From positions 1-59,259 of the IMG/VR virus record IMGVR_UViG_3300045738_001587: DNA of 59,259 bases; one strand, written 5' to 3'. A program made the position numbers and the translations under genes. The notes beneath the pieces are model-generated. The model was given only the letters and a program-made list of their open reading frames with translations, did not search any database and was not told where the DNA came from. Source of the DNA: a virus. Its lineage: Duplodnaviria > Caudoviricetes. Below, piece after piece: positions 1-59,259 of this stretch. Numbering within the stretch: the first letter of the stretch is position 1; the number at the start of each line of letters is the position of its first letter.

Positions 1-2
1 GC

Positions 3-344
3 AGGTCGTCATATAGAGGTCTTTGCAAAGTGGTGAAAGGAGCAAAGAATTGCAAGTCTAGTGTTGTCTGTGATGCCTTGATTTTAGATGAACAAAGCCG
101 TAGCGATACTTATCCATATATAGAAGTCGAAGAAGAAAGTGCGACCATAGAACATGAAGCGTCGGTAAGTAAGATTGGAGAAGATCAATTGTTTTACCTA
201 ATGTCTCGCGGGATGACCGAAGGCGAAGCGTGTTCATTGATTGTGAGTGGCTTTGTTGAACCACTAACTAAGATTCTTCCAATGGAATATAGTATTGAAC
301 TGAATAAATTAATTGAGTTACAAATGGAGGGATCAGTGGGATAA
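3..344 (+). CDS. sufB: Fe-S cluster assembly protein SufB, C-terminal part (5' truncated by window)
   Basis: SYRGL..CDALILD..SRSDTYPYIE..HEASVSKIGEDQLFYLMSRG..LPMEYSIELNKLIELQMEGSVG is the SufB C-terminus. Confidence 0.93.
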   Translation, partial: RSSYRGLCKVVKGAKNCKSSVVCDALILDEQSRSDTYPYIEVEEESATIEHEASVSKIGEDQLFYLMSRGMTEGEACSLIVSGFVEPLTKILPMEYSIELNKLIELQMEGSVG

Positions 345-779
345 ATGAGCCTACCACACATTTACACTCTTGGTGGTCGTAAACAAAACAATCCCAACGA
401 AAGAAACGATTGTACAGTAAGGGCTTTAGCTATCTCTACTAATACAGATTACAAAATTGCTCACGACTTTCTCAAAGAACGTGGTCGTAGGTGTAGAAAA
501 TCCTTTCGATTTCCTAAGAAGTGTTCTGATGATTGTGCATTAGGCTATGAGTTTATTTGGAAGCCCTTTACTTTTGTAAAAGGGAAAAAAAGAATGAGTC
601 CTGAGCGTTTCGCTATAGAGTTTTCTAAAGGTGTTTATATTTGTAAAACTGTGAAGCACGTTTATGCTGTAGTGAATGGAATCATCAATGATGCCTATAA
701 GGTTGATTGGTATGATGGTCGATGCGTTTATGGCTGTTGGAAAGTAGATGAGTCACCTTGCTTGGGAGAACGAACATGA
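345..779 (+). CDS. Hypothetical phage protein with possible Cys-His-Asp (papain/C39-like) motif
   Basis: NDCTVRALAI and KHVYAVVNGIIND motifs; starts immediately after the sufB stop. Confidence 0.55.
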   Translation: MSLPHIYTLGGRKQNNPNERNDCTVRALAISTNTDYKIAHDFLKERGRRCRKSFRFPKKCSDDCALGYEFIWKPFTFVKGKKRMSPERFAIEFSKGVYICKTVKHVYAVVNGIINDAYKVDWYDGRCVYGCWKVDESPCLGERT

Positions 780-979
780 ATGATAAAGAAAAAGCAGATA
801 AGTATGATGAATTGGTAGAGAAGTCTGGCAACGGTGATGATGTAATAGACATTGAAGGACAGAAGTGGCTCCGTATGCACCCTGAGATGGAGAAATGGGC
901 AGACATGAACAAAGATATGATTGAATGGATGACAGAAGCTACCAACAAACACAGAACCCCTCGTAGCGATTGTGGGTAA
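776..979 (+). CDS. Hypothetical protein
   Basis: ATGA overlap with the previous gene and GGAG RBS; ATG 776 preferred over TTG 758. Confidence 0.6.
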   Translation: MNDKEKADKYDELVEKSGNGDDVIDIEGQKWLRMHPEMEKWADMNKDMIEWMTEATNKHRTPRSDCG

Positions 980-987
980 GTAAATGC

Positions 988-1059
988 GGCCTCATCGTCT
1001 AGTGGTTAGGACTCCAGCTTTTCACGCTGGCAACAGGGGTTCGACTCCCCTTGAGGTCA
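988..1059 (+). tRNA. tRNA-Glu (anticodon TTC), CCA not encoded
   Basis: Acceptor GGCCTCA/TGAGGTC, anticodon stem CCAGC/GCTGG with loop TT-TTC-AC, T-arm AGGGG-TTCGACT-CCCCT. Confidence 0.95.
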
Positions 1060-1080
1060 CTAATAATTATGGAGAAGCCA

Positions 1081-1518
1081 ATGAAAACAAGTGATATAAA
1101 TTGGGATATAAGGTTTTTGGAAATAGCAGAACTTGTGTCTCACTGGTCAAAAGACCCATCTACTCAGGTGGGTGCTGCTGTGATAGACCCCGATAGGCGT
1201 GTAGTTTCTTTGGGCTATAATGGCTTCCCAAAAGGCATTTGTGACGACGAGAGACTCAATAAACGCCAAACGAAATATAAGATAGTGGTACATGCTGAAT
1301 GTAACGCATTACTTTTTGCGGATAGGCCACTAACACAATGTACCATGTATACATTCCCCTTTATGCCCTGCCCAACTTGCGCTGGCCTCATTATTCAATC
1401 TGGAATAACTAGAGTTGTTACATACGAAAACAAGATTTGGCGGTGGCAAGAAGAATTTGATGTATCAAGGGCGATGTTTAAGGAGGCAGGCACTAAACTA
1501 GACGAACTCTTGTGTTAA
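1081..1518 (+). CDS. dCMP deaminase (ComEB-like)
   Basis: SKDPSTQVGA, GYNGFP, HAECNA and PCPTC zinc motifs; GGAG upstream of ATG 1081 (ATG 1069 is an alternative start). Confidence 0.92.
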   Translation: MKTSDINWDIRFLEIAELVSHWSKDPSTQVGAAVIDPDRRVVSLGYNGFPKGICDDERLNKRQTKYKIVVHAECNALLFADRPLTQCTMYTFPFMPCPTCAGLIIQSGITRVVTYENKIWRWQEEFDVSRAMFKEAGTKLDELLC

Positions 1519-1521
1519 GAC

Positions 1522-1594
1522 GGACTTGTAGCTCAGTGGTTAGAGCAGTCGTCTTATAAGCGACAGGTCGCTGGTTCAATTCCAGCCAAGTCTA
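1522..1594 (+). tRNA. tRNA-Ile (anticodon TAT), CCA not encoded
   Basis: Acceptor GGACTTG/CAAGTCT, D-arm GCTC/GAGC, anticodon stem GTCGT/GCGAC with loop CT-TAT-AA (1555-1557), T-arm GCTGG-TTCAATT-CCAGC, discriminator A. Confidence 0.92.
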
Positions 1595-1646
1595 TTTGTA
1601 TCGTCCAATATACACCGATATGTACGAAAAAACCTGTATCCATTTG
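1593..1646 (+). repeat. Intergenic ~53-bp element, copy 1
   Basis: TATTTGTAtCgTCCAATATAcaCCGATATGT-N12-GTATCCATTTG; matches 5173-5225. Confidence 0.85.
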
Positions 1647-1656
1647 GAGAACTATT

Positions 1657-1893
1657 ATGGCAGATTTCTGCTTAGATTGTACAATTGAACTTTTTGGGAA
1701 AAATTATGCGGAAAAAAATGACTTTCGTGGTATAATAAGTAAGGAAGTTGTGGACGATGGGTATTTAGCTTCGGTGTTATGCGAGGGCTGCGGATTTATA
1801 ATGGTAGATAACCTCGGTAAAAGAATCTCCACGGCTGACGAATGGGTAGAAAATACTACCAACACAAAGATACCAAGACCAGACAACAATTAA
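1657..1893 (+). CDS. Hypothetical Cys-rich (CxxC...CxxC) protein
   Basis: GGAG RBS; FCLDC and LCEGCG motifs. Confidence 0.7.
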   Translation: MADFCLDCTIELFGKNYAEKNDFRGIISKEVVDDGYLASVLCEGCGFIMVDNLGKRISTADEWVENTTNTKIPRPDNN

Positions 1894-1903
1894 GGAGTGT
1901 GCC

Positions 1904-2407
1904 GTGGGCTTACAATACAGACTAACATGCTGTGATAGAATTTACCTAAGCCGCGTACCCACCAACAGGATGCAAGCGTGTCCATACTGTGGAGAGAAAA
2001 ATCCAGTGACAGAAGAAGTGGACAAAGAAGATCATGTGTTTCCGGTAACATTCGGTCACTCTGGAGACAAGAAGCATGACGTTAGGCCGTGGGGTTCCTA
2101 CATCGTTCTATTGGATGAGCCAAGCGTTAAAGTCAAAAAGATAACAGTTAAACCAAAACAAAGACTAAGCCTACAGCTTCACACCAAAAGGGAAGAACTC
2201 TGGAAGATAATTTCTGGATTTGGGGTTATGCGTGTTGGTCACAGAGAATTTGATATAAAGGCTGGAGATCAAGTCGAAATCCATAATTACCAAGTCCACC
2301 GTGTAGAAAACTCAGGTGAAGAAAACCTGATTTTCATTGAGGTTCAAACTGGCGTATGTCAAGAAGATGATATTATCAGGATACAAGACGACTACGACAG
2401 AAGCTAG
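1904..2407 (+). CDS. Cupin, mannose-6-phosphate isomerase type II C-terminal-like, with N-terminal Zn ribbon
   Basis: RPWGSY, KVKKITVKP..RLSLQLH..REELW, HRVEN..FIEVQTG..EDDIIRIQDDYDR; N-terminal CC and CPYCG; AAGGAG RBS. Confidence 0.85.
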   Translation: MGLQYRLTCCDRIYLSRVPTNRMQACPYCGEKNPVTEEVDKEDHVFPVTFGHSGDKKHDVRPWGSYIVLLDEPSVKVKKITVKPKQRLSLQLHTKREELWKIISGFGVMRVGHREFDIKAGDQVEIHNYQVHRVENSGEENLIFIEVQTGVCQEDDIIRIQDDYDRS

Positions 2408-2428
2408 TCAGATTAAAATGGAGACAAG

Positions 2429-2668
2429 ATGGTTGAATCAATAGAAGTATATGAGGTAGGCACGGAAGTAGTCTTATCAGATGGAGTCGATGCCAAAATT
2501 GTAACGGTTGCCATCCACGCTGGAAACATGGTTCAGTACGAGTGTTCTTGGTGGAGCAGCAAAACCAGAACTAGAGATTGGTTTACCGTAGAAGATTTCA
2601 AAGAAATCGGAAAAAAGGATAAACCGACTAAGATTGGCTTTCTGAGGACAACGAACAGTGAGCAATAA
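2429..2668 (+). CDS. Small hypothetical protein (DUF2158/YodC-like)
   Basis: GGAG RBS; VGTEVVL...YECSWW...WF pattern. Confidence 0.6.
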   Translation: MVESIEVYEVGTEVVLSDGVDAKIVTVAIHAGNMVQYECSWWSSKTRTRDWFTVEDFKEIGKKDKPTKIGFLRTTNSEQ

Positions 2669-2891
2669 ACCATTTTCAATTAAGTACGATTGGGATGACT
2701 TCGATGATACTTGGAAACTGACAGATTTCCAAAAATACCGCATACGCAGTCGGTTCAAGAGAGAGGTTGAAGAAACCATCCAAGGTATAATTGATGAATC
2801 CATTAGCGACAAGAGAAAGAGAAGGGCGGAGCTAAATTCACACAACGATCCAAAAGACCCTTTCAACTTAGACCTTGGTGGAGAAGGATAA
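2658..2891 (+). CDS. Hypothetical protein
   Basis: Overlaps both neighbours (TAATG coupling at 2889-2893). Confidence 0.6.
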   Translation: MSNKPFSIKYDWDDFDDTWKLTDFQKYRIRSRFKREVEETIQGIIDESISDKRKRRAELNSHNDPKDPFNLDLGGEG

Positions 2892-3022
2892 TGAGTAATG
2901 GTTTTGAAAGATGGCTAGACAACCATAATCACAAAATGGAACTGATGAGAACTTTATTTGGGCTTATAGCTGCTTCAACCGGCATACTAATTTTTTTGAA
3001 GGTATTTAATTTTCTAGACTAA
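2891..3022 (+). CDS. Small membrane protein, 43 aa (not in ORF track)
   Basis: MSNGFERWLDNHNHKMELMRTLFGLIAASTGILIFLKVFNFLD; TAATG coupling; one hydrophobic helix. Confidence 0.65.
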   Translation: MSNGFERWLDNHNHKMELMRTLFGLIAASTGILIFLKVFNFLD

Positions 3023-3029
3023 AGGATAT

Positions 3030-3161
3030 ATGATGGACATTAAGGAACATTTTAGTAGAATGTTGGTAACACTTGGATGGGCTGCTACGGGTGGTGTTGT
3101 GCTTTATGGCATGTACGGCCTGTGTCGCCTGTGTCATATCACTTCGCTTATGGGCAGTTAG
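3030..3161 (+). CDS. Small membrane protein, 43 aa (not in ORF track)
   Basis: AAGGA RBS; MMDIKEHFSRMLVTLGWAATGGVVLYGMYGLCRLCHITSLMGS; stop lies inside tRNA-Val. Confidence 0.5.
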   Translation: MMDIKEHFSRMLVTLGWAATGGVVLYGMYGLCRLCHITSLMGS

Positions 3162-3224
3162 CTCAGTTGGTAGAGCATCACGTTGACATCGTGGAGGTCA
3201 TTGGTTCAAGTCCAATACTGCCCA
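3152..3224 (+). tRNA. tRNA-Val (anticodon GAC), CCA not encoded
   Basis: Acceptor GGGCAGT/ACTGCCC, anticodon loop TT-GAC-AT, T-arm ATTGG-TTCAAGT-CCAAT. Confidence 0.95.
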
Positions 3225-3281
3225 CTTTGCTTGCATCAGTTTCACAGCTTTGTATTTTAAAGGGTTATAAATTAATATAAA

Positions 3282-3374
3282 ATGTGGTATAAACTTGTAT
3301 TAGCGTCGGCAATAATTTCTGTCATAATGGTCGGACTCCACTTTTTCCTAAAAAGAATTAGGGACGGGGGATAA
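3282..3374 (+). CDS. Possible 30-aa membrane peptide
   Basis: MWYKLVLASAIISVIMVGLHFFLKRIRDGG fills the gap after the tRNA; weak RBS. Confidence 0.35.
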   Translation: MWYKLVLASAIISVIMVGLHFFLKRIRDGG

Positions 3375-3381
3375 AAATTCA

Positions 3382-3621
3382 GTGGATAAAATAAAACCAA
3401 ATAAGGATAAAAAGATGGATTGGATCAATATAACTAAATTTCTCATCATACTGGCGTTTTGCACTATATTTGTGTGGGACAGCATAGTAATGTTTTTTGC
3501 TAAGGATATGAACGCAACTATTAGTCTTTCAATTTACACTCTCTCCAGACAGCACCCAATTATCCCGTTTATGATAGGGACTTTGTGTGGCCATGTGTTC
3601 TGGCCCCTCATGCACAACTGA
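3382..3621 (+). CDS. Small two-TM membrane protein
   Basis: Two hydrophobic segments and HPIIPF..G.LCGH.FW; start may be ATG 3415. Confidence 0.65.
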   Translation: MDKIKPNKDKKMDWINITKFLIILAFCTIFVWDSIVMFFAKDMNATISLSIYTLSRQHPIIPFMIGTLCGHVFWPLMHN

Positions 3622-3633
3622 CAGGTCTGCTAA

Positions 3634-3834
3634 ATGGACAAACAAACAGAGCTTAAGATTTCCAGTTTAGAATATCAGATAAGAAAGACAGAAAGAGGAA
3701 TAAAGGTTTTGTTTGCACAAAAGGGTAACGCAGATGAAATTTTAAAGTATGGAGAAAAAAGAGAAAAGTTACAGGACGAGTTAGAGTTTTTAACAGGCGA
3801 AAGAGAGCCACGCATCCCGAATTGGCCTTTATAG
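3634..3834 (+). CDS. Hypothetical coiled-coil protein
   Basis: 66-aa ORF in the co-directional gene run. Confidence 0.6.
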   Translation: MDKQTELKISSLEYQIRKTERGIKVLFAQKGNADEILKYGEKREKLQDELEFLTGEREPRIPNWPL

Positions 3835-3842
3835 GAGAAATT

Positions 3843-4286
3843 ATGAGTGAGTCATTAAAAACAATTGTAGTGGATTGCGATGGGGTTATCGCTGGGAAAT
3901 CGAATGGCGGTGACTATGCAAACGCTCCCCCTCTGACACATGGGATCAAGCAAGTAAATGAGCTATATGACATGGGATATGAAATAACCCTCTTTACCGC
4001 TAGATATGGTGACAGGGAAAAGGGCAACATCCATAAGCAGTACAGCCGTGGCTTTAAAGAGTGGACAGAGTGGTTGGAAAAGCATGGTGTCAAGTATCAC
4101 AACGCCTACATGGGTAAGCCAGCAGGAGTCCTCTACATCGACGACAAGGCCGCTAGGGTTACTGGTGACGATGAAGATGGGTGGAAAGCAGTCTGGAAAG
4201 AAGAGGAAGAATTGAAGGGCAAAGACAAGTACGGAAATCACTACACCGAAGAACAGCGCAGTTATTGGGATGGATTCATTGGATAG
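3843..4286 (+). CDS. HAD-family phosphatase (capsule biosynthesis phosphatase-like)
   Basis: VDCDGVI (DxD), TAR, MGKP..LYIDDKA; AGGAG RBS before ATG 3843. Confidence 0.8.
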   Translation: MSESLKTIVVDCDGVIAGKSNGGDYANAPPLTHGIKQVNELYDMGYEITLFTARYGDREKGNIHKQYSRGFKEWTEWLEKHGVKYHNAYMGKPAGVLYIDDKAARVTGDDEDGWKAVWKEEEELKGKDKYGNHYTEEQRSYWDGFIG

Positions 4287-4290
4287 CCCC

Positions 4291-5169
4291 ATGATTATTA
4301 AGAAAGTGGGAATCATAGGACAAGGCTTTGTGGGAACAGCCCTCAAGGAAGCGTTCTTACCCCACTACGAGACACTAACATACGACAAGTTTAGGGACGA
4401 CCTTTCTACACACAGTAGCATAGCAGGCGTTTCACGCGAATGTGATGCCATATTCGTCTGTGTTCCCACTCCTATGAGTCCCGATGGCAGTTGCGACACT
4501 TCTATAGTGGATACTGTCTGCGAAGAAATATCCAGCAGCGCAGGACGATTCTGTTCGGGAATCACCCACCCAACGTGGGAGGGAATTGATTTCTCTGCCA
4601 CCGAGAGAATAATCGTAATCAAATCCACCGTTCCACCTAGCTTCACACAACAAAAAAACCACTCATCGGAGGGTGAATTCGTATTTAATCCAGAATTCCT
4701 AATGGAAAGAAGCGCGACAGAGGACTTTAAAAATACAAACAGGGTTATACTAGGTGGGTCACAGAGAGCCACTTCGGTATTAAAACAATTTTACTTAAAA
4801 GTATTTCCCGACGCTGACATAACAGAGACAGACCCCACGACAGCAGAATTTGTTAAGTATATTACCAACAGCTTTTTAGCCGCAAAGGTGTCCATAGCAA
4901 ATGAATTTTCATTACTGTGTTCTGCTTTTGGGGTAGACTACAATGAGGTTATAGAATATGCTACCCTCGATGAGAGGCTCGGTAGATCACATTGGGCTGT
5001 TGGTTCGTCTAGTCCTGACGGAAAGTTGGGGTTCGGTGGAACCTGCTTTCCTAAAGATTTAAATGCTATCATCGCCGTAGCGGAGTCATTATCACTTTCT
5101 ATGGACACCCTCAAGGGGGCTTGGGAGACTAACCTTAGAGTCAGGCCAGAGAAAGATTGGGAGCAATAG
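4291..5169 (+). CDS. UDP-glucose/GDP-mannose 6-dehydrogenase family protein (short form lacking the C-terminal domain)
   Basis: GQGFVG, FVCVPTP, IKSTVPP, FNPEFL, catalytic GFGGTCFPKD. Confidence 0.9.
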   Translation: MIIKKVGIIGQGFVGTALKEAFLPHYETLTYDKFRDDLSTHSSIAGVSRECDAIFVCVPTPMSPDGSCDTSIVDTVCEEISSSAGRFCSGITHPTWEGIDFSATERIIVIKSTVPPSFTQQKNHSSEGEFVFNPEFLMERSATEDFKNTNRVILGGSQRATSVLKQFYLKVFPDADITETDPTTAEFVKYITNSFLAAKVSIANEFSLLCSAFGVDYNEVIEYATLDERLGRSHWAVGSSSPDGKLGFGGTCFPKDLNAIIAVAESLSLSMDTLKGAWETNLRVRPEKDWEQ

Positions 5170-5172
5170 ATT

Positions 5173-5225
5173 TATTTGTACCTTCCAATATATCCCGATA
5201 TGTTGGCAAAACTCGTATCCATTTG
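5173..5225 (+). repeat. Intergenic ~53-bp element, copy 2
   Basis: TATTTGTAcCtTCCAATATAtcCCGATATGT-N11-GTATCCATTTG; contains the dyad CCAATATATC-CC-GATATGTTGG. Confidence 0.85.
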
Positions 5226-5236
5226 AAGTCTGACTT

Positions 5237-5968
5237 ATGAATTATTTATTCGATGTGGACGGAACTTTAACACCGCATAGACATCCTATGGACAAAGACT
5301 TCAGAAGGATGTTTGGAAAATGGGTAAGCGACCAGCAGCAAATTGGAGACAAGGTTTATCTGGTAACGGGTTCAGACAAGAAAAAGACCGTAGAGCAAAT
5401 AGGCTTGGCTCTATGGAGACATGTTAGTGGCTGCTACCAAAACTGCGGAAACCAACTTTATGTTCGGGGTAGACTAATAAAACAATCTCCTTGGAAAATA
5501 AGCGAGGAATTAAGATTAAGCATCATGGAGATTATTAGTAGTAGCCTATGGTATGGGGTTGCAGGAGAGAATATAAACGAGAGAGTTGGTATGATAAACA
5601 TATCAACCGTAGGCAGAGAATGTACAGCACTACAAAGGCTACAGTATTTAAATTGGGACAAAAAGAGCAGAGAGCGAGAGTCCATTATTAAAACAATATT
5701 ATCAAGCAACCCAGACTTAGACGCGACCATAGGCGGCGAGATAAGCATTGATATATACCCAAAGGGCAGAGATAAATCACAAGTTTTATTTGACATTCAG
5801 GGCGAAACATTTTTCTTTGGGGATAAGTGCGAGCTAGGCGGCAACGATTACACGGTAGCAAAACGATCAGATTTCTACTTTAATGTCTCGGGACATGAAG
5901 AAACAAGGTATTTGTTAGAGTCTTTTATTAATAGTAACAAAAACGGTGAGTCAAATGAACAGACTTAA
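5237..5968 (+). CDS. HAD-IIB phosphomannomutase, eukaryotic PMM-like
   Basis: FDVDGTLT, VTGSD, ERVGMINIS.VGR, GGEISIDIYPKG.DK, FFGDK...GGNDY. Confidence 0.85.
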   Translation: MNYLFDVDGTLTPHRHPMDKDFRRMFGKWVSDQQQIGDKVYLVTGSDKKKTVEQIGLALWRHVSGCYQNCGNQLYVRGRLIKQSPWKISEELRLSIMEIISSSLWYGVAGENINERVGMINISTVGRECTALQRLQYLNWDKKSRERESIIKTILSSNPDLDATIGGEISIDIYPKGRDKSQVLFDIQGETFFFGDKCELGGNDYTVAKRSDFYFNVSGHEETRYLLESFINSNKNGESNEQT

Positions 5969-6506
5969 AGGCATGAGAACATATTTAGCAGGCGCTATGG
6001 ATCGTGTTGACGACGGAGGCAATGGATGGAGAGAAAAGATCACTCCTATGCTCAAGAAAATGGGTGTTGTGGTCATCAACCCATGTGATAAGCCAGCGGA
6101 TGTAGTGATTGAAGATAGCGAAACACGTTCAAATATAGAAAAGCTCAAGGTGTCTGGCGAATTTGAAAAGATAAGAAAGAACTATGGGGTAATAAGAACC
6201 CTTGACCTTCGGTGCGTAGACATCTCAGACTTTTTAATAGTAAGCATTGACTTAGACATACATGCTTGCGGGACGTATGAGGAAATCTCGGTGGCTAACA
6301 GTCAAAAGAAACCAGTATTAGTCTGGTGTCAGCAGGGCAAGGTGTCCGCACCGAACTGGCTATTCTTTATGCTCCCACATCAGCACATATTTGATTCTAT
6401 GGAGAACCTCATGGGCTACTTGGCATATGTAGATAGACACAAGACCAGTGTGGATCACTACAAGAGATGGTTCTTTTTCAACAAACAAAAAATGGAAATG
6501 ATTTGA
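5946..6506 (+). CDS. Nucleoside 2-deoxyribosyltransferase-like protein
   Basis: YLAGAM..WRE..NP, DL..VD.SD, GTYEE, KKPV motifs. Confidence 0.75.
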   Translation: MSQMNRLKGMRTYLAGAMDRVDDGGNGWREKITPMLKKMGVVVINPCDKPADVVIEDSETRSNIEKLKVSGEFEKIRKNYGVIRTLDLRCVDISDFLIVSIDLDIHACGTYEEISVANSQKKPVLVWCQQGKVSAPNWLFFMLPHQHIFDSMENLMGYLAYVDRHKTSVDHYKRWFFFNKQKMEMI

Positions 6507-6667
6507 TGGCACTATATACAATTGGTATAACGATATTCCTTTACTGGATTACCTGCGTTTCGTGTATCAGAGGCAAGGACTACCCACACGCTATAATGTG
6601 GTTTGCATACGGGCTTGCCAACTTAGGTCTGCTGTGGTACGAATATAGAAAAGTTGTAAAATCTTGA
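6506..6667 (+). CDS. Small membrane protein
   Basis: TGATG coupling; two hydrophobic segments, WFAYGLANLGL. Confidence 0.65.
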   Translation: MALYTIGITIFLYWITCVSCIRGKDYPHAIMWFAYGLANLGLLWYEYRKVVKS

Positions 6668-6697
6668 AATTTAAGCTGTACCGAAGCTCGTCACGCA

Positions 6698-6707
6698 CTA
6701 TAATATA
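6698..6707 (+). promoter_or_regulatory. Putative -10 element (CTATAATATA)
   Basis: Perfect TATAAT at 6699-6704 in an intergenic gap; no good -35; similar motif at 14427 and 37018. Confidence 0.5.
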
Positions 6708-6740
6708 ACAGACGCTAACCAAAATGGAGATCACAATACA

Positions 6741-6962
6741 ATGGTAAGTTTAAATGAAATGGCTGACGCGCATATCAAAAATGTGCATCAGAAGATCGAA
6801 GAGCTTAAAGGGCAGCAAGCCCAAATTGAGCAAGAAGTGGCGAGACTGAGTATGTATCTTGAACAATGCGTTGAAGAGCTTGCGTCTCAAAAATCCCCAA
6901 CTGTGCCTAACCCCCCAGCGTTCGGAGATCCGACGACGGGACAAGGTGCTGTATTTCAGTAG
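6741..6962 (+). CDS. Hypothetical coiled-coil protein
   Basis: GGAG RBS; heptad pattern. Confidence 0.65.
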   Translation: MVSLNEMADAHIKNVHQKIEELKGQQAQIEQEVARLSMYLEQCVEELASQKSPTVPNPPAFGDPTTGQGAVFQ

Positions 6963-6973
6963 GAGTTTTACAA

Positions 6974-7294
6974 ATGGGAATTAGTGAATTTTACGACAGT
7001 TTGTCCTCCCTTCCCGTTAGCTATACTTGGTCTATCCAAGGTCAAAATGTTATCGTTGGGACAGGCAGTCGCGGCAATGCTAGAGGATTGACCTTCAATC
7101 CAGTTACAGCGGTCGCGTTTGCTGAAGGGTACGGTTCTTTTGGAACCAATAAGAGAGACACGCTTAGAGCCGGTAGGACTCTTGGTTTGACTCGCACGTT
7201 TACGGAAAATTTGTATCAGGCTACGACCAATTATTCAAACAGAGGTCATAGTCAAGTTGTTAGAGGCAAGGTTCGTTCAGCATTGGAGCTTTAA
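6974..7294 (+). CDS. Hypothetical protein
   Basis: AGGAG RBS; 106 aa. Confidence 0.7.
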   Translation: MGISEFYDSLSSLPVSYTWSIQGQNVIVGTGSRGNARGLTFNPVTAVAFAEGYGSFGTNKRDTLRAGRTLGLTRTFTENLYQATTNYSNRGHSQVVRGKVRSALEL

Positions 7295-7295
7295 T

Positions 7296-7676
7296 ATGAA
7301 TGTTAATTGTTGGTTAGGGTGTGGTAGACTTACTAAGGACGCTGAAGCAAGCGTCACTAAGAAAGGCACATCCATGAGTAAATTTCGGTTGGCGGTTAAT
7401 GATCGCCGTACTGAAGAAACGCTTTTCTTGAACGTCTTGTGTTTTGGCAAGATGGCGGAAAGTCTTAATGAGCATCTAACAAAGGGTCGCCTGATCTCAG
7501 TTCAGGGCAAGATCAAGGTTGATGAGTATGAGGACAAGAATGGCAATCCGCGAAACTCAGTCTGCGTCATGGCAGACGAGATTTCCCTTGGCCCAAATCC
7601 TAATGGTCAGGGTTCCCCGCAGCGCGAAGCAGTGACTGCGGTCGAAACCGTAGCCGAAGGAGAAACTCCATTCTAA
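7296..7676 (+). CDS. ssb: Single-stranded DNA-binding protein
   Basis: N...G.GRLTKD, FRLAVN, FGK.AE...LTKGRLISVQG, acidic tail ending ETPF. Confidence 0.92.
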   Translation: MNVNCWLGCGRLTKDAEASVTKKGTSMSKFRLAVNDRRTEETLFLNVLCFGKMAESLNEHLTKGRLISVQGKIKVDEYEDKNGNPRNSVCVMADEISLGPNPNGQGSPQREAVTAVETVAEGETPF

Positions 7677-7688
7677 GGAAATATAGAC

Positions 7689-7994
7689 ATGCCTTCAGCG
7701 GTAGCCATCCTTAAACACGGCATTAAAGATAGAGCAAATCTCAAACATCGAGTTCGGCTAGCTATTGAAGAAATAGCCATAGACGAATTCGGCGGCTCTA
7801 ACCTACAGTTTAAAGAAGGTAAAAACGCCGTGTCCTTCAACTTCAGTATGGCGGGTTTAAGACTCTCTGGTGAGGTTCTCCTAACAGAGAACCGTGTTGA
7901 AGCAAAGATCAGGCTACCGCTGATAGGCGTTTCTATGCAAGGAATGGTAATCGAAACACTATACAAACTTATCCCCAAGTATCTTAGTGAGTGA
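7689..7994 (+). CDS. Polyhydroxyalkanoic acid system (PHA_gran_rgn)-like protein
   Basis: Size and pattern: H near N-terminus, N.VSFNF...G..LSG.V....V.....LP......G.V; AAGGA RBS; family recognised by eye. Confidence 0.55.
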   Translation: MPSAVAILKHGIKDRANLKHRVRLAIEEIAIDEFGGSNLQFKEGKNAVSFNFSMAGLRLSGEVLLTENRVEAKIRLPLIGVSMQGMVIETLYKLIPKYLSE

Positions 7995-8641
7995 CTATGT
8001 TCACACCCCAAGTTAATTCAGGCTTTGAAGATTTTAGGATAGATGAAAAGCTGTGGGCGGAAAAGGGCCATTTCAGTAAGGATCAATTTCATTTTGTTTA
8101 TAGTTTAGTTGAAGACTTACACCCCACCTACGCCCTAGAAACAGGGTTTCACACCGGAAGATCCAGCTATGCAGTCTTAGAAGCCGGTAAAACAACCCTT
8201 AAGAAAATGATGTCTATTGACATAGACCTCGATAACAGTCCCCTTGGCCGAAAACAGAAGGACATACTAGAGCTTCACTATAAGGACAACAACTTCAAGG
8301 TCATAGAAGCCTGTAGTCACGAAACATTCAATAGCTCTTTTTTTGAACTCAACTTCCCCGAAGGGATAGACTTTATGATGGTAGATGGAGATCATACCTA
8401 TGAAGGGTGCTTGCAAGACATTTCTTTAGTACTGCCACACATTACCAAGGGTGGCATTATAATCGTCGATGATTACAAATCTGGCCCACCAGAGGGATGC
8501 GTCATCGAGGATGTCAGTCGGGCTTGTGATTTTGTCAATTCCATCCAGCAAAATTTATCAAAACAGGAGTGGAACCATCGCGGAAAAGGCTTCTGTGTTT
8601 TTACCAAGGTGGGTGGGTCAACACCGTTTCCAGATCAATAA
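7991..8641 (+). CDS. Class I SAM-dependent methyltransferase (Methyltransf_24-like)
   Basis: LETGFHTGRS, SIDID, VDGDHTYEG..D, GGIIIVDDY. Confidence 0.85.
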   Translation: MTMFTPQVNSGFEDFRIDEKLWAEKGHFSKDQFHFVYSLVEDLHPTYALETGFHTGRSSYAVLEAGKTTLKKMMSIDIDLDNSPLGRKQKDILELHYKDNNFKVIEACSHETFNSSFFELNFPEGIDFMMVDGDHTYEGCLQDISLVLPHITKGGIIIVDDYKSGPPEGCVIEDVSRACDFVNSIQQNLSKQEWNHRGKGFCVFTKVGGSTPFPDQ

Positions 8642-8656
8642 CAGGGTTGTATTATC

Positions 8657-8899
8657 ATGGCTAAAAAAAGATGGAACCAAAGCAAACAATACGACGCGGG
8701 GATAGTAATAACAACCCAAAGTCCCTATGGAAGCCATACAGATATGGTTGTAGACCCAGCGGTTTTTGCCAGTGGCGGCGCTGTCGCCAACCTGAAAGAC
8801 AACCAAGTTTTTTGCCAAGACGACCAAGGTTATTATATAACCGAAAGAAGCCGTTTGGATAATGGGTTAGCAGACCCAAGAAGGTATTCAGGCAGATAA
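8657..8899 (+). CDS. Hypothetical protein
   Basis: 80-aa ORF in the gene run. Confidence 0.6.
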   Translation: MAKKRWNQSKQYDAGIVITTQSPYGSHTDMVVDPAVFASGGAVANLKDNQVFCQDDQGYYITERSRLDNGLADPRRYSGR

Positions 8900-8949
8900 C
8901 AACACCCAGCGGGGGCGAAGAAAATTCGGAACTTTTGGCTGTTTTGTGC

Positions 8950-8977
8950 TTGACAATCAGCAGGAATGTGTTAAGAT
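8950..8977 (+). promoter_or_regulatory. Sigma70-type promoter
   Basis: TTGACA (8950-8955), 16-nt spacer, TAAGAT (8972-8977) preceded by extended -10 TGn. Confidence 0.65.
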
Positions 8978-9008
8978 ATAAGTATATCAATTTTTTTCAA
9001 ACCCGCAG

Positions 9009-9419
9009 GTGCTTGTTATGGAACTGCTCGGATCTCTATTAGCCTTCATATATTGTATGGCGGCTCTACATGGCTACAGGAATCAGTCTAGGTTCGACGG
9101 GTACGACGTAAACGTTTCTAGAACCTCTGAGGACAGCGACTTCTTTGCTGGGGTTGCATACGAAGAATCTGGTGACCCAGCAGCCTTCTACTTCTTTAAC
9201 GATACGGAAGAAGAAGCACAGGTGGCTACCAAGCCTGCCACCAAGCCAAAGCCTCCCCAAGCAAAAGACCACCCTTTATACCAAGATTGTGTGGACACGC
9301 TGGTAACTTTAGGCTATAATAAGACAGAAGCAAAAAAACTTTCGTCTTCAATTCTAGAGTCTACTGATATAGGTTCTGTAAAAGAGTTTTTATCAGAGGT
9401 ATTTAAGAGAGAAAATTAA
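9009..9419 (+). CDS. Membrane-anchored protein with C-terminal RuvA domain III-like helical bundle
   Basis: N-terminal hydrophobic helix, P/K/T-rich linker, DCVDTLVTLGYNKTEAKK; start may be ATG 9018. Confidence 0.55.
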   Translation: MLVMELLGSLLAFIYCMAALHGYRNQSRFDGYDVNVSRTSEDSDFFAGVAYEESGDPAAFYFFNDTEEEAQVATKPATKPKPPQAKDHPLYQDCVDTLVTLGYNKTEAKKLSSSILESTDIGSVKEFLSEVFKREN

Positions 9420-9421
9420 CA

Positions 9422-10273
9422 GTGCCTCCCAGTCCAGAACAATATATTAGTGAACTTAAATCCATAAACATCGAAACTATCAGTCGGTGTAATATGGAAA
9501 AAGATCATTGCGACGAATGCCCTATCGTAGCAAGAAGTGAAGTTTTTGGTAACTTCATACTGCCTTTTGATGTGATAACAAACCTTGTAAAAGAACTGAG
9601 TAAGCATGGTTACAAAGGACGAACTGGGTTTCATCACTATTCTGACCCAATGGTTGATAAAAGAATATTTGACATAGTGAAAATGCATATCAAACTATGT
9701 CCTCAAGCTGAAACTCAAATTTGGACTAATGGCAGGCTTTTAAGCAAGGGAAAAGCCAAGAGGCTACTAGGCTTGGGCCTAACCCATCTCCATGTAACTG
9801 CATACACTGACGAAGAACTTATAAAGTACAAAAAATTAGCCGACGACTTGCGGAAAGAATGGCCCGATGTAGTATATGAAATATGCGGTGGCAACTTAGA
9901 CGCACGCATGTCAATTTATACGGATGAGCCTAATGACATTACTGATGGATGCCCTAGAATAACAGACCAGCTAGTAATAACAAGCAGTGGTGATATTCAA
10001 CTTTGTTGCTGGGATTGGTTACGCAAAAATGAATTTGGAAACATCAAGAAACACGGCCTGATTGAAATTTTGAAAAGTAGCAACTTTTTATCCATGAGAG
10101 ACGATCTCATGCTAGGGAAAAGGAAAAAATATTACCCATGCGATAGGTGTACGGTTCAGTATGGATATAGCCCACCGCCGCCCCCGAAAAAGAAAACAGA
10201 GGCTGGCCTTGAACCTGTTGCCCGCACCCCGTGGAAAACACTGCTCCAGCAGATAGATAAATTTTCACCATGA
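9422..10273 (+). CDS. Radical SAM/SPASM(twitch)-domain protein with non-canonical CX6CX2C motif
   Basis: ETISRCNMEKDHCDECP, YSDP, TNG, CPR..LVI...G.IQLCC.D..FGNI, CDRC. Confidence 0.8.
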   Translation: MPPSPEQYISELKSINIETISRCNMEKDHCDECPIVARSEVFGNFILPFDVITNLVKELSKHGYKGRTGFHHYSDPMVDKRIFDIVKMHIKLCPQAETQIWTNGRLLSKGKAKRLLGLGLTHLHVTAYTDEELIKYKKLADDLRKEWPDVVYEICGGNLDARMSIYTDEPNDITDGCPRITDQLVITSSGDIQLCCWDWLRKNEFGNIKKHGLIEILKSSNFLSMRDDLMLGKRKKYYPCDRCTVQYGYSPPPPPKKKTEAGLEPVARTPWKTLLQQIDKFSP

Positions 10274-11136
10274 AGATCATAACAAGTACACATTACAACA
10301 GGCCAGCCTGTACTAAGATGATGCTAGATCATCTAGCAGAATGTGAAGGGATAGAGGACTACAAGATAATCTGCTGTGTTGAACCTGTAAATAATATTAT
10401 ACCAGACCTAATTGAATCGCACCCCTTAAATACGGAGCTTGTGGTAAATGATAGACTTTTGGGCTTATGGGAAAACAAGCATAAGGCCTTGTCTCTGGGG
10501 TTTAATGAGTCAGATTACGTCATACACCTAGAGGACGACATACTTTTATCTCAAGATGGTTTGCGAATGTTTGAATTTTGCTACCCCTTGAAGGACGAGA
10601 AAAGATTTTTCACTGTGTCTGCGTACAATAACCCAAAGGACGACAGCCATCTCAATGAGGATGCCAAAAGAAAAGTCGATGAACGGGCTGCATATCACCC
10701 ATGGGGATGGGCTATTTGGCTTGATAGGTGGAAAGAATTGAAGGAAAACTGGAGTGGTCAAGATACGGAGCTATCCAATAAATATCGAGGCGCTAGACTT
10801 GAGGCTTATCCTATACTTTCTAGAATCCAGAATGTGGGGCATCTAAAAGGGGAGTATTCATCAAGCCTAACAAAGAAAGACATTACGAAAGTAAAGACAT
10901 TGCTTGGAAGTGCAAATACAAAATACGACAGGTCGGAGCTAGAATATTTTGACCAAGCAGGAGATGATGAGCCATACGAGAACTCCGCTGGACGAGAAGT
11001 AATAAAGCTAAGTGATGACTATGTGAGGACAAGACATCCTCCAGCTTATGATGAGCAGTATGTTAAATTTTGGGCTAAAGATTACGACATGTCAAACACT
11101 AACTTTTATTTTGATGAGGGCATGAATATTGGATAA
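10270..11136 (+). CDS. GT-A fold glycosyltransferase
   Basis: YNRP, HLEDD, PWGWAIW.DRW, SRIQNVG. Confidence 0.75.
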   Translation: MKIITSTHYNRPACTKMMLDHLAECEGIEDYKIICCVEPVNNIIPDLIESHPLNTELVVNDRLLGLWENKHKALSLGFNESDYVIHLEDDILLSQDGLRMFEFCYPLKDEKRFFTVSAYNNPKDDSHLNEDAKRKVDERAAYHPWGWAIWLDRWKELKENWSGQDTELSNKYRGARLEAYPILSRIQNVGHLKGEYSSSLTKKDITKVKTLLGSANTKYDRSELEYFDQAGDDEPYENSAGREVIKLSDDYVRTRHPPAYDEQYVKFWAKDYDMSNTNFYFDEGMNIG

Positions 11137-12043
11137 CAACTTTTTATTATCAAGATTTCCAGAAGACTTATTTCCTCCCCTCGCAGAAGGCCGAGCGAAC
11201 TACTATAGCAAGACCATCAAAGGGGGAGGCGTGTGTTCGCGCTCTAATGTAGTCATAACAGGCCTGTGTAGAAACATTATCGACGTACTACCTCACGCGG
11301 CTGCTAGGCTGCGCAGGACGGCAGAATTATTCAAAGAGGCTAAGATACTAATATATGAAAACGACTCTGACGACGGGACAACTCAAGCCCTAAGAACAGA
11401 ATTTGAGGGCGAAAACAATGTCATACTCAAGCAGGATAGAACCGGACACAAAATGTTCGATAAGACTAGGGAGCTAGAAAGGCCTCTATACCTTGGAAGG
11501 TTACGCCAAAGGTGTAACGGCTGGATAAAAGACATAAATAAATTTTTCCCAATCGACTATATCATCGTGATAGACTTAGACCTAGATGGAGGCTGGTCTT
11601 ACGATGGAATCCTGAATAGCTTTGGTTACGATCACTGGTCTGCCATGACCGCCAACGGCTTTGAGTACAAAGAAAAGAAGATAGAAAGCGAACAAGGCGT
11701 TGAATACCTAGAGTATGAACGTCTGTTCTTTGACACTTTTGCTTATAAGAAATATGGAAGCTGGGAAGTATTAGATTCAGAAGAAACCAATAGGTTAAGG
11801 TTCGAGAGAGGAGAAGAGCCTTTTAGAGTTTACTCAAACTTCAACGGTGTTGGAATATACAAATATGAGGACATGATTGACTGTGTTTTCGGGGCGCACC
11901 AAAATCCAGATGGAACAGTTATCAACGAGTGGTCTTTCATGCACAATCAAATGGTCAAACGTGGGTGTAACATATACCTGAACCCCAGCCTAATCACTCT
12001 ATATTCCCCAACAGAATACAGCACACACATTGAGCAGGAATAA
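11129..12043 (+). CDS. GT-A fold glycosyltransferase (CAP59/mannosyltransferase-like)
   Basis: GLCRN, IYENDSDDGT, VIDLD, VYSNFNGVGIY. Confidence 0.7.
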   Translation: MDNNFLLSRFPEDLFPPLAEGRANYYSKTIKGGGVCSRSNVVITGLCRNIIDVLPHAAARLRRTAELFKEAKILIYENDSDDGTTQALRTEFEGENNVILKQDRTGHKMFDKTRELERPLYLGRLRQRCNGWIKDINKFFPIDYIIVIDLDLDGGWSYDGILNSFGYDHWSAMTANGFEYKEKKIESEQGVEYLEYERLFFDTFAYKKYGSWEVLDSEETNRLRFERGEEPFRVYSNFNGVGIYKYEDMIDCVFGAHQNPDGTVINEWSFMHNQMVKRGCNIYLNPSLITLYSPTEYSTHIEQE

Positions 12044-13122
12044 TGCTAAATATAATATCACCAATCAATCAGCTTGGATACGGTATAGCTGGGCTTAATA
12101 TATGCAAAGAGCTTGACAAGATTTCCCCCATCGCGCTGTTCCCCCTAGCTCAACCAACAGTTACGTGTCAGGATGATTTTGATATTGTTAACGATATGAT
12201 TAAAAACGCTAGGATGCCAGATTTTAACGCTCCCTGTTTAAGGATTTGGCATCAACACGACATGAGCCAGTTTGTTGGAAACGGCCTAAAAATTGGATTC
12301 CCTATCTTTGAACTTGATGAATTTAATGACCTCGAAAAGCACCACCTTGGCCAGCTTGATAAGATATTTGTGTGTTCCGAGTGGGCCAAAAGAGTGGTTC
12401 TAAAAGAGATAGGCTTACCCCCAGAACACGTACACGTCGTACCATTAGGGGTTGATAGAACAATTTTCAAGGAATCCACAGTTGACAATCACGAAAAAGA
12501 TGGTACAATATTCTTTAACTGCGGTAAGTGGGAGGTCAGGAAAGGGCATGATATCATCCCAGAAGCCTTTTCTAGGGCATTTTCCAGCGAAGATAACGTC
12601 GAGTTATGGATGATGTGCGACAACCCTTTTGTTCAAGGGGATGAAAAAATGAGGTGGATAGACCTGTACAAAAGCTCGCCTCTAGGGGGTAAAATAAGCT
12701 TTCTGGACAGGGCAGAGACACACGAAGGGGTGTATAATATAATGTCCAACGTTAGCTGTGGAGTATTCCCAGCTAGGGCAGAAGGGTGGAACCTAGAGCT
12801 ACTAGAGATGATGTCCTGCGGGAAGCCCGTAATAGCAACAGACTATTCGGCCCATACGGAGTTTTGTACTAAAGAAAATGCCTTCCTAGTGTCGATAGAC
12901 AAAGAAGAAAAGGCTTATGACGGAAAGTGGTTTCACGGAGAAATTGGAAACTGGGCTAGTATAGGGGAAGATCAAATAGATCAAATATCATCCCACATGA
13001 GAAACATACACGACAATAAAATAAAAACCAACCCACAAGGTGTCATCACGGCCGAAAAGTACACTTGGAAAAACTCTGCCCGCGAAGCGCACGGACACCT
13101 GAAGGAGTATGACAATTTTTAA
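12043..13122 (+). CDS. GT4 (GT-B) glycosyltransferase
   Basis: VPLGVD, GKWEVRKG, EGWNLELLE (EX7E), GKPVIATDYS. Confidence 0.88.
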   Translation: MLNIISPINQLGYGIAGLNICKELDKISPIALFPLAQPTVTCQDDFDIVNDMIKNARMPDFNAPCLRIWHQHDMSQFVGNGLKIGFPIFELDEFNDLEKHHLGQLDKIFVCSEWAKRVVLKEIGLPPEHVHVVPLGVDRTIFKESTVDNHEKDGTIFFNCGKWEVRKGHDIIPEAFSRAFSSEDNVELWMMCDNPFVQGDEKMRWIDLYKSSPLGGKISFLDRAETHEGVYNIMSNVSCGVFPARAEGWNLELLEMMSCGKPVIATDYSAHTEFCTKENAFLVSIDKEEKAYDGKWFHGEIGNWASIGEDQIDQISSHMRNIHDNKIKTNPQGVITAEKYTWKNSAREAHGHLKEYDNF

Positions 13123-13513
13123 TTTTTTCAAAAAAAAGAAAGAAGAAGAAGAAGAGGTAAAAGACCCAGAAGAACAAGAGGGTGAAGACAAACCAAAGGT
13201 ATTGGCGTGTATATCTTATTATATAACTGACGAAGGTACGACTTATATAGACGTTGAAATGTCAGACTATGATGAGGATAGCATTACTTTAATCGCCTCT
13301 CTTGTTACTGGTATTCATTCTGGACTATACACTCAGGACACTTTAACGATGCTAAGAAATGGCCTTGTAAAGGCAGGAAGACCGGAGCTTTATATAGATC
13401 TGGTAGCAAAAATATCTTCTGTTTTTTCGTCAGCCTACGACGGCCCAGACGACTCAGAAAACCCAGAAGACCCAGAGACGCCTTTTATTAAGCCGTCTGA
13501 AATCCTAGACTAA
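13109..13513 (+). CDS. Hypothetical acidic protein
   Basis: AAGGAG RBS; overlaps the previous gene. Confidence 0.7.
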   Translation: MTIFNFFKKKKEEEEEVKDPEEQEGEDKPKVLACISYYITDEGTTYIDVEMSDYDEDSITLIASLVTGIHSGLYTQDTLTMLRNGLVKAGRPELYIDLVAKISSVFSSAYDGPDDSENPEDPETPFIKPSEILD

Positions 13514-13524
13514 AGGGGTTTATT

Positions 13525-13944
13525 ATGCGAGAGAAAAGAAAAATAGGATGGCAAAAATATGAAAGTGTTATAGAGGAACAAATGTCATCTCCACTTTTGC
13601 AGGACATTTTATCACAAAAAGAGGAGCAACACGAAGAAGAAGAAGAATACGAAAGACTCATACAAGAGTTCAACAACAATGACGAAGACGTGAAATTTGT
13701 AGAATCAAGCCCAGCGATAACCATCTCAGAACAAATGATGAATGAGCTGTCTATGCTAACTAGCTTTGATTGCTGGGTTGGTCACACAAATTTTAACATA
13801 ACTCCTTCCATGAAAGCCAAGCTGGACTCTGTAGAGGGGGTTGAACTGCTAAAAATTTGCAGTAGGTATAGATTTTTTATAGGAATAGGTAAAATGTTCG
13901 ACTTTAAGACAGTCAGAACGAAACTTGAAAAGGAACTTTTGTAA
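13525..13944 (+). CDS. Hypothetical protein
   Basis: 139-aa ORF with RBS; WVGHTNFNIT and SRYRFFIGIGKMF blocks. Confidence 0.7.
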   Translation: MREKRKIGWQKYESVIEEQMSSPLLQDILSQKEEQHEEEEEYERLIQEFNNNDEDVKFVESSPAITISEQMMNELSMLTSFDCWVGHTNFNITPSMKAKLDSVEGVELLKICSRYRFFIGIGKMFDFKTVRTKLEKELL

Positions 13945-13955
13945 AAGGAATAATT

Positions 13956-14423
13956 ATGAACGATAAGATTGAAAACGCTTTGAAAGATCCAAATTTACAA
14001 GGAATAATGAACAAAGCCGCTAGTACCTTTACTAGACAGCTAACTCAAGACGAGATATACACTTGTAAAATTAATGCATTATGGAAGTCATTAAAGCATT
14101 GGGATGAAAGAAAAAAGTCAAAATTTAGTACATATCTCTTTAACGGCGTTAAGTATGAATGTATCAGGGAGCTAAAGTTTAAAAAGAAAAATAAAGCAAT
14201 TGGCGGAAAAGACCTAGACAAGATCCTCGCCAGCCGCGAAGACCATGTTGCCGAAGCTGATATAATTGACGAAATAGACAATTTGCCCTACGCGGAACTA
14301 ATAAAAGACAGGTCTAAAAGCTTCACTATCAACGAGATAGCAAATAGACACGGAATGAACAGAGAATCTACCAGAAGAAGGATAAAAAAATCCGCTAAGT
14401 TGCTGTCTAAGCGGCTGAAATAA
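13956..14423 (+). CDS. Sigma-70 family (compact region 2 + region 4) sigma factor-like protein
   Basis: ALWK....WD..K.SKFSTY (region 2) and C-terminal HTH FTINEIANRHGMNRESTRRRI. Confidence 0.75.
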   Translation: MNDKIENALKDPNLQGIMNKAASTFTRQLTQDEIYTCKINALWKSLKHWDERKKSKFSTYLFNGVKYECIRELKFKKKNKAIGGKDLDKILASREDHVAEADIIDEIDNLPYAELIKDRSKSFTINEIANRHGMNRESTRRRIKKSAKLLSKRLK

Positions 14424-14434
14424 GTGTATAATAT
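14424..14434 (+). promoter_or_regulatory. Putative promoter core GTGTATAATAT
   Basis: TATAAT at 14427-14432 directly after the sigma-like gene, upstream of a gene with an AGGAGG RBS. Confidence 0.55.
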
Positions 14435-14504
14435 GGTAGGAAAATTAGGATTGCTGCGGAACCGGAAACTTTAAACTTTTACTTTTTTATAGGAGGTAGT
14501 TATT

Positions 14505-15200
14505 ATGGCTACTCAAGCAGCAAAATCCGGTGGTGGCGCAGAAAATGTAGACGGCGGTGTAATAATTGGTATTACGGCGGTAGACTTAGCGGCCAAAGAT
14601 AGCCCAAATGTCATTGGCAAAGGCCTAAACGAACTCGCAACTGGCAATGAATATGGTTCCAAGGTTGTTCCAATAGACACTGACACAGGTGGCAGAGTTG
14701 ACGGCCACCCAGAGTTTACTGACAACGTTGGCATTGGGGCGGCAACCGCAGGTGTGGGAACATCCATGGCGTTTACCCCGAATCCAGCAGACAGAACTGC
14801 TACCGATCCACAGTTTATTATCAGAGGCGTATCTACCACCCTCGCTGGAAGTGGAAACACTGTCCTTCAGGTTCTAGGCAGTGATTACGCTGGCAAGGCC
14901 CACGATTGGGTTAATGAAACCGTGTCAGACAGAAAAATTGGAACATATTCCGACACCTCTATTGATGTCTTAGAGCCTACATCTAGCGGCATATTCCCTT
15001 ATAGAACTAAGGGTTCAAACGCTGGTGATGCTCTGGCATTTGTTCATCCTAGTGGCGATGGCCTGTCGTCAGGCACGGCGGGCGCTGTTACTGTTGCAGA
15101 CTTCGATAACCGTGGCACTCCGGGCAAGCTCAACTTTATGGCCGGTGGCCCCACGCCAACTGGTCAAAATTACCCAGCTAAGGATAGCTTTGAAACTTAA
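14505..15200 (+). CDS. Gly/Ala/Thr-rich protein, probable virion structural protein
   Basis: Small-residue-rich composition, AGGAGG RBS, own promoter and terminator; function is inference. Confidence 0.5.
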   Translation: MATQAAKSGGGAENVDGGVIIGITAVDLAAKDSPNVIGKGLNELATGNEYGSKVVPIDTDTGGRVDGHPEFTDNVGIGAATAGVGTSMAFTPNPADRTATDPQFIIRGVSTTLAGSGNTVLQVLGSDYAGKAHDWVNETVSDRKIGTYSDTSIDVLEPTSSGIFPYRTKGSNAGDALAFVHPSGDGLSSGTAGAVTVADFDNRGTPGKLNFMAGGPTPTGQNYPAKDSFET

Positions 15201-15210
15201 TTCCGCTTAA

Positions 15211-15274
15211 GAGGCCAGCCCCCTTAGGAACGCTCCGGTTAAGGTCTTACCTTCGGGGGCTGCCTCATATTTTT
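15211..15274 (+). terminator. Branched GC-rich hairpin with U-tract, putative intrinsic terminator
   Basis: GAGGC(C)AGCCCCC 15211-15223 pairs with GGGGGCTGCCTC 15255-15266, followed by ATATTTTT. Confidence 0.6.
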
Positions 15275-15308
15275 CTATAAGCAAACAAACGCCATAGGGG
15301 AGTATATA

Positions 15309-15881
15309 GTGGATACCGAAAATATCACACTCATAGCTGCAATGTTAACCACCTTGCTCACCTTTTTGGTCGCTGTGTGGGTTAAGGTTCTACGTCCTGC
15401 GATGAAGTTTATAGATAAACATGATGATGTCGTAAAATCTATAAACACGATAGAAAAAGAAATCACATGTAACGACGGAGGAAGCCTAAAAGACGCTATC
15501 ACAAATGTTAATAACACATGTGGAAGAATCGAAAATAGGCAAAAGATAATAGAACAGAGGACGAAAGCCGCCCTACACCACAGCAATACGGCTCTTTTTG
15601 AAACTGACAGCATAGGGAGGATGGCTTGGGCTAATGAACCATTCCACAAGCTAACAGGCCAAACACTAACAAACGTCACGGGTTTTGATTGGCTTACCTA
15701 TATACATGAGGACGAGAGAGAAGAATTTTTGCAAGAGTTTGAGTCTTGCATAGAAATGAACAGGAAGTTTTCCAAAGAAGTGAAGACATCCGATGGGCAG
15801 GAAATGAGGATGACTGGATATCCTTATAGATTAAATGACAATAAACAAGGAGGTTTTCTAATTAGCCTCGTAGAGGCTTAA
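15309..15881 (+). CDS. Membrane-anchored PAS-domain protein without output domain
   Basis: N-terminal TM, coiled coil, then ALFETDSIGRMAWANEPFHKLTG...GFDWLTYIHEDERE (PAS signature). Confidence 0.8.
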   Translation: MDTENITLIAAMLTTLLTFLVAVWVKVLRPAMKFIDKHDDVVKSINTIEKEITCNDGGSLKDAITNVNNTCGRIENRQKIIEQRTKAALHHSNTALFETDSIGRMAWANEPFHKLTGQTLTNVTGFDWLTYIHEDEREEFLQEFESCIEMNRKFSKEVKTSDGQEMRMTGYPYRLNDNKQGGFLISLVEA

Positions 15882-15896
15882 GAAAGGTAGTATATT

Positions 15897-16118
15897 ATGG
15901 GTTCTAATAAATGGTCACTGAATTGGGATGATGGTAAAAAGCTCGCCCTGAACACTTTTTTTGTATCAATTGCCGCTGGCCTGACTTATCTCGGTACGCA
16001 GGCTGCTAATATTGATTTGGGCTCTATGACAGCTTTGGTTGTCCCCATTGCAACGCTAGTCATTGGGGCTGCGACACAGTGGGCAAAAGACAGCTCCAAC
16101 AACGAACCATCAGAGTAA
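15897..16118 (+). CDS. Small two-TM protein, holin-like
   Basis: 73 aa, two TM helices, charged termini. Confidence 0.5.
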   Translation: MGSNKWSLNWDDGKKLALNTFFVSIAAGLTYLGTQAANIDLGSMTALVVPIATLVIGAATQWAKDSSNNEPSE

Positions 16119-16195
16119 TCTTGATTACATAGTGGTTCGAGGCACCAGAACAAAAGTTGATTGGAATTAAATATTGAAAACATATAGATAAACAT

Positions 16196-16238
16196 AGCTC
16201 GCCCTAGAGTGGTAGTCATCCTTGGGCGAGCTTTTTTT
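16196..16238 (+). terminator. Intrinsic terminator immediately upstream of the nrdA RBS
   Basis: AGCTCGCCC/GGGCGAGCT 9-bp stem plus T7 tract. Confidence 0.8.
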
Positions 16239-16255
16239 GCACCAAGGAAGATAGT

Positions 16256-18496
16256 ATGCAGGTAACTAAGCATAGCGGAGAATTGGAAGAATATGACGTT
16301 GAAAAGATACACAAGGTTGTCGAGTGGGCGACAGACAAAATCAACGGTGTTTCCCTATCAGATATAGAAATGAATATGAATCTCTCGCTGAGAGATAAAA
16401 TAAACACGCGCGAGATACACCAGCTATTAATAAAAAGCGCCAGCGATCTAATATCAGAGTCCTCCCCAAATTATCAATACGTCGCGGCACGATTGCTCAA
16501 CATGAGCCTCAGAAAGCTTGTGTGGCATCACGCTATTAAGCCACCGTGTCTATACCACCACATCACCCGCCTTATGGACAGTGGGGTGTATGACCACGAA
16601 ATGCTGGACAACTGGACTCCCGAAGAAGTCCAAGACTTAGGGGATTATATTAAACATGATAGAGATAACATGTTTACCTATTCTGGACTCCAACAGCTAA
16701 TAGATAAATATCTAATAAAAAATAGAACAACCGGTGTTATCTACGAAACACCACAAATTGCTTATATGGCAATAGCCATGTGCTTGTTTTCCACCGACGA
16801 CGACAAGATGAAAAGAACAAAAGAGGCGTATGACACCTACTCTACGTTCAAGATTAATCTCCCTACGCCCATCATGGCTGGCGTGAGGTCAACCATAAAG
16901 CAGTTCGCCTCCTGTGTTCTGGTAGACATTGGTGATGATCTAGATAGCATCTTCTCCAGCCTACATGCAGTAGGGAAATATACAGCTAGGCGTGCGGGAA
17001 TCGGCTTAAACGCAGGGAGAATAAGACCTATAAATTCTCCAATTCGAGGTGGAGAGGTAGTCCACACTGGCCTGATACCGTATCTTAAAATCTTCGAGTC
17101 AGCAGTTAAGGCCACTTCTCAGAATGGCCTACGAGGGGGTTCTGCAACTGTACACATACCCTTCTGGCACTATGAGATTGAAGATGTTATAGTATTGAAG
17201 AACAACGCCGGGACAGATGACAACAGGGTTAGGAAGCTTGACTACTCAGTCCAGTTCTGCAAGCTGTTCTACGATAGACTGATAAAAAATCAAGACATAA
17301 CTCTATTCAGCCCCCACGAAGCTACTGGCCTATATGAAGCATTTGGAAACAATAAGGAATTTGAAGAACTATATGTTAAGTATGAAACCTCAAGATCCAT
17401 AAAAATGAAGAGGAAGATAAGCGCCAGAAAGCTTGCAGAGGTGTTCGCCAGAGAACGCCTTGAGACTGGCAGAATCTATAGCATGAACATAGACACCGCA
17501 AACCAACACGGGTCTTGGGATATCCCAGTTTATATGAGCAATCTTTGCCAAGAAATTATACATCCAACCGTACCAATTAATAGCATATGTGACGAAGAAG
17601 GGGAAATTGGAATTTGTATCCTCTCTGCTATAAATTTAGTGGAACTAAACTCTGACGATGACATACAAGCGGCCTGTAAGAACGCTGTGGAATCCTTGGA
17701 ATCAGTAATTGAATACCAAGACTATCCCGTTAAGGCCGGAGAAAACTTCACTAAGAACAGAAGGTCGCTGGGCGTTGGCATCACCAACCTTGCAGGTTTT
17801 TTGGCTAAGAATAAGCTAACTTACACTGACCCCAAGACGCCCAAATTTGTCCACGACATGATGGAAAAAATACAATGGTATCTGTTGGATACGTCATGCA
17901 AGCTGGCGGAAAAACTTGGGCCATGTGAAAAATTTAGTGATACCAAGTACGCAAGAGGCCTGCTTCCAATTGACTGGTACAAGAAGACGGTTGATGAAAT
18001 CGTAAAACCTAAATACTCAATGGACTGGGAGGGTCTTAGGTCTAGAATAAAAGAGTTTGGCCTGCGACATTCAACTCTGTCTGCTATTATGCCATGCGAA
18101 TCTAGCTCTGTCATACAAAACAGCACGAACGGAATTGAACCAGTGCGTCAACTTCTTTCATACAAAAAAGCAAAGAACGGAGTGCTGAAACAGCTAGTAC
18201 CTAACTATCATAAGGGTAGGAAGTATTATACGTTGGCATTCGACATACAGGACAATAGGGATATAATCAATATCATCGCTGTGCTACAAAAGTTCGTTGA
18301 CATGAGCATTAGCGCGAACCTATATTATAACTATGAGCATTATGAGGACGACTCCATACCATTGAGCCAGATTATTAAAGACAGCGTATACAGTTATAAG
18401 TATGGAGTTAAGAATTTGTACTATTGCAATACCCCAGACGGGGACGGCCAACTAGAAAAAGAGGCAGACTGTGAAGGCGGAGCCTGCGCAATATGA
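16256..18496 (+). CDS. nrdA: Ribonucleoside-diphosphate reductase class Ia alpha subunit
   Basis: ATP cone, PTPIM, QFASC, SNLCQEI, MPCESSS..NSTNGIEP, LYY, C-terminal CEGGACAI. Confidence 0.97.
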   Translation: MQVTKHSGELEEYDVEKIHKVVEWATDKINGVSLSDIEMNMNLSLRDKINTREIHQLLIKSASDLISESSPNYQYVAARLLNMSLRKLVWHHAIKPPCLYHHITRLMDSGVYDHEMLDNWTPEEVQDLGDYIKHDRDNMFTYSGLQQLIDKYLIKNRTTGVIYETPQIAYMAIAMCLFSTDDDKMKRTKEAYDTYSTFKINLPTPIMAGVRSTIKQFASCVLVDIGDDLDSIFSSLHAVGKYTARRAGIGLNAGRIRPINSPIRGGEVVHTGLIPYLKIFESAVKATSQNGLRGGSATVHIPFWHYEIEDVIVLKNNAGTDDNRVRKLDYSVQFCKLFYDRLIKNQDITLFSPHEATGLYEAFGNNKEFEELYVKYETSRSIKMKRKISARKLAEVFARERLETGRIYSMNIDTANQHGSWDIPVYMSNLCQEIIHPTVPINSICDEEGEIGICILSAINLVELNSDDDIQAACKNAVESLESVIEYQDYPVKAGENFTKNRRSLGVGITNLAGFLAKNKLTYTDPKTPKFVHDMMEKIQWYLLDTSCKLAEKLGPCEKFSDTKYARGLLPIDWYKKTVDEIVKPKYSMDWEGLRSRIKEFGLRHSTLSAIMPCESSSVIQNSTNGIEPVRQLLSYKKAKNGVLKQLVPNYHKGRKYYTLAFDIQDNRDIINIIAVLQKFVDMSISANLYYNYEHYEDDSIPLSQIIKDSVYSYKYGVKNLYYCNTPDGDGQLEKEADCEGGACAI

Positions 18497-18574
18497 ATGA
18501 AAATTTCTATGCGGACTTTGCTTTGTACTACCCAACGCAGCCCGGTATGTCCGCGCGAAGAGAGTAACATTTGA

Positions 18575-19282
18575 ATGAAAGATAAAAAAGTTTTAATTTT
18601 AGGAAACAAACACTATTATAATTTCAAATTGAACGATATTATAGATAGTTTTGATGTAATTTATAGATTTAATCTTACTTTTCCCGGAAAAAATAATGGC
18701 ACAAAATTTGGTAAGTTAGCAATGTGCGGACATGTATACGACAGGTTTGTAAAAAATCCTATTAGCAAGGAACAAATAATACAAAAATATAAACATGATT
18801 ATGATATTTCATATTTAAGCGAGTGGTATGATTTCTTTCAAGAAAATAAAGAAAACTTTGATGAGATATTTCATCAAAATGAACACAACTGGCAGTCATT
18901 GAACAGGACGCTTGAAGAATATGGTAGTCCTCACAGATTTTCATACATGGCATCAACAGGATATTCGGTTATTTTTAGAAATTTAGCAGATAGTAATAAT
19001 AAAGTATATGTTTCAGGGTTCACTTTATGTGATGACGAACTAAGAGAATCAGCAGGGGACGCAAATGGAATCGCTATAGAAAGAAGTCAATATAACCCTC
19101 CCAAAAGCCATCACTCATGTTCGGAAGAAAGTCGCATCTTAGCTTGGTTACATAACAATAAAAAGGTTGACGCATCTTTGTGTATGCTAGAGGACACCGA
19201 CGAACTTAATCTAAAGATCAACGAATATAACACAGAACCTTCGGAGTTCATACTTAATTTATTAAATAGGAAAATAGTATGA
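18575..19282 (+). CDS. GT29 sialyltransferase-like protein
   Basis: Sialylmotif-like L (ILGN..IDSFDVIYRFN..GTK), S (STG..VYVSGF) and VS (HSCSEE) segments; AT-rich. Confidence 0.6.
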   Translation: MKDKKVLILGNKHYYNFKLNDIIDSFDVIYRFNLTFPGKNNGTKFGKLAMCGHVYDRFVKNPISKEQIIQKYKHDYDISYLSEWYDFFQENKENFDEIFHQNEHNWQSLNRTLEEYGSPHRFSYMASTGYSVIFRNLADSNNKVYVSGFTLCDDELRESAGDANGIAIERSQYNPPKSHHSCSEESRILAWLHNNKKVDASLCMLEDTDELNLKINEYNTEPSEFILNLLNRKIV

Positions 19283-19668
19283 GAACACAAGGTAAAGTGT
19301 GGGGAAAGACCCAAGATATATTTAAAAACTCTAATTTTGAGCTTCATAGAATCGAAGCCAAGAAAGGTGGCTTTTGCTCTAAGCACCGACATGAACATAA
19401 ATATAATGCATTCTATATTGAAAAGGGGAAGCTAAAGATAACAGTCTATGAAACAGATTATGATTTAATTGATGAAACGATTATATCCACAGGAGAGATG
19501 ACAATAGCTAAACCCGGAACTTATCACAGGTTTGAGGCACTTGAAGATACAATTTGTTATGAAATTTATTGGGTAGAGTTAAATCATGATGATATAGAAA
19601 GGGAGGGCGTTGGCGGACTTATCAAAGACTCTTTGTCCATTAACACACTAGACGACCTGAGGAGATAG
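19279..19668 (+). CDS. Cupin-domain protein
   Basis: KVWG, CSKHRHEHK, PGTYHRFEALED. Confidence 0.8.
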   Translation: MRTQGKVWGKTQDIFKNSNFELHRIEAKKGGFCSKHRHEHKYNAFYIEKGKLKITVYETDYDLIDETIISTGEMTIAKPGTYHRFEALEDTICYEIYWVELNHDDIEREGVGGLIKDSLSINTLDDLRR

Positions 19669-19674
19669 AATAAT

Positions 19675-20679
19675 ATGACATTTAAACTACAAAACAGAGA
19701 AGTAAGGTTTGAGGTTACAAATCACTGTAATGCTCATTGCGTTTTTTGCCCACGGGAACTGCACACCAGACAACAAGGCGTTATGGACTTAGACGCATAC
19801 AAAAAGTGGATTGATGAGATTTACGAAGGCGACTACGGGGTTGATTTTATTTCTTTAGAAAATTACGGAGAACCCTTTGTTGATCCTCACCTGTTTGACA
19901 GGGCTAGATACGCAAAAGAGAGAGGCTTCTATACGGCAACGATATCAACAGGCTCACTCATGCACAAGAAAAAAAATGGAAGGTGTAGCCTAGAACAAAC
20001 CCTTGAGTGCATAGACAAGCTTAGGTTCAGTTATTATGCACTAACAAAAGATGTCTACGAATTTCTTCAAAAAAAGCTTACCTTTGAAGTTACAACTAAG
20101 AATATCCATGATCTTATAGAGATGAAGGCAAAAAGAGGAGGCGTCACTAGAATTGAAATGTATTTTCTTCTTATGCCAGAGAACGAACACCAAATGGAAG
20201 ATTGGATAAAAAAATACGAACCTTTAGTTGATGGAATATCTGTTTGGAAGCCTCACAATTGGAGTGACGGTAAAGAATATAGAGAAGTAAGCGATAAAAA
20301 CAAAGTTTCTTGCGGTAGACCTTTTAATGGCCCTATTCAGATTCAATGGGACGGAAAGCTTACCCCTTGTTGTTACGATTACAATAATGCTATTGTTTTA
20401 GGTGACGTTTCTAATGATGCAATAAAAAATCAAGTCACGGGAGAGAAGTATGAAGCTTTCCGTGATGCTCATGCCAAGGGGGAGTTTTACAAGTACCCCT
20501 TTTGTGATGGTTGTGACCAACTGCACAAGAGGGACGATGTTTTAGTTTACACTAATATTAAGGAGGTACAGGTAGGGTCAGTAAATACTAGTTACGATGA
20601 ACTATTAGATCCAGAAGAGACGCGCACTGAATGGGGAGACGAGATAGAGAAAAAGATCAACGGTAAAAATGATAGTTAA
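19675..20679 (+). CDS. Radical SAM/SPASM(twitch)-domain protein
   Basis: CNAHCVFC (CX3CX2C), YGEP, CGRP..WDG...PCCYD, CDGC. Confidence 0.9.
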   Translation: MTFKLQNREVRFEVTNHCNAHCVFCPRELHTRQQGVMDLDAYKKWIDEIYEGDYGVDFISLENYGEPFVDPHLFDRARYAKERGFYTATISTGSLMHKKKNGRCSLEQTLECIDKLRFSYYALTKDVYEFLQKKLTFEVTTKNIHDLIEMKAKRGGVTRIEMYFLLMPENEHQMEDWIKKYEPLVDGISVWKPHNWSDGKEYREVSDKNKVSCGRPFNGPIQIQWDGKLTPCCYDYNNAIVLGDVSNDAIKNQVTGEKYEAFRDAHAKGEFYKYPFCDGCDQLHKRDDVLVYTNIKEVQVGSVNTSYDELLDPEETRTEWGDEIEKKINGKNDS

Positions 20680-21811
20680 AACAGCAAATAAATGTTATGT
20701 AACAGACACCGAAGGTAATATATATATTGATACTACTATGGGATCAGGTGCCCAAATAATAGGTCACAATAACCCTCTGATTAAAAGAATAGGCGAGAAG
20801 ATAAAAAGAGGTACAATCTATTCAATACCCAACCAACATACAGATAAAGTAAACTGCTACTTAAAGGAACACATAAACCCCGATTTTGATGAGCAATACA
20901 TCTTCTGTAATTCGGGCACCGAAGCTAACATGAGGGCTATAAGATTGGCCCGTGCATACACAGGTAAAAATTTAGTTGGTAGATTTCATGGGGGCTGGCA
21001 TGGTGGATTAGATGGTTTCTTAGAAGAACACCCAGACAACAAGGGAATTCCTGCGGCGACTGATAGCTTGTTTAAAGTCCTACCTTACAATGATGATAAG
21101 TGCTTCGAGCAGATTACTTCTGACATGGCTGCTGTAATAGTAGAGCCCGTGCAGGGATCTAATCCTAGGTCTGACATTAAACAGTTTCTGCAAAAATTAA
21201 GAGACCGCTGCACCAAGACAGGTGTACTATTAATATTTGATGAAATTATGACGGGTTTTAGATTATCTGCAAAGGGGGGTGCTGGCGTTTTTGATGTGAG
21301 ACCCGATATAGTAACTTATGGGAAAGTTTTAGGGGGAGGCTTTCCAATAGGAGCGGTTGGAGGTAAAACCGAAATCATGAAAACAAAGAATGTTTTTTAT
21401 GGGGGAACTTTTTCTGCAAATCCCTTGAGCATGTATGCAGCCAAATTAATTCTTGAAACTATCATTGATAAAAAATATATCCAATATGATAAACTAAACA
21501 ATGCTGGCAAAACATTCAGAGATGAACTAAATAAGTTTTTTATTAAGCAAGATAAGGAAATGAGAGTAATGGGGTATGACTCCCTCAATAGAATTATTTT
21601 TACAGATAGATTTATTAGAAATAGAAAAGAAAGAGATGAGCTTGAGCCCAGCGATGCTCAAAAGATATTCTCTGAAAAACTAGAACGGTTCGGAGTGTTT
21701 GTGAATTGGAATGGGCTATACCACTTCTCTATGGCTCACACACCAGAGGTGGTTGAAGACCTTATTAGTACAATTAAGAGAGCCTGTAATCAAGATTTAA
21801 AGGAGAAATAA
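20669..21811 (+). CDS. Class III PLP aminotransferase (glutamate-1-semialdehyde aminomutase-like)
   Basis: NSGTEANMRAIRLARAYTG, VEPVQG, FDEIMTGFR, PDIVTYGKVLGGGFPIG, GTFSANP. Confidence 0.9.
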   Translation: MIVKTANKCYVTDTEGNIYIDTTMGSGAQIIGHNNPLIKRIGEKIKRGTIYSIPNQHTDKVNCYLKEHINPDFDEQYIFCNSGTEANMRAIRLARAYTGKNLVGRFHGGWHGGLDGFLEEHPDNKGIPAATDSLFKVLPYNDDKCFEQITSDMAAVIVEPVQGSNPRSDIKQFLQKLRDRCTKTGVLLIFDEIMTGFRLSAKGGAGVFDVRPDIVTYGKVLGGGFPIGAVGGKTEIMKTKNVFYGGTFSANPLSMYAAKLILETIIDKKYIQYDKLNNAGKTFRDELNKFFIKQDKEMRVMGYDSLNRIIFTDRFIRNRKERDELEPSDAQKIFSEKLERFGVFVNWNGLYHFSMAHTPEVVEDLISTIKRACNQDLKEK

Positions 21812-21830
21812 ATATGGTAGGTAAAGAAGA

Positions 21831-22457
21831 ATGAAAGTGTCCTTCTGTATAACGTGCTATAATAAGGATGTTCATTTTCTGGATAAACTCCTAAGAACTT
21901 TAGAAGAACAAACCAAAGCCCCTTTCGAGGTCATTGTGTCCTCAAGCGGGATGCGTAACCTAGAACTTCCTGCGGAGCTTGTCATTGCAGGTAAGAGTGT
22001 TCCAGTGATTGGAACAAACAGCGAGGAGAAGATTATTCAAAGCGTGGCCAGAAACAGAGCTATAAAAAAGTCCTCAGGAGATATAGTAATCTTCTTTGAC
22101 GTTGACGATATGCCACACCCCCAAAAGATAGAAGTAACGCAAAATATATTCTCTAAGGGGGAAGCAGAGGCTTTGGTACATTCCTATTCACGGAACGGGA
22201 CACCCTTTAAGCCTATCGAAAATGAAGATGTTGTCAAAATTACAGAGAAAAATCCAACCTGCACCAATTTAAGATCACCCGATGGTGGTAAAATCCATCA
22301 TGCACACATAGCCGTCAAAAAAGAAGTCTTGCGGTCATTCAGTTTCAACGAGACTCTTGAGTATTATAGGTTAGAAGATGGAAAGTTTTGTCAGGACTTA
22401 TTCGACGCGGGAGTCAAAATATACTACTTAAATCAACCGCTAGTGAAATACACTTGA
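21831..22457 (+). CDS. GT2 glycosyltransferase
   Basis: ITCYN, ARNRAI...GD...FFDVDD..HPQ, ED. Confidence 0.85.
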   Translation: MKVSFCITCYNKDVHFLDKLLRTLEEQTKAPFEVIVSSSGMRNLELPAELVIAGKSVPVIGTNSEEKIIQSVARNRAIKKSSGDIVIFFDVDDMPHPQKIEVTQNIFSKGEAEALVHSYSRNGTPFKPIENEDVVKITEKNPTCTNLRSPDGGKIHHAHIAVKKEVLRSFSFNETLEYYRLEDGKFCQDLFDAGVKIYYLNQPLVKYT

Positions 22458-22470
22458 GATCGAGACATAA

Positions 22471-23550
22471 ATGAAAAGCATATTGAATAAAATAAATGTT
22501 GACACAATGAAGCAGCCGTTGTTCCTTGGGGAGGACTTATCCCTACAGAGATATGACAAATTCAAGTATCCAGTTTTCTTTGACCTATTCAAAAAGCAGC
22601 TAGAATTTTTCTGGAGGCCGGAAGAAATAGAGCTTAAGAAGGACAGAAGTGATTTTAAAGACGACGCTATTATGTCGGATAACGAAAGGTTCATATTCAC
22701 CTCTAATCTTAAGTACCAAACAATGATGGACTCAGTGATATGCCGAGGGGTTCCGGCTATCCAAGAGTATGTATCAAACCCTGAGCTTGAGGCTTGCCTA
22801 AATGTTTGGCAGTTTTTTGAGCAGATTCACAGCTACAGCTATACCTATATAATAAAAAATGTCTACTCCAACCCAAGTGAGATACTGGACTCGTGCCTAA
22901 CGGATGAAGAGATTGTAGCTAGAGCAGACGTTGCGGTCAGAGAGTACGACAAACTTAAAGGCTTGAGCAATAGCAAAAAGCCAGATGACATAAAAAGGCA
23001 AATTTACCTTACACTAATTAGCATTAACATATTGGAAGCCGTGAGGTTTTATGTTTCCTTTATCTGTGCCTTTGCATTTGCCGAGAATAAAAAAATGTCA
23101 GGAAATGCAGACATTGTTAAGCTGATTAAACGTGACGAGGCGATACATTTATACAACACCCAAGAAATCCTTAAAATATTGTGCAACGTAAAATCAGAGG
23201 GATTCACTAGAATCGCCAAGGAGTGTGAAGAAGAGGCTTGTCGTATGTTCGCCTGCGCAGCAGAAGAAGAGAAGAAATGGGCGTCGTACCTGTTTAAAGA
23301 CGGATCAATCATTGGCCTTAACGAGCCAGTAATGCACCAGTATATTGACTGGCTCTGCATGTCTAGGCGTAAGGCTATTGGGCTGCCACACGAAAGCGGA
23401 ATTAAGAACCCAATATCTGGGTGGACAGAGCCTTGGATGAACAGTGAAGCCGTTCAGGTGGCCCCACAGGAGCATGAGATAACATCCTACAAGATTGGCG
23501 CTAGCGTCAATGACCTTGAAGACATGGACTTTGGAGACATTAAACTATGA
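22471..23550 (+). CDS. nrdB: Ribonucleoside-diphosphate reductase class Ia beta subunit
   Basis: FFWRPEEI, EQIHSYSY, LEAVRFYVSF, RDEAIH, QVAPQE.EI.SY. Confidence 0.97.
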   Translation: MKSILNKINVDTMKQPLFLGEDLSLQRYDKFKYPVFFDLFKKQLEFFWRPEEIELKKDRSDFKDDAIMSDNERFIFTSNLKYQTMMDSVICRGVPAIQEYVSNPELEACLNVWQFFEQIHSYSYTYIIKNVYSNPSEILDSCLTDEEIVARADVAVREYDKLKGLSNSKKPDDIKRQIYLTLISINILEAVRFYVSFICAFAFAENKKMSGNADIVKLIKRDEAIHLYNTQEILKILCNVKSEGFTRIAKECEEEACRMFACAAEEEKKWASYLFKDGSIIGLNEPVMHQYIDWLCMSRRKAIGLPHESGIKNPISGWTEPWMNSEAVQVAPQEHEITSYKIGASVNDLEDMDFGDIKL

Positions 23551-23993
23551 TAGATCCTAGATTTGCCGGAAAACTTATTAAAGTTAAGAAGCTAGAAAAT
23601 GACGCAATCTTGCCAACGAGAACAAATGCATCTGACGCTGGGTGGGATTTATACTCAACAGCCTCAAGTTCAATCGAAAGCAAAAGCCGAGACATGATAT
23701 CGACAGGTATTTCTATCGAGATTCCAGACGGCTACGTGGGCCTTGTCTGGCCACGGTCTGGTTTATCTGTTAAGAATGGGATTGATGTATTAGCTGGGGT
23801 TATTGATTCTGGCTACAGGGGGGAAATTAGGGTGTGTCTATATAATACTAGCGACCAACAGGTAGATATTATCAAAGGCGACCGGATAGCACAAATAATT
23901 TTTCAGCAACTGCCAGACTTTGTGATGATTGAGGCAGATGTCCTAAACGTCTCAAGTAGGGGCGAAGGAGGATTTGGAAGTAGTGGCAAATAA
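23547..23993 (+). CDS. dut: Trimeric dUTPase
   Basis: AGWDL, PRSGL, GVIDSGYRGE, GDRIAQ, RGEGGFGSSG. Confidence 0.97.
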   Translation: MIDPRFAGKLIKVKKLENDAILPTRTNASDAGWDLYSTASSSIESKSRDMISTGISIEIPDGYVGLVWPRSGLSVKNGIDVLAGVIDSGYRGEIRVCLYNTSDQQVDIIKGDRIAQIIFQQLPDFVMIEADVLNVSSRGEGGFGSSGK

Positions 23994-24669
23994 TAACTCA
24001 AGGTCTAGAAAAAACAAAAGAGGCAAAAGAAGAATTGCTGTCTCGGTGACGGCCAAAACGGAGAACCAAAAAAAATACATTAAAGATATAATTGATAACG
24101 AAGTAGTTTTTTGCATAGGGCCGTCTGGTAGCGGAAAGTCCTACATAGCCTCTGGCATAGCAGCCGACCACCTATTTAAGGGAATCATAGATCAACTAAT
24201 AGTAACAAGGCCTTTAGTCTGTACTGGCAAAGATATCGGCTCGCTTCCGGGCGAGCTTGATGAAAAGATAAGACCATACCTAATGCCTATGGAAGAAAAC
24301 CTAAGACATTTTTTAGGCAGAGAAGCTTACGTCCAGATGATTAATAGCCAAAGAATTAGATACGAACCTCTTGAAGTCATGCGGGGAGCGACTTTCCATC
24401 ATTCATATATGATACTCGACGAAGCCCAAAACTGCACGGTGGATCAGATAAAAATGTTCATAACAAGGATGGGAGAAAACTCCAAAGTTTTGATAAATGG
24501 AGATGTTCGACAAACAGACATAAAGGGCCGAAGCGGGCTTTTCCAATGCATAGACCGGCTAGAGGGCGTTGAGGGCGTAGGGGTAAGCGAATTGTTTTAT
24601 GAAGACATACAAAGGAACGGAATTATAGGCAGAATACTAGAAGCCCTAGAGGAAGAATATTATGACTAA
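23983..24669 (+). CDS. phoH: PhoH family ATPase
   Basis: GPSGSGKS, TRP, G.LPG.L.EK, MRGATF, LDEAQN, TRMG..SK..NGD..Q.D; start GTG 23983 or TTG 23974. Confidence 0.93.
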   Translation: MANNNSRSRKNKRGKRRIAVSVTAKTENQKKYIKDIIDNEVVFCIGPSGSGKSYIASGIAADHLFKGIIDQLIVTRPLVCTGKDIGSLPGELDEKIRPYLMPMEENLRHFLGREAYVQMINSQRIRYEPLEVMRGATFHHSYMILDEAQNCTVDQIKMFITRMGENSKVLINGDVRQTDIKGRSGLFQCIDRLEGVEGVGVSELFYEDIQRNGIIGRILEALEEEYYD

Positions 24670-24690
24670 TTACTATACGAAAGGTGAAAA

Positions 24691-25023
24691 ATGAATCAGA
24701 AAGATTTTCAAACAAGAAAAAAGGAATCTGTCACTAGCGAACTCTTTGACAGAATTGGTAATCCCGTCATCAACAAAAAGGAAAGGACATATGCCAAGAG
24801 GATCGTAACGGAGGGTAGTAATAGCGCGCACTATATACAAACATTTAATAACGCACTATACGACCCAAACAACAGCATGTACTCACATAGGGAGGGTAAC
24901 ATAAATTTTGAGTTAAAGTACAAGAAGGTCTCAAAAGAGACATTTGATTTTTACATGTTGTTCTTGAAAACCAAGAATAACCTATACTTTACTAGAGCGC
25001 AAAGGAGTTTTTTAAATGACTAA
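24691..25023 (+). CDS. Hypothetical protein
   Basis: AAGG RBS; overlaps the next gene. Confidence 0.65.
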   Translation: MNQKDFQTRKKESVTSELFDRIGNPVINKKERTYAKRIVTEGSNSAHYIQTFNNALYDPNNSMYSHREGNINFELKYKKVSKETFDFYMLFLKTKNNLYFTRAQRSFLND

Positions 25024-25303
25024 GAAAGGCCCGTTAGGAAAAGCTGAAGAATACTATGTAAAAGGACACTATACCTCTGTGGAGGCTAAACAAATAGCCA
25101 AAGAGCTTGATCGACCAATTGGGGTTATCAAAAAGCATATTGAAAAAGTTAAGTCCGAAGAAGCCACAGGGGCTACCGCAGGAAAAATGATGGCTCGTCA
25201 GGACGGCATAGTGGTGATGACAGAATCCTCTTCCACTATGGCCGACGAGACAAAGAAGACTGAAGATAGGCGACCAAGCTGTACTACGAGTACCAAGCAA
25301 TGA
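25016..25303 (+). CDS. Hypothetical protein, possible HTH
   Basis: AAGGAG RBS; AKQIAKELDRPIGVIKKHI. Confidence 0.65.
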   Translation: MTKKGPLGKAEEYYVKGHYTSVEAKQIAKELDRPIGVIKKHIEKVKSEEATGATAGKMMARQDGIVVMTESSSTMADETKKTEDRRPSCTTSTKQ

Positions 25304-25746
25304 AATTAATAGAAGGAAACTCTGCGTTTCTGGAAAGCTTCAAGGAAGATGAAAGAAATCATACTTGGGTGAAGGTAAGGCTTTCGGACGACAAGCTTTA
25401 CCATTTCAGGCTGGGCAAGCTGTGGACTCACATAAAGTCAATCTGTGAAAAACGCAGCCTGTCGGTGGAAACCATAGAGCTTCAATTTAAATCTCACGTT
25501 GAGAACATATACTCTAGATCTCAGGATGCAGAGGCAGTGTACCTAGTGCGCACAGTAATGGGCCAAATGGGCGCGGCCAGTAGGGAATATTACACGCTTG
25601 GAGAACTGAAAGATGGAATTGTCCACAAGAGCATGTGGCTCATTCCAGAGATAATGGTTGACAAAACTTATGAAGACGAACTTGAAAATTGCTTTGAGGA
25701 GGCTATGATATATAATCATGACAAAGGAAAGATCAGAAAAGAGTAA
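25300..25746 (+). CDS. Hypothetical protein
   Basis: ATGA coupling; 148 aa. Confidence 0.7.
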   Translation: MKLIEGNSAFLESFKEDERNHTWVKVRLSDDKLYHFRLGKLWTHIKSICEKRSLSVETIELQFKSHVENIYSRSQDAEAVYLVRTVMGQMGAASREYYTLGELKDGIVHKSMWLIPEIMVDKTYEDELENCFEEAMIYNHDKGKIRKE

Positions 25747-26167
25747 CTATACATCCCCCTCTACGGGTGAATACTGCACATGCACGCAATACATAGCTGA
25801 AATCATGTGTACCAGAATGGCGGAAAAGGACAATCAAGGCACGCAGGCCTATAAATTCTGGAACAGCAAAAAGTGGCGGAAAGTCTACGGCTATCAGATC
25901 GTATTGGCAAACCGCCTGTCTAAACAATATTCATGTGCGGCGATAGTTAAAGCCATAAACTCTAAAGAGCTAAAGCACATGTATTCACTGGGTTATCCGG
26001 GTATCCATGAGATAATTCAGAAATATCAAAATATAATTGAGTCTCAAAAGCCCACCGAGACTAATATAATAATACAGGATCAGCCTAAGACGAGATCCGC
26101 TTCTTTCGGTAAAAAGTCACAATTGCAAAGGTTAAGGAATGTTGATGGCAAAGAAAAGAAAGGCTAA
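25718..26167 (+). CDS. Hypothetical protein upstream of recA
   Basis: 149 aa overlapping both neighbours. Confidence 0.7.
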   Translation: MTKERSEKSNYTSPSTGEYCTCTQYIAEIMCTRMAEKDNQGTQAYKFWNSKKWRKVYGYQIVLANRLSKQYSCAAIVKAINSKELKHMYSLGYPGIHEIIQKYQNIIESQKPTETNIIIQDQPKTRSASFGKKSQLQRLRNVDGKEKKG

Positions 26168-27248
26168 CAAATTTGCCGAGGACGCAGTTAGCAGTAGCGT
26201 TGTTTCCACTTATGGAGATGTCGTCAGAACCGGGACGGAAGTCCTTGACAATCTCAACAACCTTCAGATAATCGGTGTCTCCCCAGCCCTAGACATAGCT
26301 CTCGGTGGAGGGTTCAGGGAAGGTAGCTGCGTCGTAATGACGGGAGACCCAAAGAGTGGCAAAACAACGACAGCCCTTCACTTTGCTTCCAAGTGCCAAG
26401 CCTTAGGTAAAAAGGTCATATACATCAACACAGAAGGTCGCCTGTCAGTACAAAACTTTGATGGGATAAAAGGACTACAGGCCGACAAGATTCTTGTAGT
26501 AGAATCAACAGACGACAAAATCCTGTCCGCAGAAGACTTCCTAAATATCATAGAATATTATATCAACAATGATCCAGAATGTGTTATAATTATTGATTCC
26601 ACATCAAACATGGTTCCAAGAGATGAGCTTGAGGGAGAGGTTAGAACCGGAGTGAGAAATGCTCTACCAAGACTGCTATCCATGTTCTTTAAGAGAATAG
26701 GCTCCTCAATAACCAAGAACAAAACCATACTACTGTGTGTCACCCACAATATCGCCAATACCAGCGGAAGCCGATACGCCCCCATGAAAATGGCAGACTG
26801 CGGGAACATGCTTCAGTATCAAGCCGGAACCAACATGGTCATAACACACAGGGGCAAATGGCAGGTTCCAGCGCAAACTGGGCCTCATGTAGGACAAATA
26901 GCGAACTGGGTTATAAAAACATCCAATGCTGGCGGTCTGCCAAACTCAACCGCCGAAAGCTGGATTAGGTACGGCATTGGCGTGGATGAAATTCAGGAAA
27001 TAATCCATATAGCCTGCGAGTTTAGGCTCATCAAGACGGCCGGAGCTTGGTACACAATTCAGTGTGCAATAGACGACAAGGCGTCTCCAATCATAGCCAA
27101 AGTACTCAAAAAGAACGAAATCTCAGAAAAAGAAGAAGACATAGAAAGATTCTTTAAGTTCCAAGGGGTCAACAATCTATGCGATTTCCTCAACGAAAAC
27201 CCCTCTGTTGCTGACTTCATATACCAGAACGTGAAGGAGCTATTTTGA
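26145..27248 (+). CDS. recA: RecA/UvsX-like recombinase
   Basis: ALDIALGGG, Walker A GDPKSGKTT, NTEGR, IIIDS, I.YG.G, AGAWY. Confidence 0.88.
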   Translation: MAKKRKANKFAEDAVSSSVVSTYGDVVRTGTEVLDNLNNLQIIGVSPALDIALGGGFREGSCVVMTGDPKSGKTTTALHFASKCQALGKKVIYINTEGRLSVQNFDGIKGLQADKILVVESTDDKILSAEDFLNIIEYYINNDPECVIIIDSTSNMVPRDELEGEVRTGVRNALPRLLSMFFKRIGSSITKNKTILLCVTHNIANTSGSRYAPMKMADCGNMLQYQAGTNMVITHRGKWQVPAQTGPHVGQIANWVIKTSNAGGLPNSTAESWIRYGIGVDEIQEIIHIACEFRLIKTAGAWYTIQCAIDDKASPIIAKVLKKNEISEKEEDIERFFKFQGVNNLCDFLNENPSVADFIYQNVKELF

Positions 27249-27670
27249 AAGTTATAGGTTTAAACGGTAGAGAATACAATCTAAACCTTTCTAAGTACAA
27301 CGTCTACAAAAATGACAACAGAAAGAGATCCAAGCATCACGTAAGAGCAAGAGAACTCATAAACAAAGTTTACAACAGTTACGGAGTGCTTGAAGAAGTA
27401 AAGTTGCCCGGAAGTACTTCGGCGCACAAAAAGTCCGTACTATATTTAGATTTTTATATACCGAACATACGGATTGCGTTCGAGGTACACGGGCGTCAGC
27501 ACTATGAGCATGTGCCGTTTTTCCATAGAACAAAAGCGGCGTTCATACTGGCCAAGGCGAGAGATGAAGACAAAGCCGAATGGTGTGAACTAAACAACAT
27601 TGAATTGATAATACTTAAATACTCAGGAACAGACAATGAGTGGATTGAAACAATTAAAGGCGTCCGATAG
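27245..27670 (+). CDS. Vsr/DUF559-like endonuclease
   Basis: EE..LP, LYLDFYIP...AFEVHGRQHY, RD..K..WC..N.I.L. Confidence 0.75.
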   Translation: MKVIGLNGREYNLNLSKYNVYKNDNRKRSKHHVRARELINKVYNSYGVLEEVKLPGSTSAHKKSVLYLDFYIPNIRIAFEVHGRQHYEHVPFFHRTKAAFILAKARDEDKAEWCELNNIELIILKYSGTDNEWIETIKGVR

Positions 27671-28112
27671 GCTGGCAGCACACATCGAAAGCGTTGAAGA
27701 ATACATTAACCTTACTAACGTTAAGTATTCTACGTTTAAAGAGGAATTTTTACTTGCAGCAGACATGTCCAGAGACACTATGTCTAAGCTAACCACGCAA
27801 GAACTGTTTGATACAGCCTATATACTGTATGGTTACTCAACCTACATTCAAGACGAAGTGAACAAGAACAGAGTTGTGTTATCGTGGTGTGAAGACCAGA
27901 TTGAAAAACTGGTGGCTTCCAACCTTGCCAATTTTGATCAGTATACCAAGCATAATGTAAAACGCCAAATAATCATAAAGGAGAACAGCTTCGCTTCTAG
28001 TGTTGATTATATGCGGTCTGTTGCGGAGGCTAGGCTGCAATCGTTAGAGGGTAAGGTTTATGAACTAAAACGTCAAGGTGATATCCTATTAGAAAGGGCC
28101 AAAAGATTATGA
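27636..28112 (+). CDS. Helical protein in the recombination module (possibly UvsY-like mediator)
   Basis: All-alpha coiled-coil pattern; position after recA; function is inference. Confidence 0.45.
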   Translation: MSGLKQLKASDRLAAHIESVEEYINLTNVKYSTFKEEFLLAADMSRDTMSKLTTQELFDTAYILYGYSTYIQDEVNKNRVVLSWCEDQIEKLVASNLANFDQYTKHNVKRQIIIKENSFASSVDYMRSVAEARLQSLEGKVYELKRQGDILLERAKRL

Positions 28113-28471
28113 ATCCAGAAGACTTAAGTATTGAAGAACTCCAAGAGCTTCTTAGGAGCAAAATTGAAGAGAGCGAAATTGAAGAGCCTAGCGAGACTGT
28201 TATTGATGACGACTTTACGGTTACAAGAACAGACTCAGTGAATGAGGCAAATAAACAGAAGGTCGAGGCCAAGGATAACACATGGATTGACGAAGGAGAA
28301 CACAAGGACGTAGAGACTCCTGAGTATAAACCAACGACCAGAAATAGGCTCAAGCCCGAGTCGCACAAGGTTAATAGGGTCTGCCACATTTGCGGAAAAA
28401 AGTTTGAAATATCGCCAAGCCTAATCAGCGGTGAATTTACGCGATGCGATAATTGCACAGGAAGAAAATAA
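28109..28471 (+). CDS. Hypothetical protein with C-terminal Zn ribbon
   Basis: CHICG...CDNC. Confidence 0.7.
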   Translation: MNPEDLSIEELQELLRSKIEESEIEEPSETVIDDDFTVTRTDSVNEANKQKVEAKDNTWIDEGEHKDVETPEYKPTTRNRLKPESHKVNRVCHICGKKFEISPSLISGEFTRCDNCTGRK

Positions 28472-28472
28472 G

Positions 28473-29960
28473 ATGGATCAGAATCTAGCAGACGCTGGGT
28501 CAGAAAGAGCCGTTCTTTCGGCCCTGTTTCAGTACGGTATAGAAGCCTACGTTGAAGTCTCTGACATTATAAGCAGCGAAACATTTGGCAGCACTAATAA
28601 TCAAATACTATATAAGTGCGTTGAAAAAGTAATAGAGAGTAATTCCGAGGTTGACATCCCTTCAATACTTTCAGCGGCCTCGCAGATGGGTCACTCGGAT
28701 CGAGTTGAAAGCAAGCAGGAGTTGCAATACATAAAGTCCTTGTTCGATTTTCCTGTCAACAAGGATAACGTGATAAGCTTTGCTCTACAGATAAAGAAGT
28801 ACGAATTTGCCAGAAGGATTAAAAAGCTTACAACAAGAATTCATAAGGATATGGATGGTGTCACCGGTGGCGAATCTATCAACGATATCATATCAATGCT
28901 AGAAGAGCCTGTTATGGATTTCCTCAGGGAAGACGACGCCGGAGAGAGGCCAAAGAAAATTGGCGAAGATGCGTTTGAATACCTAGAATTCCTACAGGAA
29001 AATAAATGCGATATAATAGGCATATCAACAGGCTTCAACAGGTACGACCAAGCGATTGGCGGTGGTCTAAGAAGAAAATGTGTGGACTTAATAGCGGCCA
29101 GACCCAAGGTGGGCAAAAGCGTATTCGCTGATAATGTTGCCATCAACGCCTCATCAAGAGGAATACCAGTTTTGGTTCTAGATACAGAGATGTGTAAAGA
29201 AGACCATCTGAATAGGATTATCGCAAACCTGAGCGGAGTTCCAATCAATGAGGTTTCTACTGGTCAGTTTGTTGATGATGACGAAAAAAATCAGAGAGTC
29301 CACGAGGCAGTTGAGAAAATAGAAGATATACCCTACAGTTACGTCAGCGTTGCTGGCAAGCCATTTGACCAGATATTGAACATTATTAAAAGATGGATCA
29401 TACAAGACGTAAAGCTAGATGAGAACGGAAAAACAAATGACTGTGTGGTTATTTATGATTACCTAAAGCTCATGTCATCTGGCGCTATAACAAACAATAT
29501 TCAAGAGTATCAAGCTCTTGGTTTTCAAATCACATCTCTGCACAATCTATGCGTCAAATATGATTTTCCGTGTCTGTCGTTTGTACAACTTAACAGAGAT
29601 GGAATTACTAAAGAATCAACAGACGCAGTAAGTGGCTCCGATAGGCTCATTTGGCTATGCACTTCATTTTCCATATTCAAATCCAAATCTCCAGAAGAGC
29701 TTGCGGAGGATGGCCCTAGTGCAGGCAATAGAAAGCTAGTGCCAGTTGTAGCTAGGCATGGCGCTGGTCTGTCCGATGGCAATTATATAAACATGCGTAT
29801 GCACGGAGAATTTGCCAAGCTTGACGAATTGCGAACCAGAAATGAGTTTAGAACGCAGCCAGTAGACGACACAGGGCTTATAGACGAGCAGGAATTAGTT
29901 AATGTTAATGAGAGTATAAAAAATGGAACTGAAGAAGATCAAAAAGCTCCTTGGGAATAA
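28473..29960 (+). CDS. dnaB: Replicative DNA helicase
   Basis: ERAVL, GISTGF..D, AARPKVGKS, DTEM, YDYLKL, VQLNR; ATG 28473 preferred. Confidence 0.93.
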   Translation: MDQNLADAGSERAVLSALFQYGIEAYVEVSDIISSETFGSTNNQILYKCVEKVIESNSEVDIPSILSAASQMGHSDRVESKQELQYIKSLFDFPVNKDNVISFALQIKKYEFARRIKKLTTRIHKDMDGVTGGESINDIISMLEEPVMDFLREDDAGERPKKIGEDAFEYLEFLQENKCDIIGISTGFNRYDQAIGGGLRRKCVDLIAARPKVGKSVFADNVAINASSRGIPVLVLDTEMCKEDHLNRIIANLSGVPINEVSTGQFVDDDEKNQRVHEAVEKIEDIPYSYVSVAGKPFDQILNIIKRWIIQDVKLDENGKTNDCVVIYDYLKLMSSGAITNNIQEYQALGFQITSLHNLCVKYDFPCLSFVQLNRDGITKESTDAVSGSDRLIWLCTSFSIFKSKSPEELAEDGPSAGNRKLVPVVARHGAGLSDGNYINMRMHGEFAKLDELRTRNEFRTQPVDDTGLIDEQELVNVNESIKNGTEEDQKAPWE

Positions 29961-30936
29961 CCTAGACTTGGTTCTTTCCGAGCTTGAGATTGAGTATCAA
30001 AAAAACGGTGACAACCTCACCTGTCCATGCCCAGTCCACGAAGGCAGTGACAACCCAAATGGTTTCTCCTTTTCTGTTGATCGGCAAATCTGGGGGTGCT
30101 GGACTAGGGGTTGCCACCAAGAATTTGGTAATGATATACTCGGACTCATACGTGGGACATTATCCATTAAGACGGGAGAGGAAGTGGGATTCCCAAAAGC
30201 GTTGCGGTGGGCGTGTCGGATTCTTAATGTTGATAGCAAAGACGTTCAGGTAAATAAAGAAGAAGAGCCAGACGAGTTTGTCAAGCTGGTGAATATTTTA
30301 TCCCAGAAAGACCCGTCCCACGAGGATTCGTGCGCCATCATAGACTGCGATGTCTCACATCCGTCAGATTACTTTTGCTCAAGAGGTTTTTCAGAAGACA
30401 CCTTGCTGCACTTTGAGGTTGGTGATTGCTTGCAGAAAAAATCCTCTATGGTCAACAGGGCAATAATACCAATACATAACTCAGGCGGAGACAAAATTGT
30501 ATCCTATATTGGTAGGTCTGTCAGGGATTATGTCAAGCCAAAATTCTTGTTTACCAGCGGGTTCAATAAGACGAAGTATTTGTACAACTATCATAGAGCA
30601 AAAGAAAAGATTCATGAGACCTCCTGCGTGTTCTTGACGGAGGGGCAAGGCGACGTTTGGAAATTGTACGAAGCTGGAGTAGAAAATGCAGTCAGCATCT
30701 TCGGGAAGTCATTAAGCTTTTTTCAAAAAAGTATGCTAGAGAAAAGCGGCGCAACCAAACTGGTTGTTTTGACAGACAACGATCAGGCGGGTAGAGAGTC
30801 AAAGGTTAAAATTCAAAGAGAAATGAGCAGGATGTTCAAAGTTATTTTCCCCAGAATGTCCAAAAAAGATATAGGCGATATGACGGCTAAACAAATAAAA
30901 GAAGACATATTACCGCAACTGGAAGGCATGTTTTAA
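29923..30936 (+). CDS. dnaG: DNA primase (CHC2 Zn finger + TOPRIM)
   Basis: CPVH..C...C, RAIIPI, GR, EGQGD, DNDQAG, KDIGD. Confidence 0.92.
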   Translation: MELKKIKKLLGNNLDLVLSELEIEYQKNGDNLTCPCPVHEGSDNPNGFSFSVDRQIWGCWTRGCHQEFGNDILGLIRGTLSIKTGEEVGFPKALRWACRILNVDSKDVQVNKEEEPDEFVKLVNILSQKDPSHEDSCAIIDCDVSHPSDYFCSRGFSEDTLLHFEVGDCLQKKSSMVNRAIIPIHNSGGDKIVSYIGRSVRDYVKPKFLFTSGFNKTKYLYNYHRAKEKIHETSCVFLTEGQGDVWKLYEAGVENAVSIFGKSLSFFQKSMLEKSGATKLVVLTDNDQAGRESKVKIQREMSRMFKVIFPRMSKKDIGDMTAKQIKEDILPQLEGMF

Positions 30937-31682
30937 TGGTTAACATAATAGGGATATCAGGCAAGAAACAATCCGGCAAGAACACTATGGCTAACTATCT
31001 GCATGGAGAAATCCTAAAGAGAACTGGTACTGTGTCAGATTTTGAAATAGATGCAAATGGGTCTCTCATAATTACCACAAGCGTAGACGGAGACGTTGAA
31101 CACGGCGTTTTAGATGTCACCAGAAGAGACTCTCAGTTTACAAGCTATGCCCACGCGCACATGTGGCCCTATGTAAAGCTTTATAGCTTCGCGGACGGAC
31201 TCAAGCAAGTGTGCATGGATTTTTTCGACCTTTCATTTGAGCAGGCATACGGCACAAACGAACAAAAGAATACAGCGTGCCAAGTTTTTTGGGAAGACTT
31301 ACCAACCAAGACTAGCAACAAGGGAAACATGACTGCGCGCGAACTGTTGCAATATTTTGGTACAGATATAATGAGGAAGATGCTCCAAGACGTATGGGTC
31401 AACCATACAATAAAAACAATAAACCGCGAACAAAGCGGATTGGCAATCATCGCAGACATAAGGTTTCCAAATGAAGTAGAGGCTGTCAAGAGAAACAAAG
31501 GCAAGGTCGTAAGGCTAACTAGGGAACTAATCGAAGATAGCCACAGCAGCGAAGTAGCCCTAGACAAAGCAAACTATGATTGGGATAATTTTGATTTTAT
31601 AATCAACAACTCTAAAGGCAGCATAACAAACTTTTGCAAAGAGATAGATAAATTGTTTAACCAATTGGAGGTGGTATGCTAG
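30936..31682 (+). CDS. Deoxynucleoside monophosphate kinase
   Basis: GISGKKQSGK, SFADGLK, ARELLQYFGTD, DIRFPNE, HSSE. Confidence 0.88.
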   Translation: MVNIIGISGKKQSGKNTMANYLHGEILKRTGTVSDFEIDANGSLIITTSVDGDVEHGVLDVTRRDSQFTSYAHAHMWPYVKLYSFADGLKQVCMDFFDLSFEQAYGTNEQKNTACQVFWEDLPTKTSNKGNMTARELLQYFGTDIMRKMLQDVWVNHTIKTINREQSGLAIIADIRFPNEVEAVKRNKGKVVRLTRELIEDSHSSEVALDKANYDWDNFDFIINNSKGSITNFCKEIDKLFNQLEVVC

Positions 31683-32689
31683 TCACTTATATAAGAAGCT
31701 CTAGCTTCAATAACTATTCCTACTGTCAGATGCAGTATTTCCTAACGTATACGCTGGGACATCAATCAAAATCTGGCAAAAAGGCCCAACTTGGGACTAT
31801 AGTACATAAAGTTATGGAAGTCTTGGCAGGATGCCAGCACTTAGTACAAAAAATGAAGAAGATGCTGCTTATTGACGACGCTCTTGGTGAAATTAAATTC
31901 ACGAAGAAAAAGCTAGCAAGCGACGAATTTGTTAATGATATATTGCTAAGGAGCTACGACTGGTATACTAAAAAGTGCGACCATAAATACACAAAAGCAG
32001 ACTATAAATTCTGCAATGAAACCACTTGGGAGGCACTTAATCATAACGACGGACTGTTTGACCCAAGAAACAGAAAGATAGTGGCTGCTGAACCACACTT
32101 TGATATAGTTATAGATGAGCCGTGGGCCAAATATGACTACACCCTGCCAAACGGAGAAAAGCTAGAAGGACAGCTAGCAATAAAAGGAACAATTGATCTT
32201 GTAACTGAGGTAGAGGATGGTATAATTGAAGTAGTTGACTGGAAGACTGGAAAAAGGCTAGACTGGGCCACGGGGGAAGAAAAAACATACGAAAAACTGT
32301 GTGAAGACCCACAACTGCTACTGTACAACTATGCTATCTCCAAGCTATTCCCAGAGTACAAGCAGTCCATAATGACTGTCTTTTTCATCAGGGATGGAGG
32401 CCCATTTTCAATGTGCTTTGATAGCAAGGACAGGGAAAAATTTATGGAAATGCTAAAGCTTAAATTTCAGCAAATTAGCAATAACCAAAAGCCTCAGCCC
32501 CTGTCTCAAACTAGAAATCACTGGAAGTGTACTAAGCTTTGCCACTTTTACAAGAACAAGTGGCCGGGAACAGACCAGAATATGTGTATATATACAGAGG
32601 AACACCTTAAGAAACACGGAATGGAAAAAACCGTGGAAGAGTGTACGGCCAAAGGATTTAGCGTGGGCCATTATGAGGCTCCGGGGTAG
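31676..32689 (+). CDS. PD-(D/E)XK nuclease (Cas4/AddB-like)
   Basis: SS...Y..C, G..VH, GTIDL, VVDWKTG, QL..Y, C-terminal Cys cluster (CTKLC..C). Confidence 0.85.
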   Translation: MLVTYIRSSSFNNYSYCQMQYFLTYTLGHQSKSGKKAQLGTIVHKVMEVLAGCQHLVQKMKKMLLIDDALGEIKFTKKKLASDEFVNDILLRSYDWYTKKCDHKYTKADYKFCNETTWEALNHNDGLFDPRNRKIVAAEPHFDIVIDEPWAKYDYTLPNGEKLEGQLAIKGTIDLVTEVEDGIIEVVDWKTGKRLDWATGEEKTYEKLCEDPQLLLYNYAISKLFPEYKQSIMTVFFIRDGGPFSMCFDSKDREKFMEMLKLKFQQISNNQKPQPLSQTRNHWKCTKLCHFYKNKWPGTDQNMCIYTEEHLKKHGMEKTVEECTAKGFSVGHYEAPG

Positions 32690-32698
32690 AGGAAAGAT

Positions 32699-33238
32699 AT
32701 GATTGAGATAGAAATTACAGAGGAAATGAAGAAGAGGGCATGGGCCAAGTCACGGGAAATGGGAGTCATAAAGAACTCCATTATGAGTGGCGATGGCAAT
32801 ATAGCAGGGTTCTTAGGCGAAGAAGTAGCAAATTCAGTCATAAAAGGTGAGATCAACAACACTTATGACTACGACATCATTACCAAAGATGGTATTAAAT
32901 ATGATGTCAAGACCAAGAGATGCACTTCGCCCCCCAAGCGCTACTATGATTGCTCTGTTGCTAATTTCAACACAAAACAAAAATGTGACAGATACGTTTT
33001 CGTAAGAATAGAAAACAAAAACAATAGATGGGGAAGAGCTTGGGTTCTTGGCTGGCTTGAACACGATGAGTATTTTAGAAAAGCTCGCAAGCTAACCAAG
33101 GGCGAGGTTGACCCTTCTAACAACTTTGTTGTGCGTGCTGACTGTCACAATGTCGCAATATCAGAATTAACTAACTTCACGGGAGAAGAAGATGCTAGAC
33201 TTCATTTACGACAGGAGAAACTTTCTAAGAATAGGTAG
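32699..33238 (+). CDS. Restriction endonuclease-like fold protein
   Basis: GFLGE, YDYD, YDVKTK, D.YVFV. Confidence 0.6.
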   Translation: MIEIEITEEMKKRAWAKSREMGVIKNSIMSGDGNIAGFLGEEVANSVIKGEINNTYDYDIITKDGIKYDVKTKRCTSPPKRYYDCSVANFNTKQKCDRYVFVRIENKNNRWGRAWVLGWLEHDEYFRKARKLTKGEVDPSNNFVVRADCHNVAISELTNFTGEEDARLHLRQEKLSKNR

Positions 33239-34439
33239 CATTGGAGCCGGGATGAGCGCAGTTGGTCTATCTGACTACGCCTTTTCTCAAGATATAGCTC
33301 TGGGCTACAAAGACAAGACCGTCGTCTGGGTATGGCTAGGTGGAGGGCCGACACAGTTTGAAACTTTCCACGCACCCAACGACACGGTTCCCTCAGAGTG
33401 GCAGCCGGTAAACGGGGCTATTCACGACCCCAAGACTAACATAACCCTTGGGGCTGACTGGAAAGAGCTTTCCAAGCATACTAGCAAGTTAAATGTGGTC
33501 AATTCATTTAGCCACAAAGATTCCTCTCACCGTCAGGGGACTCATTTCGTTATGACTGGACATTACAACGCAGATAGAACGACTACCTCTATGGCAGAGC
33601 ATCCGTCTTTTGGGTCTATCGTGTCTGCTTGTTATGGCCCGAGCAACCCAGACAACGGGGTGCCCACCTATGTTAAGCAGGGCAAGATCGAGGGAGACGA
33701 AGGAACTTGGCTTGGAGGGGCATATAAACCCTTTGACCCATCAAACAAAGATAATCTAACCCCACGCATAGAGCTTTCGCGGTTTACAAGCAGAAAAGAC
33801 TTACTAAACGCAATAGACGGAATAAGAATTTCCGGCAACGGGGCCGAGTCCGTAGAATTTTATAAGGGACAAGCTTATGATGTGATTCTCGGCTCGGCAA
33901 AAGACGCCTTTGACCTTGAAAAAGAAGACCCGAAGACCCACGAACTCTATGGGACAGCCGCCATCGGGCAGCAGCTTCTTTTAGCAAGAAGGCTTGCCGA
34001 ATATGGCACAAGGTTTGTAACTATCCATTATGGGGGATGGGACATGCATGGCAACATCTCTAAGGCCATACAGGGCAAAGTTCCGCCCATAGATAAAGCT
34101 ATTTCTGGCTTCCTTCAAGACGTTTGGGATCGTGGTCTAAGTGAAAAAATTATGCTTGTCGTGACGGGCGAATTTGGAAGAACTAAAATCAATGCCAACT
34201 CTGGCAGGGATCACTGGCCTGCAATTACTCCTATGCTCATGGCTGGTGGACAATATCATTCTGGCAGAACCATTGGCACATCAGACCGATCCTACAGCCC
34301 GTTGGACAATCCAGTTGGGCCGCTTGACCTTCAGGCCACACTGTTTGACCATTTTGGAATAGACAAGGACATACAAAGAGTAGACAACGGTGGACGACCA
34401 AGATATTTACTCGAAGGAGAGGCGAAGGTAATCCTATGA
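33192..34439 (+). CDS. DUF1501 domain protein with Tat signal peptide
   Basis: DRRNFL plus hydrophobic stretch; WLGGGP.Q.ETF, PSFGS, GQQLLLARRLAE.G.RFV, GWDMH, D.GL, GEFGRT..N...GRDHW, AGG. Confidence 0.93.
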   Translation: MLDFIYDRRNFLRIGSIGAGMSAVGLSDYAFSQDIALGYKDKTVVWVWLGGGPTQFETFHAPNDTVPSEWQPVNGAIHDPKTNITLGADWKELSKHTSKLNVVNSFSHKDSSHRQGTHFVMTGHYNADRTTTSMAEHPSFGSIVSACYGPSNPDNGVPTYVKQGKIEGDEGTWLGGAYKPFDPSNKDNLTPRIELSRFTSRKDLLNAIDGIRISGNGAESVEFYKGQAYDVILGSAKDAFDLEKEDPKTHELYGTAAIGQQLLLARRLAEYGTRFVTIHYGGWDMHGNISKAIQGKVPPIDKAISGFLQDVWDRGLSEKIMLVVTGEFGRTKINANSGRDHWPAITPMLMAGGQYHSGRTIGTSDRSYSPLDNPVGPLDLQATLFDHFGIDKDIQRVDNGGRPRYLLEGEAKVIL

Positions 34440-34654
34440 TGACGCTTATTCTAAGAAAAGCAGCACTTCTGCTTGGTGTATTTGGTGTCGGTGCGTGGCT
34501 AATGTACTCAGCCCAAAATGGAAATTATGAAAGGCAAGACCTTCTCAAAGGAATAGCCTTGTGGTCACTTATTGGTTCCTTTGGACTATACATATGTTCG
34601 ACGGGATTACTCAAGTTTCATAGTCGAACTGTTGATAGGAAGGATAACCAATGA
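34436..34654 (+). CDS. Small two-TM membrane protein
   Basis: ATGA-coupled at both ends; two hydrophobic helices. Confidence 0.65.
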   Translation: MMTLILRKAALLLGVFGVGAWLMYSAQNGNYERQDLLKGIALWSLIGSFGLYICSTGLLKFHSRTVDRKDNQ

Positions 34655-34974
34655 CAATTAAACTAACAGAATCCGCAGGAGCAGAGGCTAAGAAATATCT
34701 TGAAGATACCGAAGAAAAGTATCTAAGGATTGGCGTGGAGGGCGGTGGATGTTCTGGCTTTCAGTATAATTTAACAGTAGTCGATGACTACGATGAAGAA
34801 AAAGATACACTGTCTCATCAGTATGGCGTAGATGTTATTGTAGACCAGAAAAGCGATCTCTATTTAGATGGAACTGTCTTAGACTACTACAATGATATTT
34901 CCAAACGTGGTTTTACTTTCAATAATCCCAACGCGACAAAAAGCTGTGGATGCGGAAGCAGTTTTCAGGTGTGA
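34651..34974 (+). CDS. A-type Fe-S cluster carrier (IscA/SufA/ErpA family)
   Basis: LRIGVEGGGCSGFQY, LYLDG..LDY, GF.FNNPNA..SCGCGSSF. Confidence 0.95.
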   Translation: MTIKLTESAGAEAKKYLEDTEEKYLRIGVEGGGCSGFQYNLTVVDDYDEEKDTLSHQYGVDVIVDQKSDLYLDGTVLDYYNDISKRGFTFNNPNATKSCGCGSSFQV

Positions 34975-34987
34975 TTTAGGAGAAGTC

Positions 34988-35245
34988 ATGACTTATATAT
35001 ATGAAGACACCAAAACCGGCGAGCTTTACCGCTACTCCAGAAGAGGTGTATACAAAAAGAATGGAAGACCCCTACGGTTCGTAAAAAAAACCAAAGGAAA
35101 CATAATGACTATAGACTTTATAAAAGAAGCTGACGAATTCTTACAGAGAAAAAACAACGCCGACGAGAAGGCTGGATACCCACCCAACTGTAACGAGGGG
35201 TATGTAGAAAAAGACGGAAAATGTGTCCCCAAAACGGACGAGTAA
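34988..35245 (+). CDS. Hypothetical protein, possibly two small genes fused (internal ATG 35105)
   Basis: AGGAG RBS before ATG 34988; second RBS AAGGA before the in-frame ATG 35105; C-terminal PPNCNEGYVEKDGKCVP. Confidence 0.55.
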   Translation: MTYIYEDTKTGELYRYSRRGVYKKNGRPLRFVKKTKGNIMTIDFIKEADEFLQRKNNADEKAGYPPNCNEGYVEKDGKCVPKTDE

Positions 35246-35248
35246 TAC

Positions 35249-36202
35249 ATGATTAAAGTTGGCGTAGTCGGATATGGCACAATAGGAAAACGTGTGGCAG
35301 ACGCTGTATTGTTACAAGATGATATGGAGCTTGCTGGCGTCACAGCAAATACCTACAACTACAAAATAGAATCTGCCATCAGGAAAGGCATTTCTATATT
35401 CCCGATAGAAAAAATACATCTGCTTCTCAATGAAGTTGATATAGTTGTAGACTGCACCCCAAAGGGAGTAGGAGCCGACAATAAAGAGACATACTCTGAA
35501 GCTGGCGTGAAGGCCATATTTCAAGGTGGAGAAAAGCCCGACGTAGGGTTTAGCTTTGTGGCCCAATGTAACTACGACAAGGCCGTTGGAAAAGATTTCA
35601 TTCGAGTAGTTAGTTGCAACACAACTGGATTATGCAGGACGCTGAAGGCGTTAGATTGTAACTATAACATAGACAAGGTACACGCCACGATGATAAGAAG
35701 GGCCGCCGACCCTTGGGATATATATCACGGGCCCATTAATGCCCTTGTTCCACACTTGGTGGTTCCATCACATCATGGGCCGGATGTTAGAACGATCCTG
35801 CCCAAGTTAGAAATATTCACAACTTCCATATCTGTCCCTACCACGTTGATGCATATGCACAGCATAGCGGTTGACCTAAATACTGCTCCCACCGTTGAAG
35901 AAGTTGTAGATTTGTTTCAGAATACAACAAGGGTTCGCGTCGTGCATAATTCCGATGGAATAAGATCGACAGCCGAAATCATGGAGTACGCCAAAGACCT
36001 TGGTAGAGACAGGGGAGACATGCCAGAGGTGTGTGTGTGGAGCGATACTATCGGAGTGTGGGGAAAGAAGTTGTTATATATACAAGCGATTCACCAAGAA
36101 AGCGACGTTGTTCCAGAAAACATCGATGCAATTAGAGCGGCGTTTGATTTATACCCAGCCGCTAGTAGTATACAAAAGACAAACAAAAGTTTAGGCATAT
36201 AA
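35249..36202 (+). CDS. gap: Glyceraldehyde-3-phosphate dehydrogenase, archaeal type (class II)
   Basis: GYGTIGKRVADAV..QDDM, DCTP.G.G, FQGGEK, RVVSCNTTGL, PSHHGPDV, QAIHQES.VVPENIDAIRA. Confidence 0.93.
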   Translation: MIKVGVVGYGTIGKRVADAVLLQDDMELAGVTANTYNYKIESAIRKGISIFPIEKIHLLLNEVDIVVDCTPKGVGADNKETYSEAGVKAIFQGGEKPDVGFSFVAQCNYDKAVGKDFIRVVSCNTTGLCRTLKALDCNYNIDKVHATMIRRAADPWDIYHGPINALVPHLVVPSHHGPDVRTILPKLEIFTTSISVPTTLMHMHSIAVDLNTAPTVEEVVDLFQNTTRVRVVHNSDGIRSTAEIMEYAKDLGRDRGDMPEVCVWSDTIGVWGKKLLYIQAIHQESDVVPENIDAIRAAFDLYPAASSIQKTNKSLGI

Positions 36203-36231
36203 TTTTATTTAAGGTGTTGGAGATTTGTTTT

Positions 36232-36702
36232 ATGATAAATACATTAAAATATTTTTGTGCGGTACTAATATTGTCAGCGATCCCCACCAGCCCCTTAGTT
36301 GCTCAACAACCAAAAGAGGTTGACCTACAGATAGAGATAAGCAAAACCATTCAGGCTATTAGGGCTATCACGAAGCCAACAGAATCGCCTTATCGCCCCG
36401 CGCTTATTCATCAGTTCAGAAACTTAGAATATTCTCCAGCCGCCAGAGAGCTTGCCGTTGCCCGTAGGCGAGCATCGCTAGACGGCAGGTTCCTCGGTCA
36501 AATGAGAGGCGTCGGTTATCGACCCATCATTTCCTTTTTTCCTCAGGGAGACATGATGACGGTTGGGCCAGTGATAGTTTCACCAGATCGTAGGTATGTA
36601 CGAATAGGAATTTCAGCGGCTAGAACGGGAATCGGCCACGTCTACACCTTCAACTTCTCTACCGGAGAATATCGAAGGCTAGATAATGGAGGCAATAAAT
36701 AA
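36232..36702 (+). CDS. Exported protein with a secretin-like C-terminal beta motif
   Basis: Signal peptide-like N-terminus; GYRPII...PQG......VSPDRRYVRIG......IG.V.TFNF. Confidence 0.55.
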   Translation: MINTLKYFCAVLILSAIPTSPLVAQQPKEVDLQIEISKTIQAIRAITKPTESPYRPALIHQFRNLEYSPAARELAVARRRASLDGRFLGQMRGVGYRPIISFFPQGDMMTVGPVIVSPDRRYVRIGISAARTGIGHVYTFNFSTGEYRRLDNGGNK

Positions 36703-36995
36703 TGAAGTTCCTTAAACTTGCAATGTGCCTACTGTTCATCCTTTCCGTGGCAAACCTTGGCTTCTCTTGTTATATGTATAAGGAGCTTAAGAAAACACCT
36801 GTAATAGACATAGACTTGCCACAGATAAACGCCTTTCGTGGGGAGTCTGCGCAAAGAGACGCCTTTTTGTTCCAAGCAAACCTCATGACCCACCATCGGC
36901 TAGGAATACATGTTCCCGGATCACAAAACATGTGCCCAATGTGCAATACAGAACTTGATCAAGGCACAGAAGCTTTAAAAATTACGGGAAATTAG
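36702..36995 (+). CDS. Membrane-anchored hypothetical protein with His/CxxC motif
   Basis: TAATG coupling; N-terminal TM; HH....H.......CPMC. Confidence 0.65.
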   Translation: MKFLKLAMCLLFILSVANLGFSCYMYKELKKTPVIDIDLPQINAFRGESAQRDAFLFQANLMTHHRLGIHVPGSQNMCPMCNTELDQGTEALKITGN

Positions 36996-37016
36996 TGTTG
37001 AACCCGACAGTTTTGA

Positions 37017-37027
37017 CTATAATATAG
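37017..37027 (+). promoter_or_regulatory. Putative -10 element (CTATAATATAG) upstream of the polymerase genes
   Basis: TATAAT at 37018-37023 in an intergenic gap. Confidence 0.5.
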
Positions 37028-37085
37028 TGACGACGGTCAATCTTGTTGTCATTTTAATATTGAAATTAACTTTGAAGGATCTACT

Positions 37086-38720
37086 ATGGATTGGGCTCCG
37101 CTCTGCAACTATACTCACTATAGCTTACTCAAGGGCTTTTCTAAGCCATCCCAGCTCGCCCAAAAATGCAAAGAGAACGACTACAAGGCCTGCGGAATTG
37201 CAGACTATAAATCAATCTCTGGGGCCGTGAGCTTCTTTCAGTCGTGCATCAAGCATGGCATCAAGCCAATTATTGGCTGTTCTTTTGATGGATTCACGCT
37301 CTTTGCTAAAAGCAAATCAGGGTGGCTCGATCTCATTCAACTTGTATCCTCTATAGGAGAAGACGGGAACCTTAATAGCCACGTTTTAAATGATGTGTGC
37401 CGCCGTGGGAATCTTATTTCTATCTCCGAAACTGAGCAAACCTCACCCATAAAGGGTGAAGACTTTTACGCTAAGACGCCAGCGTTGATGGACACATATT
37501 ACACAGAAAAGAAGGACGCTCCGCTGCATAGGGTTTTGCTTTGCTCGAAATTAAAAACAACGCTCCCGAAAATCAACAAAGCTCTTTCCAAAAATGAAGA
37601 CTTTGAGTTTAGGGAGTTCTTTGAACGCAACGACTTTCATCTGAGAGATTCGGTAGAAATATGCGAAATCCTCACTGAGGACAGAGAGCTAAATGTCAAA
37701 AAAATTATTGACAAGTGCGAGGACTACGACATCCTAAGCAAGCCAATGCTTCCAAAGTTCACAACCCCCACCGGAGCGTCAGAAGAAGAATATTTGAAAG
37801 AACTATGCAGGCACGGCTGGGTCGAACTTCTAGCAGAAAACGGAAAGGTTACCAACGACGAAGACAAAGAAAAATACCTAGAAAGATTCACAGAGGAATT
37901 CAGGGTAATTAAAGAAGCAAATCTCTTTGGTTATTTCTTAATTGTTAGAGATATCATTAGCTTTGTTAATAGCAAGGGCTGGCTATCAGGGCCGGGAAGA
38001 GGCTCTGCCGCCGGGTGCTTAATTTCCTATCTGGTGGGCATTACAAAGATTGACCCAATTGAGTACGGGCTTTTGTTTGAGAGGTTCTATAATAGTGGTA
38101 GAAACACAGATGACCATGTCTCCCTGCCGGACATTGATATTGATGTTCCCGGTAACAAAAGAGATGAGATCATCGAATACTTAAAAGACACATACGGGAA
38201 GCACAATGTTAGCCAGATGGTCACCTTTGGCAGACTGCAAGGCAGAAGCGCCATAAAAGAAATACTAAGAATTAACGAGGCTTGCTCCTTTGGGGAGATG
38301 AACGAAATCTCTAAAAGCATACCAAATGAATCCGACGTATCTGACCAGCTTCAGGCTATGGACGAAGAGGACAGGTCTATAATCAAATTCGCTCTCCTTG
38401 ACAACCCAGAAGAACTGAGAGATTATTGCTATGTAACAGAAAAGGGCAGGCTAGAAGGAGATTACGCAGAATACTTTGAGCAGGCCATCAGGATTGAGGG
38501 TACGTTTAAAACTCAAGGTAAGCACGCCGCAGGAATTGTTATATCGTCTGACCACCTATATAATGTTTGTCCTATGGTAAACCAGAAAAGCGGATCAGAA
38601 AAAATCGCAGGATTAGAAATGGCCGACCTCGAAAGCTTGGGCCATGTCAAGTTTGACATACTAGGTATTAATCTCCTAGATAAGATTATGAAAATTGAGG
38701 AACTATTAAATGTCGTATAG
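37086..38720 (+). CDS. dnaE: DNA polymerase III alpha (DnaE), N-terminal part: degenerate PHP, palm, thumb
   Basis: HYSLL, GIKPIIG, YFLIV.D, GPGRGSAAG, LLFERF, PDIDID, GKHAAG, KFDILG, then stop. Confidence 0.93.
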   Translation: MDWAPLCNYTHYSLLKGFSKPSQLAQKCKENDYKACGIADYKSISGAVSFFQSCIKHGIKPIIGCSFDGFTLFAKSKSGWLDLIQLVSSIGEDGNLNSHVLNDVCRRGNLISISETEQTSPIKGEDFYAKTPALMDTYYTEKKDAPLHRVLLCSKLKTTLPKINKALSKNEDFEFREFFERNDFHLRDSVEICEILTEDRELNVKKIIDKCEDYDILSKPMLPKFTTPTGASEEEYLKELCRHGWVELLAENGKVTNDEDKEKYLERFTEEFRVIKEANLFGYFLIVRDIISFVNSKGWLSGPGRGSAAGCLISYLVGITKIDPIEYGLLFERFYNSGRNTDDHVSLPDIDIDVPGNKRDEIIEYLKDTYGKHNVSQMVTFGRLQGRSAIKEILRINEACSFGEMNEISKSIPNESDVSDQLQAMDEEDRSIIKFALLDNPEELRDYCYVTEKGRLEGDYAEYFEQAIRIEGTFKTQGKHAAGIVISSDHLYNVCPMVNQKSGSEKIAGLEMADLESLGHVKFDILGINLLDKIMKIEELLNVV

Positions 38721-39387
38721 AGATTATATTGTTTTTGACTTTGAAACTGGGTCTAGAAACCCGCAAAAAACACAGCCGACACAGATCGCCGCACTAGCTC
38801 TGGACGGCAGGAACTTTAGGCTTAAGGGAACTTTTAATAGTGAAATTAGGCCAATCATAGACGACGAAAAAGCCATTAAGGCTGGCTTAGACCCGTTGGA
38901 AGATGAAGCCCTCAGAATCACAGGCAAGACGAGGAAAGCGTTAGCTAAAGCCCCGCTGCCCAAAACGGTATGGAAAAAGTTTGAAAACTTTGTAAACCAA
39001 TACAACTGGAAGGGCACACAGTTTTTTGCTCCCATTCCAGCGGGGTTTAATATTATTGGTTTCGACATGATTATCGTAAATAGAATGTGTGAACAATATG
39101 GCTCATACGACAAAGAAAGACAGCAGCAAAAGATATTTAACAAGATTTACAAAGTTGACATGATGGACAATATGTTTATGTGGACTGAGGGAGACCCGTC
39201 CATCAAGTCTATAAGCATGGACTCATTAAGAGAACGAATGGGCCTAAGCAGCGAAAACGCCCACGATGCCCTACAGGACGTTAAAGACACGGCAAATATT
39301 ATGATTAAATTTATGAAGACTCACAGGGCCGTGTATCGTAACTTAAAAATTGACAAGGCTTTTGCGGACGGCGAATTATATGTCTAA
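38710..39387 (+). CDS. DEDDh 3'-5' exonuclease (DnaQ-like)
   Basis: FDFETG (ExoI), FN...FD (ExoII), HDALQD (ExoIII). Confidence 0.9.
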   Translation: MSYRDYIVFDFETGSRNPQKTQPTQIAALALDGRNFRLKGTFNSEIRPIIDDEKAIKAGLDPLEDEALRITGKTRKALAKAPLPKTVWKKFENFVNQYNWKGTQFFAPIPAGFNIIGFDMIIVNRMCEQYGSYDKERQQQKIFNKIYKVDMMDNMFMWTEGDPSIKSISMDSLRERMGLSSENAHDALQDVKDTANIMIKFMKTHRAVYRNLKIDKAFADGELYV

Positions 39388-40951
39388 AGAAATAGATTAT
39401 AAGTGCGAAGAAACATGGAGCTTGTTCCACGAAGGAAGAACTAAAGGTGTTTTCCAGCTTGAGAGTAACCTAGGAAAGTCTTGGTCTAGAAAGCTCAAGC
39501 CCAGCAACATAGAGGAACTCGCGGCGCTGGTTGCCCTTATCAGGCCGGGATGTCTCAAGGCTATATCCAACGGAAAGTCTATGACACAAAGATACATCGA
39601 CAGGAAGAATGGATCGGAAAAGGTTGAGTATCTACACGACGCACTGGAGGACATTTTAAAGCCCACTTATGGTGTTCTTGTATATCAGGAACAATCTATG
39701 AGAATAGTCCAAAAACTTGCTGGTTTTGACCTCAAAGATGCCGACATACTACGAAAGGCTATCGGGAAAAAGAAAGCTGGCTTGATGGCAAAAGTAAAGC
39801 GGTCTTTCCTAAAGGGCGCAGCCAGTAAAGAAATTGTTACAAGTGAAGAAGCCGAAGAAATCTTTAGTTGGATTGAAAAGTCCAGCAGATACTCGTTCAA
39901 TAAGTCTCACGCCGTAGCATATGCAATATGTTCCTTCTGGAGTGCCTTCTACAAGGTTCATCACACTGAACAATTCTTTCTTGCTTATCTGTATCATGCC
40001 AACGAAAAACAGGACACACACGAAGAAGTATATGAATTGGTTTCCGACGCGAAGCTTTTTGATATAAAAACCAAGACTCCAAACATAACAAACTTCTCTG
40101 AAAAGTTTAATATGTCAAATGGATCAATATATTTTGGCGTCAAGGACGTTAAGTCGCTGACAGGAAAGACCGGCGACAAGGCCATAGCCGCCGTCAAAGA
40201 GCTTTCGTCCCAGCTAGGCAAGAGCGCTAAGAGCTTCAGTTGGCTAGATATACTCATCAACCTAACCCCCAAAATAAACGCCACGGCGTTCAAAGCTCTG
40301 GCTTCCATTGGATTTTTCAGAGGGTTCAAAGATAAGATAACAAGGAACAGAGCCCTTTATGAGTACGAGATATACAGGAGTCTAACCAAGGCCGAAGTGC
40401 GATGGATTGAAGAAAACTACAGAATCCTTAAGTGGAGAAGTTTAATCGACTGCCTGATTGACTTGGCCCCAGTAAAGAAGGAAGGCGGCGGCACTAGCAA
40501 GGAAGCTAGGTCAGAGGCAGTAAGAAATGAAATACATTTTCTCGAAAACCCACCTTACGACCTTTCCGATGACCCAAGCTGGATTATAGAACAGGAAGTA
40601 AAGTTTTTGGGATGCCCCGTTTCAATGTCAAAAATAGAAGCGGCAGATATTTCTGGCGCTAATACCACCTGTAAAGAAATAGCCGAAGGGAAAAATGGAA
40701 AAAGCCTTCTGGTGGCTGGAAACATAAAAAGAGTATCAAACTATAAGATTAAAAAGGGGAAATCAAAAGGAGAATATATGTCCTTTCTAACCATAGAAGA
40801 CGACACATGCACCTTAGATAGTGTCGTTATTTTCCCAGATTGTCGCAAAAAGTTTCAATATTCTTTATATGAAGGGAATAACTTACTGTTTAGCGGATCT
40901 GTCTCAAAAGAAGATAATTCCCTAATTGTTAATAACATTTTTGAGATTTAG
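39380..40951 (+). CDS. dnaE: DNA polymerase III alpha (DnaE), C-terminal part: fingers, HhH, OB fold
   Basis: GVFQLES, ALIRPG, TYGVLVYQEQ, LRKAIGKK, YSFNKSHAVAY, K.G..M.FLTIED; ATG 39380. Confidence 0.93.
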   Translation: MSKEIDYKCEETWSLFHEGRTKGVFQLESNLGKSWSRKLKPSNIEELAALVALIRPGCLKAISNGKSMTQRYIDRKNGSEKVEYLHDALEDILKPTYGVLVYQEQSMRIVQKLAGFDLKDADILRKAIGKKKAGLMAKVKRSFLKGAASKEIVTSEEAEEIFSWIEKSSRYSFNKSHAVAYAICSFWSAFYKVHHTEQFFLAYLYHANEKQDTHEEVYELVSDAKLFDIKTKTPNITNFSEKFNMSNGSIYFGVKDVKSLTGKTGDKAIAAVKELSSQLGKSAKSFSWLDILINLTPKINATAFKALASIGFFRGFKDKITRNRALYEYEIYRSLTKAEVRWIEENYRILKWRSLIDCLIDLAPVKKEGGGTSKEARSEAVRNEIHFLENPPYDLSDDPSWIIEQEVKFLGCPVSMSKIEAADISGANTTCKEIAEGKNGKSLLVAGNIKRVSNYKIKKGKSKGEYMSFLTIEDDTCTLDSVVIFPDCRKKFQYSLYEGNNLLFSGSVSKEDNSLIVNNIFEI

Positions 40952-41053
40952 TGTGTCTTTTTGTGCCTGTATCATCTAATATAGTAAGATGGGCTTTCTG
41001 TAAATAAAGGGATATAAATGGGAAGATATGATAATTGACTTAAGGAAACAACA

Positions 41054-41362
41054 ATGAATCTTTGTTCTTTTACCGGGTACTTAACCGAAGACCCGAAGCT
41101 CTCTAAACCAAACGGAGTGAGCCTGATTGAGTTCACTCTAGTTGTCTACACTTACAGAACAACCAAAAGCACGGGAGAGAAGAGCCGTATTCCGACCTTC
41201 TTGAACTGCGAGGCTTGGCATACTGGTGCTGACACCATAGCAAAGCTTGCCACCAAGGGGACAAAGATGCATGTTCATGCTTCTGCCAAAAACCCCTCAA
41301 AAGGCGCTAAAGGCACCATTTTTAGAGTAAACGAATTTGACTTCTGTGGCATAGAAGAGTAA
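41054..41362 (+). CDS. Second SSB-family OB-fold protein without a long acidic tail
   Basis: MN...FTG.LT.DP, F.L.V, FL.CEAW...A..I....KG; 102 aa. Confidence 0.75.
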   Translation: MNLCSFTGYLTEDPKLSKPNGVSLIEFTLVVYTYRTTKSTGEKSRIPTFLNCEAWHTGADTIAKLATKGTKMHVHASAKNPSKGAKGTIFRVNEFDFCGIEE

Positions 41363-41364
41363 AT

Positions 41365-43047
41365 ATGAGAAAAAAAAGAATACTGTTCTGTAGCGAAGCA
41401 ACCTTTCTTAATACTGGCTATGCAACTTATACAAGAGAGACTCTAAAATACCTCAACAGCACGGGCAAGTATGAGCTAGCAGAAATGGCGTCCTACGGAG
41501 AAAGAGACGACCCAAGAGCCAAGGATATTCCGTGGAAGTTTTATGGCGTCATGCCCAACCAAAACTGTGAGCCAAAGTCTAGCAAGCAAGAAATAGATTC
41601 CTATCACGCTAAACCAACCAACCAGTTTGGCGAGTATGCATTTGAGTCTACATGCCTAGACTTTATGCCCGATATAGTTTGTGACATTAGAGACTTTTGG
41701 ATGCTGGACTTCGCTGAAAGGTCTCCGTTCAGAAGGCACTTCAAGTGGTGCATAATGCCAACGGTGGACGCAAGCCCACAGGCTAGACAGTGGATCTCAA
41801 CATACCAGAGCGCCGACGCCTGTCTTACATATTCAGATTGGGCCGGAGAGGTTCTCAAAGATCAATCCGGTGGAAAAATCAATTACTTAGGCACAGCATC
41901 GCCTTCGGCTCATCCGGCATACAAACCAGTTGGCGACAAAAAGGCTCACAAGGAAGGGTACGGCCTAGATCCAAAATATAAGATTATCGGCACAGTAATG
42001 AGAAACCAAAGAAGGAAGCTTTATCCAGATCTTTTTGAGGCCTTCAAGTTATTTTTAGATAAGTCTAAGGACAAAAATTATTACCTTTATTGTCACACGA
42101 GCTACCCAGACCTAGGGTGGGACATACCTGAGTTGCTTCAGCAACATGAAATATCATCCAAGGTTCTATTCACGTATGTATGCCCAGAGACGAATAACGT
42201 GTTTCCTTCCCTTTTTAGGGGGGCGATTCAGGAGTCTCCTTTCACAAAGCAGTATAACGCCCAGCTTTGTAGTGTCAAGAACGGAGCAAGCTACGAGCAA
42301 CTTGCCAGCATAATCAACTTGTTTGATCTTTATGTGCAGTACGCAAACTCCGAAGGGTTTGGCCTGCCGCAAGTAGAGGCTGCCGCATGCGGTGTGCCAA
42401 TCATGTCTACCGACTATTCGGCAATGGAAAGTGTTGTCAGGAAGCTATCGGGAGTCCCCCTGAAACCAAAAGCCCTCTATAAAGAGCTTGAGACTGGTTG
42501 CTATAGAGCCGTTCCAGACAATAAGCTAGCAGCAAAAGAGTTCCAAAACTTCTTTTCTCTTAGTGAAGCCGATAGATCCAAAAAAGGGGCCGAAACCAGA
42601 GAGTGTTTTATGAAATACTATCAATGGCACCTAAGTGGTAAAAAGTGGGAAAATTATTTTGATAGCGTTGAGATAGCACCCGTAGAGCAAACTTGGGCCT
42701 CCCCACCAATGACAATTGAGTCCGCTCCAAAGCCAGACTTTTCAGAAAATACTCCAAACATAGCCATGCTTGCGAGATGGCTTATTACTGATGTATTAAG
42801 AAGGGCCGACTTAGTAAATTCCTTTTTTGAGTCCAGACTCACAAGAGACCTAACATACAGAAATGCTACCGGATCAACCGGCGGCATGTACTTTAATGAA
42901 AATTCAGCAGCCTTTGATGGCCAAAACACCAGAAACCCATTCTCCCCAGAAATTGCCTACGACCACTTCAAAGAGCTAAACGACAGGCAAATATTTTGGG
43001 AGTCCAGAAGAATTGATTCTATGAAAGAAAGAGGAATAATAAAGTAA
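41365..43047 (+). CDS. GT4 (GT-B) glycosyltransferase, large
   Basis: TGY, RNQRRK, DLYVQ...EGFGLPQVEAAACGVP..STDYS. Confidence 0.88.
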   Translation: MRKKRILFCSEATFLNTGYATYTRETLKYLNSTGKYELAEMASYGERDDPRAKDIPWKFYGVMPNQNCEPKSSKQEIDSYHAKPTNQFGEYAFESTCLDFMPDIVCDIRDFWMLDFAERSPFRRHFKWCIMPTVDASPQARQWISTYQSADACLTYSDWAGEVLKDQSGGKINYLGTASPSAHPAYKPVGDKKAHKEGYGLDPKYKIIGTVMRNQRRKLYPDLFEAFKLFLDKSKDKNYYLYCHTSYPDLGWDIPELLQQHEISSKVLFTYVCPETNNVFPSLFRGAIQESPFTKQYNAQLCSVKNGASYEQLASIINLFDLYVQYANSEGFGLPQVEAAACGVPIMSTDYSAMESVVRKLSGVPLKPKALYKELETGCYRAVPDNKLAAKEFQNFFSLSEADRSKKGAETRECFMKYYQWHLSGKKWENYFDSVEIAPVEQTWASPPMTIESAPKPDFSENTPNIAMLARWLITDVLRRADLVNSFFESRLTRDLTYRNATGSTGGMYFNENSAAFDGQNTRNPFSPEIAYDHFKELNDRQIFWESRRIDSMKERGIIK

Positions 43048-43208
43048 TGGGTACATACTGGGGATACACCCGCAGGGATCATATGTGGTATGCCTGTTAT
43101 TATATTGAGGGCAAAGCTAAAGTCAAACTAGGGCCGTTTTATACACAAGAAGAAGTCATGGAGGCGGCAGAAAAACATGACGCCCCCAAAAAGGATACTA
43201 ATAAATGA
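43047..43208 (+). CDS. 53-aa AP2-like domain protein (not in ORF track)
   Basis: MGTYWGYTRRDHMWYACYYIEGKAKVKLGPFYTQEEVMEAAEKHDAPKKDTNK; TAATG and ATGA overlaps. Confidence 0.65.
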   Translation: MGTYWGYTRRDHMWYACYYIEGKAKVKLGPFYTQEEVMEAAEKHDAPKKDTNK

Positions 43209-44332
43209 AGGTATTGTATTTCGGACACTATAAAGAGGGAACAGGGTGGGCTCAGGCCGCAATTGATTATATGCTGGCTATGGACTCGATTGGAATTGAT
43301 GTTGTCTGTAGAAACGTAAACCTGACCGGCGTTGAGTACCCTGTTCCAGACAAGATACTAGAACTAGAAAAAAAGCCTACCTACGGTGCGGAATACTGTA
43401 TTCAGCATTTGCTCCCCCATCATCTAGTGGGAACAGGCAGCTTCAAGAAAAATGTGGCTTACTTTGCCGGAGAAACCACAACAATCAAACACCAACCTTG
43501 GTTTGTTCATCTGGAGCAGATGGACGAAGTGTGGGTTCCCAACACAGACCTATGGCAAGCCCTATCTTTGGACAATCTAATAACCCCCAATGGAATAAAG
43601 GTTCTCCCACACACTAAAGATATAGACAGCTACAATAAACAGACAGAAGTTATTAATATACCGGAGGCAGAGGGGAAATTCAAGTTCTACTATATAGCCG
43701 ATCTAAGTGAGAGGAAAAACCTTATCTCTACACTCAGATGCTTTCATAGTGAATTTTCTGCTTCTGATAACGTATCTCTCATACTAAAGACCAAAAAACA
43801 TGGCGCTCCCCCTCAAGAGCTAGCAGATCATGTTAAGAATATTTCAAACTCGGTAAAGAAGAGGCTAAGAATATTCTCAAATATAGAGTACTATGTTGAC
43901 GACATAATAATTGCTGAAGAAGTTAGTGGCGACGTAATTTCTGGGATACATAAATATGCTGACTGCTTTCTAGGCATAAGCCGGGGAGAGGGGTGGTCTA
44001 TTCCTGCATTTGACGCTATGGCCCACGGCAATACACCGATATGCAGCAACTTCGGTGGGCCAAAAGAATTCATCGACAGTGAAAATGAGTCAACTGGATG
44101 CCTTGTAGACGGCCAGCTATCTGTTTGCGATTGCCCAGACGCAGCTTTCCCTGAGATATTTACTGGACAAGAAAACTGGTTCCAACCCAATGAAATAAAA
44201 ACGAAGAGGGCTATGAGGCATTATTACGAGCAAAGGAAAAGCATAGACAGGAACGCCGGACTGGAGCAAGCCAAAAAGTTTTCTTACGAGAATATAGGAA
44301 ACAAGATAAAGGAGTTTTTAACCAATGGCTAA
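43205..44332 (+). CDS. GT4 (GT-B) glycosyltransferase
   Basis: DEVWVP, ERKN, SRGEGWSIPAFDAMAHG. Confidence 0.85.
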   Translation: MKVLYFGHYKEGTGWAQAAIDYMLAMDSIGIDVVCRNVNLTGVEYPVPDKILELEKKPTYGAEYCIQHLLPHHLVGTGSFKKNVAYFAGETTTIKHQPWFVHLEQMDEVWVPNTDLWQALSLDNLITPNGIKVLPHTKDIDSYNKQTEVINIPEAEGKFKFYYIADLSERKNLISTLRCFHSEFSASDNVSLILKTKKHGAPPQELADHVKNISNSVKKRLRIFSNIEYYVDDIIIAEEVSGDVISGIHKYADCFLGISRGEGWSIPAFDAMAHGNTPICSNFGGPKEFIDSENESTGCLVDGQLSVCDCPDAAFPEIFTGQENWFQPNEIKTKRAMRHYYEQRKSIDRNAGLEQAKKFSYENIGNKIKEFLTNG

Positions 44333-45356
44333 AACTTTTAATGTCAAACTACCAGAGATGGCCCCGAATAGGCTCGTGATTAGACACATAGCTCAGGCAC
44401 AAGGCGAAAAACCAGAAAAATATAATATCCTCACCTTTGCAGCTCACGAGAGATATCAAAGCCAGCTAGCCAAAACGGGACACAATTTCTATCTCTTTGA
44501 GACTGAAGGAATAAAAACTTGGAACGAGAACTTTGCCCCACTCCCAGACAACCACTATGTGCTTCCTAGGGAAACTATATATAGAGGTGTTAAGTTCGAC
44601 ATGATGTTATCTCATAGCAAGTTTGGTCAATTTCAGATAACACAGGTGTTAAATAAAAACTTAGACCTTCCGCTGATATCCTTAGAGCATACGGTTCCAA
44701 CACCAAACCTCAAAGACGAATGGGTAGAAGAAATCAAAAATATGACAGGAGACATAAACGTCTTCATCTCTGAATACTCAAAGGGCGTTTGGGGTTTAAA
44801 CACAGACAATATAGATATAATTCACCACAGCGTTGACTCTGAGACCTTCAAACCCATCTCCATTGAGCAGCAGCCTCACGTACTTAGCGTTGTAAACGAT
44901 TATAAGAACAGGGACTACTGCTGCAACTATAGCGGCTGGCTCAGAATAACAGAAGGCTTGAACGCCGTTGTGGTAGGTGAAAATGATGATCTGGGCAGCC
45001 CCGCTCCCTCTATTCAGGCGTTGGTAGAAGAGTATAATAAAGCTCAGGTATTCCTAAACACATCAACATTTAGCCCCATTCCAAGCGTTCTCCTAGAGGC
45101 TATGGCGTGCGGCTGTGCCGTTGTTAGTACGGCGACCTGCATGATACCAGAAGTCATTGAGCATGGCGTAAACGGCATGATGTCAAACGACGAGGACGAA
45201 CTAAGGGGCTATATAGACCAGCTTCTTGAGGATAAAGAGCTACGCGCTAGGCTAGGAGAAGAAGCCAGAAAGACTATAGTAAAAAAGTTCAGCGAAGAAA
45301 ACTTTTTAAATAATTGGAATAATATTTTCGATAAAGCATATGAGGTTTCCAAATGA
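44325..45356 (+). CDS. GT4 (GT-B) glycosyltransferase
   Basis: VD...F.P, FLNTS..SP.P..LLEAMACGCAVVST, PEVIEHG.NG. Confidence 0.85.
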   Translation: MAKTFNVKLPEMAPNRLVIRHIAQAQGEKPEKYNILTFAAHERYQSQLAKTGHNFYLFETEGIKTWNENFAPLPDNHYVLPRETIYRGVKFDMMLSHSKFGQFQITQVLNKNLDLPLISLEHTVPTPNLKDEWVEEIKNMTGDINVFISEYSKGVWGLNTDNIDIIHHSVDSETFKPISIEQQPHVLSVVNDYKNRDYCCNYSGWLRITEGLNAVVVGENDDLGSPAPSIQALVEEYNKAQVFLNTSTFSPIPSVLLEAMACGCAVVSTATCMIPEVIEHGVNGMMSNDEDELRGYIDQLLEDKELRARLGEEARKTIVKKFSEENFLNNWNNIFDKAYEVSK

Positions 45357-45769
45357 AAAAAATACATGTAGTGCCTAAGGGCAGCGAAACGATTAAAGGA
45401 TACGATAAAGTAGAAGTTTCGGAAGATGGGATTGACATGTCTGGCGTATCAGATAATGAGTGTTCATTTATACTAGCCTCCGATATAGTGGACGAAATCC
45501 CCACTGAAAGCATCACAGGGGCACTCTCTATATTTGTTAGCAAAATGAGACTAGGAGCAACCTTGATTACGGGGGGAACAGACATCAGGCTTGTTTCTAG
45601 GGCTGTGGTAAGGGGCGATATTAAGGTAGGCGATGCTAGCAAGCTAATGTCCGCGTCACAATCTTGCGTAGACCTCAACCTCACCGTAACAATACTAAAG
45701 AGCCTAGGCTTGACCATCAAGTCCACCGCGTATGAAGGGTTCAGATATGAAATTGAAGCCGTTAGATGA
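45353..45769 (+). CDS. Hypothetical protein, degenerate methyltransferase-like
   Basis: DNEC..I.ASD.VD.IP.......L......KMRLGATL resembles the post-motif-I part of class I MTases; no GxG motif. Confidence 0.45.
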   Translation: MKKIHVVPKGSETIKGYDKVEVSEDGIDMSGVSDNECSFILASDIVDEIPTESITGALSIFVSKMRLGATLITGGTDIRLVSRAVVRGDIKVGDASKLMSASQSCVDLNLTVTILKSLGLTIKSTAYEGFRYEIEAVR

Positions 45770-46496
45770 GTTTCTGTATACTAGCTGCAAGGGGTGTAAA
45801 TTTGCGGTCTATGACGAAAAGACACAAACTGGATGCCGGGCCGATCAGATAAAAAGATTCGGAAAAGAAAACATAATAGAAGCATATGACAACGAAAGTG
45901 AATTCTATGTCATCAAAACGATTTGCCCATATATGGTTCCGGCAGATTTAAATTGCACGCTTGAAGAGGCGCGGGAACACGCTACAGTGGTAACTTTTGG
46001 CATTGCCCTGCCCCTAACAGGCATAGAACAAAACTCCGAAGAAATCTCCAAGACAATACGCTCAATATGCTACGTGGACTACAGAAAAGAAGATTTCAAG
46101 TTGTCCATTTCTCATAAATACAACATAAACAACGACGAGAAAGATATCGTAAAAGACCAGATATCAATTCTTGACAAAGAGGGCGTTAAATCAAACATTA
46201 CAGTATACGCAAGCAGCGAATTTGAAGAGAAAGAAACATTCAAAAGCCTGAAGTATGCCAATTATGTTACAAAAATTAAGGTGGGAAATGAATTAAATAA
46301 GAATAGATTGAGAGAAATTGAGTCAATTGTTGGTAGCAGAGCGAGAAGACCTATCTTTTTTGAATCCCCCGAAGCAAACTTCGTTTTGTTCAGGTCAATT
46401 AGCTCTAGATATTATGAATACGGTGCAAATTATGATGAAACCGAACTTGGCATATCACAAGAGCTATCTGGGGACGATTTATACATAGGGCTATGA
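45747..46496 (+). CDS. Hypothetical protein with N-terminal Cys cluster
   Basis: SCKGC..GC..C; start uncertain (45732 or 45747). Confidence 0.6.
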   Translation: MKLKPLDEFLYTSCKGCKFAVYDEKTQTGCRADQIKRFGKENIIEAYDNESEFYVIKTICPYMVPADLNCTLEEAREHATVVTFGIALPLTGIEQNSEEISKTIRSICYVDYRKEDFKLSISHKYNINNDEKDIVKDQISILDKEGVKSNITVYASSEFEEKETFKSLKYANYVTKIKVGNELNKNRLREIESIVGSRARRPIFFESPEANFVLFRSISSRYYEYGANYDETELGISQELSGDDLYIGL

Positions 46497-47263
46497 GAAA
46501 AAGATTTATAACATCCCCAAGAAGCAGCAATAGGGAGATACCGGACTATACCATGACTATTGTGCTTTTGTGTGCAAACGCCGGACACAGAATGAAGTCC
46601 TACGGCCCAACCTCACTAGCCAAGCTGGGCCAGATAAGGCTTATTGATCTGCAAATGGCAAGCATAGCTAGGGTGTTCAAGGATTTTGAAGTTATTATTT
46701 GCGGCGGATTTGAATCAGATAAAATAGTAAAGCACCTAAGAGATAACTACAAGGGCGTTGGTGTAAGATTCGTTGAAAACCAACTATATGAGCATTCAAA
46801 TTGCTGCGAGAGCTTGCGGCTTTCTCTCAACAATATAGTAAACGATAAAATCTTGGTGTGCAACGGGGAGATAATACTGAACGATAACATACTCGGCCTA
46901 GTAGATGAAACTAGGTCTTTTGTTGTCTATGAGAAATTTGACAACCCAAGCTTTGATGTGGGGGTTATCGTTGACCAAAACGGCAGGACGGAGAACTTTT
47001 GTTATGGCATAGGAAACAAGTGGGCGGAAATACTTTTCTTGAATAATCGAGACGTAATAGAGGCTGTCAGGAAAATCATATCCGCGCCGGACTACAAAAA
47101 TAAATTCATATTTGAAGCCTTGAATGATCTCTCAAAAACAAGGTTCAGATTAGAGTCAATAGAAAACCCCAACAGGCCAATAACTAAAATAAGCAACATT
47201 AAAACTTATCACGAGGTTAGTAAAATTTATGCGCGTACTAATACAAAATTATTCAAGTCCTGA
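46493..47263 (+). CDS. NTP-transferase-like protein (sugar/choline-phosphate nucleotidyltransferase fold)
   Basis: LLCANAGHRMKSYGP, EV.I..GF, VEN..YE.SN...SL, NGE. Confidence 0.7.
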   Translation: MRKRFITSPRSSNREIPDYTMTIVLLCANAGHRMKSYGPTSLAKLGQIRLIDLQMASIARVFKDFEVIICGGFESDKIVKHLRDNYKGVGVRFVENQLYEHSNCCESLRLSLNNIVNDKILVCNGEIILNDNILGLVDETRSFVVYEKFDNPSFDVGVIVDQNGRTENFCYGIGNKWAEILFLNNRDVIEAVRKIISAPDYKNKFIFEALNDLSKTRFRLESIENPNRPITKISNIKTYHEVSKIYARTNTKLFKS

Positions 47264-48137
47264 TAGCACCGAGGCGATGTACTTTTGCCAAGCGTTGCAA
47301 TCTGCGGGCGTACACGCAGGGTTATGGCCCACAAACTCTATGAGCGCGTTTGATGCGTTTGATAAGTTTTCCCCCGATATATTCATAGTCAAATACGCCC
47401 ATCTCACTAACGACGCCTTGAAGTATCTAGGCCAAGCCCCAAACATAAACTGCGTCATCAACATGACCGGAGCGCAACAAGAGCATGTTGACATGCTGGA
47501 AGGGCTATCCGAGCAAATTAATATTCCTTTCGTATACACTAATGAACCAGCAGCCCTGCAAAGACTAAAGCAAAAAAATATAAAGTTGGCAAGCATCATG
47601 CCCGGAGCCGACATTTTCCTGAACATAGCAACAACGCCCCTGCCGGAGTTTAATATAGACCTTGGTATTGTCTCTAACTATGATTCAAAGTCAAGGCTAA
47701 AGGATATATATAAAGATTTCGAGAGCTACCATTTTATATCGACAAACGCCGACCTGACAGAAGCTCTGGATATTACTGCTCCTATAGTAAACTTGGTTTC
47801 ACTTTTGGAAAAATACGACAACATAATTATTTCGGAGGATGGGCCAGTCGTACCACAGGTCTTCTTTGAGGCAGCCGCCCGATGCAAAAGTGTATACTAT
47901 CAAACAAAATATGAGTCACATCAGCACAAGGTGTTACCGGTACTTAATAAGCTACTTGGATCAACAGGAGCGTTTGAGTATGGAACAAAGACTAGCGATG
48001 TAACCAAGAGGATAAGAGAGAGAAACACTTGCTTGAATAGAACAAAGAGACTCGCTTCATTGTTAAAGAACAGCGAAGTAGAATCCAGAATAGGAAAAAT
48101 GATAAAGGAATTAACTAATGATAACAGTAATTCTTAA
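47229..48137 (+). CDS. Hypothetical protein, divergent GT-B-like
   Basis: FD.F.PDIFI, P.AD, FFEAA, NTC..R. Confidence 0.5.
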   Translation: MRVLIQNYSSPDSTEAMYFCQALQSAGVHAGLWPTNSMSAFDAFDKFSPDIFIVKYAHLTNDALKYLGQAPNINCVINMTGAQQEHVDMLEGLSEQINIPFVYTNEPAALQRLKQKNIKLASIMPGADIFLNIATTPLPEFNIDLGIVSNYDSKSRLKDIYKDFESYHFISTNADLTEALDITAPIVNLVSLLEKYDNIIISEDGPVVPQVFFEAAARCKSVYYQTKYESHQHKVLPVLNKLLGSTGAFEYGTKTSDVTKRIRERNTCLNRTKRLASLLKNSEVESRIGKMIKELTNDNSNS

Positions 48138-48870
48138 TGGTTACAAGCGGCCGTACTCCCTCAAGGAGCAGTACGAAGCCATCAAGAACCAAACCATAGA
48201 CGATGCCACAATAATGTTTTGGGCTAACACGCCAGACGGTGTTCCAGATTTTCCAAAGGAAGTGGTTGACGCTTGCGAATCAACTATTTCTAATAGCAAC
48301 TATGGGGTCTGGGGGAGGTTTGCATTGGCACTAAACGCCAGAACCAAATATGTGTGCATCATAGACGACGACACAATACCGGGAAGAAAGTGGCTGGAGA
48401 ACTGTGTAACAACAATGCAGACCCACAGGGGGCCACTAGGCACTCGTGGATTGATTATGAACCCAGAAGACGACCGGAAGTATCCAGCGTGCGGCTATGA
48501 AGCCGTAGGCTGGGGCGGGCCAAACGAGGAAACGGTAAGGGTTGACATGCTTTGCCATTGTTGGTTTTTTGAAAAGGAATGGCTCAAGGCCTTCTGGTCA
48601 GACATGCCTGATGTTATACCAATGAACTTTGGAGAAGATATGCACTTATCATTTTCGGTAAAGAGACACCTTGGCCTGCACAGCTATGTGCCGCCACATC
48701 CTAAAGACGACAAGGAAATGTGGGGTTCCATGCCAGACACGGGGATTAAATACGGAGAAGATGAACACGCTATCTCTTGGGGGTCAGAGGCCAATATGGG
48801 GATGCATCGCTATTGGAATTTTATGAGAGACAGTGGTTATAAACTTGTGAGGGAAGAAAATGAAGTTTGA
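48118..48870 (+). CDS. GT2-like glycosyltransferase
   Basis: GYKRP, NQT, N.G.WGRF, IDDDT.PG..W, GED. Confidence 0.8.
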   Translation: MITVILNGYKRPYSLKEQYEAIKNQTIDDATIMFWANTPDGVPDFPKEVVDACESTISNSNYGVWGRFALALNARTKYVCIIDDDTIPGRKWLENCVTTMQTHRGPLGTRGLIMNPEDDRKYPACGYEAVGWGGPNEETVRVDMLCHCWFFEKEWLKAFWSDMPDVIPMNFGEDMHLSFSVKRHLGLHSYVPPHPKDDKEMWGSMPDTGIKYGEDEHAISWGSEANMGMHRYWNFMRDSGYKLVREENEV

Positions 48871-49618
48871 TACAGATAGAGACAAGGAATTTCAAAAAGA
48901 CCTAGAAAGTATCATAGAAGCCCTTCGGGTTGGTGAGAAAATTAGCTTCTCAAAGTTTTGCGATGGTGAGTGGGCGATTATGACCAACAAGCCAATGCCA
49001 GAAGTGCAACATAATGAGTGGACTTTTGACCCAAACGAACCCAATGACGCCGAAATGAGAGTTAGGCTTATAAAAGCTTTTCAATACAAAAACCCAAGAT
49101 ATTTTATAGGAATAGCGGGGCCAGCGATCTGGGGGGCACAAACATTTTTGGAAATGAAACACAACTCCCTCCAAGACGAAGAGATGATCACTTGGGCAGA
49201 CATATTTGTAAATGCAAATTACAGGCAATACGTTGACGAGATAGTTCCATTGTTCTCTGAAAAGCCTGTAGTTCTATTCTGCAACAGCGCGGCCAGCACC
49301 AAGGATGCTCCGTTCGATGTCGTAAAGATGTTTACAGTGGAAGACAGGGCTTGGAAAGAAGGATTTGGCTTGGTGGAAGAGACTAAAAGTTTTGTTGTAG
49401 ACAATGAAATAAAAGACCACATATTCCTCTTTGCTTGCGGCCCAATAGGAAACGTACTCTGCCACGAACTTACCGAGCTTAGTGAAGACAACACATATCT
49501 AGACGTTGGCTCTACGCTGAACCCTTACTTGGGCCTACAAAAGTATAATAGAGATTATTACGATCAGGACTCACAGTTTGCAAAGCATAAAGGTATATGG
49601 CTGTATGAGCAATCTTGA
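48860..49618 (+). CDS. GT-D fold (DUF1792-like) glycosyltransferase
   Basis: SFSKFCDGE, LFACGP, YLDVGS. Confidence 0.65.
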   Translation: MKFDTDRDKEFQKDLESIIEALRVGEKISFSKFCDGEWAIMTNKPMPEVQHNEWTFDPNEPNDAEMRVRLIKAFQYKNPRYFIGIAGPAIWGAQTFLEMKHNSLQDEEMITWADIFVNANYRQYVDEIVPLFSEKPVVLFCNSAASTKDAPFDVVKMFTVEDRAWKEGFGLVEETKSFVVDNEIKDHIFLFACGPIGNVLCHELTELSEDNTYLDVGSTLNPYLGLQKYNRDYYDQDSQFAKHKGIWLYEQS

Positions 49619-50570
49619 CGAGCTTAGGTATTTTACATACACGCACACGAACGCGGCAGATGTCTGGAGGCCTTACTTCGGCCTACTGGAAAAGCATAGT
49701 CCCGAACTAAAGCACACGGTGATTGTGAACAAGGTAAATGCTGATATACCTTTCTCCCTTAACGAGGAAAGCGACTTCTGCCAGCTAGAATACAACGACA
49801 ACGCAAACTATTGCCAAGAATATATAAACTGCCTATTGAAAACAAAGGAAGACTATATAATATATATGCAGGAAGACTTCTATCTTTATAAGGATATTGA
49901 TAGGAGTGCTATAGCGTCTTATATTGATGTGCTTGAGTCCGATAGAGAGGTTTCCTTCGTTAGGTTATGCAAGCAGCCCTTTTTTGATATAGGGCTGTTT
50001 ATGCCAGAGGCCATAGTGGAGCGCTGGCGTCAACTATGTAAAATTACACCGACTTGGCGTGCTATGGACGAGTACCGAAAGTTTGTTACAGAGACGGGCG
50101 TTAGCAAAAGCCAGATGGAGGAACTAAGGTGCATAGATACTTACACCAACAGCAATGTAAGTGAAATACCCTATTCAGACACTTTGTTCTGGACTCAAGA
50201 CCCGAGTAAAAAACTTACCGCCAAAATATCTTACTCTATGCAGCCTACCATTTGGAGAAAATCAGACCTAATCAATCTATATGAAAGATGTAACCGATAC
50301 AAATTTGGAGAAGGTGACGACTGGACTGACGCAATGAACAACGTTGGCACCAAGGGTCTATATCACTACGACGGTGAGCCGCAAAGAGGGCTTTTACATA
50401 GAGATTCAAATGTCTTTCCTTATGTCCTGACGGCTATAGTAAAGGGAATGTGGAACACAATGGAATACCCAGAAATGGTAGAGATTATAAACGACTATAG
50501 AATTGACCCTCTCGTTAGAGGTGAGCTAAACAGCAGCAATATGCACGGCAGCAGTTGGCATCAGGGGTAA
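49605..50570 (+). CDS. GT-A fold glycosyltransferase-like protein
   Basis: YMQEDF, VRL, SMQPTIWRK, A.VKG.W; ATG 49605 preferred. Confidence 0.65.
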   Translation: MSNLDELRYFTYTHTNAADVWRPYFGLLEKHSPELKHTVIVNKVNADIPFSLNEESDFCQLEYNDNANYCQEYINCLLKTKEDYIIYMQEDFYLYKDIDRSAIASYIDVLESDREVSFVRLCKQPFFDIGLFMPEAIVERWRQLCKITPTWRAMDEYRKFVTETGVSKSQMEELRCIDTYTNSNVSEIPYSDTLFWTQDPSKKLTAKISYSMQPTIWRKSDLINLYERCNRYKFGEGDDWTDAMNNVGTKGLYHYDGEPQRGLLHRDSNVFPYVLTAIVKGMWNTMEYPEMVEIINDYRIDPLVRGELNSSNMHGSSWHQG

Positions 50571-51319
50571 TGATGAAGAAAGTTATTTCTTTCGTGGCGT
50601 GGGGTGACAATCCCATGTATACACACGGCGCAGTCTACAACGCTAGATTAGCCAATGAAATTTTTCCGGGTTGGGTTTCGAGGTTCTATCTAGCCCCATC
50701 CGTCCCAAAATATATAATCACAGAACTATCAGGCATAGATAATACTGAAATAAAGCTAATGGATTACGAGGCAAATAACAGATCAATGTTCTGGAGGTTT
50801 TACCCAGCTTCTGAGGAAAATGTGGATGTCATAGTGTCCAGAGACACCGACAGCAGGCTTAGTCCTAGGGAGAAGGCCGCAGTCGATGAATGGCTATCCA
50901 GTGACAAGGGGTTCCACATAATGAGGGATCACCCATACCATGACATGCCCATAATGGGAGGCATGTGGGGGGCAAAAAGAGGAACCATACCTCAAATGAG
51001 AGACATCATATATCAGCACCTGAGAGACACAGAGTCTGAAGATCAGGACTTGAATGAAAGATACGGAAATGAAAGATACGGAGAAGATCAGGACTTGTTG
51101 GCCTTAAAGATATACCCCTTAATAAAGGACAACGTAATTGTCCACGACGACTACGAAGGCAGGTGGAGGACTAATGTATCCAAGTATCAAGAATGTGCTT
51201 CCCTGCCATTTCCAACGCCAAGAAATTTTGATGTCGATAGCCATGTCCCAATATTTATAGGTGAGCAATTCGACGGAACGTGCAGTAGACTACACCCAGA
51301 GTACTTAATGATACTATGA
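50570..51319 (+). CDS. Glycosyltransferase-like protein
   Basis: KVISF..WG..P.Y..GA..N, MFWRF, SRDTDSR...RE, FHIMRDHP.H..PIMGGMWG, DQ; TAATG coupling. Confidence 0.75.
   Translation: MMKKVISFVAWGDNPMYTHGAVYNARLANEIFPGWVSRFYLAPSVPKYIITELSGIDNTEIKLMDYEANNRSMFWRFYPASEENVDVIVSRDTDSRLSPREKAAVDEWLSSDKGFHIMRDHPYHDMPIMGGMWGAKRGTIPQMRDIIYQHLRDTESEDQDLNERYGNERYGEDQDLLALKIYPLIKDNVIVHDDYEGRWRTNVSKYQECASLPFPTPRNFDVDSHVPIFIGEQFDGTCSRLHPEYLMIL
51038..51097 (+). repeat. A-B-B-A arrangement of two perfect 15-bp units
   Basis: A=GAAGATCAGGACTTG (51038, 51083); B=AATGAAAGATACGGA (51053, 51068). Confidence 0.95.
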
Positions 51320-51356
51320 GATTTTTTAACTTAGATTACATGTGTCTGGAGCTGTA

Positions 51357-52118
51357 ATGAAGATATTAGTAGTTGGAGATGCGTGTACCGATGAGTATGT
51401 GTATGGCGATTGTGTTAGGCTGTGCCCAGAGGGCCCGGTTCCGATACTTAATGAATTAGAGAGAACCAAAACTCTAGGAATGGCCGCAAACACATACCAG
51501 AACATGCTTGTGTTTTGTTCTGATACTGAGCTAATATCTAACAACCCCATAGAAATCATAAAAACCAGATTCGTCGATAGAAAGACTAACCAGTTGTTAT
51601 TGAGGGTAGACACCCGCGACAGGACAGAAAGGATATCGAAACAAAATATTGACGAAATATGTGATAATCAATATGACCTAATAGTCGCATCGGACTACTG
51701 CAAGGGCTTTCTACATGATGAGGACTTAACTAAGATAGGGCGAGCAAGTGATCACATCTCAGTTTTGGACAGCAAAAGACCTATTAGCCAAAAGATTATA
51801 GACTCATTTGATTTTGTCAAACTCAATAAAAATGAATATAACAAGAATAAAGAGATACTAAGCCACCCCTCCAACAAGCGGAAAACCGTTATCACAATGG
51901 GCGGAGAGGGAGTAAGGTTTCTTGATGAAAAATATAAACCGGTAAAAACCCTGCAAACCTTTGATGTGTCTGGCGCTGGCGATGTTTTTACTGCTGTGTT
52001 TTCTTATAGTGTAGCCTGTGGGTTCAGTGTTAGTGATTCTATAATATCGGCACAGAATTGCTGTATCAAGGTAATCCAGCGAAGGGGAACATGCGTCTAT
52101 GAAAAAGATATGGACTAA
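51357..52118 (+). CDS. PfkB-family kinase, HldE/RfaE domain I-like (heptose-7-phosphate kinase-like)
   Basis: VVGD...D.Y.YG...RLCPE.PVP, GMAAN, KTR, LLRVD, SDY.KG, DVSGAGD. Confidence 0.85.
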   Translation: MKILVVGDACTDEYVYGDCVRLCPEGPVPILNELERTKTLGMAANTYQNMLVFCSDTELISNNPIEIIKTRFVDRKTNQLLLRVDTRDRTERISKQNIDEICDNQYDLIVASDYCKGFLHDEDLTKIGRASDHISVLDSKRPISQKIIDSFDFVKLNKNEYNKNKEILSHPSNKRKTVITMGGEGVRFLDEKYKPVKTLQTFDVSGAGDVFTAVFSYSVACGFSVSDSIISAQNCCIKVIQRRGTCVYEKDMD

Positions 52119-52494
52119 TGGATGCTTTGATGTTTTGCACTTGGGGCATCTTAGGCTTTTGGAATATGCAAAATCCTGCGGAGACTATTTGACCGTAGGA
52201 ATAGATTCCGACCGTAGGGTAAGGCAACTGAAGGGAACAAAAAGACCCATAAACAACGAATTTTTTAGAAGAGAAATGCTATCAGGTATTAGATGGGTTG
52301 ATAATGTAGTAGTTTTCGACTCCGACGCAGAACTGGAAAAATTGATTGAAACACATTCAGACCAAATGATTATTGGTTCTGACTACAGAGATAAAAGAGT
52401 AATAGGCTCTCAATATTCGGAAGTGGTGTTTTTTGACAAAATAGATGACTATTCTACTACGAATATAATAAAGAAACTTTCGGAGGAGCGATGA
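52099..52494 (+). CDS. Nucleotidyltransferase, HldE/RfaE domain II-like
   Basis: TNGCFDVLHLGH, VGIDSD..VR.LKG..RPIN, GSDY, STT. Confidence 0.9.
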   Translation: MKKIWTNGCFDVLHLGHLRLLEYAKSCGDYLTVGIDSDRRVRQLKGTKRPINNEFFRREMLSGIRWVDNVVVFDSDAELEKLIETHSDQMIIGSDYRDKRVIGSQYSEVVFFDKIDDYSTTNIIKKLSEER

Positions 52495-53195
52495 AAGACC
52501 GCGTTATATTTCTGGGCCATCTTGGTCTAGGAGACCATATTATACAACAGGGTATTGTAAATAGGCTCGCTAGTCAATACAAGCGTGTTTTGATTTTTTG
52601 CAAGAATCATAACCTAGGGTCGGTTAGATATATGTGCGACTCCAACGTGGATATCACGCCCGTAGCGGGAGACGCCGATGTGCATCAAATATACCCACAG
52701 ATAGAAAATACAGATATAATTAGTGTGGGTTTTTATAATAATAATTGGGAAAAGTTTCCCGCAAGTGAAACAACTTTTGATAGATACTTTTACGAACAGG
52801 CTGAGATGGATTTTGAAGTTAGCTATGAAGTCAAGCTTGATAGTCTTGTTGAACAAAAGGCCAATAGCAAAGTAATGGAACTGATCTCCCTCGACCCCCT
52901 CGTCGGTAAATATGAACCCTTTTGCTTTGTGCATGATGACAGAGAAAGGGGTTTTGAAATAGATACGAATAGAATAAGCCCACACCTTAAGATAGTTAGA
53001 CCTTCAGTCAGAGCAGAAAAGATATTTGATTATATACCATTAATACAGAAGGCGGATGAAATTCATTGTATAGACAGCTCCTTTGCTCTTATGATAGATA
53101 GAGTGGAAGTAAGTTGCGATAAATACATGCATCGCTATGCAAGAGAGAACAGTCTTAACCCCTCCTACAGGGAAGACTGGATAATGTTACAATGA
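52491..53195 (+). CDS. Glycosyltransferase-like protein
   Basis: HLGLGD, FD..FY, FVHDD..RG, A.EIHCIDSSF. Confidence 0.6.
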   Translation: MKDRVIFLGHLGLGDHIIQQGIVNRLASQYKRVLIFCKNHNLGSVRYMCDSNVDITPVAGDADVHQIYPQIENTDIISVGFYNNNWEKFPASETTFDRYFYEQAEMDFEVSYEVKLDSLVEQKANSKVMELISLDPLVGKYEPFCFVHDDRERGFEIDTNRISPHLKIVRPSVRAEKIFDYIPLIQKADEIHCIDSSFALMIDRVEVSCDKYMHRYARENSLNPSYREDWIMLQ

Positions 53196-53263
53196 AGGAG
53201 TTCGACGATTCTTTGCTAACCCCATTGGATATAGAAAAGAGCATAGACATAAGGACTTATTAG

Positions 53264-54139
53264 ATGCGCTACATTTGCTACAACTGGTTTCCAACAATAG
53301 CAGACCACTGCTTAGATTGCGAAGAGTCTGCGTACACACACTGTGGAGTAAGCAGGCTACACGACAAAATATTAGTCCCAGACCGCGTTTTGGACAATGA
53401 AACTGTTTTTGTAAAGTCAGATTTTATATACAACGGACTGTTTCAAGGAGAGATATTGCCAAAGATTAAGAGTCGATTTACTCTTATATCCGGGATTTCA
53501 TCTTTGCCCGTGGGTGACGGTGCCTCCATTCGCCCAATACTTGAAAATGATCTAGTAGAGAATTGGTTTTGCACAAACCCGCCTGTCTTAGAAGGCAAGC
53601 TTCCGAGCAAGGTTGTTCCCCTGCCAATTGGTTTTGAGGAAAAAGAACGTGAAGGCGGTGATCAAAAAATTATACATCGTAGGAGACTTGAGAGGATTCC
53701 ATTTGAAGAAAAAAAGGACAGAATACTCTTGCCACACCATAACTTTGGGACAAACATAAGCAGGCGAGAGTTATTTGAAAAGATCGCCAGCCTGCATTTT
53801 GTGGACACGCAAGAAAACAAGCTTACTTGGGAAGAATACATAAAGCTCGTGGATAGGTATAAGTTTGTCATTGGCTTGGAGGGCTCAGGCCACGATATTC
53901 ACAGGAACTATGATGCCCTTCTAGTAGACACTGTGCCGATAAACAAAAGAAATATCATAGAAAAGCTTTTTGGTTTCCATGAAATACCGGGAATATTTAT
54001 TGAATCTTGGGACAATCTAAACGCAGACAAATTTGGAAAAATTCTTAACTTACACCACGACTTTGAAAAGTCTGGCAAATTTCTACATATAGACTATCAT
54101 AAAAGTTTGATTGAGAAGTTTAAAACGGAGGATAATTGA
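53264..54139 (+). CDS. Exostosin/GT47-like glycosyltransferase (divergent)
   Basis: LPIG, T...R, YKFV...EG.G.D.HR.YDAL....VP. Confidence 0.6.
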   Translation: MRYICYNWFPTIADHCLDCEESAYTHCGVSRLHDKILVPDRVLDNETVFVKSDFIYNGLFQGEILPKIKSRFTLISGISSLPVGDGASIRPILENDLVENWFCTNPPVLEGKLPSKVVPLPIGFEEKEREGGDQKIIHRRRLERIPFEEKKDRILLPHHNFGTNISRRELFEKIASLHFVDTQENKLTWEEYIKLVDRYKFVIGLEGSGHDIHRNYDALLVDTVPINKRNIIEKLFGFHEIPGIFIESWDNLNADKFGKILNLHHDFEKSGKFLHIDYHKSLIEKFKTEDN

Positions 54140-55278
54140 AAATGACAGTTAAGTTCAATAATTTAAACGCCCAGTGGCAAGTCATTAAAGGCAAGTGCTT
54201 ACCCGCAATTAATGGTCTATTTGAAAAATCCGATTTTATACTTGGTGACGCCGTAAGCGAGTTTGAAGAAATGTTTGCAAGCTATGTTGGATGCAAATAC
54301 GCAGTCGGTGTATCAAACGGAACTGACGCACTAAAGCTGGCCGCTCAGTCCCTCGCAATTCAGGGCAGCAAAACTTTGTTTGTTATACCGGCCAACGCGT
54401 TCATTGCAACCATTATGGGAATTGAACAAGCGGCCCCAAATGCAGACTATAGATTAATAGACTGCAATGAATATCACCAAATAGACACCATCCAATTAGA
54501 ATGGCTCTTGGCAACAGAAAGAAAGGACTATGACTATGTTGTTATTGTTCCTGTGCATCTATATGGGTATACATGCGACATGGGAAAAATCTGCGAACTG
54601 GCAGACAGGTTTGACTGCGCCATATTAGAGGATGCGTCTCAGGCTCATGGGGCCAAATGGAAAGGGAGGCCCGTTGGAAGCTTTGGGGACGTTGCCGCCT
54701 TCTCCCTGTGTCCGGGGAAAAATCTTGGCGCAGCAGGTGACGCTGGAGTGATAACCACAGACGACAGAAGAGCCTACATCATCCTTCAATCGCTACGAAA
54801 CCTAGGCTCGCGGAAAAAGAATGAACATAATATTTGTGGAGGAAATCATAGGCTAGACACTATTCAGGCCGTCATATTAAAAGAAAAAATGAATTATATT
54901 GATTTGTGGAATGAGGAGCGCAGGCAGGTAGCTAACCAGTACGAGGCAAAAATCAAAAACAAAAACATAGTCCTTCCCTCTACGCCAAAGTGGTGCGAAC
55001 CAGTTCATTATGTGTATCCAGTCAAGGCTGACAACAGAAAGCGGTTTACTGAATATCTCGATAAAAATGGGGTTCAATGGGGCGTCCACTATCCAAGGTG
55101 CATAGAGGAAACGCCAATGTACAGACACTTGATTAGAGTTGGCGAAGATTCCAACAAGCTGTCGGGGCCAAATTACAGAGCCCTTCAGTATAGCAACGAA
55201 ATGGTCAGCCTTCCTATTCATCCATTTATGGGGCCTGAGGTAGATATCGTATGCGAGGTAATTAATGAATACAAATAG
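54136..55278 (+). CDS. DegT/DnrJ/EryC1/StrS sugar aminotransferase
   Basis: VSNGTDAL, PVHLYG, EDASQAHGA, S..PGKNLGA.GDAG, N.RLD.IQA, SLPIHP. Confidence 0.93.
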   Translation: MKMTVKFNNLNAQWQVIKGKCLPAINGLFEKSDFILGDAVSEFEEMFASYVGCKYAVGVSNGTDALKLAAQSLAIQGSKTLFVIPANAFIATIMGIEQAAPNADYRLIDCNEYHQIDTIQLEWLLATERKDYDYVVIVPVHLYGYTCDMGKICELADRFDCAILEDASQAHGAKWKGRPVGSFGDVAAFSLCPGKNLGAAGDAGVITTDDRRAYIILQSLRNLGSRKKNEHNICGGNHRLDTIQAVILKEKMNYIDLWNEERRQVANQYEAKIKNKNIVLPSTPKWCEPVHYVYPVKADNRKRFTEYLDKNGVQWGVHYPRCIEETPMYRHLIRVGEDSNKLSGPNYRALQYSNEMVSLPIHPFMGPEVDIVCEVINEYK

Positions 55279-55314
55279 AACACAATTAACTTCTTGAGAA
55301 AAGGAACTACAAAC

Positions 55315-56235
55315 ATGAAAAGAGTACTACTGACTGGGGCAAATGGATTTGTAGGCTCCAACGTTTACATGAGACTAAAGAGCAGATTCAACATCATCCC
55401 CGCTCATAGCATAGACCTAAGATCGGAACTTGTGTGCAGGAAAACTATCGAAAACAGCCATTGTGATGTTATCGTCCACACCGCAGGCAAGGTTGGCGGC
55501 ATTGGGGCCAACGGCAGGAATCCCGGCAGGTTCTTCTATGACAATATGTTAATGGGATTGAACATGATTGAACACGCCCGTCAAGTAGGCGTGGATAAAT
55601 TTATCATGCTAGGAACAGTATGTTCATATCCCAAGCTAACGCCGGTTCCCTTTAGTGAGAGCGAAATATGGAATGGGTATCCAGAGGAAACAAACGCCCC
55701 TTATGGAATAGCGAAAAAGGCGCTAATGGAAATGATTTCTGCATACCACAAGCAGTACAACTTTCCCGGAGTTAATCTAATCCCCGTAAATATGTACGGC
55801 CCACACGATCATTTCAATCTAACAGACAGCCATGTCATACCCGCCCTCATCACAAAGATTGACCAAGCCAAGAAGAACGGCGATGAGTCGATAAAGGTGT
55901 GGGGAACGGGTGAAGCCTCAAGGGAATTTCTTTTTGTTGGCGACTTTGCTGAAGCGGTGGGGCAAGCAATAGATGTTGAGGTCGGGCCTGAGCCAATCAA
56001 TATCGGGACGGGCAAGGAGATCAAAATATCAGAGCTTGTAGAAAAAATTTGCAGCATACTAGGGTATGACGGAGAAATTCTTTATGACACATCTAAGCCG
56101 GACGGTCAGCCCAGAAGATGTTTAGATGTAACGAGAGCCAAGGATCTTCTTGGGTTTGAAGCTTTAACGAATCTTGACCAAGGGCTAGAACAGACAATTG
56201 AGTTTTACAATCTCAAGAAGGGGGAAGAAGAATGA
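55315..56235 (+). CDS. fcl: GDP-L-fucose synthase
   Basis: TGANGFVG, A.KVGGI.AN, GTVCSYPK, YGIAK, SHVIPALI, WGTG.ASREFL, KPDGQPRRCLD. Confidence 0.93.
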   Translation: MKRVLLTGANGFVGSNVYMRLKSRFNIIPAHSIDLRSELVCRKTIENSHCDVIVHTAGKVGGIGANGRNPGRFFYDNMLMGLNMIEHARQVGVDKFIMLGTVCSYPKLTPVPFSESEIWNGYPEETNAPYGIAKKALMEMISAYHKQYNFPGVNLIPVNMYGPHDHFNLTDSHVIPALITKIDQAKKNGDESIKVWGTGEASREFLFVGDFAEAVGQAIDVEVGPEPINIGTGKEIKISELVEKICSILGYDGEILYDTSKPDGQPRRCLDVTRAKDLLGFEALTNLDQGLEQTIEFYNLKKGEEE

Positions 56236-56678
56236 ATTTAGGTGTTTATGTAATTCAGAACAGTGAAAACGAACAGACAACAAATATAGCAAAGAACCTA
56301 AACGAGGGAATCAGCGAAGGGCTTCTGTCCGACGCTTCTTTGTTCTATGATGTCGTGGGGCCGAATAGTCTTAAGTATAATTTTGGGGCATTTAACTCTA
56401 CAGACATATGGAACTTTTCAGGCGACCTGATAACCACAGATGTACAGTCCACAATGAAAGCCATCAGTACTGTAAACAAGTTTAGGTTGCTGTTTTATTT
56501 TGGATGGGAAAAGGCACAAGACGTAATGGGATTGATACACATTGTAAACAACCCAAATGTGAAAACCATATGTACCAACGAGGAGACGGCAAAAGAGCTA
56601 ACTAGGCTAACCGCCAAAAAGCCGTTGGGCATCGTGAACAACTTTAATATTAAAGACATCATAAAGGTGATAAAATGA
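56232..56678 (+). CDS. Hypothetical protein
   Basis: ATGA-coupled at both ends; 148 aa. Confidence 0.7.
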   Translation: MNLGVYVIQNSENEQTTNIAKNLNEGISEGLLSDASLFYDVVGPNSLKYNFGAFNSTDIWNFSGDLITTDVQSTMKAISTVNKFRLLFYFGWEKAQDVMGLIHIVNNPNVKTICTNEETAKELTRLTAKKPLGIVNNFNIKDIIKVIK

Positions 56679-57439
56679 ACGAGAAGACAGTAGTTGATTT
56701 ATATGAAGAGGGAAGCAGCACGTATCAGATAGCAGAGCGATTTAGCACGTATCCAAACAAGATTAGGCGGATATTATCCAAGAACGGAGTGGCGCTAAAG
56801 AGCCGTAGTCAGGCGCAAAAGAACGCGCTTGTTAGTGGTAGGGCAAAGCACCCAACCGTAGGAAAGACTAGGACTAAAGAAGAAAGGCTCAAGATTGGCT
56901 CGTCCGTTGAGAATTATTGGGCTAAAATGGGCGATGGTGAATATAACAAAAGGTGCGAGGACGCCAGAGATCGTTGGTATAGTATGCCAGACGAAGAAAG
57001 AGACAGGATTTGCAGCATGGCTATTAAGGCCATACAAAAAGCTGGCAAGGAAGGGTCAAAGCTTGAAAAATTTATTTTGGAATCGCTATCTTCAGCAGGG
57101 TATTCAGTGGAATTCCATAAAAAAAATCTGATTCCCAATCAAAATATGGAAATAGATTTGTATATTCCATCCCATAAGACTATTATAGAGATAGACGGGC
57201 CTTCTCATTTTCTTCCAATTTGGGGGGAAGAAAAGCTGAACAAACAAGTAAAGTCTGACAGCCAGAAAACTGGTTTGATTCTCAGTAAGGGTTTTATTAT
57301 AATCCGCGTGAAGAACTTGTCTGACTTTTTGTCACTTAATAGTAAGGAGAATCTTTTTAAAGACATTGTTGAACAATTAGAAAGCATTGACAAGAAATTT
57401 CCCATTGAATCGAAAAGGTATATTGAAATTACATTATGA
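56675..57439 (+). CDS. HTH + NUMOD3-like + DUF559/Vsr endonuclease (homing-endonuclease-like)
   Basis: Y..G.S..QIA HTH, G..RT.E.R.KI, S.LE, EIDLYIP....IEIDG..H, D..K. Confidence 0.7.
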   Translation: MNEKTVVDLYEEGSSTYQIAERFSTYPNKIRRILSKNGVALKSRSQAQKNALVSGRAKHPTVGKTRTKEERLKIGSSVENYWAKMGDGEYNKRCEDARDRWYSMPDEERDRICSMAIKAIQKAGKEGSKLEKFILESLSSAGYSVEFHKKNLIPNQNMEIDLYIPSHKTIIEIDGPSHFLPIWGEEKLNKQVKSDSQKTGLILSKGFIIIRVKNLSDFLSLNSKENLFKDIVEQLESIDKKFPIESKRYIEITL

Positions 57440-58200
57440 ATAACCATGAAGAACAAGATATGTTTGAAACCGTTGAACTTGAATCGCCGCAAGACGTAGA
57501 TACGTCCGTTACGGATATCATAGAATCGGACACGCCCTCAATCACTGATCCAGAATGGAGCGACTATGTGATGGGGTTGTTCGCTGACAATGAATTGTAC
57601 GACGGCAATCCGCTGGTTGCTGGTCTCAGGCGCGTGGCGGAAATTATTATTGGCCCAGTTGTGTTTAGCGGGCCTACTCAAGTTTTCCCACCACAGAGAG
57701 ACGATCATCACGGTCGTGCCACTGTAGTGTTTACTGTTGAGTTTGAAAATGGCGTGAGATATTCTGAGGTTGCAGACTGCTGGGAAGGAAACACAGACGA
57801 TATGTTCTGTGCTTATGCCGTTGCAACTGCAAGCACGCGGGCTGAAGGTAGGGCTTTGCGAAAAGCTTTGCGTATCAAGGCAGTCGCGGCTGAAGAAATG
57901 ACAAAGAAGGACACGGCGCAGATTGTTCGTGACCTTTCTAATAAGAAGGACACCTCAGACGGTGGCTACGACGATCAGGGCCGCATGTCAGAAGCACAAT
58001 ACAACTTTATTGATGTAAAGTGCCGACAGCTAAACGTCAATGGTGAAAAATTGTTTAAGGATGTATTCAAAGCTGATAATAATCGTAAGGTGTCTAAGAA
58101 GGTAGCCAGCGATATTATTGACACGCTAAATGAATACCAACGCGATAAAGATACTATTCCAGAAAATGTTTTAGGTTATGCAGAGGAGTGGCGAAGCTAA
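57436..58200 (+). CDS. Putative Rad52/Sak-like ssDNA annealing protein
   Basis: GL.R.A, beta-rich core, ATASTRAEGRALRKAL....AEE, C-terminal SEAQ..FI helical module. Confidence 0.5.
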   Translation: MNNHEEQDMFETVELESPQDVDTSVTDIIESDTPSITDPEWSDYVMGLFADNELYDGNPLVAGLRRVAEIIIGPVVFSGPTQVFPPQRDDHHGRATVVFTVEFENGVRYSEVADCWEGNTDDMFCAYAVATASTRAEGRALRKALRIKAVAAEEMTKKDTAQIVRDLSNKKDTSDGGYDDQGRMSEAQYNFIDVKCRQLNVNGEKLFKDVFKADNNRKVSKKVASDIIDTLNEYQRDKDTIPENVLGYAEEWRS

Positions 58201-58535
58201 TGAAAGTAATTTATACTACACAAAATGGCAACATCAGTGCGGAGATTGAAGGTGATTCTCATAGGGACATCTTTGAGCAGATAAGCAGGTTCCAAGAGGT
58301 TTTTGAGCAGAACGCCTGTGGAAAATGCGAAAGCGAAGATATCAAGTTTGTAATGAGAACAGTAGAAGACAATCAGTATTTTGAGCTGAGGTGTGCAAAC
58401 TGTGGAGCAAGGCTCTCGTTTGGTGCAAACAAGAAAGGCGGTGGTCTATTTCCGAGGCGTAAGGATAGCGACGGAAGCTGGCTCCCCGATTCTGGGTGGG
58501 TCAAATGGAACCCCAAGACTGAAAAGAACGAGTAG
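58200..58535 (+). CDS. Zn-ribbon hypothetical protein
   Basis: TAATG coupling; CGKC...CANC. Confidence 0.7.
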   Translation: MKVIYTTQNGNISAEIEGDSHRDIFEQISRFQEVFEQNACGKCESEDIKFVMRTVEDNQYFELRCANCGARLSFGANKKGGGLFPRRKDSDGSWLPDSGWVKWNPKTEKNE

Positions 58536-58553
58536 GCAATCTATAGTTTGTGC

Positions 58554-58596
58554 AAAAAAGAAAGCCCCTTTCCTAGTGGATTGGGGCTTTCGCTTT
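58554..58596. terminator. Bidirectional intrinsic terminator between convergent genes
   Basis: A6 run, then GAAAGCCCC (58560-58568)/GGGGCTTTC (58583-58591) stem. Confidence 0.8.
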
Positions 58597-58619
58597 GGGG
58601 TTGTATATTTAAATTGCCT

Positions 58620-58730
58620 TTAAAAAATGCTTGCCCACCATCCTCTGGACATACCAAGGAAATATACACCAACCGCAATGACAACAGCTACTAAAGGTTT
58701 TCTTTTAAGTAAATCTAAAAGTTTCGACAT
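58620..58730 (-). CDS. 36-aa single-TM protein (not in ORF track)
   Basis: AAGGAG RBS; MSKLLDLLKRKPLVAVVIAVGVYFLGMSRGWWASIF. Confidence 0.65.
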   Translation of the reverse strand: MSKLLDLLKRKPLVAVVIAVGVYFLGMSRGWWASIF

Positions 58731-58750
58731 TTTACTGTCTCCTTAAATTG

Positions 58751-59259
58751 CTACTTAGTAATTCTAATAAGAAACGGAAATTCGTCTAGTTCAGTATCCG
58801 AACTTTTTCCCTCGTCATTTTTATCTGATTTATCTGCTTCTCCTTCAACAGGAAGTGAGAGTATGTCAATTAATTTTGGGACATCTTCGCTTGCATCCAA
58901 AGCCCACAAAACATCATTTTTTACTGCCCACTCGTGCATACGTCTCACGGGTACTATAAAATTAAATCCTTCGCCAGCGCCTCTTACGAGCATACCTACA
59001 TACTTGCCGCTGTTCTCGTTGTCGCCGCGTTCAGACAAGAACACGCCGCCACCGCTGGAACCCGGAAACGCCGTTACTGTTGTTTGATCGAACACAACGC
59101 CATCACCAGTGCCAAGGCTAAGCACTCTGCCCACCTTGGACATGATTCCACGGGTCATAGAGTTAGCGCCCTGCAACCCAAGAAGAGAGCCAACGTGGTA
59201 CAACTCTGTACCAATAGGCGTAATCTTGTCCCCACCCAAGAAAAACACTGTATCTTCAT
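58751..59259 (-). CDS. Trypsin-like serine protease, C-terminal part (5' end outside window)
   Basis: VGS..G....S.T.GI.S, Q......PGSSGGGVF, VG. Confidence 0.85.
   Translation of the reverse strand, partial: EDTVFFLGGDKITPIGTELYHVGSLLGLQGANSMTRGIMSKVGRVLSLGTGDGVVFDQTTVTAFPGSSGGGVFLSERGDNENSGKYVGMLVRGAGEGFNFIVPVRRMHEWAVKNDVLWALDASEDVPKLIDILSLPVEGEADKSDKNDEGKSSDTELDEFPFLIRITK

Follow-up and report, generated by a model that had tools for sequence, protein, structure and literature searches.

Results

The window analysed here, a linear IMG/VR virus record of 59,259 bases that CheckV estimates to be 37% complete, carries at 35249..36202 (+ strand) an ORF that starts with ATG, contains no internal stop, and encodes 317 aa. 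Based on profile, PDB, and structure matches, it was annotated as a type II (archaeal-type) phosphorylating GAPDH in a short phage form. The accessory-gene island containing this gene begins with a gene (33192..34439, +) for a DUF1501 protein of the alkaline-phosphatase/sulfatase-like superfamily (Pfam PF07394, 221 bits), whose translation shows an RR-type N-terminal signal, RRNFLRIG...AGMSAVGL. Marine metagenomes contain abundant relatives of this protein (59-89% identity), and its position next to an IscA-like gene and GAPDH is conserved in related phage contigs. Then come a small hydrophobic ORF of 72 aa (34436..34654, +; 52% identity to locus L062, 7109-7321), an IscA/ErpA-type Fe-S cluster assembly protein of 107 aa (34651..34974, +; Pfam PF01521, 76.9 bits; 75-85% identity in loci L003-L009, L059, and L062), and a small ORF with a Cys motif (34892..35245, +; 82% identity in L062), which stops 3 bases 5' of the GAPDH start. 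Translation of this last ORF probably begins at the Met near 34988, past the IscA stop, and its C-terminus bears a conserved motif, AGYPPNCNEGYVEKDGKCVP, also found directly upstream of GAPDH in L073 and L074. The ORF was considered as a CP12-like partner and rejected: no Pfam family exceeded the threshold (only TIL_2 at 16.9 bits was seen) and the protein is unlike CP12. Eleven bases downstream of GAPDH, an ORF with a signal-peptide-like N-terminus (36214..36702, +) has an 84% homologue that lies directly upstream of GAPDH in L070, and it is followed by a small ORF whose N-terminus contains a hydrophobic segment (36702..36995, +); neither matched a family. All of these ORFs are tightly packed on a single strand.

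A preliminary description, made from the letters of this DNA, had recognized four class II signatures in the GAPDH. Each was located in the translation: GYGTIGKRVADA at residues 8-19, VVSCNTTGL at 120-128, PSHHGPDV at 173-180, and HQESDVVPENIDAIRA at 282-297. The NCBIfam models NF003251 (type II GAPDH) and TIGR01546 matched residues 1-317, the full length, with 441.3 and 420.5 bits (equivalog cut-offs 185 and 232.9 bits), and the type I models gave 21-30 bits against cut-offs of 367-662. The top PDB sequence matches were archaeal GAPDHs, 2czc_A (E 3.6e-104) and 1cf2 (E 1.6e-101), with 1b7g and 2yyy among further matches, the four spanning E 1e-82 to 1e-104. An AF2 model of the protein (pLDDT 90.1, pTM 0.90) was compared with known structures using Foldseek, and the TM scores were 0.93-0.94 for the same four archaeal enzymes (1cf2_O: E 1.7e-45, TMq 0.94; 2czc: 0.93) and about 0.75 for type I GAPDHs. 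With the enzymes of M. fervidus (1cf2), P. horikoshii (2czc), S. solfataricus (1b7g), and M. jannaschii (2yyy), the phage protein shares the fold, the SCNTT and SHHGPD segments, and the HQES...PEN...DAIRA C-terminal helix. Unlike these solved enzymes, to which it is 44-54% identical, it comes from a tailed phage, has Ala for Lys33, and lacks 14 residues, its 317 aa comparing with 331-345. The missing segment, a helix-strand excursion in the N-terminal (cofactor) domain, was lost in 14 of the 25 aligned phage sequences versus 0 of 60 cellular ones, and some phage GAPDHs are truncated at the C-terminus as well.

The available text of PMC12041015 places the catalytic residue of class II enzymes at Cys140, within S-C-N-T, and the activating residue at His219 (1cf2 numbering). 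The equivalents in the window GAPDH are Cys123 and His202. The catalytic Cys and His are invariant in 85/85 aligned rows, and Cys123, Asn124, His175, and His202 are invariant in all 25 phage rows. By enzyme family, active site, and fold, the gene is an intact type II phosphorylating GAPDH, and its product would be expected to catalyze GAP + Pi + NAD(P)+ <-> 1,3-bisphosphoglycerate + NAD(P)H. A type II annotation is no guarantee of activity, since extracts with the type II protein of the bacterium P. thermosuccinogenes had no GAPDH activity, as given in the available text of PMC6543838. That case, together with a deletion unique to phage forms and the C-terminal truncation in some, could be read as a GAPDH fold whose substrate is a different aldehyde, phosphorylated or acidic, or whose role is non-catalytic. 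We considered this very improbable, given scores far over cut-offs built on characterised archaeal enzymes, 54% identity to the P. horikoshii GAPDH in the structural alignment, invariance of the catalytic Cys, His, and SHHGPD segment, and the location of the closest cellular relatives in an aldolase(-PFK) gene cluster.

We further investigated which cofactor the enzyme may use. Lys33 correlates with NADP use in class II GAPDHs (available text of PMC12041015, citing Charron 2000), and was taken here as a marker of NADP-preferring members, not of the type II fold. In our alignment Lys33 was present in 35/35 other archaeal rows, whereas it was found in 0/20 DPANN-type, 0/25 phage, and 0/5 Dehalococcoidia rows (Ala in 5/5); position 33 of the window GAPDH is Ala. 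The following positions (N34 and T35 in the window) are mostly uncharged among the phage rows too. The preliminary description had suggested that the enzyme could shift flux toward NADPH, and an NADP-dependent enzyme channelling glycolytic flux into NADPH production, to serve ribonucleotide reductase and sugar synthesis, would fit with characterised class II enzymes that take NADP or both cofactors (available text of PMC12041015 and PMC12965863) and with the class I RNR and many sugar-nucleotide enzymes encoded by the phage. However, the residues at positions 33-35 speak against it, Lys33 being absent from the entire DPANN-type and phage clade, and we regard it as rather unlikely. Since Ala and not Lys occupies position 33, flux toward NADPH for RNR is a guess against which the sequence leans. 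Our preferred guess, at roughly even odds, is that the phage GAPDH may prefer NAD and run mainly in the oxidative (glycolytic) direction, because Lys33 is lost and the gene lies in a PFK-aldolase context in the donors. The reductive (gluconeogenic) direction, which would feed hexose and pentose phosphates, was rated somewhat below even odds, based on the phage sugar genes and on the gluconeogenic role of the Haloferax GapII (available text of PMC11023807). The evidence on direction thus pulls both ways.

The GAPDH gene is flanked by viral genes on one strand, with exonuclease, primase, and DnaB upstream and DnaE downstream. The upstream replication/recombination module (26139..32689, +), which shows synteny to every related phage contig that bears GAPDH, consists of RecA (26139-27248; PF00154), DnaB (28431-29960), a DnaG-like primase (29923-30936; phrog_47, E 3.9e-50), a dNMP kinase (30936-31682), and an exonuclease (31676-32689). 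Downstream, a bacterial-type replicative polymerase is encoded in pieces over 37086..40951 (+): the PHP and NTPase part of a split DnaE (37086-38720; PF07733, 231.9 bits), a DnaQ-like exonuclease (38710-39387), and the DnaE finger/HhH part (39350-40951; finger domain 161 bits). The earlier claim of bacterial-type replication genes was therefore borne out for DnaE (albeit split), DnaB, and the DnaG-like primase; the claimed sigma factor corresponds to a small ORF (13956..14423, +) with only sub-threshold matches to Sigma70_r2 (19.7 bits) and r4 (15.6 bits), in the right order, and with 49% identity in contig C13. The window also encodes PhoH, dUTPase, class I RNR, and a tRNA-Ile(TAT). Its sugar genes include at least 7 glycosyltransferase-like genes, a DegT aminotransferase, an epimerase/dehydratase, a UDP-glucose/GDP-mannose dehydrogenase, a mannose-6-P-isomerase-type cupin, and a PfkB-like kinase.

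Each of the 13 IMG/VR loci carrying this GAPDH, like a contig labelled SAR202, has at least 4 other genes in common with the window. The 64-kb contig C13 gave 42 BLASTP matches to window ORFs and encodes rIIA (phrog_612, 431.6 bits), and contig G303 combines, on a single piece of DNA, a fragment of GAPDH with a large terminase (phrog_2, 82 bits). The family consists of large (by estimate about 150 kb), uncultivated, marine tailed phages. Its DnaE and rIIA were at most 34% and 37% identical, respectively, to any INPHARED entry, and no taxonomic family was assigned. Where the best rIIA matches listed named a host, they were phages of bacteria. Neither an endolysin (Amidase_2) nor PGK was found in four related viral records, which are 15-43% complete, and no RNA run was among the runs listed with the GAPDH sequence.

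Since the window derives from a metagenome assembly, archaeal DNA might have been fused to a phage contig during assembly or binning, a risk that the preliminary description had raised. The GAPDH gene (GC 0.443, GC3 0.440) has the composition of the window genes (GC 0.421±0.030, GC3 0.432±0.051), whereas GC3 of its DPANN-type homologues is 0.17-0.33. The same phage family yielded 25 distinct GAPDH sequences from IMG/VR, JGI, Tara, and ENA contigs. A 16.9-kb contig from run X1, which may be the source sample, spans 34882-38000 with 0 differences, and in the independent run X2 a contig crosses the 3' junction of GAPDH; none of the X2 pieces listed bridged the 5' junction. Together with the gaps of 3 and 11 bases between ORFs on one strand, these data effectively refuted an artefact. 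In the four phage GAPDH pairs with dS < 1.2, dN/dS was 0.051-0.066, and the phage GAPDH clade is under strong purifying selection (dN/dS about 0.05-0.07).

Genomes were scanned for cellular relatives using six peptide patterns. Of the 38 genome loci found, 37 were archaeal-labelled and the remaining one was a phage contig; a divergent bacterial copy could be missed, because the scan used six patterns. The best 120 proteins scored from 5.8 billion named only DPANN archaea where an organism name was given. The closest cellular relatives (54-64% identity) were chromosomal GAPDHs of DPANN-type MAGs labelled Woesearchaeota, Nanoarchaeota, Pacearchaeota, or 'Methanosarcinales' (L016-L025 and L083). 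Like the phage proteins, they have a non-Lys residue at position 33 followed by a 'Y-N-Y' segment; unlike the window gene, they are of the long form, have low GC3, and have no phage genes nearby. Their synteny is conserved, with an aldolase-like gene upstream (L083 and 6 other distinct loci; PFK in 3 loci) and a MiaB-like gene downstream. L083, a contig of 446 kb that encodes archaeal-type GlmM and MiaB-like-B, was among 32 metagenome loci with at least 64% identity, and represents an archaeal-type chromosome. Among the other 31, at least 2 other genes were shared with phage contigs in 19, one in 5, and none in 7; the latter were six contigs of at most 4.7 kb and the 9-kb L072, which has 3 genes in common with the terminase-bearing G303.

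A careful ML tree was built from 64 rows, including 25 of the phage family. The phage-family GAPDHs formed one clade (support 100/99), as did the DPANN-type and phage rows together (100/99). The phage clade was nested within the DPANN-type group with moderate support (94/82), and an AU test did not reject a tree with all 18 DPANN-type rows as one clade (p 0.296). Because of these two values, the phage clade may be sister to the DPANN-type group, and since the nesting is only moderately supported, the direction of transfer is argued from how widely the gene occurs in archaea and from the root. The phage GAPDH was apparently acquired once from DPANN-type archaea. The cross-domain origin that had been proposed for the gene is the best reading of these results, because its nearest cellular relatives are those of DPANN-type archaea; the replication genes are bacterial-type.

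We then asked whether a bacterial host lineage with a closely related type II GAPDH, perhaps taken earlier from archaea, was the source by ordinary host capture, the second objection named in the preliminary description. Type II-like GAPDHs do exist in bacteria: in the class of genome G001, 9 of 301 genomes were above the TIGR01546 cut-off, and 8 of the 9 were not the phage contig. The limited reach of a pattern-based scan would also leave room for this explanation. However, five chromosomal type II genes fetched from Dehalococcoidia were 43-44% identical and formed a separate clade on a long branch, and on these grounds they were ruled out as the source of the phage GAPDH. They belong to the same superfamily and, as in the phage, have the catalytic Cys and His and Ala for Lys33, but Gln replaces the second His of SHHGPD. 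The only bacterial-labelled close match, the SAR202 hit (L015), was a phage contig binned into a MAG in which a separate contig encodes a type I GAPDH. In that MAG a second contig (C7), which we take to be a second phage contig, carries a 76%-identical DUF1501 gene, and no DUF1501 relative at E<=1e-20 was found in the other 300 genomes of the MAG's class. SAR202 was thereby set aside as a donor or host, L015 being a phage contig and the type II GAPDHs of the class being distant, with its role as host neither proved nor excluded. No close bacterial copy emerged from the six-pattern scan, the organism names given among the best 120 proteins were those of DPANN archaea, and 19 of the 31 metagenome loci besides L083 shared two or more other genes with phage contigs. 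Host capture is thus unlikely.

The alternative that these viruses infect DPANN-type or other archaea, so that GAPDH is a normal host-derived gene without a cross-domain step, was also considered. Abundant marine 'phages' would then infect marine DPANN-type archaea (Pace-/Woesearchaeota) or a DPANN-host consortium and be the first large tailed viruses of archaea to have a DnaE/DnaB/RecA-type replisome, and GAPDH and the repeated 'Pacearchaeota' labels would be host-derived signals, not transfer. Some DPANN archaea also use anticodon TAT for tRNA-Ile, as the tRNA in the window does. The nearest cellular relatives of the phage GAPDH are of DPANN type, and in NCBI a GAPDH (MAH50627.1) and a DUF1501 protein of the phage family are labelled Candidatus Pacearchaeota. 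But DnaE, DnaB, the DnaG-like primase, and RecA are bacterial-type, the window has PhoH and the sub-threshold sigma-like ORF, the hosts named among the listed best rIIA matches are bacteria, and the phage GC3 of 0.43 lies well outside the values of the DPANN-type loci. Bin labels are of little value as evidence, because contigs of the family were also binned as SAR202 and Crocinitomicaceae. Labels of the MAGs holding DUF1501 and GAPDH relatives thus conflict, and a host call from them was set aside. We regard an archaeal host as quite improbable, and infer that the phage family has a bacterial host.

Discussion

Taken together, our analysis favors, at a probability of about 0.7, a working type II GAPDH that is a conserved auxiliary metabolic gene (AMG) of a marine tailed phage family, has a single DPANN-type origin, and would supply a GAPDH step independent of host regulation. 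The donor would be a DPANN-type (Nanoarchaeota/Woesearchaeota-like) lineage, in which the enzyme would be a chromosomal housekeeping GAPDH whose gene follows an aldolase-like gene and, in some genomes, a PFK gene as well. After a single entry into the phage family, the gene would have acquired phage base composition and shifted among several positions in the phage genomes, and part of the family would later have dropped the 14-residue excursion. The infected cell would most likely gain a GAPDH step free of the host enzyme, presumably type I, and of its regulation; such independence is plausible and is a prediction. Carbon flow via the triose-phosphate node could then be sustained for nucleotide synthesis, energy, and the sugar-nucleotide/glycosyltransferase gene set.

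Phage AMGs are as a rule taken to be copies of host enzymes, and those of central carbon metabolism in cyanophages include talC, zwf, gnd, and CP12. The phage GAPDH is likewise a cellular enzyme under purifying selection that lies among replication and nucleotide genes. It differs in that central-carbon AMGs are usually of the host's own type, whereas its affinity is to a domain other than that of the replication genes. Central-carbon AMGs are a known kind of gene, and the cross-domain origin is unusual. GAPDH genes have been reported in giant viruses, and archaeal proviruses carry them by annotation (bioRxiv 10.1101/2025.11.27.691053, available text). Our literature searches, in which the archaeal-provirus GAPDHs appeared by annotation, returned no account of a class II GAPDH encoded by a phage in the text available. 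No PHROGs family matched the window GAPDH, the viral structure library BFVD held no GAPDH-like structure (best TM 0.51), and the single INPHARED match, located on a fecal contig of 4 kb, was distant (39% identity).

A widespread marine phage family thus keeps a DPANN-affiliated glycolytic/gluconeogenic enzyme, while the host suggested by its replication genes is bacterial. If the origin proposed here holds, it would document gene flow from episymbiotic archaea to bacteriophages and add the GAPDH step to the nodes that phages take over, and the short form would offer biochemistry a minimised, probably NAD-linked natural class II GAPDH. A milder version of the archaeal scenario, with a bacterial host and likewise improbable, is that the phages directly sampled DNA of episymbiotic archaea, which would point to physical contact between host and DPANN cells. 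Contigs of the phage family in MAGs labelled SAR202, Pacearchaeota, or Crocinitomicaceae can seed genome databases with false cases of 'archaeal-type GAPDH in bacteria' or of 'DPANN' genes.

A conserved class II GAPDH is carried by the phage

We demonstrated that the phage carries a conserved, intact class II GAPDH. The gene (35249-36202, + strand) is an uninterrupted ORF encoding 317 aa, and all four class II motifs quoted in the preliminary description were found in its translation. NCBIfam models gave 441.3 bits for NF003251 (type II GAPDH; equivalog cut-off 185), 420.5 bits for TIGR01546 (equivalog cut-off 232.9), and just 21-30 bits for type I GAPDH; the Pfam GAPDH C-terminal domain was matched at 91 bits. 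The top solved structures by sequence were four archaeal GAPDHs (2czc, 1cf2, 1b7g, and 2yyy; E values 1e-82 to 1e-104). An AlphaFold2 model built from a 46-sequence alignment reached a mean pLDDT of 90.1 and a pTM of 0.90, and Foldseek aligned it with TM-scores of 0.93-0.94 to 1cf2/2czc versus about 0.75 to type I GAPDHs. In the review PMC12041015, the catalytic pair of class II GAPDH is given as Cys140 and His219 in 1cf2 numbering; the corresponding Cys123 and His202 of the phage protein were invariant in 85 of 85 aligned sequences. Score, catalytic residues, and fold were each tested, and all three place the phage protein in the type II GAPDH family.

Arrangement, composition, recurrence, and read or contig support indicated that the gene truly belongs to the phage. 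It starts 3 bases past the upstream stop codon, and the next ORF begins 11 bases past its own. Its GC (0.443) and GC3 (0.440) were close to those of 49 further genes in the window (0.421±0.030 and 0.432±0.051), and the GC3 of the nearest archaeal homologues was 0.17-0.33. Copies at 64-82% identity were present on 13 IMG/VR contigs, and each of the 13, like the one bacterial-labelled genome locus, had at least four further genes in common with the window. A metagenome scan yielded 67 loci, of which 32 had at least 64% identity, a single one of these 32 (L083) being cellular. Among the other 31, 19 shared at least two further genes with the window or with C13, a contig of the MAG G001 (labelled SAR202 cluster bacterium, Dehalococcoidia), five shared one, and seven shared none. 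Six of these seven lay on contigs of at most 4.7 kb, and the seventh (L072, 9 kb) shared three genes with the terminase-bearing contig G303. The junctions were checked by aligning contigs from public runs to window positions 33000-38000. A 16.9-kb contig from run X1, which may be the source sample, matched 34882-38000 with zero differences; the 3’ junction was also bridged by a contig from the independent study X2, and no bridging piece for the 5’ junction was among the X2 pieces listed.

The position of the gene varied across phage subgroups. It followed the DUF1501 and IscA genes in the window and L062, immediately preceded PhoH in L002-L007 and L075, had dCMP deaminase on one side and three small genes on the other in C13, L010-L014, and L069, and followed an aminotransferase gene in L073 and L074. 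GAPDH has therefore been resident long enough for shuffling within the family. Pairwise dN/dS was 0.051-0.066 in the four pairs with dS below 1.2, indicating strong purifying selection.

The phage represents an uncultivated lineage

The window is a linear IMG/VR virus record of 59,259 b, estimated by CheckV to be 37% complete, and nearly all its long ORFs are on the + strand. It encodes three tRNAs within 988-3225 (Glu-TTC, Ile-TAT, and Val-GAC); a TAT anticodon on tRNA-Ile is uncommon in cells. Nucleotide metabolism is represented by class I RNR large and small subunits, dUTPase, dCMP deaminase, and dNMP kinase, and replication and recombination by RecA, DnaB, a DnaG-like primase, two exonucleases, and a split DnaE-type polymerase (37086-40951) made up of a PHP/NTPase ORF and a finger/HhH ORF that are separated by a DnaQ-like exonuclease gene. 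The same three-gene order with the exonuclease in the middle was seen in the related contig G302 (L136, 16013-19998). Also present were PhoH, a small ORF matching sigma-70 regions 2 and 4 below threshold, and two radical-SAM/SPASM proteins (9422-10273 and 19675-20679). Sugar and glycan genes comprised at least seven glycosyltransferase-like genes, a DegT aminotransferase, an epimerase/dehydratase, a UDP-glucose/GDP-mannose dehydrogenase, a mannose-6-P-isomerase-type cupin, and a PfkB-like kinase.

Structural genes were absent from the 59,259-b window and present on related contigs. The IMG/VR contig G303, which has a GAPDH fragment at one of its ends, encodes a large terminase (phrog_2, 82 bits) and gave a weak portal match; its structural region (L134, 8320-19659) contains one ORF of 3,779 aa. 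C13 (64 kb) gave 42 BLASTP matches to window ORFs, was syntenic with the window throughout, and encodes rIIA (phrog_612, 431.6 bits). No close cultured phage was found in INPHARED, where the best identities were at most 34% for DnaE and at most 37% for rIIA, and the large tailed phages to which the window belongs are therefore an uncultivated lineage.

As a viral gene, the phage GAPDH fits the concept of an auxiliary metabolic gene (AMG). PHROGs held no family for it, and BFVD no viral GAPDH-like structure. The sole type II GAPDH match in INPHARED was distant (39% identity), on the unannotated human fecal sequence MT839732.1 (4,065 b), a record that could represent either a methanogen virus or a mis-called contig. 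Our literature searches turned up no account of a class II GAPDH in a phage; in a 2025 preprint (bioRxiv 10.1101/2025.11.27.691053), GAPDH is listed by annotation among AMGs of archaeal proviruses.

The gene is related to GAPDHs of DPANN-type archaea

The origin of the phage gene is unusual and probably cross-domain. A genome scan recovered 38 loci, 37 of them archaeal-labelled; the closest of these (54-63%) were in DPANN-type MAGs, labelled Woesearchaeota, Nanoarchaeota, Pacearchaeota, or ‘Methanosarcinales’. The 38th (69%) was the phage contig C13. A maximum-likelihood tree of 64 rows was inferred with IQ-TREE (LG+C20 PMSF) after removal of 21 near-duplicate archaeal rows (supports are ultrafast bootstrap/SH-aLRT). 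The 25 sequences of the phage family formed one clade (100/99); phage context was shown for 18 of them, and seven were on short or unclear contigs (including NCBI MAH50627.1, labelled Pacearchaeota). The phage clade grouped with 13 DPANN-type rows (themselves 98/95) at 94/82; a second DPANN-type group of five rows had 100/96, and all DPANN-type and phage rows together 100/99. An AU test did not reject the 18 DPANN-type rows as one group (p 0.296); the phage clade therefore either falls inside them or is their sister. Synteny around the archaeal genes is stable and chromosomal: the gene immediately upstream is aldolase-like in L083 and in six more distinct loci, three loci have PFK on the upstream side, and a MiaB-like gene lies downstream. 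The L083 contig (446 kb) also carries archaeal-type GlmM and MiaB-like-B genes.

The preliminary description had considered ordinary capture from a host lineage with its own closely related copy. This was not borne out in the class to which the SAR202 MAG belongs, the only available lead to a host, where the chromosomal type II genes fetched were distant and formed a separate clade. Nine of 301 genomes of this class exceeded the TIGR01546 cut-off, one of the nine through a phage contig. Five fetched chromosomal Dehalococcoidia genes were rejected as the source, being 43-44% identical to the window protein and forming a separate long-branch clade. Chromosomal type II-like GAPDH occurred in eight of the 300 other genomes (G117, G184, G214, G281, G294, and others; loci L126-L130). 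The five fetched proteins have Ala33, and Gln replaces the second His of SHHGPD; they constitute a separate bacterial GAPDH-II-like family.

MAG labels on proteins of the phage family were SAR202, Pacearchaeota, and Crocinitomicaceae. G001 bears its own type I GAPDH on a contig other than C13; C13 in this bin is a phage contig, and the ‘type II GAPDH’ of the MAG is therefore viral contamination. Another G001 contig, C7, whose DUF1501 genes share 76% and 36% identity with that of the window, is probably phage DNA as well, and no relative of the phage DUF1501 was found at E<=1e-20 in the 300 other genomes of the class. Two proteins labelled ‘Candidatus Pacearchaeota archaeon’, a GAPDH inside the phage clade (MAH50627.1) and a DUF1501 protein 64% identical to the window's (CMI37_01545), belong to families otherwise met on contigs of the window's phage lineage, which makes it probable that their own contigs (10-11 kb) are phage DNA.

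Cofactor site and direction of flux

The review PMC12041015 describes, after Charron et al. 2000, a correlation between Lys33 and the use of NADP by class II GAPDH. In the 85-row alignment, this position was Lys in 35/35 other archaeal rows and Ala, Gly, Val, or Ser in 20/20 DPANN-type rows; 22 of 25 phage rows had Ala (the remaining three Ser, Leu, or Tyr), as did all five Dehalococcoidia rows. The phage enzyme thus lacks the NADP-linked Lys33, as do its DPANN-type relatives. The window protein reads T32-A33-N34-T35, without positive charge, which speaks against the earlier proposal of NADPH supply, the link of Lys33 to NADP being a correlation and not a measurement.

The form of the phage GAPDH is phage-specific and minimised. 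A segment of 14 residues, which in archaeal GAPDHs forms a helix-strand excursion of the cofactor domain, was missing at about residues 52-56 in 14 of 25 phage GAPDHs and in none of 60 cellular ones. The AlphaFold2 pLDDT over the deletion junction of the window protein was high (93-94). The short form was found in two subclades, each with long-form sisters, and therefore arose twice or was exchanged. The last ~12 residues were also absent in the subclade of L072-L074 and MAH50627.1.

In the infected cell, the phage GAPDH would supply the GAP <-> 1,3-BPG step apart from the host enzyme, presumably of type I. We put the probability that flux is oxidative and NAD-linked at about one half; the loss of Lys33 and the PFK-aldolase-GAPDH clusters of the donors favour this direction over the reductive one. 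Reductive flux is an alternative at a little under even odds: characterised archaeal GapII is gluconeogenic and, in Haloferax, tied to sugar supply for glycans (PMC11023807), and the phage has unusually many sugar-nucleotide and glycosyltransferase genes to serve, along with a pentose need for DNA synthesis.

Neighbouring genes

GAPDH is part of a small accessory island flanked by the nuclease and DnaE genes, together with a DUF1501 hydrolase (33192-34439; RR-type, TAT-like signal), an IscA-type Fe-S carrier (34651-34974), and several small proteins. No evidence for joint action of these neighbours with GAPDH was found. The IscA-type carrier may serve the two radical-SAM/SPASM proteins and be unrelated to GAPDH. 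DUF1501 relatives (59-89% identical) were very abundant in marine metagenomes, in clusters of up to 366 members and on contigs of up to 150 kb; DUF1501 may be a better marker of the phage family than GAPDH.

Small proteins with a common Cys-pair motif, AGYPPNCNEGY(V/I)E..GKCVP, were encoded in the window (34892-35245), L062 (7967-8269), L073 (9489-9974), L074 (9474-9965), and L137 (3032-3652), just upstream of GAPDH in four contigs. They gave no family match, and those of L073 and L074 contain a second, similar C-x-C(L)P unit. Another small ORF (~114 aa, 55-82% identical among contigs) lies directly upstream of GAPDH in several other phage contigs (L072, 5738-6082; L062, 9661-10008; L075, 797-1273; L093; and L104).

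Follow-up and report, generated by a model that had tools for sequence, protein, structure and literature searches.

A dnaE gene cut between palm and fingers, with a DEDDh exonuclease gene nested in the cut, in an uncultured marine virus and its relatives

The window we analysed, a stretch of 59,259 nucleotides, comes from an uncultured marine virus. At positions 37086-40951 it carries three overlapping genes, namely two pieces of dnaE (dnaE-N and dnaE-C, here N and C) and, between them, an exonuclease gene (X). The features of the locus are:

37086-38720, plus strand: dnaE-N, 544 amino acids, with a degenerate PHP domain, palm and thumb (open reading frame list and Pfam).
38710-39387, plus strand: X, 225 amino acids, a predicted free-standing 3'-5' exonuclease of the DEDDh type (DnaQ-like fold), whose C-terminal tail is conserved (Pfam RNase_T).
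39380-40951, plus strand: dnaE-C, 523 amino acids counted from the ATG, with fingers, helix-hairpin-helix and OB (open reading frame list and Pfam).
38697-38720, plus strand: N/X junction, with an overlap of 11 nt (38710-38720; sequence read directly).
39366-39387, plus strand: X/C junction, with an overlap of 8 nt (39380-39387; sequence read directly).

The coordinates and the direct reading of the junctions agree with the original prediction that X overlaps the two halves by 11 and 8 nt and that each gene has its own ATG. The ATG of X (38710) is preceded at 9 nt by GAGG (38697-38700), and the TAG stop of N lies at 38718-38720. At the X/C junction, a weak purine-rich GGACGG (39366-39371) stands ahead of the ATG of C (39380), with the TAA stop of X at 39385-39387. 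In the window the frame step is +1 both from N to X and from X to C. The third open reading frame would extend over 39350-40951 if begun at an in-frame TTG, but this start appears less likely than the ATG at 39380, since the C proteins of relatives align from that ATG. No homing-family nuclease gene was found between the halves in the window, where X stands alone. A promoter and terminator scan of positions 36600-41400 gave 11 promoter-like and 5 terminator-like sites, as against means of 8.8 and 5.2 after shuffling, and is therefore uninformative.

N contains a PHP domain (PF02811, 55.5 bits; Pfam cut-off 26.4) and a palm domain (PF07733, DNA_pol3_alpha, 231.9 bits) whose profile is complete, positions 1-260 of 260 being matched by residues 235-527. 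In C, the fingers domain (PF17657, DNA_pol3_finger) scores 160 bits, beginning at profile position 23, and there are weak matches, under their Pfam cut-offs, to HHH_6 (19.8 bits) and OB (17.1 bits); against E. coli alpha, C aligns over residues 595-855 and weakly over 982-1059. Residues D349, D351 and D524 of N align with D401, D403 and D555 of E. coli alpha, which we take to be its catalytic aspartates, and are invariant in 26 of 26 sequences, as are the finger motifs of C in 24 of 24. The KFDILG motif that had been placed near the end of N occupies N522-527, leaving 17 residues after it, and GVFQLES, shortly before which C had been said to begin, is C23-29. N540 corresponds to residue 571 of alpha and C11 to residue 595, leaving 4 residues of N and 10 of C unaligned. 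The cut therefore falls at alpha residues 572-594, a linker at the border of palm and fingers, and this gap is too short to leave room for an intein.

Taken together, N and C belong to the DnaE type (Pol III alpha) by their PHP domain, palm aspartates, fingers, helix-hairpin-helix and OB, but unlike DnaE-type C-family polymerases they are not a single polypeptide. The models of full-length dnaE families are not reached by this gene, in which palm and fingers lie on different pieces: TIGR00594 scores 340.6 bits with N and 268.3 bits with C against a cut-off of 434.35, and neither piece alone met the cut-off of any NCBIfam model. The loss of metal ligands from the PHP domain, which had also been predicted, is real, the six N-terminal ligand columns reading CYKDYS in the window. 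In 127 of 206 relatives, however, these columns read HHDDHE and X is present all the same, so that decay of the PHP domain does not explain the exonuclease. Judging from their residues, relatives with six intact N-terminal ligands could proofread via the PHP domain.

X matches the RNase_T/DEDDh family (PF00929, 48 bits; cut-off 24). Its motifs Exo I (DxE), Exo II (D) and Exo III (HxxxxD) are formed by D10, E12, D119, H185 and D190, which are conserved in 165 of 165 unique X relatives. The structure model of X (pLDDT 94.3) has as its top Foldseek matches ExoI (E 1e-11), RNase T (E 2e-10) and the exonuclease domain of DinG, with TM scores of 0.62-0.69 on the query. X also matches phrog_192 (1.4e-22), which is annotated as 'DNA polymerase exonuclease subunit', and in a profile search of the PDB its best match was the PolC exonuclease domain 2P1J (E 2e-5), with ExoI likewise found and no epsilon chain among the matches at E <= 1e-3. 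Among NCBIfam models X stayed under every cut-off, epsilon included: the best score was 29 bits, where the cut-off is 261, and the epsilon models TIGR01406 (dnaQ_proteo) and NF004964 gave 20.1 against 222.7 and 18.6 against 236 bits. X is thus a generic DEDDh nuclease, and orthology to epsilon (DnaQ) is ruled out by the missed cut-offs and the PDB and Foldseek matches. Within the C-terminal tail of X, F218 is present in 95% of X sequences, and the tail may be regarded as a candidate docking peptide.

When viral contigs were surveyed for the same split point and gene order, as the original prediction had suggested, the order N-X-C was found in 201 of 227 related loci (198 of 224 contigs); among close loci it was found in 35 of 43. 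Three loci (L107, L126 and L127) hold an unsplit dnaE with X directly upstream in each, and in L064 and L068 N is followed by more than 5.9 kb of other genes. Across 192 loci all nine combinations of frame steps at the two junctions are present, with (+1,+1) in only 43. N and X overlap in 42 of these loci and X and C in 87, and both junctions overlap in just 23; the translational coupling that had been proposed to set the stoichiometry is not a feature of the family. A spacer of 121-350 nt with a small ORF separates N from X in 119 of the 192 loci. In 39, a junction exceeds 350 nt and holds whole genes, to a maximum of 4.4 kb; among the inserts are endonuclease VII-type ORFs (Endonuclease_7) in L017, L025 and L040.

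Median dN/dS values (N 0.06, X 0.025, C 0.027) indicate strong purifying selection on all three genes, X being the most constrained. Genomes with split dnaE in this group measure 160-200 kb. All five CheckV-complete relatives contain the palm domain (5/5) and none a PolA or PolB match (0/5); a search confined to dnaN found no sliding clamp gene in these five. In a rooted tree of N, the base of the X-linked family is a polytomy of the unsplit clade and four split clades, and from this tree one can infer neither that the split arose once nor which way the change went. The 'phages' collection gave 1380 matching records, none reaching 60% identity and, among the matches listed, none reaching 34%, with no cultured close relative. 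Cellulophaga phage phi13:1 has a two-gene dnaE with a different cut point and no exonuclease between the pieces.

The window was assembled from a metagenome, with an estimated completeness of 37%, and one might suspect an assembly artefact or a decaying pseudogene. The junctions are, however, supported by the DNA of another study, in which a 1530-nt contig (run X2) crosses both junctions and matches 38226-39755 without a single difference or gap; run X1 may be where the window itself comes from. None of 4 runs showed the dnaE halves joined at the DNA level. Since an independent contig exists, the order N-X-C recurs in 201 of 227 loci, on 198 contigs, and the relatives show nine frame combinations and inserts at the junctions, the layout is not the product of chance or assembly error. 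Against a pseudogene stand the strong purifying selection, the invariant catalytic residues and the position of this gene set as the sole polymerase in the five complete relatives, and we regard artefact and decay as the least probable of the explanations considered. Nor does it seem at all probable that the locus yields a single polypeptide, whether through programmed frameshifting from N through X to C, through trans-splicing of the two proteins or through splicing X out of the RNA. The short overlaps with +1 steps in the window would suit such a product, but the nine frame combinations, the spacers and the inserted genes of up to 4.4 kb in relatives exclude for the family the frameshifted polyprotein that had already been held to be the less likely alternative. 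No Hint/intein match was found in N or C with a library that did find inteins in relatives, and this, together with the only 4 and 10 residues unaligned to E. coli alpha, upholds the earlier observation that intein ends are missing. An Rfam search at E <= 1 returned no intron, its lone match being a chance lncRNA, and the locus has no non-coding room for one. Among the best 150 representatives, 6 proteins run past the split point, and 0 of them have an exonuclease between palm and fingers. A search for fused X among longer proteins, which is weak evidence for the absence of fusions, gave 1 match, P0001 (430 aa). This only longer relative of X was rejected as a fused form, as the N-terminal ~240 residues bear no relation to DnaE and it probably derives from a chimeric contig. 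The inteins of relatives occupy other sites, and L034 has a split intein between GPGRG and SAAG.

Since the chains are separate and no splicing device accompanies them, the enzyme is most likely a non-covalent complex of three proteins. We infer, with a probability of about 0.8, that the locus encodes a three-chain replicase in which N and C reassociate non-covalently and X serves as the proofreader. In this replicase, N would provide the catalytic carboxylates, the thumb and the degenerate PHP domain, and C would provide the nucleotide- and template-binding fingers and the helix-hairpin-helix and OB modules for DNA binding, such that neither half should be able to polymerise on its own. The halves most likely rejoin non-covalently in the manner of the split PolB 43A/43B and NrdA of T4-related phages, and X, by analogy with epsilon, is most likely the 3'-5' proofreader of the polymerase. 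In the clade of the window the overlapping genes are probably co-translated off one mRNA; in the wider family N, X and C are no more than neighbours. A complex prediction for N and C residues 1-225 with X as partner (score 0.04, mark 0.32, run without controls) carries no weight either way.

It is conceivable, though in our judgement unlikely, that N and C form the polymerase while X is an independent DEDDh nuclease whose gene inserted into the split, or was caught there, and is kept by operon linkage, acting for example in recombination, host-DNA breakdown or the trimming of RNA or DNA ends. Such a role would agree with the resemblance of X to ExoI, RNase T and the DinG exonuclease domain, with its failure to reach any epsilon family model, with the apparently intact PHP domain of the 127 relatives and with the presence of other, unrelated genes at the same junctions. 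These other inserts vary, however, whereas X is the sole constant occupant, in 198 of 224 contigs. X also adjoins dnaE in the three unsplit loci and has the lowest dN/dS of the three genes, and the phrog_192 annotation, which is an annotation and not a test, points the same way. If the three-chain replicase is accepted, one may speculate, doubtful as the idea is, that X binds the palm/fingers cut or its surroundings, not the PHP domain, and helps to join the halves, and that the split arose once, X having stood upstream of an undivided dnaE in the ancestor. In that case the gene order would mirror the enzyme, with a proofreading domain of the inserted kind acting in trans, and the locus would represent a new C-family replicase architecture shared by a very large number of aquatic viruses.

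Several known systems resemble the locus in part. The E. coli Pol III core, composed of alpha, epsilon and theta, likewise combines a degenerate-PHP DnaE with a separate DEDDh exonuclease bearing a short C-terminal tail, but its alpha is one chain, its dnaQ is unlinked to dnaE, and X fails all epsilon models. In PolC of Firmicutes a DEDDh exonuclease is also nested in the coding region of a C-family polymerase, there as a covalent domain inserted within the PHP domain, in the window as a separate gene at the palm/fingers border. The split gene 43 products of Aeromonas phages 25 and 44RR, 43A and 43B, are described as co-purifying and polymerising (PMC2988022), and the split NrdA of phage Aeh1 as active (PMC2988022; also PMC3045599). 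As presented in PMC2988022, these too are essential phage replication enzymes encoded by two cistrons with DNA between the pieces and no intein, and their pieces re-associate into an active enzyme, as N and C would do. They differ from the window in the enzyme, one being a polymerase of family B and the other a ribonucleotide reductase instead of a family C polymerase, in the insert, which is an untranslated spacer or the gene of a homing endonuclease instead of a DEDDh exonuclease that is a likely partner, and in occurring in a few phages, as against about 200 diverged contigs. 'Fractured' dnaE loci with a gene between the pieces were reported from marine and lake metagenomes by Dassa et al. 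2009 (PMC2677866). In that account these loci and cyanobacterial split DnaE, in pieces as in the window, carry split-intein halves for covalent rejoining, and the gene intervening in the fractured loci encodes a homing endonuclease; at its own split the window shows neither feature. A minimal split Pol III alpha was described in T4-like jumbo phages by Iyer et al. 2021 (PMC7824862), where the catalytic module is similarly made of two stand-alone proteins, but, as outlined there, lacks PHP and other domains, is encoded in distant genes, accompanies a family B polymerase and has no nested exonuclease.

The openly accessible literature searched yielded no description of the N-X-C layout, and the observation of a split dnaE with a nested exonuclease gene is itself confirmed. 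Textbooks present Pol III alpha as the single-chain replicase of bacteria, and an intein-free cut between its palm and fingers in about 200 viral contigs suggests that such an active site can form from two chains. For annotation, the finding matters in that halves which fail the full-length family models are easily called fragments or pseudogenes. Inteins and nuclease genes accumulate at the two junctions and at two further sites in dnaE, and this concentration makes the locus useful for studying gene fragmentation. It also offers a ready system for studying the docking of a proofreader on a C-family polymerase.

The stretch 37086-40951 of the window is filled by three open reading frames, encoding the N-terminal half of DnaE (N), a DEDDh exonuclease (X) and the C-terminal half of DnaE (C):

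37086-38720, + strand, N, 544 aa
38710-39387, + strand, X, 225 aa
39380-40951, + strand, C, 523 aa counted from its ATG

Read from the window sequence, N and X overlap by 11 nt and X and C by 8 nt. The start of X is preceded by GAGG, 9 nt away, and the stretch ahead of the C start is weakly purine-rich. The surroundings of the start codon are alike at the two junctions (38704-38716, TTAAATGTCGTA, and 39374-39386, TTATATGTCTAA), which may reflect chance or a common start context. A contig from a sequencing run of a different study (X2) covers 38226-39755 with 0 differences and 0 gaps, and a joined N-C form was found in none of the runs checked, one of which, X1, is possibly the source of the window itself. 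The reading frames, the overlaps and the independent contig together confirm the originally noted dnaE halves with an exonuclease gene between them.

N holds a PHP domain and the whole palm profile, while C enters the finger profile at position 23 and continues with weak HhH and OB matches (Pfam); on the PHROGs phage DnaE profile (1190 positions) the two occupy 243-614 and 625-1065. In an alignment to solved E. coli alpha chains, N540 falls on residue 571 and C11 on residue 595, and the cut therefore lies in the linker 572-594, given domain borders that we assume from the literature. It is directly past the third catalytic Asp: counted along the alignment, D349, D351 and D524 of N equal D401, D403 and D555, which we take to be the catalytic residues of E. 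coli alpha. The cut removes nothing and inserts nothing, and the same linker is uninterrupted in all three unsplit relatives. With the carboxylates in N and conserved finger motifs (e.g. L124-K132) in C, neither half, judged by its predicted parts, could polymerise by itself.

Five scans gathered 227 loci on 224 distinct related viral contigs, classified by profile searches of every + strand ORF (the - strand, scanned in 124 of the loci, gave no match). The split and gene order of the window, for which relatives were to be surveyed, proved to be the predominant arrangement.

Locus classes among the relatives
N-X-C as separate ORFs: 201 of 227 loci (198 contigs)
X upstream of a single ORF with N and C: 3 loci (L107, L126, L127)
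Single ORF with N and C, no X nearby: 7 loci, distant group, ~30% identity
N and C as separate ORFs, no X: 1 locus, distant group, ~30% identity
N only: 9 loci, mostly contig ends
N-X only: 6 loci, mostly contig ends

Exceptions among the loci with N only are L064 and L068, in which other genes take up more than 5.9 kb downstream of N. Here (L064:7911-13868, L068:7854-13864) N is followed by a small ORF and then by ORFs that look metabolic when read by eye, in place of X and C, which must sit elsewhere in those contigs. An exhaustive search with N returned 18,583 proteins at E <= 1e-3; among the best 150 representatives of these, 133 are shorter than 700 aa, 11 longer ones likewise stop at the split point (the three scanned, P0137, P0185 and P0205, all have inteins) and 6 run on beyond it. 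Two related proteins are of unusual build: P0233 (762 aa) joins a DnaE-N half to a C-terminal circularly permuted YpsA SLOG domain (PF12694, 1.6e-35), and P0001 (430 aa, 1.8-kb contig), with ~240 unrelated N-terminal residues fused to X residues ~37-225, is probably a chimeric assembly.

That the halves are joined into a single chain by an intein or by frameshifting is very unlikely. As originally noted, no intein is present at the split: neither N nor C has a Hint match (Pfam) and there is no space for one at their ends, whereas the same library did find inteins elsewhere in the relatives' polymerases. Rfam detected no intron, and the window has no non-coding room at the locus. A frameshifted polyprotein, already considered the less likely route, is compatible with the +1 step at each window junction, a pair shared by 43 of the 192 N-X-C loci with readable boundaries. 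However, all nine possible frame combinations occur among these loci, together with spacers and junction inserts, and this rules it out as a conserved route. N and X overlap in 42 of the 192 and are separated by 121-350 nt in 119; X and C overlap in 87; and 39 loci have a junction longer than 350 nt, with a maximum of 4.4 kb. Both junctions overlap in only 23, so that translational coupling, originally proposed for the window, describes a minority. What stands is an arrangement of separate genes without an intein or a conserved frameshift. The original interpretation is thus supported in part; a non-covalent assembly of N, X and C, in which X would act as proofreader, is its proposed further step.

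Among the junction inserts are Endonuclease VII-family ORFs (PF02945) at the X-to-C junction, which resemble free-standing homing nucleases:

L017, 8800-9145
L025, 8292-8679
L040, 8277-8637

Further inserts lack a Pfam match (L015, 212 aa; L017, 173 aa; L005, 161 aa; L044, 159 aa). A small ORF of 46-96 aa (mode 59-60) lies in the N-to-X spacer of all 119 loci, distant ones, with a 121-350 nt spacer (e.g. L064:7911-8138; L055, between 7914 and 8134). These ORFs are of at least two sequence types with little in common beyond a Cys, and the window's clade is without one. In a 176-kb relative (L034:5974-12683) at least five coding pieces make up the polymerase: the first part of N closes, behind GPGRG, with the N-part of an intein; another ORF opens with an intein C-part (last residues ...HN) and continues into SAAGCLI; the remainder of N is on a third; further ORFs and X come after; and C contains an in-frame mini-intein of ~125 aa after FNK. 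A second recurrent break is in the fingers, at C profile position ~172-184 (FNK|SH; L126:5001-9687, L053, L119, L120); in L126 it divides an otherwise unsplit dnaE, and P0123 and P0258 stop there with an intein N-part.

X belongs to the DEDDh/RNase_T family (Pfam) and matches the PHROGs 'DNA polymerase exonuclease subunit'. Its structure model (pLDDT 94.3) best resembles the exonuclease domain of E. coli ExoI, that of DinG, RNase T and CRN-4, and PolC-type polymerases rank lower; against solved structures its profile hits a PolC exonuclease domain best (2P1J, E 2e-5) and no epsilon chain at 1e-3. Because these matches are generic and X reaches no NCBIfam model, X is a DEDDh nuclease whose tie to the polymerase is inferred from its place: its presence in the split is constant, it adjoins dnaE where that gene is unsplit, and it is under the strongest constraint of the three genes. 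The C-terminal tail of X contains a short conserved motif (F218 is present in 95% of 165 sequences), which is retained also in loci whose tail and C do not overlap. The PHP ligand loss originally noted in the window is real (CYKDYS at columns reading HHDDHE in relatives) and is limited to its clade and a few others. All six ligands are kept in 127 of 206 relatives, including the three unsplit ones, and nine more keep the last four; since these 127 nevertheless have X, X is not simply a substitute for a dead PHP domain.

Catalytic and motif residues of N, C and X are invariant in the relatives. Pairwise dN/dS has a median of 0.06 in N (17/325 pairs usable), 0.025 in X, the most constrained of the three (11/351), and 0.027 in C (7/276), the other pairs being saturated or too close. 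The palm domain is present in each of five relatives with a CheckV completeness of 100% (159-206 kb; terminal repeats in one), and these gave no match to PolA, PolB or dnaN. The 206,326-base record of L120 (G005, rated 100% complete) has palm-domain copies at 53291-54163 and 199351-200223, 146 kb apart, and may exceed one genome unit.

The window (IMG/VR virus record, 59,259 bases, estimated by CheckV to be 37% complete) carries nearly all its genes on the + strand. N-X-C sits in a replication module with ribonucleotide reductase, dUTPase, PhoH, a RecA-like protein, DnaB, primase, dNMP kinase, a PD-(D/E)XK nuclease and two SSBs. Some auxiliary genes of the window are unusual for a virus:

30-341, SufBD fragment
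34651-34971, IscA-like Fe-S assembly protein
35249-36199, GAPDH-like dehydrogenase
33192-34436, DUF1501 protein
9422-13119, 41365-45353 and 51342-56232, three gene clusters for glycosyltransferases and sugar nucleotides

Rooted on three distant unsplit genes, a tree of N (53 rows after removing rows >=70% identical, with 22 partial or multi-piece loci left out) recovers the X-linked family as one group (SH-aLRT 99), whose base is a polytomy of the unsplit clade with four split ones. A single origin of the split is possible from these sequences. Split PolB and NrdA of T4-related phages are described as functioning as re-associated pieces (PMC2988022), cyanobacterial and metagenomic 'fractured' dnaE as using split inteins (PMC2677866), and T4-like jumbo phages as having a minimal split Pol III module (PMC7824862); a 2026 bacterial polymerase survey, in the passages found, does not apply the word 'split' to DnaE (PMC12926913). 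The main texts of the open literature yielded no account of a dnaE split that lacks an intein and encloses an exonuclease gene. The N-X-C locus is widespread and, as a form of split replication enzyme, apparently undescribed.
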